Shown here: positions 1 to 64,000 of the stretch, in pieces
Numbering within the stretch: position 1 is the stretch's first letter
Layout: each line of letters opens with the position of its first letter
DNA from: Marsupella aquatica
Lineage: Eukaryota > Plantae > Marchantiophyta
DNA: 64,000 nucleotides
Assembly (NCBI GenBank): GCA_973895155.1
Contig: OZ316894.1
Coordinates: 7,898,234 to 7,962,233 of the forward strand
Reading direction: 5' to 3'
The notes under the pieces: generated by a model
What the model was told of the DNA's origin: nothing
Database searches by the model: none
What the model saw: only the letters and a program-made list of their open reading frames with translations
Translations under genes and position numbers: made by a program

Positions 1-3000
1 AGGAGTGGGGATGAATCCATCTGATAGTACGAAGAGGCCAATAGTAGTGGACGATAGAGTAAGAAATGTACAGCTAGCAATGGCTAGTAGATTACTTGAA
101 CAGACAGGTGGGAAGCTTGAGCCAAGCGGTTCAGGAGAAGCAGGAACTCTGCCTGATGGAGCAAACCGAGTCTTCAGTCCTCCTATTGGCTCTAGCCAGC
201 AATGGAGGCCTCATCATCCAGAGGTACGACCTCTCCTTGTTTTGCAGGCCTTTACTCTGTGATAGGCTGGTAGTTTCCAGTTGTTGCCAGTGGGATTTTC
301 TTCAACTCGAAAGGTCGTATTTGATGTAAGTGAAAAATCCTCTTTTTCTACGGGATACTCATTCTACAGTACATAGGGTGTTGAGAGGTCGGATATGTCT
401 GTGGGTTGAAAATATTTATTTTATCGCAATTAATAGGATTCTCATGATCTGAGAGAGAGGTGAACGACGAGATCGCGACTAAATTTGAGGCTCCGCGTTG
501 TGGTTTTAGTTCTTAATGGATAGATCTTGATATATTGCTAATTTGCCTTCTCCAGGGACAATTCCCATACGGTGGGAGAACTGAAGTGGCTCCTGACCTG
601 AAGCAAAAATTCCTGGAGCGCCTACACCAAGTACAGCAACAAAATCACGGTGGTACATTGCTGAGTCAAAGTCCTGGTTCAAAGCAGAGCAGCAGCCTTC
701 TACAGCAGGTAGCATGTTACTGGTGTCGTTTGATTGCACGTGTTATATGAGGGTCTTGATGTTATCGAGAACTTCACGGAAGTTTGTTTGCTGTCATGAG
801 AGAAGTGATACACACAATTATTTGGAAAGGCACCAATTTAATTGATGAGTTGAATGATTCCATATATCTTGTAGCCAGTGAGTACACCTGAAAAGATTAA
901 GTGACCGAGAATGTACTGTAGGCCCAACAACTGTTGCATCAGCAACAGCAAGTTCCTCTCGTACAACCTTTCCAGTCATCAGCTGCCCAGCAGCAGCAGC
1001 AACAGGGTTTTGTTGGGAAGTCTCCTTCCTCACAGAGTCTATCGTCTCCAAGTTCTCAGGCCAAGCAACAATCATCTCAAAGTCCCCTGCCATCTTCGCC
1101 TGACCTTGGTGCGCTCTCGACCTTACTCATTAAATGTTTGAGGTGTTCTTCATGTGGGCTATTGCAGTACAACGACTTTTCGTGGTAGTAAAGAAGATAG
1201 CTATAGGATTATAAGGAATTATTGGCATAGACTGTTACTCATCAATTGCTTGTCACCATGCTTAAAGGCCGGATGGTAAGCTTTCTACAGTATGTCGGCC
1301 CGAATAGATTGCATCCTCAATACTAAGCTGTCCGTGAGATTTCTAGTGACGGCAAGTGTTTTATGATGAGTTCCCTTAGGCCTGTCAGCTTGTGAAAGTG
1401 TCACGGTATTCAGTGCTACGCTGCGTTACGCAAGGTTTTTAAGTGAGCAATCCCTGTCTTGTGAGCTTGTTAATGAGTGAAAGTGTATAGCTTGCGTTAC
1501 TTCGCAATAATGTAAAATGCACTGGGATTGTCAAAGGTCACTCTGGGAACTGGCTTTTTAACCTCTCCGGGGGGGAATTTATAATCGGGAGCAGTTTGGA
1601 GGCCTGACGCATGATTAGGGCAAATGACTTCATGCTCCATATGTTGTGGCAGGTAGAGGCATGGAGCAGCCAGCACAATTGCCTGATGATAGTCCGGTTG
1701 ACACATCTAGTCTAAATGCGGCATTTCCACACAATGCGTCCCTGATCAGTGACGACGATCTCAAGAATCACGACACTTTTGATGTCCCTGTAAGGACTTC
1801 AGAAATGTTTACTCCATTCAAACGTGCTTTTCTCTTGCTGTGCGGTATTTATCATTTGCAGTATTGCGGGCTGGCCGGCCGCTGAGATAGGAAGCTTGCT
1901 TATCGTCCATACGATAAAGAGTTCAAACGTTGTAGCGTCCATGGACGATAATCGATAACTTTTACAAGCTGTAGAGTTCGTTTGACAGGTTGCAGGACCA
2001 GGATCCCTTGAAGATTTTAGAGAACTTCCACGTGATGTGGATTTCATCCCAGGCCAAGTGGCACCAGTTCAGTCATCAGCTGGACTTGGGGTGATAGGTC
2101 GTCACCATCCGAATCTAGGAGCAATTGGAGATAAACAATCGGGAGCAAACAGTGCACTTCATGATCAACAATATAACAAAGACGCACTAGCTTCGGCCTA
2201 TTTGAATATCCCTCAGCACCAAGACTCGGAACGACCGAAGAGCTACATTCCGGTATTTTTCTTACTGTAAAAGGTTCAGCCACCCAGTGTATTCTTGTCA
2301 AAGTAGATGAAAGTTCTTGTTGATGTTGAAGCTTTTGCCAAGTTATTGACGGGAATATGGGTGTAGTATAGCTCTCGCTACTTATATTCTATTCTGTTTT
2401 GCAGAGGAATCCAGCTGTTGCCCCTTCCAGTTATCCTCAAGTCCCGGTTCCAATTATAGACAATCCAGCACTCTGGGAGCATTTGGATACAGAAATACTG
2501 TTCTTTGCCTTCTATTTTCAGCAGGCAAACCTTTTACACTTCTAAATGCTGTTTTCGACTGTGTTGTCTTTTAATATAGCTACCCCAGCATTTTATCTTT
2601 TTTGTAAGGTAGGCTGGATTCTTGAAGGATATTATGAACCGCGGGATTGGTTAGGATGTTTGTATCCTATCACCCAGAGTGCACCCAGGGGGACAAAGAT
2701 CAGTGTTACTTGCAGCTGACCTGAGTTCTCTGTCGTCTCTCAGGGTACATATCAGCAATATTTGGCAGCAAGAGAGTTGAAAAAGCATTCTTGGAGATAT
2801 CACAAAAAGTACAACACGTGGTTTCAACGACATGAAGAACCAAAGATCACAACGGACGAGTTTGAGCAGGGTACATATGTCTACTTCGATTTCCACATTG
2901 TACACGATGATCATCAGCAGGGCTGGTATGTCATTCTCATTCCTTGTTTTGTATCGGAAGTTTATTTGAATGTATTTGACCTTTTCAAGATATGTTTCTG

Positions 3001-3286
3001 ATGCCAGTGCAGGTTTGGTAAGAATAGATACAAAATAGTGTTTGCAGGTTTAGTGTTGTATGTGAGCCCCTTGATAAAAAGGGTCTTCCCGACGTGTCAG
3101 TGTAGTCGAGGTCTTTTCTTGCTTCTTTCGGCCGGTCATGCCATCTACTATCACGTGTTGAGAATTCCTTAAATTTGCCGACTTTTAAGCGTAATCTGTT
3201 TGACTGCGTGGTTGAACAGGTGTCAGCGGATTAAAACAGAGTTTACCTTTGAATATAGCTACTTGGAAGATGAACTCATGGTGTAA
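1..3286 (+). CDS. NOT3: CCR4-NOT complex subunit 3 (NOT3/NOT5 family), 3' part; 5' end lies outside the window
   Basis: Exons joined in frame: <1-223, 556-708, 922-1108, 1653-1789, 1989-2252, 2405-2524, 2744-2925, 3220-3286 (TAA). They give the C-terminal NOT box [43 protein letters not shown]...YVYFDF...[23 protein letters not shown]. Confidence 0.93.
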
Positions 3287-6230
3287 ATCGTGATCCAGTG
3301 AATAATTTGATCTGTCAAGTCCCAAATGTTTGTTAATCAACCATTCAAATGAATTTGTATGGTGACATGGAATGAATGTGGAATCTTGCATTGAATCATT
3401 TTTTTAGTGCTGGTTGTGATCATGGCACTTCGTAGGGTCGTTCAAGGAAATCGGTATTTCTGTTGTACCATAGCAAAGCTTGCGATCCGATATTTGGCAT
3501 ATTGAAATTCCTTACTCTATTCCGAGAAAAATGCTCTTTGTGAGTTCTCGGCTGAGCCTAGCAGCAAAGAGGGAATCTAAGCCAATTACACTCAAAATCT
3601 CCTTCACGTGGAAACAAAATGGAGGAAGCTTAAACCACAAGTTCTAGTATGAAGTACTATGGGTAATCCATGGTTCTCATCTCACATACAGCATATGAAA
3701 GAACATATGCTTTTGGGAGTTTTTGAGTATCAGTGTCATCTCATTACACCACTGCGGGACGATCGATGACTCAAAACGTAAATCTTGGTGAGATCTATAT
3801 TCCACAAGAACCGCATTTAAAACAGTTCATAAGGACTGTGGACTCAATCGATCCCGTTGCCTCACTTTGTCTCTCCATATGCTCTGCCTTGACGAATGAT
3901 TACTCTCTGCCATGGAATGGATTTCATGGCAGGCTCCTCAATGTCCAGTACTCTTCTGTGACAAATAGTTCACAGAATGGCAATCTTTCGTTCCAATTGA
4001 TGCTGAGTTGACTGCTGCAAGCGCTTCCTATATGGGGGAGGGCCTCAAGAACGGCTTGCTAAAATAATATGGGCATACGCATCTGGTTGAATCGCGCCCC
4101 TTCTTGAGAGGCCGGAACCTTCTGAGAGAAAATGGCGTTCACCCCTGGTTGGATCGTGCCCGTTCTTGAAGGGCCAACAGATTGCTTTGTGTGCCTTCGG
4201 CATGGGCAAAGACCTTTGAGTAGTTGTAAAGGGTTCCTTTTGCTCGTCAGAGGGAAGGGCCATTTGAAATGTTTTTAGTGACTTCGAGCCTTCTGGGAGG
4301 TGGGCAGTGGTAGAAGCACTGACATGAACGCTGAAATAAATAGTCGGCATCTATTGCACAATTGCATCTGATTCGCCAATCCTGTAGCCGCAAACTCATG
4401 GGGGAGTAAATTTACTTCACAATTGAAATGGATCCTAACAAATCAAATCAATCACCATGGGCTCACAAAAATCAATAAGATTTGGTGGGCTCTGAAATTT
4501 CAGAGTGTTGAAAACATTCATGTGACTGTGAAACTGTTATTTAAAATCATGTGCCTACACTGTCCACTCAAATTTTCTTAAGATGGCCATATTGATTATA
4601 ATTGCTATTTTGCAATATGAAGTCAAAGGCCCAGGCATTGTTCCGTTGAGATATGTAAAAAACCATCAGGACTACGAACCCTGACATCAGTCAGACTATG
4701 GTCCAAAAGGAGCATTTAGGATGGAACACAACAAATCAATAATTAAAGGGAATAGAAGAGCAACTGAAATTCTTTGATTTGTTTCAATAGATGGTTTGAT
4801 ATTTTTCACTCAAGACTAGCCTAATTACCCGTTATCTTGAACACAAATAACATTTATTCAACACAACACCTAGGCATTGTGTTTGAGTGGGGCTAAGATG
4901 AAAAATGTAAATTATTGGGTCCTCTCACAGGAAAAGACATTTAAACTAACACACAATTTGAGTTTTGACTCTAAACTATTTTATGTTGAGCACAAAAAGT
5001 ACCAAAATTCATAAATCATATAACAATATTTATAAATAAAATATTCAAGCACAACACAAAAAGTACAAAAGTCATAAATTATATGACAATGCCTACATTT
5101 ATTTGAGGAAAACGCCCATTATCAAACACAACGCTATTAATTAGATTAAATATGATAATCAAAACTCGAATACTGTTTGGAGGAATAGTGAAGTGGGTTC
5201 CATGACAGCCTCACTCTTGGCGCCCTTCCTTTCCAAACAAGTCCCCTTTATTGGGCCCGCACCACACGCAAAAGCCAAGCAAGCCAAATGTCCTTCCTCA
5301 CCGCTCCAGCTTCAATTCAGGTCGACGACGACTCTCTCGTGCTCGATCAGTCGAAGCTCCGTCTGTCGTCTGATTTTCGCCCGTCAGGGCTGAAAGGGCT
5401 TTTGAGATCGCAAGACCCTGCCTGCCAAGCACTTCGAGAAGAAGCTGCGGTCCAGCAGAGCAGAGCAGTGCCGTGTGGAGTGAAGTGGAGTGAAGTGGAG
5501 TGCAGCATCGAGGATCGTCTATAACTCTGGAGGATTGGTTTGGTACAAGTTTCCGGAGATTCGCTGAGAGGATCACTTGAGTGGTTCTCTCTCTACAGTG
5601 AAGCTTGTCCTTCGCATGTGACGAATAGTGGAGAGCAGTCAATCTTGAGGTGCGCTTCCTATTGCTTTAGTGTACTGCGAGAATCGGGTTTACTTTCTCT
5701 TTTTTCATTGTACGTCAGGGTTGGTTGACGGGGAAAACTTCGAGGTTGTTGTTTCGGTGATGTTGATGTCGAGTCGAGGGCGGGATGAAGGGTAGAAGAT
5801 GTGCGGAGGCTTTCTTTCGTTTGCGTTGAGGTTGCAATATCTCGCTTTTGTTCTGACCGTAGTGTGGTGAGTATCATTTTGCCTTTCCTTCGTTTGCGTC
5901 GAGGGTGCAATATCTTACTTACTGCTGTTCTGGGGCTTTGTAGTGTGGTGAGTCGAATTTCAATTGGAGTGAGAAGTGGATTGTAATTCGGATGGAGGAG
6001 TGAATGAATTAGGTTTACGGTAATCAAGCCAAGTCCTCGGCATACGAGAGCGCCCAGAATGCTTGAGAGATAGTCTGCGAAACCCTAAACTCAAGTCGTA
6101 CAAGGGGTTACTGAGAGTCGTAGCTTAGCTTGGCAAAACAAGGCCAGACGGGTCGGAGTGGAGGAAGTTTTTCCAGGGCCGGAGGAAGAGGGATAATCGT
6201 TCGGGTGAGTGGGGCTCCGAAGGCGTCAAG

Positions 6231-8036
6231 ATGTCGGCCGTGGAGTTTCTCGGGCATCTACCCGCGCCCACACACACGAAGGCGTCAACTTACGATGTGG
6301 CGTCGGATCCGTGGTTCAAGGGGCGGGTGGAGGCAGTGAAGGCGACGCAGGAGGTGGCTAAGCGTCACAAAGAAGTGCCTCCGTATGGGAAGAGGGGTGG
6401 CTTCATTCCTCGCAAGGTGGAGGATTTCGGAGATGGGGGAGCGTTTCCGGAGATTCACGTGGCTCAGTACCCCCTGGATATGGGCAGGAAGGAACAAAAA
6501 GTCGACAGTAAAATCCTCCCCGTCGGTGTCGACGCGAAAGGCAGCATCGCTTTCGACACTATCGTCAAGCAGGGTGAAAATGCCTCCAAAATTGTGTACT
6601 CCCAGCACTCCGATCTCATCCCGAAAGTTCCCACGGAGGTTGTTGCCGAGAGGCCTGATGAAGAGGAAGTGCAGGAGACGACTGACAGAACGAAGGCTGC
6701 CCTGGAGAAGATTGTGTCAGCCAGGCTGAGTGCCGCGCAGCCGAAGAGTGTTCCCAATCAGAATTCGGCTCCTTCCTACATTAAGTACACCCCCTCCCAG
6801 CAGTCAGCTGCATTCAATTCTGGCGCGAAGGAGAGAGTCATTCGGATGGTGGAAATGCCAAAGGATCCTCTTGAGCCACCGAAATTCAAGCACAAGCGTG
6901 TACCTAAAGCAGCTGGGTCGCCCCCCGTTCCTGTAATGCATTCTCCTCCTCGCCCCGTGACTGTGAAGGACCAACAGGACTGGAAAATTCCCCCTTGTAT
7001 CTCGAATTGGAAGAACCCTAAAGGATATACCATACCGTTGGACAAGCGTCTTGCGGCTGACGGCAGGGGTCTTCAAGAGGTCCAAATCAACGACAACTTT
7101 GCCAAGCTCTCCGAAGCGCTCTACGTCGCAGAGCAGAAGGCTAGAGAGGCAGTCGAAATGCGTTCCAAGATTCAGAGGGAGTTGATGATGAAGGAGAAGG
7201 AGAAGAAGGAGCAGGAGCTCCGAATGCTGGCACAGCGAGCCAGGATGGAAAGAGCAGGCGGTGCAGGTGTTGGGCCTGAGAGGGTTGGCCCTGGAATGGG
7301 AGCTGGGCTTGGGCCAGGGGACAGGAAAATGGATGACAGTGACGCTCCTAGAGCTGTTAGCAAAGACGAGCGGCAGAGGGAGTCCAAAGAAGAGCGGGAG
7401 GAGCGTCTTAAGCGGGAAGCGATTCGAGAAGAGAGAAGGAGAGACAGAGAGCGGGAAAGGAGATTGGAAGCCAAAGACGGACCTACTGGAAAGAAGAGTA
7501 AGATCACGAGAGACAGGGACAGGGACATCAGCGAAAAAGTGGCACTTGGAATGGCCAACACTGGAGCAGCAGGTGGAGAGGTCATGTACGACCAACGGCT
7601 TTTCAATCAAGAGCAAGGAATGGAATCAGGATTTGCTGCAGATGATTCATATAATGTATACGACAAAGGTTTGTTTACGTCTCAGAATGCTATTGGAGGG
7701 TTATACCGGCCTCGTAAGGATGCCGACTCTGAAGTATATGGAGGCGAGCAGCTAGAGAAGGTGTTGAAAACAGACCGCTTTAGAGCAGACAAAGGATTCG
7801 CAGGGGCAACTGAAAGAGAAAGCAGAGATAGTAGGCCTGTCAACTTTGAGGAGGCAGAGGAAGCAGATCCCTTCGGTCTAGACCAGTTCTTGACAGAGGT
7901 GAAGAAGGGAAAGAAGGCGCTTGACAGGGTTGGTGGAGGTGGAACAATGAGGGCTAGCGCTGGGTCTGGAACTAGAGAGAGCTACGAGGGTGGTTCGAGC
8001 CGCAGTCACTTGGATTTTGAGAGGGGTGGTCGTTGA
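6231..8036 (+). CDS. SKIP: SNW/SKI-interacting protein (SKIP/Prp45 spliceosomal and transcription cofactor), intronless CDS, 601 aa
   Basis: Hallmark motifs DFGDGGAFPEIHVAQYPLDMGR, PPVPVMHSPPR, WKIPPCISNWKNPKGYTIPLDKRLAADGRGL, YDQRLFNQ, DPFGLDQFL. Confidence 0.97.
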   Translation: MSAVEFLGHLPAPTHTKASTYDVASDPWFKGRVEAVKATQEVAKRHKEVPPYGKRGGFIPRKVEDFGDGGAFPEIHVAQYPLDMGRKEQKVDSKILPVGVDAKGSIAFDTIVKQGENASKIVYSQHSDLIPKVPTEVVAERPDEEEVQETTDRTKAALEKIVSARLSAAQPKSVPNQNSAPSYIKYTPSQQSAAFNSGAKERVIRMVEMPKDPLEPPKFKHKRVPKAAGSPPVPVMHSPPRPVTVKDQQDWKIPPCISNWKNPKGYTIPLDKRLAADGRGLQEVQINDNFAKLSEALYVAEQKAREAVEMRSKIQRELMMKEKEKKEQELRMLAQRARMERAGGAGVGPERVGPGMGAGLGPGDRKMDDSDAPRAVSKDERQRESKEEREERLKREAIREERRRDRERERRLEAKDGPTGKKSKITRDRDRDISEKVALGMANTGAAGGEVMYDQRLFNQEQGMESGFAADDSYNVYDKGLFTSQNAIGGLYRPRKDADSEVYGGEQLEKVLKTDRFRADKGFAGATERESRDSRPVNFEEAEEADPFGLDQFLTEVKKGKKALDRVGGGGTMRASAGSGTRESYEGGSSRSHLDFERGGR

Positions 8037-11000
8037 CCTGAAGTCTTTCAAGAATTAGATAGGGCTTCTACCTGGGAAGTGCTGATGACGTAACTGTTAG
8101 TGAGAAAATTCTCGAGTGTCCAGGGCCTCTAGTGGGAATCTACTGCACTCAATATCAATGGTTGCTTCTAAGATTGCTAAATGATATGTTTTTATAGAAT
8201 CATTGCCGATCGCGTCACATTTGAGAACTTCTCAAAAAGGAATACGAGTGAGGACATCTTGGCTAGCAATCGAGCAATCTTTGCATGATGTCATCTGATC
8301 TGCTCCCAGGAATATTAGTTTACAGAAAATGCGTGAAACGACTAGTGGGAGTACGTAATGGACGTGGAGAAGAAAGGCTTGCTTATTTTGCTTTGACAGT
8401 TCAGGGATCATGGTAGAAATTGCTTGGAGGCTACCATAATTGTCTTGGTGTAGAATATCTTGGACGAGAAATGAGGTCTTCGAATCTGTAAATGTATTAT
8501 AAATCACGAAACGCAAACCCCGAATGTCTAGCATGAGTGGTCCAACGATGACCTTTCGCGTTTGGTTGCAGTCTCTTAAGGCTTTCCGAGAGGTTCTGGA
8601 TAGTCTTTGAAACAGTTTTAAAGTCTATGCTTGAGTCAAACTCTATCTTCTTAAATTTCAAGAAATGTGTCTATGACGCTGAACTGATTGCCATTTAAAC
8701 TTTTATGCTCCTGGAATCTTAGTAAGCCTTGCAGGGCTTCCATTGAATTTCCCTTTACTTTGCAATCTCCGCCCACAGCCGAATGCATTAGACAAGATCT
8801 TTGCCCACTTTAATTTCGCCAATCATGGTTGCCAGTCTTGCCACTCTCTTTCATCGTGTCTGCTACTCAACGCCGAAGCATTTCTTGTCTTGTGAGCTTT
8901 GGGTAGTGAAGGTCTCACTAGCATGCGATACAGTTGAAAGTAAAGTGAGTGTGTGGGTGACATGCAAAGGATACATGGAAGAGGTGCGTGGGAGGGATAA
9001 GAAGTTAAGCAGGGTCTGAAATTCAAAAGGAAGGCAAACTGAGCAAGATGCGAACCGGGGTGAACTGAGTGGGATGGACTAGAGCTCTCGCTAAATGATT
9101 TCTCCGGGACATCATGGTTGGTGTGAAATGGGTGAGATAGCCACGCTGGACTCCCCTTACTCTCCCTACATGGGTACTCCGGGACGTCGAGGGAAATTCA
9201 ACAATTGGAAACATGGTCGGGATTGCTGAGGGGTACAATTATTTGGTATTAGGTTACCACAACATTATGTGGCCTACCAAGTTCAAATTCCTCCTGAATC
9301 GCTTCAGATGACCCATGTGGAAACCCGAACTCGAGCAATTCATACATTTGGATTCCGTGGAGGAATGAGTCATCAAATGAATGACAGCGGATTCAACGCA
9401 CCTGGGGGCATTCTCAATTGGGCCGAATTGTCGGAGATAGTGAACTTCACTGCCCTCAGTTCCTCATCTTTCAAGGTACGATAACGTCTGAATTGTTTAT
9501 TTTTCACTGTTACTAACATGCTAGATGTCTTCTGGCCTGCACCATTGCCTTTGCCTTTGCCTTTGCCTCTGTCTTAGTTTATGGTTCTGTGCATGTTATT
9601 TCTGTTCGACTATCTGCAAATCTCTCTGCTTACTATTTACGTGAAAGACTTCAGAGTTGCAAACAGTTTTCTACCTGTAGTTCGGCAAGGTCTAATTGCC
9701 TGGTTGGAGACGTTAGTTCGCTGTTACGGAAGCGAAGGACAGATAGTCCAATTGCTGCAGATACCGCTACAACTATAGATTCTGTCTGGGTACCTTCACA
9801 ACCGTGCATTAGCGTCGCCTGGCTGCCTCTCTAGTCTGGTTCCTAGACCTCAACTATATCCTGGATGTAGTTGCTTTGTGTGTACGAATTTGCACATTAT
9901 ATCACCAGCATCTGCGCTTGAATGCGATCTATTTGCATGAGAGTCCGAATATCCCGAGTTAACAAGTGACCTCAAACCACCTGCAAATCTAGTTGTAATC
10001 TAGTTTTGCTTTCCATGGCCCCATGCAGGGCAGCAGCCTCTCAGGCACCGACGCAGATCAAATCAACCATGTGCTTTTCACAAACAGTTGGATGCACACA
10101 AAATCAGCCAGCTCCTGATTTTGAATATTCCGGCATCGATGGTCCACATCAGGAAGCCCCAAATTAATGTCCCTCAGATGTGTTACAGGATTGATGCCGT
10201 GAATGGCTATTCTGAGAGTCCGGATAGATTGGATCTGTAATGCCCGAAGTAGTCATGCATGGCATTAACAAGTGATGCTTTAGCAAAATTTGACCTTCTC
10301 CGCAGGTAGGCAATCAATCGGTCCACACACAGTAGCAATTACACATCAAGATGACCTTAGGAGAGAGAATAAAGCTTTAAATGTGTATAGTAAGTGATTA
10401 TCGGCTAGGCATCTACCCGCCACAGAATGAAATAAAGGAAGAACAGTTCAATCCCCTTTCTGGTGGTCACTCACAGTATGGCTCCAAGTTATCTCAGCTG
10501 GATGCTTTTTACTCATCGATAGGCAAGTGACCACTTGAGCATCCGGAGATCTTTGAACTGTTCTTGTTAGGCCAAGTTGACATTCTTTTCTGGAAAGTCA
10601 CTTCACTAAAATCTAAGTAGGCCGCATGTATTAGCTAGATGTATGTCGTTAACCATTGATTATGTCGATACAACCATATCTTCTTCTCAGAAACAGCCGA
10701 CAAAGACTCACCTGAAGATTGAGGAAATTGATTCATGCTGCTGGAGGGAGGGATGCTACATTGGTTTAGAAGTCAGTTGGTGTAAGAGAATCACAGTGCG
10801 CTTCTAGGATCTACAAGTTTTCAGATTTCTCAGTTTGCTCCCTGTATTGCAAATCACTTCCTTAAAGCTACTCTTCTTTGTTTTGGATCACATGTTCCGT
10901 GCTTGTATATTTTGAGAAATGCTTGAACCAGCCAACAAGCAGGTAGAACCACAAACGAGAAAAACAACTCATAGCACTGGAAACCTTATGTAGAAATGAC

Positions 11001-11354
11001 CATGACCAAAACTAATGATTGAGCGTGTCCCTCAACGACCACCTAGGCAGCCCGCTTGCCTCAGCAAATGCCTTTGAGGTCGCTTTGGCAAAAAAAGACA
11101 AAAGAATAAGCAAGGAGAGGGGAGGAGAAAAGAATGAGGAGAATGAAGAGGGGCTCTCTTTTTTATGCTAATTATCTATAAGTTCCTAATCTTGTCACAC
11201 CTAACTTCATTAGTTACTAATTAATATTATACCCATCCTAATTAAAAGCACACCTGCCCATTCTTCTAGGATTACTCAAATAAAACTATAGATCTATGTT
11301 GAAAAATGAGTGAGAAGTCTAGAAAAGGAGTAAAAGCACATTTTTATTTTATTG

Positions 11355-12130
11355 ATGTTGACCCCCTCTTGCAAGAAAAAGGAAAGATTTATAGAACCTG
11401 AAATCTTGTCTTTTTTGTTCCTACCCTTAAAATACCCTTATACCATCCATTGCCCCCCACTTCTAAGATCAAATATAGGGGTTAGCTAGTTAGATACACT
11501 CAACTAGTGTTTGCCCCCTCTAGCAAGAAAAAATTACAAACAAAGACCATTTTGAAAATGTCTCCCTTTCTTTGACTTTTTATTCCTCCCCTTAAAATAC
11601 CCTTAAACCACTCAACAATTCAAGAAAAAATTTATTTAAACCCTTTTTTATCCCTCCCCTTAAAGTAAACCTCCATCCCGACCAATGAATGAAAATTTCT
11701 CTTTTTTGTCTTTTTGATTGAGAAAAGGAGGAAAAACACAACCTTTTTTGTTTTGATTTTGACCCCCTCTTGCAAGAAAAAGGAAGATTTAAAAAACCTG
11801 AAATCTCTCCCTTCTTTGTCTTTTTTGTTCCTCCCCTTACAATACATGTAAGCCATTCATCGCTCCCCACTTCTAAGACCAAATACAACGGTTACCTAGT
11901 TTGATACACTCAACTATTGTTCCCCCCCCCCCCTCTAGCAAGAAAAAATACAAACGAAGACCATTTTGAAAACCTCTCCCTTAAATACCGTTAAACCTCT
12001 CAACAATTAAAGAAAATAAATTCTTCAAACCCTTTTTATCCCTCCCCTTAAAGTAACCCTCCATCTCAGCCAAAGAATGAAATAGTCTCTTTTTGTCTTT
12101 TTGATTTTCCCCTTCTTTAAAGTACCCTTG
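11355..12130. repeat. Imperfect tandem duplication of a ~400-bp pyrimidine-rich unit (possibly a TE remnant)
   Basis: GACCCCCTCTTGCAAGAAAAAGGAA at ~11360 and 11761; CCCCACTTCTAAGA..AAATA at ~11455 and ~11865; AAACCCTTTTT(T)ATCCCTCCCCTTAAAGTAA at ~11638 and ~12027. Confidence 0.75.
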
Positions 12131-14194
12131 ATCCTCTATCCCTCTAACTCTCAAAGAAAATAAAGTAATGAGATCAGCTATGGGGCATGCTCCTTACTCA
12201 TTGTTTCTTCTAAACAAAAAGGAAGTCCCTTTAAAAATCATCTATTGTTTCTGAACAAAAAGGAAGCCCTTTTAAGAGTCGTCCTTTTTCAAGGTGACCA
12301 ATTCCACTCAAAGGAAAATAAATATGATCCATTTCACCCAAAGGGAAATATATAAAAGAATTAAGAAATTCAAAGTAGTATGTGGGTCCAGCTCAATTCT
12401 TTTGGGTGGATGAGATTGCCAACGTGCATTCAATAGAGTGTTGTGTATGTGCTAGATCACATTGTCAAAGTACATTCAAAGGAGTGTTCTATGTAGGCTA
12501 GATAAGATTGCCAAAGTGCATTGAAAGGAGTGTTATAAATTTGTATTTTTAAATTCATGGGCATAAATTTAATTTTGTAGAATTGACATCTAAAGCTCAT
12601 CTACAATAATAAGAGGATGTGACAAGAAAAATGAACCACTAATTGTAAATATCTATGATATTATCTTGGGCAACTTAGTTTGAAGATTCAATTTGTTAAT
12701 ATATGCTAATAAAACTAAATTCTCATTGGTCCTAATGATCATGGCAAGTGGAAATAAAGACAAAAACCTGAAGTGTAAAATCATCATAGGTGATCATAGG
12801 TGTTCGAGAGAGAGGTCATATATACCAACTTTCATGGGAGTATGAGCACTTATTTTCTTGCATGATGTGGATTATGTAATCCATTGTACTTTATGATGTT
12901 ATTTTGTCTTAGTATTAAACGTAGCTTTCTCCATTATGTAGAGATTATAGCTCTAATAAACTGAACAAAATAGGTTGGATAGGAGATTTAGTGATGTTGT
13001 GTTCAATGTTTAGGGACTAATTTGTTGTGCTTGTGCAGGTTGATTGGAGGTTGAACTCATGACTCTTTGGTGTGCCTAGGGAGATCATAGTGGGGGTTTA
13101 TAGCATACTTCAGGCTAGGTGGGAGTATAGTTTACAGGAGACATTCAAGCTTGGAGGCTGACATCAAGTGGCAGAGTATTTTTGTATGGCTCTCATCATG
13201 TGACCCAGGTAGGTTTGTAGAATTGCATGTTTTGTTTAATAATTACAGTTTGTATGGATTTTATTAGTTGTGAAGTGGCCCAATGTCCTTTCAATTCAAT
13301 GGTTGAGCCCCCCTCTTCACCCTTTCTTGAGATGAGCATTTTACTCTTGGTTGCTAGACAAACTTGGGAGAATTTACAAATTATTTGACAATCAATAGCA
13401 AGCTCAACTCTTTGACAACACTTGAAATACAGGTTTGCCTTCTTTTTCTTCTCTCCTTATGGTCAAGAAGTGTGATTGCTAATATATTTTGTTATAAACC
13501 TATATAAAACATTTGTTCAGTAAATACTTTGGAGGCATTTTTTGGAGAGATATGGTTAGTAGACCCCCTTCTGGAAAAAGTTTGATTAATCAACCCCCTC
13601 GATACTTTTCCCCAATCTGGACCATTGATGAACTTTCAATCTCAGATCTGGACAGTTGATAGACCTCAGGGGGTCGATCAAGTGACAAGTTTCATTTTGG
13701 GGGTCGATCAAACAAATAGCTCGCATTTTTTGCCTCCCATCACATAACTGAACTTCAGCCAATAAGCAGCCTTTGCCAAGACACAGTAAGACATGTGTGG
13801 AATTGAATGACACCGTACACAAGTCCTACTGATCATACCAATCGATCTATGCAAGATGATGCAAGATGCGCGCTGCCTTGATCCACTAACGACATGAAAG
13901 CGATCACTGTAACCATCACAAGGTTATCATATACTTTGCCAAGTATAAGATAGCAGAGATATATGTTTTCCAAGACCTTGCTTAGATAAGCTCATATTCC
14001 AGACTGGCTATATCTTCTAGGATCTGACTGTGGCACTGTGAACAAATACACACCGGGTATAAACCAGTTACAGCTGATGACCAAAAGATCAAAATCATCT
14101 CAAAGTCACTCTAAACAAAATTTCCTCTATGGCAAAACTATAGCAAGGCTTCTTTGCACAGATCAGATCTTTCCTTTTACCGATGTTTAGGAGA

Positions 14195-14740
14195 TCAGTC
14201 TTGTCCATAGCCTTCCTTTAACCATACTTCATGACCAGCACCTACGTCTACTCTTACCCGTTCTACACCGGCATCCTGAAAGCCAACTTTTAGACGGCTG
14301 TGCATTTCTGGGCATTGCCTGATCTTCTCCAAATCATTTATCGGGAGATATGCTGCTTGTCCTTCTTGCATGCTGGTGACGTAGCTCAAGATACCCTCAA
14401 GAATTTCAGAGGTACTGTTGATTAGAGCAACAGGACAACTTTCTGCCAAAAGTTCTTGACGAAGAAATTCAACAAGCTTCAGGAAGCGTCCGTCAGATTG
14501 ACTATTAGGCCTACACACGTCAAAATGGTTACATTGAACGCTATAGAACTCATCAATATCATAACGTCCTGATCCTTCTGTTACTACGTGAGAAGGACGC
14601 TTCCGATCCTGCATATGAAATTGCAAAGGAAATCCTGTCAGAATAGAAAAATAGACCCAAGTCAATTGCCTACGTATGGACTGCATAACTTACGCAGATC
14701 TCAAGATTTTAGACATGGTGAAGTATTTTATACGCACCAC
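14195..14740 (-). pseudogene. 3' part (intron plus last exon 14608-14195) of the alpha/beta-hydrolase gene split by the 14.9-kb transposon
   Basis: Donor GTGCGT at 14737, acceptor ATGCAG|14608. The exon DRKRPSHVVTEGSGRYDIDEFYSVQCNHFDVCRP aligns with the paralog exon at 51338 (GFNEIVVQEASARHDVLEFYTFQTANHFTVCKA). Confidence 0.85.
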
Positions 14741-14762
14741 ATCACTATATTCATTAAAACTG
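14741..14762 (+). repeat. Left terminal inverted repeat of the giant transposon
   Basis: ATCACTATATTCATTAAAACTG; the match continues imperfectly for about 12 more bp. Confidence 0.92.
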
Positions 14763-15192
14763 TACTTTTAAAAGTCCATAAGATGAACCCTAAAGTTATT
14801 TTTTTTCAGGCCAAATTTCTATTAAAGCATTCCCAAAAGCTAATTTTTTCAGCCCAAATATACACTTTTGAACTCCCAAAATTTTGTTTTTTTTCACCCA
14901 AATATTTAATAATAACTTAAATCATATATTCTAATTAATTTAAGAGTAAATTTAATTTAGTCCAAAAATCAGAGGCCAATATCACTAAGACCATCTATAA
15001 ATTAAAAAATATAGATGGTCATAAATCAAGGGTCAAAATGAGATTGACCCACTATATAATTATTAAATTGTCCAGTCCAGTGAGAGAGCCTCACACTAAG
15101 CATATCCTAATTATTTACTTTATCCTACATGTTCAAAACATATCCTTTGACATAATATGAATGTACAATTCAGGGTAGGCACTAGAGCAACC

Positions 15193-16245
15193 CTATCTCC
15201 TAATGATCAAGACAAAACTCATTTGAACAATAAAGTCTGCTTCCTGATTTATCATAGCGGATGTCACGCAAATATCTCTCGCATGGTGGTTCTTAAACTT
15301 ATTGGTGAGATCCCTAGTTCTGAGAACTTTCCAAATAAAATGCCTTCTATTTTGTGTATGAGGACCAGAATAGTTGTCTCCAAGTATTACGTTTGTAGTT
15401 TCTTCGATCTCATCCGTGGTCCACGTCTCCAGTGGTGGGTAATGCTGCACCTCGTTCTTTCCGTCCCAAGGAATCTCTTCAGGAGTCACATCCAAGATGG
15501 TTCCAAACTCCTTATGGATACAACGACAATCTCCCAACTTCTGTTCCAAAAGAGCATAGATGGCAACATGATCCTCCTTGCTTGTTAATAAATTGAAAAC
15601 ATACCACTTTGGATTGTTGACAGTGATATAATGTTGAACGCAGTAAGCCTTTCTCAATTTGCAAAGATACGGCCATAATATCTCGGGCAAAAAAGTGTCA
15701 TTTGAAGCTGTGTGAGTAAATGGATTTGGAAACAATCCATTCACGTCATAATTCAAAAATGCCTTCAATGGAGAATCATCAATAAGAACTGTATTAGAAG
15801 CATCATATTTTTCTGGAAAACGGTCCCAAATGGTTTGCAAATTCTTCAGAAGTAAATTGGCCTTCCCATCTGTTATATCTGGCCTTTGGATGCAACTATC
15901 AAAGGTATCTTTTTGAGTAAAGACAAACTTGAACTTCTGTCGCTCCTCCTCAGTGAAAATCAACTCCATTAAGTCCATTGTTTTTGGCCTCCTTGCACAG
16001 GTCCAAATTGCGACGTCAAAAACCATGAAAGCTGCATATAGAAATTCGTGGAGGTATGGGCGGTCCACATACATGAAATTAAACCCTCCACGTCTCCCCC
16101 AGTGCACACCACGTAAACTTGTCTGATTTCGCCATGGTCCTGAGCTTCTGGTCTTAATGCAATCCCAACAAATCTTGTTAAGGTCAAGAACCAAGAGCTT
16201 TCGCCGGATCGGAGAGTGTAGTATTGGAGTGAATTCTGGAAACAT
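15193..16245 (-). CDS. FCP1/SCP (NIF, HAD-superfamily) phosphatase-like domain carried by the transposon; probably the terminal exon of the ParB-MTase cargo gene
   Basis: KLLVLDLN (DxDxT position, DLN variant), RPYLHEFL, FDVAIWT, LLKNLQTIWD, NTVLIDDSPLKA. A splice acceptor GACTAA...TTTCCAG|16235 sits in phase 1 with the ORF. Confidence 0.8.
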   Translation of the reverse strand: MFPEFTPILHSPIRRKLLVLDLNKICWDCIKTRSSGPWRNQTSLRGVHWGRRGGFNFMYVDRPYLHEFLYAAFMVFDVAIWTCARRPKTMDLMELIFTEEERQKFKFVFTQKDTFDSCIQRPDITDGKANLLLKNLQTIWDRFPEKYDASNTVLIDDSPLKAFLNYDVNGLFPNPFTHTASNDTFLPEILWPYLCKLRKAYCVQHYITVNNPKWYVFNLLTSKEDHVAIYALLEQKLGDCRCIHKEFGTILDVTPEEIPWDGKNEVQHYPPLETWTTDEIEETTNVILGDNYSGPHTQNRRHFIWKVLRTRDLTNKFKNHHARDICVTSAMINQEADFIVQMSFVLIIRR

Positions 16246-18958
16246 TAAAATAAGCCCTTAGTCAATGCGACTCAAAGTTTAAACAATTACTACGGAGGAA
16301 AACTCTCAAAATTTGAAATCAAACAAACTTTGTTATAGCATTTGAAGTAGAGAGGAACGACCCTGGGGCGACCCTCCTAGAAAAACATTAATTACATTCA
16401 CTTGCCATTTTTTAGATCCAAAGTATACCTGGGTCAAACCCTTCCTCCACAGCAACGCTTTCCGAGGGAATGCCAACAAAATCCTTTGAGGAAGGAGATT
16501 CTACGATGGAACTTTGGTCTGTAAAAAAGTATATTATTACAAAGATAAAGCTTAGATTGTCATTAAAATACCAAGAACCAAAGAAAGGGCTAATAATTTC
16601 CAATGCTAAAATGCCCCAATTCATCTATTGTTTGATCACCTAGAACACTCTGTATCTCGGAATTGATACCACTGGGAAGTTGCTCTTCAAAGGATGGGGG
16701 TGCAAAAACTGGGCTCAGTCTCAAGTTCAGTTTTTTGTAATCTAATTTTGCCATTATCTTTGGAGCATCGTCTAGTGATTCTATCATTCCAACCTTTGGT
16801 CCATTTCTCCATATAAAATGAGTTGCAGGACGGACTGTTTTCATATATCCAGTCCTGCCGATCTCGGATCCAGAATTTTGTGAAAATGATAATACTACGG
16901 GGCTTCCTGTAGAAGTACTTGTAAAAACCAATTTAGTCTCTGATGAGCAATATAGAGGAGACAAGGGAGGATTTGAAGCACCTGCCTTCTCTTCTTCATT
17001 TGCAGCGGTCTCAGGTACTTGACGATCATCCTCCTTTGCAAGCGCAATGTCTGACATTTCTCCCAATTCTACTGCGTCAATATTGCCTAGACCATCTGCG
17101 GTTGCCTTCCAATGTGCGTCCGATGTGGACGATGTAAGATCTGGGTCCGATTGGTGCATCCAATTCTCTACACCGGCAAAGGGATTTCTTGGTGGGTCGC
17201 CCTCAGGTCGACCCACAACATCGGCCAACCCCACACCAAAGTAGGGAATACCTACCACTTGTGTTCCACGTTCATCCAAATTTCGGGTGACCTTGTCGTC
17301 TGTGTCGTGACCCAATTCTCCTTCCTCAATATCATCTTCGCCCTGGTCTACGCCTTCTTTGGCACCAACATGCTCGGAAACCCCATCGCGGGCTCTATCA
17401 AATTTGGAACCGCCCATCCGGTCACTCATTATGGAAGGAACTTTCTCGCAGAGAACCCTTCCATATGCCTGAGTGAAATCATATTCATCCTCAGTGTCTG
17501 GATACGCAAAGCATTCTCTGAAACACAACAATGACACCTTCATAACCTGTCCTCCCGAGAAAAAGTCAAGTATAGTCTCCCCTTTAGCCGAAAAAAATTC
17601 AATAATACTCTGCAGCATACATTTTGGCTTTAAATCGTGAATATTCACAAAGCCACCTCTACTTCCCACCATCTCAAACATGGGAGCCTTTCGTAAGAAA
17701 TCTCCAATGTGAAATGCCGAAGTTGACTCAGTCTCTGTCTCCTTACTTGTCTTACTCTTATTCTTATCTCGCTTCTCCGTCTTGTCTTCCACTTGGAAAT
17801 CAGGGTCGATCATTGAATTGTAAGAGAATTGGCAATTAAATCCAGGCCTGAACACTTGCTTCCAATCAAATTTCTCCTCAGTGGTGATTCCTGCAAAGAT
17901 TATCTCCTCCATACCACAACTGAAAAGTAAGCCCTCTAGAACTGGTGTATCACTCCGTCGATAGCTCCCGTAGTCAACGTGGATGTCCATTCCCTTTTCA
18001 TGTTGCAATTTCCTAAGGGCACTCAAAATGTTTGCAGCAAGTGGCCCCGGATGCACAGTCATGACAACAACAATTGTTGGATTTCTTGGAAGATCCACAA
18101 TGTATTGCAGTAATGCAATAATTTCAGCATCGGTCCAAACATGTTGTCGGAGCCTACTGAAGTCAACAATGGCAAGAGGACACAAAGGCGAAGGCTCTTG
18201 TAGCATTTCCGGCACGGTCGTCTTCATCAAATTATCACTAAAAAATGTCAAGAAAGGCTCCGTGCAAGAACGACCAATCCCACCAAATTCTTTACAATAC
18301 AACCCATCTAGTCTGACCATCAGACTTTGTGGGAAACTCTCATTGACCACATTCTTCTTCAATGAATTGTTGAGGTAAACCTCACCCGCTGCTCTCCTCA
18401 ATTTTGTCATCTCAAGCTCAGATTTCAAGGAAGGCAACAATATCACCAGAGACTCCCAAGATGTGCCAACAGGAAACTTCTCACGATACTTTTCCACGAA
18501 ATAGCCAATAATGACAATTCTCAATTTGGACATTATCTTGATTGTAAGGGCCAAGTCTCCCATTGCAACAAGCTCTGATTTGTTGGTGATATCCTTCTTC
18601 AGCAAGACACGCTCCTCTTCAACGTCCTTCAAGATCTCAATTATCTGTTTGCTACTAATCTCTCCTTCAAAGCATCGAAAGGTACCGGGAGTGATCAATT
18701 TTGGGGGTCTTGGCCCTCCATACCCACCACCCCCGTCTTGGAGCTTCCCACTCAACCATTTTGCACACACGTTCTGCCATAATTCAAAGAGCTCATCTTC
18801 GGAAAAAAGTAACCAATAAATGCTCTTTAGGCTTGACTTCCCCATTGTAACCTTTGCCAGGGCAAACCAATCTTGCACATCCAATGGACTTGACATTAGT
18901 TTCAGGGTACAATGCATATGTTAGAAAATTTATACCTATGTTTGAAATAGGCTAAGCC

Positions 18959-19138
18959 GCCTCGCCCCAAGGGCGTGGCGAACCTCTACATCTAACCGCA
19001 ATTGACTGAAACGGAACTAGGGAATTATTCTTAGAGAGACTAGTCTAGGTTGCCTCGCCTTGAGGGCGAGGCAAACATTTGCTTTAATCTTCTAACCAAG
19101 GAAAACAAGAAAAGGCAGCCTCGCCCTTGGGGCGAGGC
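18959..19138. repeat. Three copies of the 21-bp palindrome GCCTCGCCC-N3-GGGCGAGGC inside the cargo-gene intron
   Basis: Copies at 18959, 19052 and 19118, with 0-1 mismatches. Confidence 0.85.
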
Positions 19139-19834
19139 AAACCTCTACCATTGACAATCTTTAAACAAAGCGGATCAAGAATAGTTTGCGTTGATCCAAC
19201 ATGTACCTGATAGTTTTTCCTGTCTGTATTTTGATTGGTCCCAATCCCTGGACGCGGCGGTTTCCCGCACTCCTCAAACTGCCTTCGTGCATGAACAATA
19301 GTCTCTAAAAAACAAGACTTAAATTGCATAGTATCATTGACAACATTCGATAAACTTGAATGCTCAACCAAAATTGTCTTCGAAGTGAGGTCAGATAGGA
19401 TCCTTGCTTTCCTATACTTTAGTTTGTTGGCAAGATCTGTCAGCTTGGCGTCAGTCTCGGCCCACCCTTGGATCCATTGGGCAGCTCTTGCAGAATGCTG
19501 GCCACTGATGGCAAGGAATTGGATCTCATGCTTCTTCACACCAATCAAAAACTCTTTCCTATCCTGAGGTGTGTTGTCATAATGAAGCAACTGTTTAGTG
19601 TTCTCGCGATACGGAATCAAATCAGCAACTTGTGGTTCCTGTCCAGGGTTTTTCATCATAGACTTTGATATCTCCATTGCATGCGAAAGATTGAACATTC
19701 GATATACAAAAACGGCCGATGGCGGATTAATATTTTTTACAGGAATATCAAAAACTTTGCGGATGCCAAAAGTATAATACTGCTCAATATTACGCAAAAC
19801 CTCTTGGCCTTTGAGCACATCATCTTCTTTGGGT

Positions 19835-21090
19835 CCCTGGGCCCTCACTCTTACTATATTAAGTGAACCCCCCTGAGAACAGACACCCCCCGTGTACCCC
19901 TTCTTAATATTTTTGTTCACAAAAAAAAATCCCTTGTTAATGTAAAAACATTATTTGTTCCTATAAAAATTTATCCTTTTGTAAATTATAACAGAGTTTT
20001 TCAAGGAATTAAAAAACCCTTGAATTTTTAAAAATTGTAAATATCATACTGAAACATAAAAGATTCTATTTTGCATAGGGGAATATTATGTTACGCTGAT
20101 GTTCACGGTACATATTTTATATAGATCATAACAAAATTAGTACTAAAGATTAGTTCTTCCTAGAGTATATGACTATAACTTAGGCAACTTGTAGACCTCA
20201 TAGAAATAAACTGAACTAGTACAAAGGCATTATTATGCTATGCATATATCCTTGGAGGAATAATTGCATATATACTACTTATGTAAACTCCAATTGCTAA
20301 ATTATTCTATCTTGACTAAGAATGGTATGACATCAACCATTAACACCAAATGATAAGTAGAGTTTTTGGCAACTTCTTTCATGCAACCTGATACATCAAA
20401 CCACACATTAATCATATATATTCTAGACACAAAGTACTAATATCATCAAATCTCCTTTGGCTGAAATTGTTACTTAGACATGGTGGGTAATTTTCCTGCC
20501 ATCTCTGCAATCAAACAACTGTGAGCACCGGGTACCCCCCCTAACCCAATGATCAAGGAGTACACCACCCCACACACAAACACACCTGGCCTCATACCTG
20601 GCCATTTCATTTGATTTGAGGGAATTTAAAAGTAATCTTGTTTGTCTATGTGGGATTGATTCATGGGTCCCCATCAATCCCAGAACCCCAAACGAGTTGG
20701 GCCCCCAAAATCCTGGCCCAACATTTACTTAACTCCCAACTTAACACATGCGGGTAAACAAGTCTACCATGCAAGCCCATGAAACCAAACTTGCCTTAAG
20801 AGGATAAATAATTAAATGTCTGATTTACTATATGGACATGTGTGCCAATGAAGTGATGACATGTGTGCCAACCATATAGTGACACATGTCCTTGGCATTT
20901 TAGGTACCCTTGCCTAAGATTAATGTGACATGTATTTGATAATAGCCTTATTACTAATATTGTGATGAATGTATATACATGGATGTTGCCTACTTTAAAA
21001 AATATTATAAAAATTAGTTTGCATTACATTAAAAATACCCTTGCGTTGTTCGCACGTCCTCCCTGCATTAGTAACGCTGAGGGCCCAGGG
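19835..21090. mobile_element. Nested non-autonomous TIR element (1,256 bp) with 8-bp TSD, inserted in the cargo ORF
   Basis: TIR CCCTGGGCCCTCA...TGAGGGCCCAGGG (extends imperfectly through TTACTA). TSD CTTTGGGT at 19827-19834 and 21091-21098. The interior is AT-rich and non-coding. Excision restores the host reading frame. Confidence 0.9.
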
Positions 21091-22072
21091 CTTTGGGTCC
21101 TTCTGTCGGACACATATCATCCTCTGGATGCAAGACAAAGTTTGAAGTCGACCCTGACATTGGTTTTGATTTTGCAACCTTTGCCTTCTTTGTTTGCTTT
21201 TTTTGGGGGCCCTCATCATCTTCATTTTTTTTAGCCATCTTCTTACGGCGTGAACTCCCAAATTGTTTCTCTTGTTGAACAACCGGCTCTTGAAGCTTTC
21301 GTTTCTTCTCTGTCTTTGATTGCGCACTTCTTTCCACTGTCTTCTTTCTCTCCTTTGCCTTATGCTTTGCTTCTTTTTTCTTCATCTCTGAAATCCACGT
21401 CCGGCACGCGGCCTCTTGAAACTCTGGACAAAAAATGAAACTCTTGTCGATTGCTTGCTCGTATGAAAAATGTGCCTTCTCAATCATCCTTTGAACTATC
21501 CAAGTAGACGGAGGGTCCACATTGTCCGCATTGTCATGCATGTGCTTCTTTACATAGAAAAATCCAAACACTAGGTCAACTCCACTTATTTGAGAACGCG
21601 TCTTCTCAAACATCTGATCAATTGTTACTCCATCTGGGAAGAATCCCATATTAGCTACGCTTATCTCCAATCAAGCCATCCACTCAACATTCAGTAAAGT
21701 CGAGTAGAGTTTTATTGGCACCAGAAGTCTCATCCACTGAGATTTCTCATTGGACTCAACAATAATCGTTGCATTGCGGTTGTTGTCCGTGTTCACAAGG
21801 ACGACTGGACCTAGAGTAACAATTGTCTTGCGGTCATTCAATTGACTCGTGAGGCCCTTGAAACAAATCAAGAGACTGCCTTCCGCCGACACCCCAACTT
21901 CTAGTGCCCATCTAAATCCTGGAGTATCTTGGTCAGGGAAAACAAAGTCCTTGATATCCTCATCCATAATATTTAACTCCGGCTTCTCAAGATTTTTTCC
22001 TGGTAAGAAACATTGAAAACAAAATGGTCAGCATCATATTTTTAACATTGACATGTGGAAAACTTTCAAGGT

Positions 22073-23050
22073 GCCTCGCCCTTGGGGCGAGGCGACAAAT
22101 AGAAGATTGCAAAATCTTCTTTGCTCCTAGTGCAATTAGCCCTGCCACCTCATCCAAGCAATCAAACATTATTTAGGAATGCAGACGACATCGCCTCGCC
22201 CCAAGGGCGAGGCAACTTCTGGGAAAGCAAACAACATTTAGGAATGCAGAGGACATCGCCTCGCCCCAAGGGCAAGGCAGCTTCTGGGAAAGCAGACAAC
22301 ATTTAGGAATGTAGAGGACATCGCCTCGCCCCAAGGGCGAGGCAACTTCTGGGAATGCAGACAACATTTAGGAATGCAGATAACATCGCCTCGCCCCAAG
22401 GGCGAGGCAACTTCTGGGAATGCAGACGACATCGCCTCGCCCCAAGAGCGAGGCAAAAAATAGAATATAGCTAAAGATCCTTTATTAATGTAAGATACAA
22501 GGTCCAATACGCCTTTGGAGCAACAAGAAATCTAGAATGAAGTAGACATTGCCTCGACCTTGGGGCGAGGCGACTGCAAAGGAATATAGAAATTTTCCTA
22601 ATAAGATGTTTGAAATCCAAATTAAAGTAAAGTTGCCTCGCCCTTAGGGTGAGGCAAGAAGTTGAAGCAGGTGGTGCCTTACGTGGAAAAGTTAACTGGG
22701 CTTTCTCTGACGCCTCCAACGCATTGTTAACCAATTTTTGGACATCCGGGTCTTCAAGGTAATATTCATACAGAGAGTTATAATTGAAGTTCAATGACTC
22801 TTGAGAACTGGCGGAGGTGGTGGAAGCTTCAAAACTGGAGGAAGTAGACATTGTAAGGGGCGAGTGAGATTTAAGATGACACATGGCAGCAATGGAGAAT
22901 GCCATAGGCTGCAAGAGGGCACTAACAGGCAAACAATGATTGAGGGAGCGACCCAAAAGGGAAGGGAGCAAGGCGGAAATAAAAGCCTTAGAGCGAGGCG
23001 GAAAAAAAATCCCAAGAGCGAGGCAAAAACAAAAGCCCTAGAGCGAGGCA
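22073..23050. repeat. Array of the GCCTCGCCC-N3-GGGCGAGGC palindrome, including a 65-bp tandem repeat (22171-~22455), upstream of the cargo gene
   Basis: ATTTAGGAAT recurs at 22171, 22236, 22301, 22366. Palindrome copies at ~22073, 22193, 22258, 22323, 22388, 22434, 22551, 22635; half-sites at ~22985-23050. Confidence 0.88.
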
Positions 23051-24152
23051 AGAGGGAGGCAAGGAGTGAGGAGACAAGAGAGGAGGCAAGAGGGAGGCAA
23101 GGAAATGAGGCCTCAAGCGCAAGGCTTGCCTTCCTATACCCCCTGCGAGCGAGGAGTCCGAGGAGGCAAGGATCCGAGAGGGTACGGAGGCATCAATGCG
23201 CGCCAATGATGGAGACCCTCCTCGCTGCATGTGATCGTGAGTCACCGATGGTGTGACCACTCATGACCACTCACGACTCACCTACCGATTTTAAACTTCC
23301 GAGCTGTCAGCGGTGTGTGCTTGCAACTCACCTATCACTCGTGAGTGATTGGCTGACACCCTATCCGATGTCTACTTGTGTGCTGGGTGCGTGCCTCATC
23401 CACCCGTGCCCGATCTGTTGGTGTCCACTCGTGTGCTGGGTAATGTGTGGGCTTTTTGCCTCGGGGGGTCACTATATGAAGGGTCATACATCACGTGCGA
23501 CGGTTTGGGTCATTTATGATCCCCCTAAGTCACTTTCTAGAAAGTTATATGGCACCAATCATGTGATGACACGTATGCATTTTGCAATTAAACAACCCTA
23601 TATTTCCATAGAAGACTTAATAAGTCTTCCGCCAAAACCATTTAAATGGCCCTATACTTCGTCGCACATGATATGCCACTTCCATGGAAGTGACCCCCCC
23701 GAGTTTTTTGCCTCTCAAACTGAGTATAGACCTCCCACAATCCATTTTTTGGTTCATTGTCATTTAGACAGTGATTGGTACGATCACTGACTCTCCTCTG
23801 TCCGAGTGCCTTGTTTAGGTCCGCATGGTTGAATGCAAGGTTTAGTAAGGGCACTGGTGAGCACTGTGGTGCTAAGAGTTACAATGCTGGCATCCAAGGT
23901 ACCCATTTAGCTTGTACAAGGGTGGGCAGAGATATATTGCGGAGCAGGTTAGTGATTTTATTTATTTATCTTAGAAGTACTAGCTCAACTACATTTAATT
24001 CAATACCTTTAAGCCAAACCTAGATTAAGATTTACACATTAGGTTCTAGATCATATATTTTACTCATTTCTAGACCTTTATCCACAGTCTAGCATGTGTA
24101 GAACTTACTGTACCCCTTTATGTGATTACTAACATAGTTTCTAGAAGTGGGT

Positions 24153-25320
24153 CGGAATTATTTCATGCCGACCTGACTATGTCATCTTAACTAGCATTTT
24201 AAACTGGTATATAAAAGCATAAGCAAGATAGTTTCACAAATAGTTTTGACATAATTTCAACTTAATAGTTGGAGTAGGGTCTAAATAATTCCGACCCAAC
24301 TTGTCAATGTTTAGTCAATTAAATCATTTTAAGACATATTGTTGGAGGAGGGTCAAAATAATTCCGACCCGACTTGTAAATGTTTAGTCAATTCAATCAT
24401 TTTAAGACATATTGTTGGAGGAGGGTCGAAATAATTCCGACCCAACTTGTAAATGTTTAGTCAATTCATTTGAAGGCATATTGTTGGAGGAGGGTCAAAA
24501 TAATTCTGACCCGACTTGTAAATGTTTAGTCAATTCAATCATTTTTAGACATAATGTTGGAGGAGGGTCGAAATAATTCTGACCCGACTTGAATGTATTT
24601 AGGGTTTTGAGTGATTTTACAATATTTTTTGGAGGAGAGTCCAGATTTTGAAACATGATTGTAACATGGGGAACTTAACAATTTCTAACTTTATTTGAAT
24701 ACAAATAGTCCGCTATCATGATCAATTTTACACGAGCGGAATTATTTCATGCCGACCTGACTATGTCATCTTAACTAGCATTTTAAACTGGTATATAAAA
24801 GCATAAGCAAGATAGTTTCACAAATAGTTTTGACATAATTTCAACTTAATAGTTGGAGTAGGGTCTAAATAATTCCGACCCAACTTGTCAATGTTTAGTC
24901 AATTAAATCATTTTAAGACATATTGTTGGAGGAGGGTCAAAATAATTCCGACCCGACTTGTAAATGTTTAGTCAATTCAATCATTTTAAGACATATTGTT
25001 GGAGGAGGGTCGAAATAATTCCGACCCAACTTGTAAATGTTTAGTCAATTCATTTGAAGGCATATTGTTGGAGGAGGGTCAAAATAATTCTGACCCGACT
25101 TGTAAATGTTTAGTCAATTCAATCATTTTTAGACATAATGTTGGAGGAGGGTCGAAATAATTCTGACCCGACTTGAATGTATTTAGGGTTTTGAGTGATT
25201 TTACAATATTTTTTGGAGGAGAGTCCAGATTTTGAAACATGATTGTAACATGGGGAACTTAACAATTTCTAACTTTATTTGAATACAAATAGTCCGCTAT
25301 CATGATCAATTTTACACGAG
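24153..25320. repeat. Tandem 584-bp duplication (apparently identical copies), each containing ~5 units of a ~73-bp repeat with the palindrome GGGTCGAAATAATTCCGACCC
   Basis: 24153-24736 matches 24737-25320, both ending ATGATCAATTTTACACGAG (the transposase start). GTTGGAG recurs at 24268, 24341, 24414. Confidence 0.9.
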
Positions 25321-28300
25321 GGGATGAAGTGTCATTGGTGATCGATGGATTTGAAACGGCAATTGGGATAGTTCAAAAGGTTGACCCCCAGGATACTATA
25401 CAAAACATTTGTCTAGGGGATAATCGAATTGGGGTATTGATCGAAAAGTGTTTTGATGGATCGCGTCAACTTCCATTTCCTTCGCCCAAATTTTCTACAT
25501 TGGCTGAGGCAATTGACTCCTGCGTGATTTGGGATTGTGCATTGGCATACTTGAGGTCATCAACTCAGCGTCGAAGAATCAATGTCGATGATTTCTCTTT
25601 GGCTGGAGATGCTGGAAATGATAAATCCAAAATTGATGCAAGGGTTGAAGAGGACGTGTTCAAGGAAGGAGATGAAGTTCAGATGTTCATTTTTGATCAG
25701 TTGGTTGCAAATGGAGTCGTTTTCAAGACAAATCTGATGGATATTTGTCATACTGAAACACTCGGGGTTGGTCGCATCAGTATAAGAATATCTGATATTG
25801 TTAAGGGAAATCAAAAATTGCCATACTCGCACCCTAGAGCTGATACAATAGAAGAGGCCTTGCATACCTGGGTTATCTGGGATGTTGCACATGTTTCTAG
25901 AAAGGGCACTCTACGAGATTTTGGCGTGTTTGGTAGTTCAAATATTTTCAATGATCTTCCATTAAAAGATTTTACACTACGTTCCAACTGGATGGCGGAG
26001 GAGGTTGATTTGTATGACGCTTCTCGTTGTCGGAAGGTTGCAACAGGTGTTATCACGGTCCCATTTGAAACAGGTGCCATTGACGATGAACTTCTTGGTG
26101 CAGATCATGTTGGTGTTGCTGTTGTGAATATCAATGAACCCGAATTATTTCCAAATATCCGTGTTGGTACCCTGACTTGGTGAGGTGGGAAATCAAATCC
26201 CTTCTATTGATTTCGTCTCAAAGGTTTCTTGGGGATATCCTTGAGGAAGTTTCAGAGAAGTGGATGGAGTCGGGTCGAACTAAGGGCGATCCGGATTTGG
26301 ATGGTGATGGTAAACCTACAAAAAGACCATACAATTTCATTAGGAGGACAAAAATTGATCTTGAGGAGAAGAAGAAAAGGCATTTGGAGTCGAGGGCACT
26401 TTTGAAAATTAACGAGGAGTCCATTGATTCCATCCAAAGAGAAGGTTGTTGCAAGCTAAAGTGTTGCTTGAACATGCCCAGGGAGGACTTAGAGGCAATG
26501 AGGAGGGAATACCATGGAATGTCAAGTGACAACAAAACAAGTCACATCTTTAGTCTCTTTGGGTGTAGAGAGGAGCAAGTCAAGAGAAAGGGATTTTTTG
26601 TTCTAAAGGGACGTGTGGTTTGTAAAGATGCATTTATTAAAATGCATGGGTTCAGTACAACAAAGTACTATGACTACAAAAATAAATACGAAGCTGGTTG
26701 CACAATTGGTTTCCATGGAAATCAGGGACTCACAACGGAAGACACGATCAAGCACTTTGCACGCTCGCGCCTTGTTGGAGTCCATTTTAATCCAAAATGG
26801 GGAACCAATGCCACATCTTCCCTATGGTGGGTCCAACGGCACTGACACTATTGAATATCGGCTCCCATCTTGTTTTACTAAGAAGGAGATTTTCCAAGTG
26901 GTGTTTACCAAGATGGAATTAGATGGGTTTGCTAAGGTTACTGAAGTTACTATGTACAACATCTGGAAAAACTCATTTGATAATTTTGACTTTCACAAGG
27001 GAAGTGCATTTGCCAAGTGCACATTTTGCACTAAGTTCAAAGATCAATTGATGCGGGAGAAGAGAAAAAAAGAGCGTGCAGAGATTGAAGAGAAAAGAGT
27101 GCGACATCTTTGTGAACAAATGTCAAGAAGATATGTTTACTATGCTCATAGGGTTCTTGCAAAGAAGGATCCTCAAAACTATCTTTGCATTATTCACGAT
27201 AAGATGGATCAAGCCAAGATTGGATCCCCAGGTTGGTCCCCACTCCAAAATCCCTCTCTGGTAGTGGTCAGCCTTTGCCTATTGCTCTTACTGGGATGTT
27301 AACCCATGGAAGAGATCCTGGAGTGTATGCACATTCCAGTTTCACTGGACTTTGGCCTGGAGATGCAGACTTTACCGTGACATCTTTGGCCAAATGCCTC
27401 TGAGATTTGGAAGATTACACAGGAGACAAAACTGGAGACCTTCTTGAGGGATTGAATTGGAATGCAACTAGGCCAATATTTCAGTCCCTTCTAGACTTTG
27501 AAGCATTTCTGGCCGGTTACTTGGAACCCAAAAATGTTTCAATTGTTCGATTTCAAGGCATTGAAGATGGTGAGGAGACTAAAAAGTCAAGTACAGTGGA
27601 TGTTGGTTCTAAGGATGATCCTGAGACTACTAGGGGCTCTTTCAAGCCCTTACCAAGGCACCTAACGTTGCAGATGGACAAATTCAGGGAAAGATAACAA
27701 AAATCAATATGTGATGGCATTTTGCACTGAGCTTGTTAGCAGGGGGGTGTTTGAAACTGTGCAAATGTCATTCCTCATGGTTGGCCACACCCATGAAGAC
27801 GTGGATGCATTATTTTCTCAAGTATCCAAACAGGTCAGATACAAAGAGGTTGCTACCCTCTTGGGGTTGATGGCTGAGGTTTGGGAGTGTGAAAGCATTC
27901 ATCCTGTACCACGATTGATTCAAGAGGTTGCATCTTACAAGGAGTATTTGAAAACTTTCCAGGTGAAAGAGATAGAAGGTCACTCAAAACCAGTGGCATT
28001 TCTTTTCTCCACGAGGGATAATGTGCCAGTGTATCAATATAAAGCACATGTCAAGCAACCTTGGCTTCCGGCAATGGGGAGGTCCATTTGGAGAACTGAT
28101 CCCATCACAAATGCGCTCATTTTACCGGAAGGCCAACCATTTGCAAAACCTATATCATTGAACTGGGGATGTACAAAAGAAGGCTGGCCCGAAGGCTGGA
28201 GAAATCATCCCATTCCTTAATCGCTATATTGATTTCTTGAAGAAAAGTTGTAAGGATGAGACCTCTGCAGCATATAAAGAGAGATTTCCTCTGGTCAAAT

Positions 28301-29021
28301 ATTGGGAGAATCTTGTGCAAGCACTGTCCGAGGAACTTACAATAGAAGGGGAGGGGGAAAGACATTTGCCATTGACAACTGATTTTTGGCCAAAGATTAA
28401 CCATGGCACAAGTTACAAGATGATTTTGGGGACATCTCAGCCGTCAAGTGAACCTTCTCAAAATCCAGAGATGATGGACCTTCAAAATGAGTACATGGAA
28501 GAGATGGAAGATCAAGCTGCACCCTTTGTTGGTGCACGACAAGAACGAGAACCTACACGTTGGATTCCTCTACAAGATATTCAAGAAGGTCACTTTGTAT
28601 TTTTACGTCCAGAGGATGAATGGGAACAAGGAAATGGCAAAGGGCATTTCTGGTTGGTTCGAGCTTTGGGTGGTGTGGATCCAAACCATGAGGTTCCCTC
28701 AACAGATTTGCAACATATTGAAGGGTCTTCTTCAACGTCTGTTGAGAGCATTCCTAAGTTCCTATGTTCCAAGTACAATGGTGGAGGCCTAAACATGGTA
28801 AGCATGATGCAAAGGATGATGTTCGATATGAACGTTGCTTTCAAACCACTAAGACTTGGGAGCTGGATCCTGGGTTTGACAATGTTACTCAAAGTTGGCA
28901 GTTTGCAAATTCTGCAATGTATGGGTTTAAGTCAGGTGCTAAAGAACAAAATATTATGGATAGAGGTTTGACAATTCCTAAGAATGTTTTGAAAACTCTC
29001 AAATTTACATGGAAGGTATAA
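25302..29021 (+). pseudogene. Sola-like DDD transposase (DUF7869-type core) with three N-terminal Tnp1/DUF8039-like repeats; multiple frameshifts
   Basis: Consecutive ORFs 25302-26183, 26177-26845, 26613-27302, 27407-27697, 27711-28220, 28237-28971, 28764-29021. Motifs GCCKLKCC, VCKDAF, FAKCTFC, IIHDKMDQ, GMLTHG, LTLQMD/DNKNQYV, VGHTHEDVD. In-frame TGA at 27401. Confidence 0.82.
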
Positions 29022-29602
29022 TTGATGAGTAGATTGATAGAACTCGTAGGTTACAAGTCTCCACTCAAATGACTTGTGATTAAGAGGGTCGAGTTGATTT
29101 CCATGCGTTTGTCTAAAGTGAGAGAACAAGACAATCAAATTAATACTCTATGATCTCTCAAAGTTATTGAATGGACTTTCTTATAATTATTATTTTATTT
29201 GTCTTAGTATATTTTAATTCTAGAAAATGATGCCATTTCATTCCTTCTAGTAGGTTGGATATCATCCTAGTTAACTTTGTCTAGACAGTATAGTCATTCC
29301 ATTGTATTGGTGCTTAGTTAGATATCTTACTCAAGCTAAATGTTTTGAATATAGATGCTATCCAAGCTTATATGTTATTACTAGATTCTATCTATTTTCC
29401 AACCAAATGAATACTTTTATCACCCAAATGTTTTTTAATATCATCCAATTTAACATTTTACTTTCCCAAAATTTCATTTTTTTGTCCCCAAATTTACATT
29501 TAATGATGCTTGAATTTTCATTTTTCATCTTCCAAATTTACAATTTTCATGCCTAAAACTATGTTTTTAAATCGCCAAATTTCCCTATATCCTTTATAAT
29601 TT

Positions 29603-29624
29603 CAGTTTTAATGAATATAGTGAT
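29603..29624 (-). repeat. Right terminal inverted repeat of the giant transposon
   Basis: CAGTTTTAATGAATATAGTGAT, followed by TSD CCAC. Confidence 0.92.
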
Positions 29625-30362
29625 CCACTTCTATTGAGAGTGTCGCAAAAATTGCCATTGTTTTGCAATGACTAGATTTCTGCCATTTTACAAAGTCAAC
29701 TATCATTCGGCATGTCTCTGTACTGAACACTTCTAGGGGACTCAACAAGGAACCCTTACTCGGATGGTTTTTTGTCGATTCTGCTAGTTCAGAGCCTTGA
29801 AAGGGTGTAGCATAGTAAAAAACTCCTCTTATGCTCTTCAGGAAGGAATTCAATTGTTGCAAAACAACAGAGCTGGTTGACAGCTTTAAAAATTCCTCAG
29901 TTTAGTTAACATGTCCCGCTTATCCTGCATTGCTTTTACTAGGCTCATGATAATAAGCCCACCAACACCATGTCCAACCAAAAAGATCGGGCTACTTGTT
30001 TCATAAGGAGGTTTCTTATAAATTGCAAGAATGTCTTGCCTCAAATTCTCTCCGAGTAAATGCAAGTCCATGTGGCCGCCACACGGGGTCTTCCATCTGC
30101 TAGCATCATAACGAGCAGACAAAATTCTGGACTCCGGATACTTTGACTTAAGCCAATCTCGTGGCCAACATTCAAGAGGAACAGTTGTTGACATCCATGA
30201 TTGCACATGTGGGTTGTCAAGCTGTTTCCAAAGAATGTCATGGAAAAAAATAATTTCTGCCTTTGGATCTTTCGGATCAGTGAGCGGGGTGTGAAACGCA
30301 TATATTGAATCATTGTACTGCACACGAGGAATAATATCTGAGCAACAATCAATAAGATGCAA
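29625..30362 (-). pseudogene. 5' part of a SERAC1-like alpha/beta-hydrolase gene (bryophyte hydrolase-NLR-type N-terminal domain), frameshifted and interrupted by the transposon
   Basis: AEIIFFHD, CWPRDWL, SRILSARYDAS, LLGENL, IFLVGHGVGG (nucleophile Ser replaced by Gly), GVFYYATPFQGS. Frameshift near 29900. Homologous to 50488-51141. Confidence 0.85.
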
Positions 30363-31104
30363 TACAAGGAAAAACTCAACAGACTGATGTGCCAGAAATC
30401 TTGAATCTGGACAAAGACATCAAGTATGCGAAAAAGAGACTCCTCATCATGACTAAAGAGAAAAGCTATTCCCTAACGTATTCCTGTATTGCTAAGGCAT
30501 TGATAAAGCTTGTGAGCATAACACAAGCTCTTAGAAAGGCTTTTATGAGATACCTTAAGCAGATCCGGGGTAAAACTTCCGGTAGTGGATGCAGATGCCA
30601 TCGGCACAAGAAGGAACGGGGAAGAAGACAATTATAGTCTCTTGCCTGGAAGAACGGCAATTGACCGACCTACAAAAATAATTCCAATCTTCGAAGACTT
30701 GTCAGTAATTGGCATTATGATAATTAATCTAAACAAGGTGGCAACTCTAGATATTTGAAGAAAAGCAACCCTTCAATAAACACCCAGACAACCATACCGC
30801 AGCGTCAACGGCCGTCGCCACCATTACCGTCGAAATCGATCACCTGCCCCCGCTGCTAGTTTTCCAAAACAAGCGCAGCCTGAACGGCCGTCGCCTGAAC
30901 GGCCGTCCCGCTACTCTTTCCTCCTTTCGCAATTTGCGACCGTGATTTTTCGTCCCTTCATTATTTCAATCATCGGAATGAAACGAGACTTCTCTTTCTA
31001 AAGGCAGAGCGGAAAAAACAACAACGAGATCACCGTGTTTGATCGGCACACAATTGCGTCGACCAATTTTGTTTCTGATTCGAGCGATGTATGGCATATG
31101 TTGC

Positions 31105-34100
31105 TGTTGGAAACTACGATCTTCAGTACCTTGTTTTCCCCTTCCGTATACGGGCCCACTTTCTATTCATTGTCGTCTTCTGTCCCTTGCTGCTTACCTT
31201 TAGATCTAGGTTGCATCCATCTGATGCTTTCGCCCCTTCTCTTGGGCTCTTCTACTATGCGGCGCCTCTTTGTCGCCCCCTGCACTCCTTGCCCTTTCCC
31301 CGAGTACTTATGTGCTTCCCGTTGGCTGTTCCGGTATCTTAGTCATGCTAGATAGTTTTATCAACATGGTATCAGAGCAAGGTTAGCTCTCCCGTGACTA
31401 AGATCCAACGCTAGACTTAGATGAGAGTTCTCTGAGTTTGAGCGACCTGTCCCTCCGTCTATTTCAGTTGGTGAGAGTTCCCAACGTGATCTAGCCATGG
31501 ACCTAGCTAGAATATTCAGTGAAGCTGACAAGCTAGATGGAGAAAGCAACCACATCACGTGGAGCTTACAAGTCCAGACCCTGCTCGAGCGAGACGAGGT
31601 ATGGGATGAACTGAAGTTCGCTGACGAAGACAGCGACAACACTGACACAACCAACGTTGCTACAGTAGAGGATGAGATTGTCCTCACTCCCAAGGAACGC
31701 AAGAAGAAGATCATCAAGGCCAAGTCCATTCTGATGGCCACCGTCAAGACCAAGTTCCTCCATGTCGTTGCTTCATATGGCAACGATCCTGTTGCCTGCT
31801 GGCAGCACTTCAAGCAGCGCTTTCGAGGTGACCTTCTCCAACGCAGACTTCTCCTCGAACAGAAGCTGCATAAAGTCAAGATGACTGAAGGCAGTAACAT
31901 CGAAGACTACCTCAGGGAAGTAGAAAGCATCACTTCCCAACTCTCCATGATTAATGCCACTGTTGACAACTCCCGTCTCATTCACATTGTTCTAGGCGGG
32001 TTACCCCATAGCTGGGGTCCCTTTGTATCCAGCTTTGGCGCTGATTTATCTAGAACCCATACACCCAAGTTCTCCTCCCTTGTGGAACGTATGCAGGCTG
32101 AGGCTTTCTGGAGGAAAGGGAAACGAGAGGAAGTTGCTGAAGAAGCCCTTCTCGCTCGCTTTTCTCGACCTGCTGTCAGAGGCCGTGTCTCTCACCGACC
32201 CTCTCGCCCAGGGGACTACCGTGGATCCATTGCTGACAACCGCAGTCACCCGCCTGCTCCTGTTCCACGTCGCACGACTGGCTCGTGCAACTATTGCAGC
32301 AAATCTGGCCATTGGGAAGTTGAGTGCGACCTGAAGAAGCTAGATGATCAAATCTCCCAGCTGATGATTCGTGCAGGGAACCTTCGTCGAATCAAACCCC
32401 AGGCACACCTCACGGAGTTCACTCCAGACCCTGAGGATTTTGATCCATTTCCAGAGATGCACGAGGAAGAGATTGCTGCCAACCTTACCGAATTCAGAAA
32501 CACCTCTCAAGATTGGTACATGGACTCCGGTGCTAGCAATCACATCACTGGACATCGCTCAGCATTAGAGACTTTCCAGCAGGCTGGCCCTTCTGGTCCT
32601 GGTGTAACCACTGCTAGCAGTAACACTTTGCCCATTGCTGGCAATGGCACTGCTCATGTTGACAATAAAGCTATCAACAATGTTCTTTACGTGCCTGGTG
32701 TTCACAAAAATCTTATGTCTGTGGGCAAACTTGCCGATGCTGGTCATCTTATTTTGTTTGACTCTAAGTCTTGCTTAGTGTTTGACAAAGACAACCCATC
32801 ATCCGTCTTTCTCCAGGCATCTCGATCACCGCGGAACAGTTTGTATCAACTGTCGTCCTCCGGCTCTTATCCTCCGCCTTGTTTGACACATGAAGCGAAT
32901 ACCATCACCAATGTGGAGACTGACATTGTCGACTTATGGCACCGGCGTCTGGCTCATCTCAACTTTCAACTGCACATCACATGACTGCCCAACACCTCGT
33001 TACTGGTGTTCCCTTGCTCTCCTTTCAGAAAAAGCAATGTACGTCATGTATCCTCGGCAAAACTCATCGTGACAATGTCCCCAAGCACTCCATTCGACGC
33101 ACATCACGTGTTTTGGATCTGGTGCATTCTGATCTTTGCGGACCCATCCACTCCAGCTCCCCCGTCAAGTACATCTTGACCTTCATCGACGATTTTACCC
33201 GTTTTACGTGGGTCTATTATCTCTCTCACAAACATGAGACTTTCCGCTGCTTCAAGACGTTCAAAACTGCTGCCGAAAATCAATTTGGCACCAAGCTCTC
33301 CTGTTTACGCTCTGATCGAGGTGGCGAATACTTGTCCCAAGAATTTATTGAGTTCTGTAGCCACCACGGGATTCGCCGTCAACTGACTGCCCCTAGTACC
33401 CCCCACCAAAATGGGGTAGCTGAACGCAAAAATCGCACTTTACTTGAGGCCGCCAGGAGTATATATGTTGAGGGTAAATATCCTCGCTTCCTCTGGCCTG
33501 AGGCAGTCAAAGCTGCCACCTATGTTCTCAATCGATGTTCCACTCGGGCCCTTCATCTCTCGACGCCCTTTGAGGCTCTCTATGGTATGAAGCCTGATCT
33601 CTCTCACCTCCGTGTCCTTGGCTGCTCAGCTTTTGTTTGCCTCCCTACTAAGTCCGATGGGAAATTTGGCTCGCGAGCTATCCCTTCTGTCTTCATTGGT
33701 TATGACCTCAACACCAAAGGCTACCGCTGTTTTGACCCCCTCTCTCGTCGGATCCTTATCTCCTCCAATGTCACCTTTATTGAAGACTCCCCTGGAGATT
33801 TTTGTGCTCCTCCTGCCCAGTCAGACATTTTTCTTGACCTTCTCCCGGCAACTGAGGCTCCTTCTGAGCCAGAAGGGGACGAACATCATGTTCTTGACCA
33901 TGCTGCTCACGATGCCCCTAGCAATCTTGATGGGACCCAGCTCCCCAATGACAACACCATCAAGGACGTTGCTGACCTTGGCAATCACGGTGGGACTCAT
34001 GTCCACAATGTCGACCCCACCATCGACGAGGCTCCTCCTCTGCCCTGTAACTCCACCCTTGCTCCAAATGTTCAGATTAATCCGCTACCAAAACGCCGCG

Positions 34101-36548
34101 GGTCAAGGGCCAGGCAGCTTCCAGCCTGGGCTCGTAGTGGGGACTATGAAATGCATATCCCGGAGGATGTAGACTTATGCATTATCGAAACCGCTAACCC
34201 TGTTAGTGACACTATTGCCTTCCGTGATGCTATACAAGACCCTGGCTGGTGCAGTGCTATGCAGGAAGAATATGACAGCTTGATTAAAAATGAGACATGG
34301 GACCTTGTGGAGTTACCCCCGGGGAGATGTGCAATTTCATCAAAATGGCTGTACAAATCTAAACCTATCCATGACGCCGATAATCCAACGCGCGCACGTC
34401 TTAAAGCTCGTCTTGTTGCTAGGGGTCTTGAACAGCAACCTGGCATAGATTATAATGACACTTTTGCACCCGTCGTTCGCTGGTCAACTCTTCGTGCTGT
34501 TATCGCTCTTGCTGTTGCATCTGGTTGGCCTATCAGTCATATGGACGTTGTTACTGCATTCCTTAACGGGACTCTTAAAGAGCTCCTTTTCATGCAACAA
34601 CCGCCTGGCTTTGCTCGTAAAGGATTGGAGCACCTTGTTTGCCGGCTCAACAAATCCATCTATGGACTGAAGCAATCCCCCCGTGAATGGTATCAAGAGA
34701 TTGATAAGTACCTTCACGAACAAGGTTGGACCCGGAGCGATGCTGACCCCAACCTATATTACTTATTTCAGGGGTCCTCTATTGTACTCTTACTCCTTTA
34801 CGTGGACGACCTTCTTATTACCGGCAATGATTTGGCACTCATCGACACTATCAAGCTCAATCTTCAGAATCGGTATGAAATGAAGGATCTTGGTGAAATC
34901 CGCAAATATCTCGGTGTGGAGTTCACCAAGACTGCAAACGGTATGCTTCTTCACCAGCACACCTATGCCGAACAGATTCTTCGTGATTACAATATGACTG
35001 AATGCAGGCCTGCCCACACGCCTCTACCAGAAGGATTCGCCACTCAATCTAACTCTAACACGGCTCCCGTTGACCGCTCAGAGTATTGCACCCTTGTGGG
35101 TAAACTACTCTTCCTTACGACCACTCGACCGGATCTATCCTACTCAGTTGGTATGGTGGCTCGTTTTATGTCTCAACCTCACTTGCAGCACTTGGAAGCT
35201 GCCAAGCACATCCTTCGGTACGTTAAGAAGACACTCGATTATGGGATCCACTACAAACGCTCCTCTCAGCTTCTTCTCACAGGATATACTGATGCGGACT
35301 ACCTTGGATGCCTCGATACTCGGCGCTCTACTGCTGGCTATGTCTTCACCCTGGCTTCTGGGCCTATCTCCTGGGCTAGCAAACGACAACCCACAATTTC
35401 GGACAGCACCACCGAAGCTGAGTACAAGGCCCTCTCTGAGGCTACTAAGGAAGCTGTGTACCTACGTCGATTACTTCGCGAGCTCCAACATACCTCCAAC
35501 GTCACCGTTCCTGTTCAATGCGACAATGCCACCATCCACAAGGACCTACACGAAGCTGCAATCCCTACTTCTCACGATCTACACTTACACTGCGATAACC
35601 AAGGATCTATTCGACTTGCTCTGAATCCGATCTTCCATGCTCGCACCAAACACATTGAGGCCAAACACCACTTTGTACGTGAAAGGATTCTTGAAGGCGA
35701 AGTCTCTTTACAATACATCAACACCGATGACCAACATGCTGACATTTTCACCAAACAAGTCTGTTGGCAAATTTTTGAAAAGCATCGAGATTTCCTTGGC
35801 ATTCGGTCTAGGTCCTCTCTTCTCATCTAGGTTCATCATATGTGTACACTGCACTCCCGCACTATACCTATAGTGGTACTCTCGCTGACCTGCATCATCT
35901 CTCTCTCTCCCATTTGTTTTCTGCGACTTCAGATCGAGAGGGGGTGTTGGAAACTACGATCTTCAGTACCTTGTTTTCCCCTTCCGTATACGGGCCCACT
36001 TTCTGTTCATTGTCGTCTTCTATCCCTTGCTGCTTACCTTTAGATCTAGGTTGCATCCATCTGATGCTTTCGCCCCTTCTCTTGGGCTCTTCTACTATGC
36101 GGCGCCTCTTTGTCGCCCCCTGCACTCCTTGCCCTTTCCCCGAGTACTTATGTGCTTCCCGTTGGCTGTTCCGGTATCTTAGTCATGCTAGATAGTTCCC
36201 CGAGTACTTATGTGCTTCCCATTGGCTGTTCCGGTATCTTAGTCATGCTAGATAAAACTATCTAGCATGACTAAGATACCGGAACAGCCAACGGGTTTTA
36301 TCTAGCATGACTAAGATACCGGAACAGCCAACGGGAAGCACATAAGTACTTGGGGAAAGGGCAAGGAGTGCAGGGGGCGACAAAGAGGCGCCGCATAGTA
36401 GAAGAGCCCAAGAGAAGGGGCGAAAGCATCAGATGGATGCAACCTAGATCTAAAGGTAAGCAGCAAGGGACAGAAGACGACAACGAACAGAAAGTGGGCC
36501 CGTATACGGAAGGGGAAAACAAGGTACTGAAGATCGTAGTTTCCAACA
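31105..36548 (+). mobile_element. Young Ty1/Copia LTR retrotransposon with a rearranged 3' end
   Basis: 5' LTR 31105-31366 (TGTTGG...TCAACA). PBS TGGTATCAGAGC (tRNA-iMet) at 31367. PPT GAGAGGGGG before the 3' LTR at 35945-36197. Inverted LTR ~36296-36548. TSD GTTGC at 31100-31104 and 36549-36553. Confidence 0.95.
31497..35830 (+). CDS. Copia gag-pol polyprotein with one frameshift near 32965
   Basis: Zinc knuckle CNYCSKSGHWEVEC, protease WYMDSGASNH, LWHRRLAH, integrase HSDLCGP/LRSDRGGEY/QNGVAERKNR, RT LLLYVDDLLI, RNase H ADYLG/EAEY/HCDNQ/ADIF. Confidence 0.93.
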
Positions 36549-36696
36549 GTTGCTGCATTTGATTTTGATTTGTCACTCAAATTTTTTCATTGATACCTTC
36601 CGTTAGAGGCATGAGTTATTGCGTTCAATGTCGTTTTGTAATGTGCTCCGAATTTTAATGTCGACTGTTGTAATGAGCAGATATTCAGTTGCACTG

Positions 36697-37922
36697 GAGT
36701 AAGATCGGTGCAACATTTGGCGGCGATAATTTAGCTCCGGAACATTGCCCACAATTTCACCTCAGGACATGCTGCAAGATAGCGAGAGATGTCTGCGACT
36801 CCAGCAACTTTTGCCAGGGATTCCTGACGAGTTTATGTTGGACAAAATTGCTACAAAATTGTCCTGGAAAGATCTTCGCGTCCTCTCCTCAGTTAGTAGT
36901 GGCTGGTGTCACGCAATTCGAACTCGTGAGGTGTACGATGCGAGAGCCCGGTCGAAAACAAGAGAGACTCTCAGTCTAATTTCGTATGGCTGCGGTAGTA
37001 ATTGCTCTGAAATCGTTCTCTATTGCATTAGAGACATGTCTTGTTGTCTTCTTCCTTGAATCCCGCCTGATTGGACGGGAGGGATCACTATGCACAGAGA
37101 ATGTGTTTCATTGGATGGGAAGGTCTATGTCCTGGCAGGACTCAAAAGTAGTGGTGACGATATTCACAGTCTTAACGTGTACGTGTTGGACCTGGCGGAG
37201 CAGAGTGAAACAGTGTGCGAGTATGAGCGTACGAAGATCTCGCATTAGATGTGGTGTCATTAATAGCAAGATTTTTGTATTTGGGAACACCGCAGACTGC
37301 CACCATTCTCATCGAGGAGAGGTGTATGATCCCAAGGACAAATGATACTTGGTCTCTGATTAGGCCGATAGCGTTCGGCCACTTCAACCATGAAGTTGAT
37401 GCGATCGAAGCTCTAGGACAGGACCTTTTTATTTATGGCTACATTTTCCCGGACGAGCATGACAACACTGGGCTGGACGACTTCCCAGCATTTCTGGTTT
37501 ATTATCCAGTCGCGGATGATTGGGGAGAACACAGCCATCGTGGCCGGGAAGATGAATGCCCATTTGTGGCACAAGGAAGTTTGCATACGATGAGCTCTAA
37601 TGACGTTTATATATACGATGTTGAAGGAAATGCATGGAGGCAGCTGCATACAATTTCGTTTGCTGCAAATTCTCGGCCCATTTTTGTGACGGAGGATGGT
37701 ATCGATGACAACTACATGGTGCCAATTTCTGTTAAAGCTGTGGAAGGCGAGAATTTCGTTTTAAGTCATTGGTCTCGCACATTGGACGATGTCTTTCTTC
37801 TTCATAGCAAGGGCTTCAGTGGTGACATAATGGAGATTCAGCTGGAGAAAGTTCCAGTTAACCTGTTTGCCGGGGCCGATGTTCATTCCAGTCTCTGTTC
37901 AATTTCTCTTCTTCAAATTTGA
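36697..37922 (+). pseudogene. F-box/kelch-repeat protein pseudogene (paralog of 46836-48071)
   Basis: LLPGIPDEFMLDKIATKL F-box. The ATG of the paralog is lost (CTGGAGTAA), with a stop at 37057 and frameshifts near 37200 and 37340. The C-terminus SLCSISLLQI matches the paralog. Copia insertion upstream. Confidence 0.88.
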
Positions 37923-39399
37923 GAGGACTCGAATCGTGTTTGACCTTGGTGGACTAGTCAACCTTGTTTTAGAGCTTTTGGGAAAGTGTTGGTTGAATGT
38001 GGATACGTGTGTACTATAGAGCAGAGGCACGAGCAGCCAATTTCACCCGCAATTTCCATGTCGCCTACCTCCGACCGGGCGACGGTCATTGATACCGGGA
38101 TCGATGCCAGGAGCTCCCGTGTATCGTATTTCCATTTCAACCTTAAGGCTCAAACAGTCCCCAAGCAGCTAGTCCCTCACGGTGGTTGTACATATTTCCG
38201 GGAGTAAACCTGTTTAGTTGCAGAAATTTGTTTCGAAGCAAAAATTGAATGTCTCGAGAATAGTCAGCTGGTTAATTGCTGGTTTACAAGAATAGTTGGA
38301 GTCCCGTACGTGACGGTACTGGAGCTCGTTAGAGTTAGTAGGAAAACTTTCTTTCTGAGATAGGTGAACTAGATGTTGCAGTTTAAACTGTTACCAACAT
38401 ACAAGTCCAGGTTAAGAGCACAGCAGAACCTCGCCTGTACCTTTGTGCTACAACCATCTCCCTAACCTTTCAGGGTAGGACTTCAAATTAAGGAGCGGTA
38501 TATTAGGGAGCATGCTAGCCAATCTTGAATAATAAACGTGACCAGATTTGAAAAGCGCCATTGTGGCTGCTACCTTGCCTTTGATTTACCAATTTAGAGC
38601 ATCGAAACAAGGATTTGGTTTAAAGTCTCGTCCCGTCCAGCTTTCATGCGTTGTGGGTAACTTTTGACCTCGCTCACAAAATCCAGAACTGGAAGTCTGT
38701 TTTCCAACTGTAAGAACTGTTTGACCCTTTACATGTGTTCAATGCCGATAATTGTATCACATGTGCTGAGCAAGTTCCGAAGACATCGTGATCGACCATT
38801 GCAAGCACTTCATCACTGAGAACGTAATCCACAAACTTCACCAATTATAGGAGGTTGTTCCTCATCAGGCTTAGGAAGACAACTATGCCTTCCGTTTCGA
38901 GTTAGTTGAGCTAGAGACTATTCACCAATTTGAACCGCGAGGCTGGCTGGAGAGAAACACGCTCGGAAGTCCTGAAATCAAACTCAGGGAATGGGAGGTT
39001 TTGTACAGCAAAAAGGGTGTTCTCATTCAATCATTCATTTACTTGCGGCTGCAGCCGAACGAGATGAAAAGACCCAACTGTGTTCTGATTGTTTTCGTGT
39101 GAGACCAATTCAATGAAGGTCCGGACATAATTGTACCAAAAGTGACCAGCTTAGTAACGTGCAGGGACTGGCATCTGTGCCCTATAGCAAGGCAGTCTCC
39201 CGAAAGAAATGAATTGGACCATTGTGAAGTTGTTGTTCTTGAGTAGGAGCGAATATAGTAAACAGCAATTATAGCTTGTAGGCAATGGTACAACGTGAAG
39301 AGTTGGAGGAGCGGAGCGATGTGATGAAAGGCTGAGATTGTGGGTGGGACAGAAGACGAAACTACTGCTTGTGTACTTTTGGCAGGAATGCGATTTCCT

Positions 39400-39790
39400 C
39401 TTGGCCTTCTTTATGGGTTTCCCTGCTTGTATTTGCCTCTTTTTATGTTGGCTGTTTGTCCTCCATGGACCTGTTTTGCTTTTCTTTTCATTGTACTTTG
39501 TTTGTTCCCTTTTCTATAAATTATGGTTGGTTGTTTGTAGAGAATTTCGTCTTCTTTTTAGTTTTCACTGGTTGAATTTGCCTGTTTATTGTTAATGTTT
39601 GGTGTTAGTTCTTTGGACCTACTTTGCTTTCCCTTTCATTATACTTGGACGGTGTATTCCCCTTCTGTTTATAATATAATTTGTGGAGATTTTGCAGGAA
39701 CACTATTTCTTGTTCTGACTTTTTCAGTTTCTCTGGGTGCATTTGCCTTTTTTTTAATGTTTGGTGTATGTCATCTTTGGGCCTCTTTGG
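39400..39790. repeat. Dispersed T-rich repeat with internal subunits; a related copy is at 60990-61270
   Basis: Shared TTGCATTTGCC..., TGTCCTC..TGGACCT and TTCATTGTACTTTGTTTG motifs in both places. Confidence 0.6.
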
Positions 39791-39979
39791 ACTAGTCGGA
39801 CCAAACATAACCACTCAGAGAACAGACATGTTCAGTCATGAGGGAGAAAGGGAACAAAAGTAACAGTGAAATGGAACCAGTCCTACCGTCACTCATAAAA
39901 GTTATGATCCTCAAACGGAGACTGCACATGTGAGGGCTGACTCCATGCAGAGTCCAGGAAGAGATCTTTACGTATAGGA

Positions 39980-40093
39980 TTAAGGGCTCTTCCCGTCCCA
40001 TAATGGGGTATAAGGTTGAGCGTATGTGGAGGCCCTGTGGGCCGACGCATATGCGTAGACCTGTACCCCATTATGGGGAGGGCTGAGCCCCTA
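39980..40093. other. Long imperfect inverted repeat (hairpin) upstream of the tyrosine recombinase gene
   Basis: CCCATAATGGGGTA (39997) pairs perfectly with TACCCCATTATGGG (ends 40077). Outer TTAAGGGCTC/GAGCCCCTAA and inner arms also pair. Confidence 0.75.
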
Positions 40094-40519
40094 ATTGACG
40101 TTAAGGTGTGTATATCCTTTCATCAACGGCTGATCTGTTATCGACGGCCAGTATTGCGACGCTGCAATACCCGGTCGTGAAAATTAGCCAACGACACAGA
40201 TTGGAAGGCGGCAAGGTTGTCAAAATCTGACGGTGTCGGTCGCTGCTGCCCCAATAGCATTCAACGTGGCTTTCTATAAGGCCCAGATGGTGGACCACCT
40301 GAACACACTTTATGGTGTCTCGTCTTCGGTGTCTTGCGGCTACGTTTGTGTGCAGTGCGTTGTGTGCACTCTGTCTGCAGGTCTCAATGGTGTTTTGATA
40401 GTCAACTTGACCAATGACATACGCTTTCGCTGCCCAATGCTTTGGCTCTTTCATCGTCAATTTGTTAGGGGAGATTCTGGTTGCCTTGCCCTTTTGCCTT
40501 TGAATTTCAGTGCTTCATT

Positions 40520-42419
40520 ATGGCCCATCCGTCGTTTAGCATTGGTATGTCCAAGCTCAAGGGCATCGCAGACCTAGAGGAGGACAATAAGTCTAGTAGC
40601 TCATCGATTAGCAATGCAGTCAATGTTGATGATGAATGCAAGGCAGAGCTGCAGAGGCTTAACTCCACTCTCGATTCCCTGCATGTCGACAAGCGTCCAA
40701 CGAAGGTACCTCTCGTTATTACTGTGCCTAGTCAAGGGCCTATTGAGTTTTTGGAGGAGGATCCGAATTTCCAAAAGTCCCTTGCCGAGGGTGGTGCAAA
40801 TCCAAGCGCAGCTGTAGATCGTTGGGCAGTCAATAGAGTGAATCATTTTCAAGAGTTCAAGGGATGGGATCGTAGTGTTTGCTTCGAGGACCTCCCTGCA
40901 CATGAGTGCAGCAGGATGTTGACAAAGTTTTTCGAACAGGTTGTAAGAAAGATGGGTCTCTCTATCCAACTCAAATGCTAATGGGCTTATATCGTGCGTT
41001 CCATCGAGTTCTAAGACGCAGACAGGAACTAAGAGTAAGTCAAACCGGACAAGATGAGCCCGTTTTCCATATGCGTGAGAGTCCTCTGTTCAAACAAGTC
41101 GGAGTAGCCTGTGTTTTAGCCATGGAATGATCAAGGAGGAACGGTGCCAATTTGCCTCGCAAGAAAGCCTCAGTGATTTCGTTAGCTGATGAGGGTACAA
41201 TATATATTGGCTCATTCATGCATTGGCGTTGTTCATTCCCGAGGCCTTCAACGTCGGGCAGTATACTTCATGTTATTTCGGTTTGCAATTTGTGGAGGTG
41301 CTGAGTTGCATACGCTTGCTAAGAGTGACTTTCTTTTGGGCACCGATGACAATGGGCGTTATGTACGATATGATGAGCGACTCTCGAAAAATTGCAAAGT
41401 CGGTCTGGAACGGTATCAAGACGAGCATTTCCGCCCTCCTGTCATGAGCTATGATTCTGACATGGTTGCCACTATGGAGAGTATAATATCTCATTTGCCT
41501 CTTTCTGGTTTGTTTATGTTTTATTAGTGCATCGACAGTCCGCGTACTAATGCCTGTTATTCAACGCAGTGTGTTTCAGTGAAGAAATTAAGTGGCATTG
41601 TGAAAGAGATTCACAAAGAATGTGGTCTGTTGACGGAAGGCATATCTAATAAGTCTGGTAGGACCACTTGTGTTATACGTATGGCTACTGAGGGAGTGCT
41701 CGCACCAATTGGTATGTTGATAACTGGGCATAAAAGCCAGGGTGCTTATGCTCGGTACGATCGAAGCACAGACTCGAAGGTAAGAGCCGACCAGAAGTGT
41801 TCCAGCGGGTCATCAGATTTTGAAGAGAAATGTCAGGAGGAAACCGAACGGTTCAAGAAGAAGGTCATCCAAGGCATTGATGAGGAGGACTTGTCACCCA
41901 ACAAACGACCAAAGGCAGACGATGGTAAGTTCATATTTAGTTCCAATCTGCCATTACTGCTTTACGAATTATGTAATTCATTGAGACAATTGCTGATGTT
42001 GAACTATTATGCTTGCAACAGATGAGTCTACTGTAACCAACACCTACGCTCAACCAGGACATAATGGAGTAGAAGCGGGAGTAGAAGATGTTAGTCCTCC
42101 TGCTGTGGAAGTCATGGGTCCTGCAGCTCATATTCAGGCACAAACAGAAGAGGCGGCTGGTGGATTGATGCCCATGGAGATTGAAGTGGTTGCTGTTGAA
42201 GATGGAAGCGATGGCAGCGGTGCTCTGAATGTAAATACTAATGAGATTGACTGGTTTGATGAGGATTGGGTGGAGAAGTACAATTGGGACGATCACTTCC
42301 AGAACTTGCAACAAGGTGGTGGGTCTATGACTGTAAATCCAGTTCAAGCACTCTTCAACCAAGTGCAGTCCCTGAACAATTGCACGATCTCAATTAAGAT
42401 AGGTAAGTTTAGTGGCTAG
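40520..42419 (+). pseudogene. Crypton-like (DUF3504) tyrosine recombinase, decayed
   Basis: LTKFFEQVVRKDGSLYP, ISLADE, GLQRRAVYFM..FAICGGAEL (RGGxE position, R>C), YVRYDERLSKN, ISNKSGRTTCV, ITGHKSQGAYARY, intron ~41925-42021, C-terminal NNCTISI. Stops at 41128 and 41525; frameshifts near 40950 and 41195. Confidence 0.82.
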
Positions 42420-44584
42420 TGTAGGTACACGATATGGAGCAGCAAAGGCACGATTGATAGAAGCACTATAATGACCTGTAGATTATAGCCTGAGAGGCAC
42501 TTTCATTGCATATTAGTATGACAGTTAGGGATTTGTCCGGTAGATTCAGACATTCACAGTCGTTTTGACAATATATAGGATAAACACATTTATCGCTCAT
42601 GAATACGTTTCATAGCAATATCAGACGGGATTGTCGTAAGGTCAAATTGACCAGACATCCCGGCCTTCTTTCCAGACATTCTTTTCATTACACACACGGG
42701 AATTGTCAATAGATGGCTATATTTCATGCGACATTCCCATTGTAATTTTTTTATCAGATCAATAAAGTTTTCACTCTCCACTGCGGGAGATTCACCGTCA
42801 GAAACCATTGGGATTTGAATGTGGTTCGCGTATGGCGCTGGCGTGGACGCGGACGCAGATCACACCGTAGTTGATTATGAACAGACCGTATATATACGGT
42901 ATAAAATCATGAGATATAATCAACCCAAAAAGTACAAACGTGTCAATCAATGAATGGACTAAAAGAACTTAACACCACCAAATGACCTTAACGTCTACTG
43001 AACTCCAACAAAAGTCCACAAGAGGACAGTCCATCTGCAAAGGCTGCTAACTACCATATTCGGCTCACAGGAAAAAAGAAACACATTCTAGTTCAAGGGG
43101 GATCAAAACTGTCAGATCTTTTGCAATTCACCAACTTGAAGGTCAACCAATTAATCAGTAACCTGGAAAATTGGATTGTATAAATTAATCTAAATAGCGT
43201 GGCAATTCTGAAACTAAGCCAGTTGGACAGGGTGCTCATTTGGACCCTAGTTGGGAGGTCCATGGGAGTTTGGGGCTCATAATTTGATGATTATGAGCCC
43301 TAATATGTTTTATTTTTACACCTAAAAGGCAACTAGAGAAGGAAGAGACTTACAAAAACACAATCCCAAATACTTGTTAGCACAGTGAAAATTAATCTAA
43401 TGAAACCACAAGATGGAACCAGATGCAAAGATTGCTGCAACAGGATACCACATTGACGACACCTCAAGGTTCTCTAAATGAAGCTATGTATTGTTGCTGC
43501 CATTCAGGTGCACAAGAGGAAACTGTTTGTTAGGATTTACTCTTAGGTCTAGAGTTACGACTGTACCATAGTTAAGGCTAACCTTAGTCGCAGACTTGGT
43601 TTGGTTAGTCATGTTGTGCACACTCTATAGTTACCAAGCCATGTTTGCTCGGAGAGTGGGAACTCAGGCTCATTGTTACGGAGCTAGTTGAGAGATAGGG
43701 AGAGCTTGCGCTGTGGATGCTTGGTATGGCCGGTCGGCCTAGAGTGCAGTAAAGCTCTTGTGTGTTCCCGTGGACGTAGCCTCATGTGGAGGTGAACCAC
43801 GTATCTCTCTGTGTCAACTCTTGTGCATTGGATGGTTCATGGACTTGCCATTGCGATTGTCGTCTCTGCTCAACAGAAACCGGGCTCCAATATTTGGAAC
43901 AAGAGAAATGGAGCCATGCATTCTCAATTTCCTAGCCGCCGTTGGGTTGTTTTAGGTCAAAGTGGAACCCATCTCCAAACTATGATTGACATATGTCATT
44001 TTGAGAGGAAAAAGGGAACAACTTCAACATGCTATCACCCAACTCCAGGTTGTTCTTAAGCCTTGGGAGAAATTGATAGCCCTCTATCCTTGAATCTTGC
44101 TGATGTAGATGGCTGACAAACATCCCAACACTATGAGGTGGAATGACCCAAATCAGTACAGAAGTACATACTGCATGCCCCCTGCACTAAGGACTTTATT
44201 CATTACGGACCCCCATAAGAGGTCTCTTGCAAATTCCCTGCCACGAGGTTGTGCCATATCATCACAACCAGCCACAAACAAGAATGATCCTACTTTTAAC
44301 AATAACAAACGTGCACATTCCTGTTTGTGACAAAAGCAACGTAATTTTTGGGGCGCCATGCCGTAAATATTGAACGTAATAAAAACCAAAATACAAAGGG
44401 AGATATGTCATTTAGTAAAATAAAGTTACCATTTTGATGTTTGTCAAAGATATATCAGTGTTTTATATTAAAATGTTTGTATTTTTTAATTGTTTGCAAG
44501 CTTGAAAAAACCAACCAATAGAAATATACATAGTTAAAACCCCTTTGGTTTCACATTGTAAAACTAAATAATCAATCTCTTTAA

Positions 44585-45060
44585 TACTTGATAAAATCTG
44601 TCAATGTTTGATTCATTTAAAAAATAAAGATCAAGATTTAGAAACTCGTGACCTCTGTAGTATTGTCTTGATAAAATCTTTCAATGTCACACTCATTGGA
44701 AAACTAAAGTAAAATTAAAAACTCATCATCTCCTAAGTACTTGACAAAATCTATCAATGTTAGGTTCATTGGAAAGCTAGAGAAATTCAGATACTCATGA
44801 TCTCTCTAATTCTTGACGAATAATCTCAATGTCACACATTAGAAAGCTAAAGAGATTGAAAACCTCATGATCTCTTTAGTATCGTGACAAAATCTGACGT
44901 AAAATTTGTCAATGTCAAACTCAATGTTGGAAAGCTAAAAGAATTCATGGACTCATGATCAAAATTTCTTATACTCACACTCATTGGAAAGGCAAAGAAA
45001 TTCAAAAACTCATTAATTTTGGAACTTGACAAAATTTGTCAATCTGAGGCTCATTGGAAA
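44585..45060. repeat. Degenerate tandem repeat (~7 units of ~60-90 bp) with TTGACAAAATCTGTCAA-type palindromic core
   Basis: Recurring CTTGA(C/T)AAAATCT.TCAATGT...CTCATTGGAAA..TAAA...AAACTCATGATCTC; best palindrome TTGACAAAATTTGTCAA at ~45026. Confidence 0.7.
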
Positions 45061-46835
45061 CCCTTTCTCGATTAAGAAATATCACAATCTCATCACCGTC
45101 ACAAACTTAACCGTTAAAAATTGATTTCTTTGATTACGTCGCCATCCCTTGTCCACAATGCTTGCTTCCCGGGTTGAATTGTTCGCATTCCTCTAGTCTT
45201 CAACTGAAGCTCACTTTGAACACAAGTTGACGCCAAATGCAACCTTTATGTCAAATAAACAATCGTTGGTCTCCCCCTCACACCATAGCTTTCTTAAATA
45301 AAAAAACTACGAATCCTTCATGTGAAGCAATGACTTGTTTGTTTTGTGTGTTCTTTCCACCGAATCGACAAGAGCTCTTTTGCCAATAGCTAAGTGTTGT
45401 CCTCCAGTCTGTCTTGTGGCGGTAATGTTTAATGTAACTCACAAACAATCAATCATGAATGATAGAAACACAATTTTTGCAATGTGTAAGCAAAAATCGT
45501 CAAAAAACTCAATTCCTCCATATTCAACCTTCCATTGATAAATCTCCTCTATCTTTTGAGCTTTTTCTTTTGTACGAGCACACACCAAGACCATCGGGAG
45601 ACTCAAAACCGTCGATTACCGCCTTGTTGAAAATTGATTTCACTTCATCAAACACACATTACTTGGATGAACATGGGGGTCCACGAATTAATTGGAGTAG
45701 CTCTTATGACCTTAAGAGCTAGGAACAACCTAGTTATATCAACAGGAACAAGGTAGATAGTAAGAGCATGATGTTTCTGTCAGATAGTACTAGTCATACT
45801 AATGATCATTTGGATTATATGCCCTTGGGAGAAGTTACTACAGAATAGATAAAGGACTGTCTGGAACGTCAATGGTGGTTTCTTGGGGTTCCATGGCCTA
45901 CTACAGTAGTGGTTTGCTTGTTTCTTGGGGTGGCTCTTGGGAGGGCTCTTGGCCCTCGTGTGTGTGGGTCCCAGTTTGTGTCTTTCGCTTGGGTGGCTTT
46001 TGTCCCCTTAATTGTCTGGTATTGATGGGTTTTGGCACCCCTCCCACCCCCCAAAAAAAAAAAAAACACCAAAAAAGAAAAGAAAAGAGATTGCTTTGGC
46101 ACTAAAGATATTTCAATTTACAATCCTACCTATGTGTTTATTATATTTGTAAATATGCCATGATGTTTTAATATGGTTACCCTTGTTAGGTTGGTGATTT
46201 TGTCAACTGCATATTTATTAATACAAAAAGCAGTAACAATACTGTCAATTTAAACATCTTAAGTTTGAGCTTAGTTAAAAACTGTGTTTCAAAGACTAGC
46301 CTTGTGCTCCATGGGCCTCCAAATTCTGGCATGTATATTTGAAAACATGCAACCCTCAAATAAACACCCACTACATACCGCATACTCAACGGCCAACGGC
46401 CGCCATTACCGTCGCAGTCGATGACACCTGCCCACGCTGGTAGTTTTCCACAACAAGCGAAGCCTCAACGGCCGTCGCCTCAACGGCCGTCGCGCTACTG
46501 TCTCCTCCCTTCGCAATTCCCGACCGCCATTTTCCTTCCCTTCATTTTTCACGCACCGGAATGAAACGAGACTTCTTTACTCTTTCTAAAGGCGTGGCGG
46601 AAAAACAACAGCGAAATCACCGTGTTTGATCGGCCCCTCAATTTCGTGGACTCATTTCGTTTCTGCTGCCAGCAACGTATGAGGTGCTGCTGCATTGGAT
46701 TTCGTTTTGTTACTCAGTCTTTTCCATTGATACCTTCCGATCCATTAGAGGCATGGTTGTTGCATTCAGCGTCGTTTTGTAATGTGCTCTGATTTGTAAT
46801 ATCGACTGTTGTAATGAACAGAGATTCAGTTGTAA

Positions 46836-48071
46836 ATGGAGGAATATCTGCGCAAGTTCCGGCGGCGCCACTGCTGGCGGCCATCCGCAACATTGTCCAC
46901 AATTTCACCTCACGACATGCTGCGAGATAGCGAGAGATGTCTGCCTTTCGAGAGACTTCTTCCACGGATTCCTGATGAGATTACGTTGGACAAGGTTGCT
47001 ACAAAATTGTCCTGGAAAGATATTCGTGTCCTCTCATCAGTTACTCGTGGCTGGTGTCACGCAATTCGAAGTCATCAGGTGTACAATGCGAGAGTCCGCT
47101 TAGGAACAAGAGACAAGTTCGCTCTGATTTCGTATGGCTACTATAGTTATTTCTCTGACATTGTCCTCTATTGCATTAGAGACATGTCTTGTTATCTTCC
47201 TCCTCCAATCCCGTCTGAAGGGAGGGGAGGAATCCCAAAGCACAGTGAATGTGTTGCATTGGACGGGAAAGTCTATGTCCTGGGAGGACTCGAAAGTCGT
47301 GATGCCAATGTCCACAGTCTTAACGTATTCGTGTTGGACCTCGCCGGGCATAGGCAGTGGCAACGGTGTGCGAGTATGAGCGTACGGAGATCTTGCATGA
47401 AATGTGGTGTCATCAATGGCAAGATTTTTGTATTTGGGAATGACGAAGACGGCGACGGTCCTTATCAAGGAGAGGTGTATGATCCCAAGGAAAATACTTG
47501 GTCTACCATGAGGGCGGTGATGTTCAAAGGCTTCCATCATGTTGATGCGATCGAAGCGCTGGGACAGGAGCTTGTTATTTGTGGGTCCACTTTGTCGCAC
47601 GAACATAGCCACACTGAGATGAAGAAGTTCCCAAAATTTCTGGTTTATTATCCAGTTGCGGATTATTGGGGAGAACAGAGCTATATTGGGAGAGAAGATG
47701 AATGCCCATTTGTGGCACAAGGAAGCTTGCATTCGATGAGCTATAACAATGATATTTGTATTTACGATGTTGACAGAACTTCATGGAGGCAGCTGCATAC
47801 ATTTTCGTTTGCTGCGAATTCTCGGCCCAGTTTTGTGACGGAGGATGGTATCGATGACAACTACATGATACCAATTTGTGTTAAAGCTGTGGAAGGCGAG
47901 CTATTCGTTTTATGTCATTGGTATCGCAGTTTTGACGATGTCTTTCTTCTTCATAGCAAGGGCTTCACTGGTGACATAATGGAGATTGAGTTGGAGAAAG
48001 TGCCAGTTGACCTGTTTGCGAGGAACAATGTTAATCCGGATCTTTGTTCAATGTCTCTTCTTCAAATTTGA
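46836..48071 (+). CDS. F-box/kelch-repeat protein, 411 aa, intronless, intact
   Basis: F-box LLPRIPDEITLDKVATKLSWKDIRVLSSVTRGWCHAIRS; kelch blades CVALDGKVYVLGG...WQRCASM and CGVINGKIFVFG...GEVYDPKENTWS. Confidence 0.9.
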   Translation: MEEYLRKFRRRHCWRPSATLSTISPHDMLRDSERCLPFERLLPRIPDEITLDKVATKLSWKDIRVLSSVTRGWCHAIRSHQVYNARVRLGTRDKFALISYGYYSYFSDIVLYCIRDMSCYLPPPIPSEGRGGIPKHSECVALDGKVYVLGGLESRDANVHSLNVFVLDLAGHRQWQRCASMSVRRSCMKCGVINGKIFVFGNDEDGDGPYQGEVYDPKENTWSTMRAVMFKGFHHVDAIEALGQELVICGSTLSHEHSHTEMKKFPKFLVYYPVADYWGEQSYIGREDECPFVAQGSLHSMSYNNDICIYDVDRTSWRQLHTFSFAANSRPSFVTEDGIDDNYMIPICVKAVEGELFVLCHWYRSFDDVFLLHSKGFTGDIMEIELEKVPVDLFARNNVNPDLCSMSLLQI

Positions 48072-49872
48072 GCGGACTCCTGGGGTTTAGTCGTGTTTGA
48101 TCCGCGCATCTTGTTGAATGTCACGACAATAGTCAGGTGGTGAACTGGTGGTTTACAAGAATAGTTGGAGTCCCGTACATGACGGTAGTGGTCAGGAGTT
48201 CTTTAGAGTTAGTAGGAAATTTTCTTTTTGAGATAGGTGACAGAGATAGATGTCTCTGTTCAAACTGTTACCAACATCCACGTCCAGGTTAAGAGCACGG
48301 CAGAAACTCCCCTGGAATTCTGTGCTACGACCATTTCCCTAACCTTTGGGGATAGGACTTGAAAGGAGCGGTATTGGACTATGCTACCAATTGTGAATTT
48401 AATAAACGTGCCCATGTCTGAAAACGTACTTTGGCTGCTACGTTGCCTTTGATTACCAAGTGAACTTAAAGCATCAATACAAGGATTTTGTTCAACCTCT
48501 CGTCCCGTCCAGCTTTCATAATGCGTCATGGGTAACTTTTGACCTCGCTCACAAAATCTAGGACTGGAACTCTTGTCTGATTTCCAACCGTGACAACTGT
48601 TTGACCCTCTAAAGCTTCCAATGCCGATAATTGTATGACATGTGCTGAGCAAGATTCGATAACATCGTGATCGACCATTGCAATCGACTATTGCAAGCTT
48701 TTCAGCACAATGTTATCCAGAGACTTCAGCAATTGGAGGAGATTGTTTTTCACCAGGCTCAGGAAGAAAACTATCTGTCACGTTTCGAGTCAGTTTAGCC
48801 TGAGACTATTATTTTTAACCAATCTGAACCGCGATGCTGGATGGAGAGAAACACTATCGGAAGTGCTGAAATCAAACTGAAATGTTTCGTAGATTCGACG
48901 AATAATACCAACCACGATATATAGAATAGTAACGGTCAGTCTAGGGACAGATCAATCTTACTCCCGTTCATCTGCATCCATTGCAAATGTCGGAAACTAG
49001 CTCGGCGTTCAGGTTGATTTGGAGTGGATTGAGCTTCCATGCCAGTAGCGCGAGAGCTTCTCTAATGGCCAAATCTCTTAGGCAATCGTCAACAAAGGTT
49101 TGTCCAGATGCTTTCTTTCTCAAGTGAGTACCCATGTTGTCGTCGTTCGTGAGGAAAGCACGTCTTTGGTATACATATCTTGCTGAGAATAGGTTTCAGG
49201 CCTCGAGGAAAAATCCCTAATGAGCTCCTGTGGTTGCAAGATCGAGGCCGACTTTTATTTAATGTTATTATAGATTAAGGCCGACTTTGTTTTGTAGACT
49301 ATCAAATAGGCGATCGAGCACTGGCATAGTAGAGTTTTCGCAAGGATGACGATGCATCTGACACTCTCCTCATACTGGAAGCTCTTCAAGTTACCGTACC
49401 GCGAGTTCCCTATAGCTTCATGTCGGTGATCGTCAGCAAAGCCTCAAACGGACAGCTCCTTCACCCCGGGGCCCACGCTGATCATCATGTTGGCAGAGGG
49501 TTTGATGTTGACCGACAGCCTGTTGCAAGTCGATGACTTGCATGAAGTGTAGTTCCGAAGCGGCGTTCTGGTTGCGCTTTTCGGATAATTTTGGAGCCCA
49601 GTAGATCTTGCTCTCAAAATCCGATTTTCATAGTATCATGGTGCTCCAAGGCTGTTCTCACGGCGGCTTATGTCACTTGCAGGAGATTTCCTACGATTCA
49701 ACTGAGCAAGCAAAGCTGAAACTTGATAGTTGATTGAGAGAGTGCTGCAGTCATCAACCTCTGGAGATCACACACTTTATCCACCTTACGAATTTCCAAT
49801 TAGTACTTGCGAAACAAAATGTGGAGTTGGTTCAGAAAGAGGGACTTGTGAATTTTCCTACAGAAGGAAAGT

Positions 49873-52800
49873 ATGAAGCCGAAGCCACAAGCCGGTATAA
49901 ACCAGGTTAGTGTTTGTTGACTTAATTGACTCGGTGTCCGACCACGTTCTGCTTCGTATTGTGCGGGTTCACTTGGGACCCTGGTTAGGATTCTTTGTTG
50001 AGATGTCCGGCGCGCTCTTAGGATTTGCTTAAATTGAAAGCATAGGTGGCTCATCGACTATTGATACTGTTCGTGATATAGGATCATGACTCTTTTAGCT
50101 TTCGTGTCATATTCATGCTCGTTTTTCATATGAACCATGAATTATATTAGTTTGTTTTAATTTTTCAAAACCCCATTTATAGAACCTTCCAGATTGCAAC
50201 ATGTCCACTTGAATGCTAATAGGAATGAATGCCCATTCTTTCAATACTAATAGGAATGATAACAAAAATCATCATACGTGATTCATGTTGACATACATAT
50301 ATCCCGTCGTACTTTCCATGTGCAAATTTTGGTGGGGCTCTTACTAGAGTCCCTGTCTAAAGGCTTCACTCTACAGTAGAAGCCTAGACCCCAACTGTAG
50401 CTTCTGTTGGCCACTTATTAGTAAGATTTGTGCATTGTCAAGATTCAATCGAAACTACTAAATATGATCGCCCGTCTGAATTTACAGGTCAACGATTCTG
50501 TTTGGGAACTGTATTGTCCTGACGATAGGATCTATGATATGGAGATTGTCTTTTTCCACGGGCTTCAAATGGGTGCCTTTGAAGACGCTTTCTGGAACAC
50601 TTGGCTGGCCAAAGACGATGAACAGCTGGTGTGGCCCCAAAAATGGCTCAGCAGAAGATTTCCTAGAGCTCGAATCTTATCAATCTCTTATAATTCTAGT
50701 ACAACGCCAGCAGAGATCCAACCTGATATGTATCTACTGGGGGAAAATCTTGTGACGGATATCATCAAGGACTCAAATTGCAGTGTCGGGACACGCGAAG
50801 GCTGTCCAGTGTTCTTGGTAGGTCACAGTTTAGGAGGAATAGTGATTAAGCAATTTATGATATCTGTTATGAGGGGGAGAGAGAGGATCACCGATAAGGA
50901 CATCGTCGGGAAGTTCAAACTATTTTTTGACAACTGGAAGGGAGTTTTCTACTATGCTACTCATGAGGGATCTAAGATAGCAGACCTAATAAAACTAATA
51001 CTAGACACGAATCCAGTCTTAAGTATTCTGACGACTCTTGACAACCAGAGCAGTAGGATCAACGAAGAGTTTAGACGATATCGTCGCTTACTCTATGCAG
51101 AGGCGCACGCGATTGGGGAGTCTCAACCGACATCGTACAGAGTGAGACACCCTTGTCAGACCCAAGTTTCCATTTTAAATGTCCGTCTAAATGATTTCAG
51201 GGTCAATTACAGAATCCCGGAGGTACTTTTACATATTCGATGTATGCATTTTGGTTCAGGCAGTCTGAGGGTGCGAGTCTCAATGTTCTGGGCGACCGAA
51301 CAATATTGACTTTTCTTTGCAAAATGCTTTGTGGCAGGGGTTTAACGAAATAGTTGTGCAAGAGGCATCAGCTCGACATGACGTTTTGGAGTTCTACACT
51401 TTCCAAACAGCAAATCACTTTACAGTTTGTAAAGCAAGGCGCGCGGACGATTCTATTGTCATTGGAAAGCTTGCTCAGTTTATAACCCTGGCCATACCAG
51501 GGTACTTACTCCAATCTAGAAAAGACGAACTTGTACTTGACCCTGAGAACATCCACGGTACTCCTGTACTTCCGCACATGAGGCCGACTCGGTTCGAAAG
51601 GCGGGCGAGTTTTCCACAACCTTCCAATCTACAAGCTTCCAGGATTTTGAGCGACGAACTTGCTGGACAGGTAATCCGGACTCCCGAGTCTTAATTTGGC
51701 CGCATTGAAATCTATGTCATTCATTTGACTAGATAAGTACTGTAAGTAGGTGGCTCGAGACTCGACCCTTCATTTGGCCGAATACATATCTGGTGTCATT
51801 CATTCGATATAAGTAGGAAGCTAGAGACCCAGAGAAGTAAGGTCAAATATATTGTGTCCACAGTCATACTCTGTTTTAATGGCTCTGGAGATCAAACTTG
51901 ACCATCGTCAGGATTAAAAAACTCATAATATTATACAATTTAAAACTATATATTTGTTGGTTCGAGATGATTTGGAAGAAAATACATGCGGACCATTAGG
52001 AATAAAATAAATGAGGACCCCTGACATGCTAAACATTTGCCCTTCTTATGTTTAAGCATTCCCAAGATTTCAAAGTCTCCACTCAACAAGAAGACCCCAC
52101 CGCTGTATTATGTGTGCGCCACGGCTAACTGCTGAGGGCGATGATAGGAAGGATTCACCACACACAAGTACGACGCTTCATCGACTCAACAAGAAGCAAG
52201 ACTTGGAAGTCTCCATTCCCGTAACAATTCATGGAGCGAAGGGCCTGGAGGACTTTTCAGACGTAGAGGAGTTAGTGGACTTTCCAGACTTGGGTCGACT
52301 CAATGTGTTTTAGACAGAGGTGGCCTCGATGAGCCAGCGTCGCCTGCTGAGAGCGACGATAGCAAGGACAGCAAGGATACTACTCCACGCACAAGTACGA
52401 CGCTTCATCGACGCAACAAGAAGCAAGACTTGGAAGTCTCCGTCCTCGTAACACTTGATGGAGCCAACGGCCTGGACGACTTTTCAGACTTTGGTCGCCT
52501 TAACACTGCGAAACGCCTATTGATAACCAGGTTTCCTGGCTCCTCGCTCCTGGGAGATACCCGGCAACTTGTTGCGTTACAGCAGTTGCAAATTCAAGAT
52601 TGTTCGCATGTCAAAGAGCTTCCTGAGTCCCTCGGGCAGCTCATAAATCTGAAACGCCTTGTCATATTGAATTGTCCTAGTTTATCAGGGGTTCCAGAGA
52701 CTCTTGGTAGTCTCACAGCGCTATGGCACCTGCGAATTCAAGATTGTGAGGGATTGAAGGACCTTCCAGGAACGTTGGGGCATCTCTGTGGTCTGGAGGA

Positions 52801-53704
52801 ACTCATTATATGGAATTGTTCTCGTTTAACAGAGATTCCTGATACTATCGGGCAACTTGGGGCGCTGCGGCACCTGCTCGTTCATGGTTGCAAGGGTTTG
52901 GAGGGTCTTCCACAATCCTTGGGCCAACTAGAAAGTCTAGAACACCTGGTTCTATCAAATTGTTCGGGTTTGACAGAGATCCCGTTCAATATCGGGCAGC
53001 TCGTGGCTTTGCGACACCTGCAAATCCAAGACTGCGAACGTTTGAAAATTCTTCCGGAAACCTTAGAGAAAGTTCAAGCTCTCGAATATGCGACGATATC
53101 TAACTGTTCGAATGTATCTAGGTTCCTGAAAGGTTTTAGTGTAGAACTTCTAGAAGAGAGAGCTCCTGCCAAGCGTGATCGTCTACAATGGCCCAGTCTT
53201 GATGAAGTCAAAACCGATTTCAACGTAAAAGGAAAATCTGAAGTTTTGGAGGACGAGGTCTATTTAAACAGTGACGCTGGTCCATTTGTGCCTAGTGCTG
53301 TGAGCTCATCAGAAATGATCTCTACGGAAGAATTTATAGGGGAAGTTGAAAAGGGAGGTGAAGATGGTTACTTTGTCAGTTCCGAGTGGCTTCTCAGTCT
53401 CGACGAGTGTGAAAGGGATTCTTTAATGCTAGTGCTATGGATGGCCGGGTATTCAGAGATTTATGAAACAGCCTCCACAACGTTCTTTGCAAGGTTTGCA
53501 GATTATGTGGAGTGTTCGATCACCTACAACAATCCATCGAGCAAGATCACGAAGACTGACTCTGTCGTTGCTGGTGATATCGATGATCAAGTTGGGATTG
53601 CAGGGGAATCTTATCAGTGGAAGTCGTTCCTAGTAACACTGAAGAGCAAACGTCATCAAAGCTTTTCAGTAAGCACTCAGTGGCTTTCGAATTTGAAAGA
53701 CTGA
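49873..53704 (+). CDS. Alpha/beta-hydrolase plus LRR protein (hydrolase-NLR-like, no NB-ARC seen); possibly decayed
   Basis: Putative exons 49873-49905, 50488-51141, 51338-51670, then ~52314-53704 (splicing between 51671 and 52430 unresolved). Hydrolase motifs IVFFHGLQ, WPQKWL, FLVGHSLGG, NHFTVCK. About 8 NLR-type 24-aa LRRs (LxxLxIxxCxxLxxLPxxLGxL). Short internal duplication 52127-52300 / 52345-52505. Confidence 0.75.
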
Positions 53705-55518
53705 AAGGAAAGCATTTGTAGGAATCTGTCAGGACGCTGGGTACGAGAAGATTTCCGAGACACACACGGCAACTTGGTATGAGAGAACCCTAGGACATAT
53801 ACAGAATCCATCAGGTGGTCAAGGTAGTGAGGATTCACCAGGGTCGACGTCAACCATAAATGAAGGGACAGGCGGCCATCTCAAAAGGCCGGGAAATTTT
53901 GAAAGTGATGGCTTGGCAGGAAGGCTGATGCGAAAGTGGAATGTGAATCTTAGTAATGATGCAGGAGGTTCCTTGCCGGTGGCAGACATGACGGGAGCAA
54001 CTTTGTCCGAGAGGATTGGAGTCCACGAAGTGGGAAATCCCGCAGGTGTACGTGGCGCTGATTCCTCTGAAAGATCGTTCGACAAGAGTGATGATGTTTC
54101 TGTTAATGTCACTAAACCAGGTATAGTTGAAAGCGGTGGCTTACTTGGGTGCCTGATGCCAAGGAGGAATGTCGTTAATGATAATCCAAGTGGTTCCTTT
54201 GGTGAGGGAAACTTGGAGAACCCTCTAGTTGATGCACGTGAGGACGATTCATCAAGCTCATCCAATAGAGATTATGCTAGTGGTGATGTCAGCCGGGATG
54301 GCAACAACCGAGCAGGAACATCTGGTGGTGGTGGCTTGATAAGCCGGTTGGGGAACTTTCTCGAGCAGATATATATCAGTGCTTCCAATGGCCGTGTCAC
54401 AAACGAGATGAGAAACGAGACAGAAACAAGTGAGTTTTAAATGAGTATTGATTTGCAATGTACGTGGTTCAGCTGCCAAGTAACGTTGGAATTTATTTTC
54501 CATAGACTTGCTTGGGGTCGAAGTCTCAGGTGGTGATACAATGACGTCCAGTGCCTTGCCGTTGAAAATTCGAACTTTGCGGTTTTGCAGGGCGGAGGCA
54601 AGACGCACGTCGGGAATGCACTCCGCAGCTTTTGAGAGTGACTTGCTCTTCTGATTCTGATCCGCCTTCTCCTTCAAGTGATCTCCGACCAAGCAAACAC
54701 TACATAAGAAAACAATTTGGTGACGCCCAGAATGAAACGGGTGAAACAATGTCTCCAGAGGGTTCTGAACAATTTTCAAGCCTACGGGTTGTGACAATGC
54801 CTCGAACGGGGGCATCCGAACGAATCTCTACCGCACTTGATCGATGTTTCTCATTACCAACAGTATTGTATCCTCGCAACGAGGGAGCCAAGTTGGTTTC
54901 CGTCAGTCTCAAAGCCACAGCAGAAACCTCACTGGCCACTTACAAGGGAGTGTTAAATTTTCTCAAATGTCTGGTGTAGTCAAGACCCAAGATCGAGATA
55001 AAAATCCATGCATAGCATTGAGATCTTTATGGACAAATGTGTACGGTTGTTGCGCTAGAAACACAAACAGCGAAACTCGGGAGCACATACTTTTGGCTCT
55101 TAAGGCTGAAGACTATCGCAATCCAGTACGTCGGACAGAAGCCGAAAATGCTCAACGATCTCCAGATGGCCTTGTTCAGTTGTCAAGCTCGCTCCAGAAG
55201 CTGAACTCTTGTGAGCCAGGCTCAATATCTCTAGAGTTGCTGAGTGATGTTTGTAGACGACTGAAAAATGACTCACCGAACGGAGTAGCGAGAGCCAATG
55301 GTCTTGATTTCCAAGATCCGGTGATATTGGAGGGGCGATTAAATTTCCACCCAGAATCGTTAGAGCTTGACATTAGGAATTGGCTTGAAATTGTATACTA
55401 TAAACCTCGACCGCCCATCCCCAATGCTAGGTTTTGTGGTGGTTGGCGCACTTGTATAGAGATTGACTTCAACTGTGCTTTGGAAATTAAAACGGATCAA
55501 TTTTCGGTTGGTTGACCA

Positions 55519-58500
55519 TGTCTCACTGTGAATGACTCATACTGATTCCCGACATTCAGACTAGTGACAGTAAGATCTTAATATTAGGACTAGCTTTACG
55601 TGTCAGATAGAATATTAGCCTTTACGTGTCAGATAGAATATTAGCCTCAGACTCAGACTAGTCAGATTTAAATTCAATCAGCATCAAACAGCGATGATCT
55701 AGTTTAAGGATTTGAATTAAATCTACCTGCCAGCACCTAACGTCTTGACTGTGACAAGCGGGACGCGGCCAGCCCTTTGTGTACTGGCAGTCACGCCACC
55801 TGTTTGTGCTGATCACTTGGGCTGCTACTGCGCCTTTTGTTTTTTCTCAGATGGAGCGCCTCTACTTGAGGGTCTCCTCTCATTCTATTCACTACATTGT
55901 GCATTTGTATTTTTCCTATGTTTGAGCGCGTATGCTTTAGTCACAGGTTATGGGCCGAAAATGTTTTACTCATCACGCTCTACCATGTAGTGTTGTCACG
56001 TACATTTGCTGTGTTCTCACGTACATTTGCTTTACTTGCATCGATACATTGACTCGTATTCTCGCTTCGTTGTTGACATATTTTTCCAACTTCTCGATGA
56101 GTACCTCCGTAGGCTACAACAGCCATCTCATACCTAAGCTAGAAGGTAATCTCAATTTTCCCGCATGGAAGCTACTGTGTACTTCCACACTCAAGGCCTC
56201 CAGTGCCTGGAAGTTTGTCGATGGGACTGCGACTGAACCGACTAGAGATCCTACTGAAAAGGACTATCAATTTGCTGAGCGTTCAGAAGTTTTTCACTCC
56301 CGAGCTGCACAAGCTTGCAATATTATTCTTTCATCCTGCAGACCTCACATTCAGCAAACACTTGCTACATTTCCTTAGCCAAGGATTTCTGGGAAAAGCT
56401 AATTGCTACGTATGAGGCTGACGGATTGATTCATTTGCAGGATATTTGGGCTAATTTTGTCCACTGCAAATATGAAGGCGAAGAGATTGAAGAGTTTTGT
56501 GCCACATTTCGTGCTGCTGTTGATAAATGCACTGCTGTCGGGATTGTCACTCAAGAAAAGATTCAAGTTCTTCACTTCGTCACCATTCTTGACACTCACT
56601 TTGAGCACTGGACGGCAAATAAACATGACCAGATGAGACGTGATCCTAAGAATCTTCCCACTCTCAGTGCTCTCATTAACGAAGTGGTTGATGAATCTCG
56701 TAAGAGACGTGAATGTGCTGCGCTTCAAGTCCTCACCAATCGAGTTCCTGCTGTGACTCCTCCTAGGAACAAGCGTCTCAAGCCGGGCAGACCAGATGTC
56801 TGCACCACTTGTCAACTTCCTAGTCATGGTGCAGACCGCTGCTTCTACGCGCACGTCAATTTACATCCTGACCATTGGCAGCCGAATCCTGCAGTCTTGC
56901 AGAGAATACAAGATCGAAGCAGTACTCCTGCTCGACATCTCAATCATGTACAGGCGCAAGTAGCCTCGACATCCACCGAGGAGATTGACTGTGACATTTT
57001 TTCAAGCTATTATGCTCAATTTGGTCATGATGCGACCAATCATATGTAGAACAAGTCCTCTGCCAATCTATGGATTGCTGACTCGGGTGCTAGTCATCAT
57101 TTCTGCAACAATCGAAGTCTCTTTGCTGACTACATTGATGATCCCCTACCAATCAATACTGGGAATGGCTCGGTTACTTCCCCTGGGAAAGGGTCTATTC
57201 ATCTTCTAATCCAACGCTCTGGTGGTGACTACAAACCTTTGTTGTTGGCTAATGTTCGATACACACCAACGAGCTTCCTCAACACCATCTCTGAAGATGT
57301 TCTGGAACAACACAACATCAGTTGGCGCAGTGAATTGCAGCAGTTCATTCATCTTCCGACTGGCACTGAGTTTGCTGTGGTCACTAAGCAAAATGGATTG
57401 AAACTACTCAATGTCCGCATACCGGCCCTAGCCGAGCATTATGCAGTGGTGGTACCATCAGCTATTCTTGATCTCAACATTCTCCACAGACGACTTGCAC
57501 ATCTTCATGTTGATGGCATTCGACAACTACTCAAACAAGAAGGGCTCTCGCTATCATCTTCGTCTCTTTTTACGCCATGTGAAGCATGCTCTCTTGCCAA
57601 GTCCAGTAAAATCATTTGTCGCATTCCTCAATCACGAGCTCTTAGTCCATTTCAGATTATTCATCTTGATACATGTGGACCACTCTCTACGTCTGCCATA
57701 GGAAACAAGCATTACTTCCTTATCTTTACTGATGATTTCTCCCGCTATCGCTGGGTTGTCTGCCTTTCAACTAAAAGTCAAGCATTCACTGCCATCCAAC
57801 ATTTCTTTTTCTCCGTTGTCAATCAGTATCACTCCACCATCTCTGAACTCCACATTGACAATGGTACTGAATTTGGAGGTCGACAACTTACTGACTTCTT
57901 GGCATCCCAAGGATGCAAACATGTACCTTCGGCTCCCTATCATCATGAGCAGAATGGAATTGCTGAACGATCTATTGGTGTCATCACTCAGAAAGCTCGT
58001 GCAATGATTATTGATGCTCACCTTCCAAAACATCTTTGGCCTGAGGCAATTACAACTGCTGTCTACATTGCCAATAGATCACCGACTGTTGTTAATCCAG
58101 CGAGCTCCACACCTCAAGCACGTCTCCACCAGGCAATAGGACGACCACAGCAGACCAACATTACTCGTCTCCGGTCCTATGGTGCAACTGCCTATGTCCA
58201 CATTCCACCTGAGAAACGTGCTCGTGGAGATAAATTTACGGCACGTGCTAGGAAGGGCTTCCTTGTTGGATATGCTGATGGTCTCAACTACAAAATCTGG
58301 TTTCCAACTACTAATGAGATTGTTCGCTCTGCATATGTACAGTTTGATGAGACTCCACGAACCTCTGCCATCAATAGCAGCGACACGTTGTCTCACACTG
58401 CTACGTCTAGCACCGATGATGTAGTGGCTATCTTCTCAGCACCAGTCCCACAGCTATCGACTATCCCCTCTGATTGTTCCGTGGATGCTGAGCAAACATC

Positions 58501-60805
58501 CACCACAATTTGTACTGGCAGTCAGCATGATGACACCACGGTGACCACCTCCACTGATGATTTGACGTCATCAATTGATGCAGTCGCTTGCCCTGCTAAT
58601 GCGCCAGTGATCCAGGCTCCCCCCTTGGGATATCACACCGAAGGAGAAATTCAAGCTGACATTGCAACTGTCATAATTCCCACTCCACTCCGAAGATCAT
58701 CACGTCTCAACAAAGGAGTTCCACCTTCTCGATTAGATGATGGCATCAATCAGGTCCTCACTTCTCTACCACCAACGCTTCTCTACAACTACTCGGCGGC
58801 TCTCTTCTCACTCACGTTGACAGATCCACCACGTCATCACAAAGAAGCCATGCAGCGACCTGACTCTTCCAAATGGAAGGAAGCGGAGATGCTGGAGCTC
58901 CACCAACTTCGCAAGCTCAATGTTGCCCGACTTGTACCACTTCCAATTGGTGCTCGATTACTACCTTCAAAATGGGTGTATAATATCAAACGTGATGGGA
59001 TCTACAAAGCACGACTGAGCACGAAATTCAGAGAAGCACGACTCAGAGAAATTCGTGCTTCTCTGAATTTCGTTTGTCGTGCTTTGCTGACGATAGATCC
59101 ATGAGACTATTCAGAAAAGCTGTAACTATGTCAACTGAGTGAGCTTTTCTGAATAGTCTCATGGATCTATCGTCAGCAATCTACATCCGCCCTCCTCCTG
59201 GATATGAGACTTACGATGCACTTGGCCGACTCCTTGTCTGGCTACTTTTGCGAGCCTGGTATGATCTGAAACAAGCCAATCATCTTTGGTATCATACTAT
59301 CACGAAATATCTCATTCAACATGGCTTCCTCCCACTGCCATCGGATCCATGTGTACTCCAGAATGATGAGGGTGAACTTCTCATCCTTTGGGTGGATGAT
59401 ATTATTATTGTCTCTAAAGATCTTTGTGGAATCCAGCGCATCAAAGCTATAATCTCCAGTGAATATGAAGTCCGTGATCTAGGTGACCTTGAGGAGTACC
59501 TAGGAATGTCAATCACCAGGAATTGTTTGGAGCGGACTCTCTACATCACTCAGCATCGCTACATTCTAAAGATTCTACAGAAGTTTCACTTGCAGGATTC
59601 TCGCCTAGCTCCGTCACCTACTGCTGATAGAGATCAACTTCTTCCAAACTCGGACGTCGCCACACATGATCAACGCCAGCTCTACCAGGCCATGCTTGGG
59701 TCCATAATGTATGCAGCAGTCTGGACCAGACCAGATCTATCAGAACGTTGTAGTCGGCTTGGCCAGTTTGCACATAATCCATCTCCGGAACATGAGAGTT
59801 GTCTACGTCGAGTGTACATCTATCTTTGTGGCACCAAGCATCTGGGCATCAGATTTCAACCATGAAACTATGATGGACTTGAAATTCATTCTCTTGGTCT
59901 TGTTGGCTATTCTGACTCATCTTATGCTGACACTCTCGACTGCAAATCTACTAGTGGATATCTTTTCAAGTTTGTGAATGGTCCCATTTCATGGAAATCA
60001 CGCAAGCAACCCATTACTGCCACTTCGTCTACTGAGAGTGAATATATTGCTTACTCTATTGCCACGAAGGAGGCCATCTGGCTTTGCCGACTACTTCATG
60101 AGCTTCATTACAATGCTCCAGATTCTCACAGGGTTGTCATCTATGGTGACAACAAGCCTGCCATTTCACTTACGTTCAATCCTGCTCATCACTTCAGGAC
60201 CAAACACATTGATGTTCCGTATCATTTTGTTCGTGAGCAAGTTCAGTCAGGAATTGTTATTATTCAATATCTTTCCACACAGGACATGCCAGCCGATGGT
60301 CTTACTAAGCCTCTTGTTGGGATCAACTTTTGACATTTTGTTGATCTTCTTGGTCTCAAGTTGTTACCTGCCAGCCCAATCCGGGGGTGTCTCACTGTGA
60401 ATGACTCATACTGATTCCCGACATTTAGACTAGTGACAGTAAGATCTTAATATTAGGACTAGCTTTACATGTCAGATAGAATATTAGCCTCAGACTCAGA
60501 CTAGTCAGATTTAAATTCAATCAGCATCAAACAGCGATGATCTAGTTTAAGGATTTGAATTAAATCTACCTGCCAGCGCCTAACGTCTTGACTGTGACAA
60601 GCGGGACGCGGCCAGCCCTTTGTGTACTGGCAGCCGTGCCACCTGTTTGTGCTAGCCACCTGTTTGTGCTGATCGCTTGGGCTGCTACTGCGCCTTTTGT
60701 TTTTTCTCAGATGGAGCGCCTCTACTTGAGGGTCTCCTCTCATTCTATTCACTGCATTGTGCATTTGTATTTTTCCTATGTTTGAGCGCGTATGCTTTAG
60801 TCACA
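55519..60805 (+). mobile_element. Older Ty1/Copia LTR retrotransposon with degenerate gag-pol (~56098-60380)
   Basis: LTRs 55519-55945 and 60388-60805 (TGTCTC...GTCACA). PBS GGTTATGGGCC at 55946. G-rich tract before 60388. WIADSGASHH, ILHRRLAH, HLDTCGP, DNGTEF, QNGIAER, LILWVDDII, RTKHID. Several frameshifts and stops. CCATG on both sides. Confidence 0.93.
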
Positions 60806-62079
60806 CCATGGACTCTGTGGAAGTGCAGTATGCTGACAGTGGCCCTCCCGGCAACGGAATCAATTATTCCTCTATTGGATTTCTGCCAACCAGTGCAATA
60901 TGGTTTGACTTCACTCTTCGTTCTTATATGGGTTTTGCGCTCTTATATCCTTCTCTAATTTCTGCGAAAAGGAGGACTGTATCTTTTGCTAACTTTGGGA
61001 GTTTGCATTTGCCGTCTGCTTTTGCGTGTGTCCTCTGTGGACCTTTGCTTTCACTCCTTCACTCTTTTGTTTGGCCCTTATAAAAAAATTGGTCCCTTTT
61101 TTCTTTTTTCTTTCCCTTTTTCCCTCTTTGTTTTCTTTTTCTTTCAGGGTTGCACTTGCTTCTTTTGTGTTTGTCCTCTTTGGATTTCTTTTGTTTGCTC
61201 TTCATTGTACTTTGTTTGGCCCTTTCTCCCGGGGTTTCTATGTAATAATTTTTTCTTGTTTTTTCACTTAAACCACCACTAGCCCACGAACAAAACCCTG
61301 GATCCATCAAATTTCATATAAACAGTACATTTTTTTCCTGAAATTGTGGAACAAAATGCCTAGGAGAGAAGCTGAATGTGAGAAAGGGAGAAATCTTGAC
61401 ACTTCCTCCTTTTATATAGCTAGTGGGGGTTTAAGGAAGTCAAAGGAATCATGTTAGAGTAGTTTTCTGTGCCATCCATGCTACTTTCCCCACCCCGGAG
61501 ATTCGGGTGTGGTACAGGTGCAACTTGTATGGCAAATCCCAAGACTCCCAAGTTGCTCTTCAAGCTTTTGGTGTGAAATTACTGTTTTATACAAGAGTAG
61601 AAGAGTGTAGGGTAAATAGACATTAAGATATTCAAATCATACTAAGTTATGGCAACGAATACAAACAGTACCGCTGTAGTGGGACGGAAATGGTTACAGG
61701 GCACCTTAAGACGAGGTCTGGACGTGTCAGACATATACAAAGACACATGTTGGGAAAATAACAAGAAGCCTTAAAGGATGGGTCTAAGGCCTTAATTCCT
61801 TTTTCCAAAAAATTATGATTTTTAGAAATGTAGTCCTAAAACAAGCAATAAAATCAGCATATTTGTTTGACATTCACCCTTTGCATTTTAAACTAGACTT
61901 TATGTCAATGTTTGAGACAAAACATATTCAAAACTTGATTTTCATAGAATTGACCTGTCAAAAACAATCATTTATATCATAGTTAGGCTCCAAGGCCATT
62001 GACATCTCAAAACTTGCAAGTAAAGTCTACTTCTATGCAACTACAACAACCCTAAAATGTCTTACAGAAATATCCTCAG

Positions 62080-64000
62080 CTAATCATCTCTTGTGTCCTC
62101 AACACTTTCAACAACTCCTAAAGAGTCAAGTCCTATGATTTCCTCCTCTCCAACTCCTATCTCTGATATTGGTAGAATGGTCTCTTGAACATCAACATCT
62201 AAATCCACCATGCCTTTGCCATCATCTTCCTCAATGTTGTCCACCAGGTTTAGAATTCTCCCTTTCAAGACACTGCTCTGGCGCTCATCAATTTCTACAG
62301 CAACACAATGTCTTCCTTGTGCCAAAGAGGAAGACAATCATGTGCCTGACCCTGAACAAATATCTAGCACCCAGTCTCCAACCTGGCTAAAGTGGGTAAC
62401 TTCCCAATCCAATAACACTCTTGGCTTCTGGTAAAAGTTCACCATCTTATTGTCCCCGTTGTATTTCAACTTATTGGTCACAGCTGGACACACAACCACA
62501 TTATTTCGAGACTCATTAGTCTCAAAATTGAAATGCTCCAAAGACCGTTTCCCATCCTGACTATGAAAGCCAATGGTGAAACACTCAAAATTGTTGTTAA
62601 GCCTTGCACCTCCTACATTCTTAACATTGTCTTTCACCCTACAAAAACCAAAACTTGCATTATGGATTTGTTTCAAAATCAACCATCATGAAATGATGAA
62701 CACCAAAAAAACATATTCACCTTTTGAAATGTTTCTTACCAAATACAATTCTGGAAACCACCATTACACTCAGCTTTCAAGACAGTCTTGACAGCATCAT
62801 ACTGACCGTCAATACTATGATGAATGATAATTCGCCAAAGATTTGCCTTGGTGACAACCTTGAAGGACTGAACCATCTTGGTCACCTCTTCCACACCCCA
62901 TCCAACATTGTCTTTGTGAAGACAAGCAGTCATTCCAAACCCATAAGGAATATCTGCCAAAGCCAATGTGTAAGCTCATGATGGGATTACCTCGTGCAAC
63001 TGCTGAGCATCGTGTGTAAATATATCATAGTACACATCCCCAAACTGTGGATGCTCAAAAGCATTAGGATGAAGTTCACTTCCCTAGGTCTCTTGGCAAG
63101 ATTTCTTAATTGCCAACCAATTCTGTGCTTGTGCAATATGTGCATTGAACTTATCTGGGAAGGACTTCAACTTTTTGCTTTCTTCATTCTCTCCCTTCTT
63201 TTTCCGGGAGCTGCTGTCTTTCTGAGAAAAAAAAATTGGGTACATGAGATTCCTACATACTTAAGAATAAAACTGTAAAACAAATGCTCAGTCAATCTCA
63301 AATAAACTTACCCAAGTCTGGAAGACAGGAACAAAATTCTTCAGCACATTATCAGTGCAGTGTTCTGGGTACTTGGTTTTGAAATTCTTCCAACTCTCTT
63401 CGTGAAGACAGGTAAGAAATGCTTTTTGAACTTGCATTTGGAATTTGTGTCGTTGAAATTCCTGTCCCATCTCTTGAAGAGATAATTCCTTTGCCAAAAC
63501 CCTTTGTAGCACTGGACAGATCATGTCCGGATCTTTCAATGCTTGTATGTGTCTCCACTCAGTCAACTTCATATCCTCACATAGCATTTTAGCATCTCCA
63601 GACTTGGATATCTTTTTCTTGGTCTTATCTCCTTTCAGTCCTTTTATCTCACAATTCTCCCATCTGTCAAAGATTTGCCGTATGAAAGACCAAACAAGAT
63701 CCTTACGAAATGCCAATTGAAATAAATTATCATTGGCATTCAGAACCTCAGAATCTTTACGTACACCCCAGTCCTTTAGATTGATTTCAGTGGCACACTC
63801 CTTCTTGAAATCAACATTTGATGATGCTCCATTAGAACTCTACAAATCGCATGTGAATGTAATTCACTCTTTGGATGGTGCTCATTTGTTGACGAAATTC
63901 AGAGTCTATATTATGACTCCAAGCTAAGTTCCTTGCTTCCTGGATAGACAAGCCTGCAAAGATCCAAGATTGCACTCTCCTGTACGACTTGTTGTTGGGA
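62080..64000 (-). pseudogene. ParB-like plus N6A/N4C (beta-class, N6_N4_Mtase-type) DNA methyltransferase gene, 5'-truncated by the window edge; premature stops
   Basis: Spliced read (introns 63311-63222, 62739-62639): WIFAGLSIQEARNLAWSHNID (ParB-N end)...YYDIFTHDAQQLHEVIPS*AYTLALADIPYG...NCIWVKDN...NNFE...NFYQKPRVLLDWEVTHFSQVGDWVLDICSGSGT*LSSSLAQGRHCVAVEID. Stops at 63086, 62978, 62340; frameshift near 63835. Confidence 0.85.

Follow-up and report, generated by a model that had tools for sequence, protein, structure and literature searches.

Sola transposons are defined by a 4-bp target duplication, terminal inverted repeats of 11-1124 bp and variable ends, and some of them exceed 15 kb (PMC10741241). 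Sola1 is listed from the moss Physcomitrium patens (PMC9033089; PMC10741241), and the moss element Sola1-1_PPa of Repbase is given, in the accessible part of the supplement to PMC12477816, as what the Ectocarpus transposase matches best in blastp. The Ectocarpus element, Sola1-1_Ec32, codes for a ParB-like protein with an N4/N6 methyltransferase (MTase) on the strand opposite to its transposase, and this 2025 paper, in the portion available, proposes that a transposon can modify its own DNA by means of a ParB-MTase accessory protein (PMC12477816). The pairing of ParB with an MTase is also known from phage ParB-terminase loci (PMC4738411; BFVD A0A6J5MMM5). A reading of the present locus from its sequence alone did not know its combination of parts as a described TE family; a Sola1 element of the ParB-MTase design is already in print for Ectocarpus, as far as the available text of PMC12477816 goes.

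We analyzed 64,000 nucleotides of the Marsupella aquatica genome (the window), which contain a large transposon that splits an alpha/beta-hydrolase gene on the minus strand into two halves. Its terminal inverted repeats are 32 nt long with 91% identity, the outermost 22 nt being perfect, and are the longest among the 135 inverted pairs in the 12-33 kb part of the window. The word CACTA sits 2 bp inside both element ends, and CCAC lies just outside each of them. The empty allele was recovered in contigs of sequencing runs X3 and X4, where the left flank (14707-14736) is joined straight to 29625 with a single CCAC; thus, the target duplication is 4 bp. Many other insertion flanks were found next to the element ends among the sequencing-run contigs, and an X1 contig is identical to the window over 13689-14767, which covers the downstream half of the host gene. 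The insertion is polymorphic, being present in one organism code and absent from another, and the family has been recently mobile. The inverted repeats, target duplication and interrupted host gene recognized in the sequence-only reading are hence confirmed, and the ends, the 4-bp duplication and the empty allele uphold its cut-and-paste transposon.

Contig depth, which is a rough guide only to copy number, is 9.3 and 13.4 in the flanks in X1 (possibly the source sample), compared to 421-515 in the cargo, 509 in the transposase and 525 at the right end, so that ends, transposase and cargo lie at about 37-46 times the flanks. Since the cargo depth equals that of the transposase and the ends, most copies carry the cargo. 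It belongs to the family as a regular component, and the one-off capture that the sequence-only reading had named as a refutation is not what the depths show. The 14.9-kb extent proposed earlier holds (14,884 bp), but 2.1 kb of it is specific to this copy and the family core is about 12.8 kb. This copy-specific part comprises nested inserts (1264 and 252 bp skipped by other copies) and an exact 584-bp duplication; the 1,256-bp nested insert has 13-bp inverted ends and an 8-bp duplication (19827-19834 and 21091-21098). The window's copy is dead, with both genes broken by frameshifts, stops and two nested inserts. Contigs joining cargo and transposase in another copy of the element were not found among the run contigs. 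As dozens of similar copies are present, intact genes should exist.

Table 1. Positions of the transposon, its genes and repeats, and the interrupted host gene in the window.
Feature	Position	Strand	Basis or remark
Downstream half of host gene (intron, then coding sequence)	14195..14736	-	sequence
Left target-duplication copy CCAC, 4 bp	14737..14740	.	empty allele in X3 and X4
Whole transposon copy	14741..29624	.	14,884 bp; family core about 12.8 kb
Left terminal inverted repeat	14741..14772	+	inverted-repeat search
NIF/HAD-family domain exon	15193..16235	-	PF03031 match
Predicted 90-nt exon, AG/GT borders, joins exon 3 to NIF exon in frame	16429..16518	-	predicted
Cargo exon 3: helical region, MTase fold, acidic linker, C-terminal domain	16590..18872	-	fold and alignment
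Three copies of 21-bp palindrome, cargo intron 2	18959..19138	.	9-bp arms, 3-bp spacer
Cargo exon 2 part 2: ParB/Srx-fold domain	19207..19826	-	fold searches; conserved motif 19492-19506
Nested non-coding insert, 1,256 bp, splits cargo exon 2	19835..21090	.	joint 19826>21091 in 4/4 runs
Cargo exon 2 part 1: conserved N-terminal domain without assigned fold, Lys-rich linker	21091..21999	-	P0009 residues 1-340 align
Eight copies of same 21-bp palindrome, cargo intron 1	22073..22655	.	four in 65-bp tandem array
Cargo exon 1, predicted (ATG, GT donor, phase 1)	22683..22851	-	predicted from splice borders
Second nested insert, between both genes, short inverted ends	23453..23704	.	252 bp skipped in X1, X2, X5
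73-bp tandem array with imperfect palindrome, upstream of transposase	24153..25320	.	doubled by exact 584-bp duplication
Transposase gene, DUF7869	25302..29021	+	Pfam E 1.2e-33; full-length homolog P0121 aligns 25302-29015
Right terminal inverted repeat	29593..29624	-	continued by other flanks in runs X1, X3, X4, X6
Upstream half of host gene (alpha/beta-hydrolase, DUF676-like)	29608..30419	-	domain search
Right target-duplication copy, 4 bp	29625..29628	.	empty allele in X3 and X4

Domain and fold matches agree with the arrangement first proposed, with a transposase on the plus strand and a cargo unit on the minus strand. In intact homologs the transposase is about 1,250 aa long and consists of N-terminal repeats, a Cys/His region and a DUF7869 DDD core; the matches to Transposase_23 are weak and limited to the N-terminus. 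Near-invariant Asp columns (P0121 numbering) lie at 673/676 (19/19 rows), 820 (50/51) and 862 (57/58), for which we infer a DDD catalytic role. The window's copy has frameshifts near 26169, 26770, 27219, 27680, 27742, 28160 and 28700 and stop codons at 26843 and 27401. An ESM Atlas search with the transposase returned DUF7869 clusters only, and its profile found no convincing relative in the PDB. With its 4-bp duplication, 32-bp inverted repeats and DDD transposase, the element likely belongs to the Sola1 group, in line with the earlier Sola-like assignment. Two other placements were tried. Membership of CACTA/EnSpm, which has a 2- or 3-bp duplication, is ruled out, as the empty allele fits the 4-bp model only. 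Sola2 was rejected on a by-eye comparison with the part of its alignment available in PMC3627910, in which the motifs round all three acidic residues differ, and on its AT-rich target, the target here being CCAC.

The opposite-strand cargo is predicted to be one spliced gene for one large ParB/MTase/HAD protein of 1,326 aa, or 1,687 aa including the NIF domain. In the window, exon 2 has a premature stop at 21671-21673 and the exon 3 acceptor reads AA. Exon 3 covers a beta-class amino-MTase fold at 17451-18263 (motif-IV position, 18153-18164; SAM loop, 17550-17570) and a small conserved C-terminal domain at 16605-17033. The homolog family comprises 97 representatives at E<=0.001 with 22-62% identity, the named members coming from the liverworts Calypogeia fissa and Riccia sorocarpa. 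Divergent liverwort homologs share this architecture, with frames that stay open over long stretches and motif columns that do not vary, and in P0032, P0104, P0108 and P0113 the ParB-like part and the region following it are found in one chain. Among those listed, the named Calypogeia and Riccia cargo and transposase genes are not neighbours by accession number, the closest being 10 locus tags apart. A metagenome scan gave one locus of 1.8 kb, too short to show its surroundings.

Of the ParB/Srx domain proposed earlier, the fold was recovered by structure searches (Z 8.1; Noc E 4e-4), but a Pfam search left ParB undetected in the window sequence. For the model of this part (pLDDT 81), each of the top 8 VIA rows (Z 8.1 to 5.0) is a protein of the ParB/Srx fold, led by PadC (Z 8.1, rmsd 3.2, 99 aligned), KorB (7.9) and SerK (7.4), and the top Foldseek rows are Noc and ParB. 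The match is a modest one. Its motif features an invariant Gln-His and, in 13/13 rows, an invariant Ser in place of the arginine usual at this position of the ParB/DndB motif; homolog P0013 gave a weak DndB match (E 0.052). A helix-turn-helix of the parS-reading kind was not identified in the cargo, where the fold search barely covers model residues after 165. The ESM Atlas placed the ParB part, with low recognition, among dynein tails; two fold searches contradict this grouping, which was rejected.

The beta-class amino-MTase fold, also part of the earlier reading, is well recovered: the model (pLDDT 83) superposes on CcrM (Z 17.9, rmsd 3.2, 203 aligned), the profile matches M.RsrI (E 9e-8), and fold searches show the permuted Rossmann fold with motif IV ahead of motif I. 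METTL14 chains are also among the fold matches. PF01555 scores are mostly under the curated cut-off and cover the C-terminal half only, and a tree of 17 of the 47 MTase-domain rows gave no settled position for the window sequence. The catalytic (D/N/S)PP(Y/F/W) motif is absent from all 35 rows that span its position (107 rows aligned), as assigned from strand position and overall superposition: Asp occupies the motif-IV position in 33 of them and Glu in 2, and none has the pair of prolines or the aromatic that closes the motif. Conservation of the SAM-loop region is strong in 34 rows, but the region ends without the second Gly-Ser/Thr-Thr with which the usual pattern closes. As the Asp is retained and the SAM loop conserved, catalysis of a non-standard kind could still occur. 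In the rotifer N4CMT, according to the available text of PMC8885841, changing SPPY to APPA abolishes activity. With the motif absent in 35/35 rows, the active 6mA/4mC writer of the sequence-only reading is not supported.

The NIF domain matches PF03031 (E 2.6e-16) and UBLCP1 (E 6e-9). Among HAD subfamily models, TIGR02245 (E 7.9e-14), TIGR02251 (E 6.5e-7) and TIGR02250 (E 0.019) all score below cut-off; the best HAD matches are to UBLCP1/HAD-IIID, and the FCP1 model reaches E 0.019 only. Thus, for the domain formerly called FCP1/HAD, the NIF/HAD fold stands but the FCP1 identity does not, UBLCP1 being closer. In the window's copy, the first Asp of the DxDx(T/V) motif is kept (16183-16185), and the second Asp and the Thr/Val are absent; the low FCP1 match and the missing second Asp likewise speak against a Pol II CTD phosphatase. 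Given the missing catalytic motif of the MTase and a UBLCP1-like HAD domain without its second Asp, a "6mA/4mC writer plus CTD phosphatase" is unsupported. The fusion of the NIF domain to the cargo is likely, judging from the predicted exons, and is so far predicted for the window's family only; PF03031 was found in 0/45 and 0/20 of the other proteins scanned, and a C-terminal stretch of Riccia protein P0103 resembles the first NIF motif at a non-significant E of 1.0.

The 21-bp palindrome occurs in 11 copies, all within two cargo introns, compared to 0 in the other 49 kb and 0-1 in 5 shuffles. One further copy of the word from the 73-bp array lies at 15030-15050. Since the cargo lacks the methylase catalytic signature, its likely role is to bind these palindromes of the element and not to mark DNA. 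It is just as possible, however, that the transposase uses the palindromes as its sites or that they arose as by-products of tandem duplication.

Our preferred reading, to which we give about an even chance, is that of a damaged copy from a many-copy Sola1-like transposon that was mobile until recently and whose second gene codes for a non-catalytic self-recognition factor that binds the intronic palindromes. The DDD transposase would cut at the terminal inverted repeats, with intact copies supplying both proteins in trans. Like ParB at parS, the accessory protein might bind as a dimer to the 21-bp sites with their two-fold symmetry, and the MTase fold may be retained, much as in METTL14, as a scaffold that grips DNA or binds SAM. 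Palindrome binding could then keep the family's divergent promoter open or tune its expression, akin to VANC as presented in the available part of PMC5735166. A bolder version, tentative and rather improbable as a whole, has a phage-derived ParB-MTase acting on intronic palindromes of a land-plant Sola1 as a eukaryotic ParB-parS-like self-recognition system, with the rebuilt site reading or shielding methylated CG there or doing new chemistry, the HAD domain serving as a switch, and a sequence-specific escape from silencing as the outcome.

The view of the sequence-only reading, suggested also for Sola1-1_Ec32, is that the accessory protein is an active, unusual amino-MTase (or other SAM-dependent modifier) that the ParB part directs to the DNA of the element itself, which it marks. 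The full beta-class fold, the Asp at the catalytic-strand end (33/35 rows), the tightly conserved SAM-loop region (34 rows) and conservation across 22-62% identity favor it, as does the proposal of self-modification in the accessible portion of PMC12477816; however, with the prolines or base-stacking aromatic in 0/35 rows, and PF01555 scores mostly below the curated cut-off and confined to the C-terminal half, we consider it rather unlikely. The cargo might also be the inactive half of a two-part MTase, with an active relative from another mobile family, like METTL14 with METTL3. At 62080-63840 there is a second beta-class MTase gene, also broken, in which the Asp, a single Pro and the Tyr of motif IV are retained and the SAM end is similar to that of the cargo (hhalign probability 65%, E 6e-5); METTL14 chains are among the fold matches, and inactive MTase partners are described in PMC4738411. 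This gene, however, is 32 kb away from the element and only distantly related to the cargo (helical part probability 1.8%), with no sign of both genes travelling together, making such a partnership quite unlikely.

Proteins with the ParB fold are loaded onto DNA at palindromes and bridge it, and a structural transposition helper for end pairing, target capture or timing, in place of a regulator of chromatin or transcription, with the palindromes as sites where it loads to compact the 13-kb element, would suit an unusually long element that keeps its cargo in most copies. This too is unlikely, as the palindromes cluster in the cargo introns by the divergent promoter, away from the ends, and most Sola elements, at 2-9 kb, transpose in the absence of a gene like this (PMC10741241). 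That the cargo is a captured passenger of no use to the element would fit the broken state of the window's cargo (nested insert, stop and acceptor change), but is very unlikely in light of an architecture common to divergent liverwort homologs and the brown-algal Sola1, long open frames, invariant motif columns and a depth equal to that of the ends.

With its recent mobility, a candidate site present 11 times and a catalytic motif lost in every homolog examined, the family challenges the self-modification idea from Ectocarpus and makes it testable. Either a conserved pseudo-MTase provides self-recognition for a transposon, which would give plants a second solution next to VANC, or new chemistry takes place at an unusual site. 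The family also shows liverwort transposons to be carriers on which ParB-MTase genes of bacterial or phage type circulate.

Compared by description only, and within the available part of PMC12477816, Sola1-1_Ec32 resembles our element in being giant, with a 4-bp duplication, an opposite-strand ParB-like + N4/N6 MTase gene and nested insertions. It differs in its size (21.5 kb versus about 12.8 kb), its inverted repeats (282 bp and imperfect versus 32 bp), its termini and its protein of 1,104 aa versus the predicted 1,326 aa (1,687 aa with the NIF domain); that part of its description features no catalytic-motif loss, palindrome array or phosphatase domain. Sola1-1_PPa, compared by name only, is likewise a bryophyte Sola1 and may already contain the cargo, which would lower the novelty. 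The MTase domain shares fold and motif order with CcrM, M.RsrI, M.MboIIA, M.PvuII and the rotifer N4CMT (Z 15-18), but relative to beta-class amino-MTases and phage ParB-MTase proteins the cargo lacks the catalytic motif, has 7-18% identity, is spliced and has extra domains. Another liverwort protein with this fold, the Marchantia 4mC writer DN4MT1 (bioRxiv 10.1101/2021.02.12.428880, available part), keeps TSPPY and has no extra N- or C-terminal domains according to the accessible text of PMC8885841, unlike the cargo. The likeness to VANC of VANDAL (MuDR), an element-encoded second protein with repeated non-coding or intronic motifs, concerns the functional model only, as presented in the available part of PMC5735166, with no apparent sequence or fold link; VANDAL is of a different superfamily, and its motifs are short and not palindromic. 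Relative to the published systems, the new features are that the host is a land plant, that the active site has been rebuilt, that a palindrome array and a HAD fusion are present, and that the insertion is polymorphic.

The sequence-only reading had placed a Sola-like transposon at 14741–29624, and the terminal inverted repeats, the CCAC directly outside both ends and an empty allele bear out these boundaries. The terminal pair is the longest among 135 inverted pairs (12–33 kb searched), with its first 22 bases matching perfectly. A CACTA word 2 bases inside both ends allows the duplication to be read alternatively as 2 bp long; the host gene is restored in frame under this reading as well as under the 4-bp one. 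The 2-bp reading is ruled out by the public sequencing runs X3 and X4 (organism code B), in which a contig joins the left flank (14707–14736) to 29625 with a single CCAC. Six public runs from four studies contain 20–59% of the sampled words of 14741–24100; both junctions occur in X1, which may be the source sample, and the left one also in X2, all without difference from the window, and the right end adjoins other flanks in X1, X3, X4 and X6. Given the empty allele, the junctions and these other flanks, the element is a dispersed, polymorphic transposon with a 4-bp target duplication. Several of the foreign flanks following the right end in X1, X3 and X4 (at 29625–29628) begin with the same 3–4 bases as this target and also resemble one another across runs, hinting at either a target preference or shared older insertions. 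The disrupted gene codes for an α/β-hydrolase (DUF676, E 2.3e-4) that is 32% identical to a paralog at 50425–51309; the insertion point is apparently an exon–intron border.

In X1, depth is 9.3 and 13.4 for the single contigs on the flanks but 421–525 for those that cover the regions of NIF, MTase, ParB, 5′ cargo, transposase and right end, giving element-to-flank ratios of 37–46, though contig depth does not equal true copy number. The flatness of this ratio over cargo, transposase and right end says that most element copies carry the cargo as a fixed component, which answers the concern that other copies might lack it. This particular copy is dead: several frameshifts and two stops break its transposase, and at 26169, 27219, 27680, 27742, 26843 and 27401 the contigs from other copies read differently (among 40 substitutions listed out of 874 and 12 indels out of 69). 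Joints in the runs show two inserts absent from other copies, the larger of which interrupts a coding exon that is unbroken in the homologous protein P0009. Subtracting both and a 584-bp exact duplication, itself either very recent or an assembly artefact, leaves a core of 12,784 bp.

Features of the element and its surroundings (window positions)
Feature	Position	Strand	Remarks
SKIP/SNW splicing-factor gene	6129–8036	+	intact; E 1.5e-74
Terminal inverted repeats	14741–14772 / 29593–29624
Cargo exon	22851–22683	-	splice borders, predicted
Cargo exon	21999–19207, less nested insert	-	splice borders, predicted
Cargo exon	18872–16590	-	splice borders, predicted
N-terminal cargo domain	21091–21999	-	conserved, common to homologs P0009–P0016; no Pfam match
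Small C-terminal cargo domain	16605–17033	-	conserved, 41% to homolog P0001; no Pfam match
Nested insert	19827–21090		4/4 runs; 13-bp inverted ends, 8-bp duplication
Nested insert	23453–23704		3/4 runs
584-bp duplication	24153–25320		letter-perfect
Transposase alignment	25302–29015	+	homolog P0121 (1,250 aa)
Copia-type LTR retrotransposon	31105–36549		LTRs 99% identical; upstream in interrupted host locus
Inverted extra LTR copy	36299–36549
Duplicated Kelch-repeat F-box-like genes	36600–38800, 46750–48700		83–92% identical
ORF fragments	40469–42025	+	Pfam silent; by eye, resembling a tyrosine recombinase remnant; near the next two features
57-bp inverted repeat	39979–40095
Array of 70–80-bp repeats	44586–45070
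Host-gene paralog	50425–53704	+	α/β-hydrolase ORF, then LRR ORF; resembles a hydrolase–LRR immune receptor
Second Copia-type element	55519–60805		LTRs 96–99% identical; stops in pol
38-bp perfect inverted repeat	59084–59179		within second Copia-type element
Second beta-class amino-MTase gene	62080–63840	-	broken, spliced; runs off window end

Of 241 candidates, 58 are transposase homologs; those with a species name come from Calypogeia fissa (75% identity over the core) and from Riccia sorocarpa, which makes a liverwort host likely. Their near-invariant Asp columns outline a DDD-type core. With its 4-bp duplication, its short inverted repeats and this DDD core, the element matches the Sola definition in the available text of PMC10741241; the motifs in the Sola2 alignment (PMC3627910 supplement, part 1 of 2) are, by eye, unlike this transposase. 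The element thus fits Sola as proposed, and likely belongs to Sola1, an assignment by definition rather than by direct alignment to Sola1 references.

The predicted three-exon cargo model has 1,326 codons with one stop, at codon 166. The acceptor of its third exon is AA in this copy, and four homologs (P0032, P0104, P0108 and P0113) have a single chain spanning both sides of that junction. A 90-nt exon with AG/GT borders could bridge exon 3 and the NIF exon without a break in frame, yielding 1,687 codons with the same lone stop; this predicted splice is uncertain because it would skip or follow a C-terminal stretch conserved in homologs. The cargo belongs to a broad family: a cut-off of E ≤ 0.001 yields 97 representatives, and the more distant of them include several Riccia genes.

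The MTase model (pLDDT 83, built from 47 sequences) superposes over its full length on beta-class amino-MTases (CcrM: Z 17.9, rmsd 3.2, 203 aligned; rotifer N4CMT: Z 15.7), and also matches a phage ParB-annotated protein. Its first core strand terminates in an Asp (model residue 34), where beta-class amino-MTases carry (D/N/S)PP(Y/F/W). Among the 35 rows covering this motif-IV place (query included; 107 aligned), 33 have Asp and 2 Glu, and none has the prolines or the closing aromatic; 34 rows share a tightly conserved variant of the SAM-loop region. The proposed amino-MTase is thus supported as a fold but not as an active writer, and the alignment indicates that loss of the catalytic motif is a trait of the family rather than decay of this copy. 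As the change of SPPY to APPA abolishes N4CMT activity (PMC8885841, in the part available), we take the domain by default for a pseudo-enzyme that selection maintains; inactive counterparts include METTL14 and the MTase domains of DIRS retrotransposons (accessible text of PMC4738411).

For the ParB part, a Pfam search of this sequence gives no match, whereas fold searches with its model (pLDDT 81, built from 13 sequences) recover the ParB/Srx fold that had been claimed, with modest but consistent scores: Noc and ParB rank first in Foldseek (best E 4e-4), and among 48,161 chains VIA gives 19 rows with Z ≥ 2, of which the best 8 are ParB/Srx-fold proteins, led by PadC (Z 8.1, rmsd 3.2, 99 aligned). 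ParB and DndB usually carry an Arg in a motif where this family has a Ser beside an invariant Gln-His, so CTPase activity is not to be assumed. The NIF domain matches PF03031 solidly (E 2.6e-16). The label of CTD phosphatase is unsupported, because UBLCP1 is the sole PDB relative found, HAD-IIID is the best NCBIfam model with FCP1 at E 0.019, and the HAD motif of this copy is without its second Asp. Overall, the sequence-only interpretation is partly supported.

Absent from that reading is a 21-bp palindrome with 9-bp arms around a 3-bp spacer, in most copies with two CG dinucleotides. Its 11 copies all lie in cargo introns (8 in intron 1, 3 in intron 2), with none elsewhere in the 64-kb window; five shuffles give 0–1. 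A second, imperfect palindrome has 12 repeats, most of which fall in the 73-bp array that lies upstream of the transposase. ParB dimers load onto palindromes. VANC proteins bind VANDAL elements at repeated motifs in introns (PMC5735166, in the part available). On these two grounds the 21-bp array is a likely candidate site for the cargo product. Intact copies would express two proteins: the DDD transposase and, encoded on the strand opposite to it, an accessory factor that would bind the family's palindromes and keep or tune the family's activity in trans, without methyl transfer. We give this reading an even chance; against it count the lack of an identified HTH in the accessory protein and of any cargo–transposase linkage in another copy or species by contig or accession adjacency.

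The same protein might instead be an active, non-canonical MTase, as the retained Asp leaves unusual catalysis open; with the motif absent from every covering row, we consider this unlikely. That it serves as a helper of transposition is less probable again. Slightly below this we place a role as the inactive half of a pair with some canonical relative, of which the relic at 62080–63840 (PF01555 E 0.0022; phage MTase families E 1e-5 to 7e-5) would be an example. That gene has the motif-IV Asp, one Pro and Tyr and a fuller motif I, and shows only distant kinship to the cargo; it possibly comes from a second mobile family whose enzyme is of the active type. Least probable is a mere passenger, given a cargo that stands in most copies.

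Our searches of the open literature turned up no account of this design in a land plant, of the motif loss or of the palindrome array, and none of the papers they returned uses the term DUF7869; subscription journals, Repbase Reports and bioRxiv supplements, which lay beyond reach, may be relevant here. The ParB–MTase transposon architecture itself is published; the present family opens the still untested proposal of self-modification by such proteins to a concrete experiment, and speaks against that proposal in its simplest form. Its closest likeness is Sola1-1_Ec32, likewise a giant element (21.5 kb) with a 4-bp duplication and an opposite-strand gene (1,104 aa) combining ParB-like and N4/N6 MTase parts; according to the available portion of PMC12477816, its transposase is closest to that of the moss Sola1-1_PPa; the same paper cites work on similar proteins in transposons of green and red algae.

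Follow-up and report, generated by a model that had tools for sequence, protein, structure and literature searches.

DNA transposons that carry a ParB-like domain together with a DNA amino-methyltransferase have already been described in algae. In the brown alga Ectocarpus, the element Sola1-1_Ec32 encodes an accessory protein with ParB-like and N4C/N6A DNA methyltransferase domains, makes a 4-bp duplication, and has a transposase whose closest family is Sola1-1_PPa (PMC12477816), which we read as a Physcomitrella family. The Plavaka elements of Bostrychia, with the accessory genes PAG2 and PAG3, have inverted-repeat arrays beside a ParB gene (bioRxiv 2025.02.11.637652), and the portions of the algal papers available to us propose that the ParB-methylase cargo binds and modifies its own element, those portions reporting no test of the idea (PMC12477816; bioRxiv 2025.02.11.637652). 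Phage ParB-terminase loci contain fusions of ParB_N with N6_N4_Mtase, and eukaryotic methylase clades have been linked to these loci, the accessible part of that survey holding no description of the family treated here (PMC4738411). Among eukaryotic beta-class amino-methyltransferases of bacterial type, bdelloid N4CMT silences transposons (PMC8885841) and Marchantia DN4MT1 marks sperm DNA (bioRxiv 2021.02.12.428880).

The window analysed here is a stretch of 64,000 nucleotides of Marsupella aquatica DNA, and a gene combining the same two domains runs off its right edge. The initial annotation had implied that this design was new, a claim that cannot be kept given that transposon genes with ParB plus N4C/N6A methyltransferase are in print (PMC12477816). 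What the locus appears to add, judged from its sequence, to the fusion known beforehand from algal transposons is a land-plant family with signs of recent spread; our literature search found no land-plant report of ParB-methylase transposon genes, and supplements or subscription papers may contain one. As in Sola1-1_Ec32, the two domains lie in one spliced gene within a terminal-inverted-repeat element, the termini share their first three letters (AAC in the window, AACCG in Sola1-1_Ec32), and the same proposal of self-binding and self-methylation can be made. Sola1-1_Ec32, however, belongs to a brown alga, has a known transposase and a 282-bp inverted repeat, whereas the present element belongs to a land plant and has a probable repeat of about 63 bp; the likeness noted is one of domains and element structure. 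With PAG2 and PAG3, genes carried by giant DNA transposons in Bostrychia, it shares a PF01555 methylase and a ParB-like domain, but there, as far as the available text goes, the domains sit in separate genes (methylase-SET and ParB-oxygenase) of EnSpm/Plavaka elements, whereas here they are fused and the element end is not of CACTA type. The phage fusions have the domain pair in common with our gene, and among clusters with Pfam domains they come nearest to it in language-model features (score 0.87-0.88, taken as a lead only), but the window family has an extra helical domain and Pfam detects no ParB_N in it. DN4MT1 and N4CMT are likewise eukaryotic beta-class enzymes of bacterial type, yet both are described, in the available text, as domesticated host genes of S-type without ParB, with TSPPY in DN4MT1 (bioRxiv 2021.02.12.428880) and SPPY in N4CMT (PMC8885841).

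The gene has the following layout in the window:

63312-64000, minus strand: exon that is open at the edge of the window and carries the tail of the ParB-like domain plus a helical linker; frameshift near 63834
63222-63311, minus strand: intron 1, 90 nt, GT-AG, phase 0
62740-63221, minus strand: exon with the start of the methyltransferase domain, motif IV DIPY at 62954-62943, premature stops at 63086 and 62978
62639-62739, minus strand: intron 2, 101 nt, GT-AG, phase 2, splitting the W of IWVK
62686-62699, no strand: palindrome TCATG-N4-CATGA with one mismatch, in intron 2
62080-62638, minus strand: last exon with QKP, SAM-binding motif I (DICSGSGT), an acidic tail and the final stop near 62080; premature stop at 62340; PF01555

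Both GT-AG introns of the initial annotation could be placed (63311-63222 and 62739-62639), and their positions are shared, codon for codon, with three metagenome loci (L001, L002 and L003), the three confirmed among 155 pattern matches. The spliced model is 62% identical to a Calypogeia fissa protein over 406 columns, gap-free over both junctions, the exon at 63312-64000 is 53-65% identical to 15 close relatives, and L002 has an open frame over three exons; the 3' end of the window gave no useful alignment with L003. The motifs were found on the minus strand in the order and at the place first proposed, i.e., DIPY, IW|VK, QKPRVLL, VLDICSGSGT and then GRHCVAVEID, so that motif IV precedes the SAM-binding motif I in the permuted beta-class order.

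In the last exon PF01555 scored 31.5 bits, above the Pfam cut-off of 26.7 (E=2.2e-7), and the middle exon (62740-63221), scanned alone, had no Pfam match. A structure model of a full-length Chara relative (P0035, mean pLDDT 80.6) matched CcrM with Z 24.1 (rmsd 2.6, 219 aligned), the other beta-class matches being M.BceJIV (Z 23.4), M.MboIIA (22.1), PvuII (20.1) and N4CMT (20.0). Bacterial beta-class N6-adenine methyltransferases were the best sequence matches among solved structures, the profile search placing CcrM at 1e-11, N4CMT at 9e-6 and PvuII at 1.1. The gene product resembles CcrM, M.BceJIV, M.MboIIA, M.RsrI and M1.HpyAVI in permuted motif order and, by the P0035 model, in fold (Z 20-24), but differs from these enzymes in its low identity (16-20%), in having DIPY rather than DPPY, in its long N-terminal ParB-like and helical extension, and in its introns. 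With respect to the consensus [DNSH]PP[YFW] given for the catalytic motif of such methylases (PMC4738411), DIPY retains the D, the second P and the Y, and lacks the first P. Among the 151 proteins of the family examined for motifs, 64 covered motif IV, and 41 of these have D-[ILVFAP]-P-Y, with DIPY the commonest form (18) and DPPY in 3; SPPY occurs in none of the 64. QKP is kept in 85 of 104 relatives, and motif IV, QKP and the glycine-rich motif I are conserved over Chara, liverworts, a fern and Ginkgo. Sequence and models together support the reading of the gene product as a beta-class DNA amino-methyltransferase fused to a ParB-like domain, whose fold is taken from models of relatives. The initial annotation had proposed such an enzyme, to be abandoned if a profile search gave no methyltransferase match, and both the PF01555 match above cut-off and the agreement of the P0035 fold with CcrM speak for it; its caution that DIPY cannot settle 6mA against 4mC was fair, though the evidence leans to 6mA.

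The ParB-like segment adjoining the window edge on the minus strand (IFAGLSIQEARNLAWSHN) is the tail of a domain whose GGNH motif, in close relatives, lies 16 residues upstream of the window's first residue, i.e., about 50 bases past the window. The corresponding domain of L002, 76% identical to the window's piece over the shared part, was folded alone with a pLDDT of 86.1, and Foldseek gave 14 matches to this model at E<=0.001, every listed one a ParB or Noc protein (top E 1e-4). Residues 98-235 of the P0035 model match PadC (Z 9.5, rmsd 2.7, 95 aligned), KorB and sulfiredoxin (Z 7.8), and in both L002 and P0035 the ParB-like and methylase domains are continuous in one gene, the corresponding junction of the window gene lying in the window. 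The models of relatives therefore support a ParB-like fold of the N-terminal domain, and the segment proposed at the outset stands as regards the fold in a close relative, the window itself holding only the domain's tail. Membership in the ParB CTPase clamps (ParB, Noc, KorB) appears doubtful, as neither the GxxR arginine nor a ParB_N profile was found: a Pfam scan of 32 + 14 family proteins detected no ParB family, and in 13 family proteins the residue after GG[NGTQ]H is S, T, C, Y or G, with the arginine of GxxR absent. This arginine motif is the mark of ParB CTPase clamps, and its absence makes CTP-driven clamping doubtful.

A search with the Calypogeia protein gave 410 representatives (E<=0.001), and the listing covers 150 of them. 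Among 21 proteins looked up by cluster, ten had a species, namely Chara braunii (5), Calypogeia (2), Riccia sorocarpa, Adiantum nelumboides and Ginkgo biloba (1 each). No relative was present in the viral contigs or prokaryote genomes searched, and tblastn of 50,697 phage records gave no match to the family; a lone match of 28 residues in a 686-aa frame resembling an RNase R-type ribonuclease was rejected as a relative. Four relatives, P0040, P0062, P0137 and P0144, are encoded by long uninterrupted frames on metagenome contigs of 3-4 kb and could be non-plant or viral members. When compared with L001-L003, the window gene showed pS values of 0.63-0.89, near saturation, at a protein identity of 62-82% (9 of 9 pairs), which indicates long purifying selection on the lineage.

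The window copy itself is broken by one frameshift and three in-frame stops. A 4-base insertion near 63834 shifts the frame, the stops are at 63086, 62978 and 62340, with GSGT immediately before the last one, and an additional 3-base insertion near 62805 keeps the frame. Such a copy cannot encode the full protein and writes nothing, and the writer role that the initial annotation had left to it has to be given up. In the contigs of public runs, the sense allele was found at 62340 in all covering depth (4 of 4 runs) and at 62978 in 71-100% of it, and the insertion near 63834 was absent from all covering depth in the two runs that cover it (X1 and X3), so that among the matches listed most contig depth carries sense alleles at three of the four lesions (62340, 62978 and 63834). 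These three lesions look private to the window copy, and intact copies of the element's gene are likely to exist, although no single contig spans the gene.

The element that hosts the gene was mapped with the contigs of five of the six public runs listed for the region:

61756-61759, plus strand: candidate target-site bases AAAT, from the window sequence
61760-61822, plus strand: probable terminal inverted repeat of about 63 bp, imperfect, starting AAC, from a contig of equal depth
61760-64000, no strand: end part of a repeated element, its terminus placed sharply at about 61760 by a depth step and unlike flanks; it continues past the window

In X1 the depth rose from 13 in the flank to 173 and 187 in two contigs inside the element, which differ from the window at 6 of 510 and 6 of 572 bases, and in X2 from 57 to 1129-1600; overall, sequence inside the element had 13-28 times the flank depth at about 99% identity, the depth not being a true copy number. 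In 4 of 4 runs the positions 61757-61760 are where contigs with differing flanks begin, and deep contigs begin exactly at 61760 in X2 (depth 622) and X3 (depth 915). An 81-nt contig of X1, whose depth (173.5) equals that of the element body (173), follows 61760-61822 with 7 differences before diverging; we infer that it represents the other end of the element's inverted repeat of about 63 bp. The element end lies about 320 bases beyond the gene end. Contigs in X3 and X4 depart from the flank after 61758 and are possibly the empty site, or paralogues instead, as they also differ before 61698. The depth step and the many flanks at 61760 agree with the earlier suggestion that the gene belongs to another large element extending past the window edge, one that was to be dropped if the gene proved single-copy without transposon context. 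The element is likely a recently amplified cut-and-paste DNA transposon, with no transposase in the portion held by the window, and we regard it as very probable that the window gene is a dead cargo gene of a terminal-inverted-repeat transposon. On the minus strand of L001 (2-703) an open frame of 234 codons points away from the ParB-methylase gene and runs off the contig; it had no Pfam or Atlas match and is possibly the start of a transposase gene.

As to the superfamily, an end with a TTAA target and an AGG terminus at 61775 (Kolobok or piggyBac) and a Mutator-like GGGAAA end at 61752 were both dropped, the contigs putting the end at 61760. The terminus AAC, not CAC, sets the element apart from the CACTA element that carries the first cargo, and its ends have no similarity to that element's ends, so that a CACTA/EnSpm assignment was rejected as well. 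Sola1 elements are reported to make a 4-bp target duplication with a preference for AWWT (PMC3845634), which the window flank AAAT fits and the single-contig flanks TAGT and CAAT of other copies do not. One side per insertion was seen, and the last flank base in other copies is T or A. The PHIS transposons (Pangu, Harbinger2) use a 3-bp ANT or AWT target and usually have AG or GG termini, according to the available text (PMC4482050; PMC12477816 supplement); several of our flanks fit A-N-T and others have A as their last base, and the first two letters of the terminus are AA. A Pangu-like A-N-T target of 3 bp is also possible. Assignment to the Sola1 superfamily is tentative, at somewhat less than even odds.

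The window contains another ParB-methylase-like cargo gene, called the first cargo, on an element of another kind:

14743-29622, no strand: CACTA-ended element carrying the first cargo, with a 2-bp AT duplication, from its inverted repeat, termini and DUF7869 (E=1.2e-33)
16590-21670, minus strand: first cargo gene, a distant homologue with DFSR and FSGGQ, from profile comparison

For both cargo proteins, the nearest relatives with a species name come from Calypogeia fissa, a leafy liverwort. Homology of the two, on whose absence the initial annotation would have been withdrawn, is present by profile comparison only: hhalign gave a probability of 99.0 (E=4.8e-18, 15% identity) between profiles and of 95.8 for the first cargo as a single sequence, with the helical and methylase parts aligned, and direct BLAST between the two cargoes gave E=0.022, too weak for use. 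The ParB exon of the first cargo matched the family profile faintly (probability 0.6 and 8.7, E=0.0038). In the alignment DFSR stands opposite DIPY and FSGGQ opposite SGSGT, and DF[S/T/G]R and DFFSGGQV occur in all six members of the first group (the first cargo and five relatives). A tree built from 26 of 40 sequences, the other 14 being dropped as both motifs could not be extracted, splits catalytic-type from pseudo-enzyme-type groups at 100/100; it contains no bacterial, phage, DN4MT1 or N4CMT sequences and says nothing about origin. The split into a catalytic-type and a pseudo-enzyme-type subfamily is thus real in sequence, and we infer that the subfamily of the first cargo would be inactive and that of the window gene active. 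Of the earlier contrast between writers and pseudo-enzymes, the two subfamilies hold at the level of sequence, and the window gene, a dead copy, does not serve as an example of a writer.

The first element also holds a fragmented DUF7869-type transposase at about 25.3-29.0 kb on the plus strand and a NIF-family phosphatase frame at 15193-16257. Between 18958 and 22658, 10-11 copies of a 21-bp palindrome, GCCTCGCCC-NNN-GGGCGAGGC, surround the first cargo, some of them in a 65-bp tandem array; it is a candidate binding site for this element's ParB-like protein and is unrelated to TCATG-N4-CATGA. Minus-strand frames on both flanks (14195-14689 and 29886-30419) resemble, by eye, one alpha/beta-hydrolase gene, as if the CACTA element had inserted into it. 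Elsewhere in the window, an SNW/SKIP splicing-factor frame without introns lies at 6129-8036 (PF02731, E=1.5e-74), and a Copia-type element whose 253-bp LTRs are 99% identical lies at 31104-36549; after it come a short tandem segment and one more LTR copy in inverted orientation (36196-36549). A Kelch-repeat gene is present twice, in fragments at 36700-38500 and again 10 kb away at 46836-48364, the copies being 83-87% alike, and the region 50425-55515 has weak alpha/beta-hydrolase matches and then strong LRR matches, which we take to resemble the hydrolase-type immune receptors of liverworts. Another Copia-type LTR retrotransposon (55590-60810), with LTRs 96-99% identical and a broken pol frame, contains a perfect inverted repeat at 59084-59179, its 38-bp arms separated by 20 bp.

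The inverted repeats beside the ParB genes of Bostrychia prompted a scan for palindromes around the window gene. The palindrome TCATG-N4-CATGA in its intron 2 is completed by the alternative letter at 62695, which is present in all covering depth of X1, X2 and X3, and the exact palindrome occurs in intron 2 of L001, L002 and L003 (3 of 3), the window's site lying about 13 bases nearer the intron donor than those of the relatives. L001 and L002 have further copies upstream of the gene, and matches with at most one mismatch number 6 in L001 (shuffle mean 0.36) and 3 in L002 (shuffle mean 0.17), the pattern having been picked from the same loci in which it was counted; over the whole window, 5 one-mismatch matches against a shuffle mean of 4.2 are at chance level. 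Upstream of the gene, L002 has two perfect 32-bp palindromes (307-380), each centred on TCATG-CTAG-CATGA, and a GTTGTGTGTATACAC stretch is common to L001 and L002. We consider TCATG-N4-CATGA a candidate binding or methylation site.

The explanation we prefer is that the window holds a decayed ParB-methylase cargo gene of a recently spread transposon whose intact copies mark the element itself, and as a whole we give it a probability of about 0.6. In intact copies, the ParB-like and helical part would bind the TCATG-N4-CATGA palindromes of the element, likely as a dimer, and would thereby hold the fused methylase on it. The methylase would then write a methyl mark on an exocyclic amino group, N6-methyladenine being likelier than N4-methylcytosine, plausibly at CATG, and the mark would help the element to remain expressed or mobile against host silencing. 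We consider it fairly probable that intact copies are active methylases; that they act mainly on their own element via the palindrome is possible, at a little under even chances.

The same architecture might instead serve as a structural accessory factor, in which the ParB-like part binds and pairs the element's ends or represses its promoter, while the methylase domain catalyses little or nothing and acts mainly as a scaffold for DNA binding or dimerisation. The persistence of a sister subfamily whose 6 of 6 members have DF[S/T/G]R and DFFSGGQV in place of a catalytic-type motif, with its own palindrome in 10-11 copies around the first cargo, argues in this direction, as do the 23 of 64 relatives that depart from D-[ILVFAP]-P-Y; some of these departures are, however, expected from dead copies, and with motif IV, QKP (85 of 104) and the glycine-rich motif I kept from Chara to Ginkgo, we regard such a structural role as rather unlikely. 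A reading in which intact copies produce N4-methylcytosine, or act on the host genome at large like Marchantia DN4MT1, is very unlikely in our view. D-type N4C enzymes such as M.BamHI do exist, and PvuII (Z 20.1) and N4CMT (20.0) fit the fold nearly as well as CcrM (24.1), but the profile search puts the N6A enzymes first, SPPY is lacking in all 64 relatives covering motif IV, and the fused DNA-binding part argues for targeting.

Capture of a host gene fragment by a Pack-type non-autonomous element, or a segmental duplication, would leave the gene without a role for the element. The portion of the element in the window has no transposase, and the introns are present and old, as such an origin would have it; the sharp end, the many flanks and the second end of equal depth, the many diverged copies among the relatives (410 representatives), and the occurrence of the same architecture on transposons both in the first element of the window and in Ectocarpus make it hardly credible.

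The self-marking reading, when taken to its furthest extent, would describe active land-plant transposons with an addressing system resembling parS-ParB, 6mA self-marking, and a sister subfamily that lost catalysis and kept the addressing, a picture we consider unlikely in its entirety. The family offers a land-plant test case for self-marking by a transposon: its motifs are of catalytic type, its copies agree to about 99%, one end of the element is mapped, and there is a candidate site. The origin of 6mA and 4mC marks in plants is disputed, and the intact copies, if active, would be a transposon-encoded source of one or the other.
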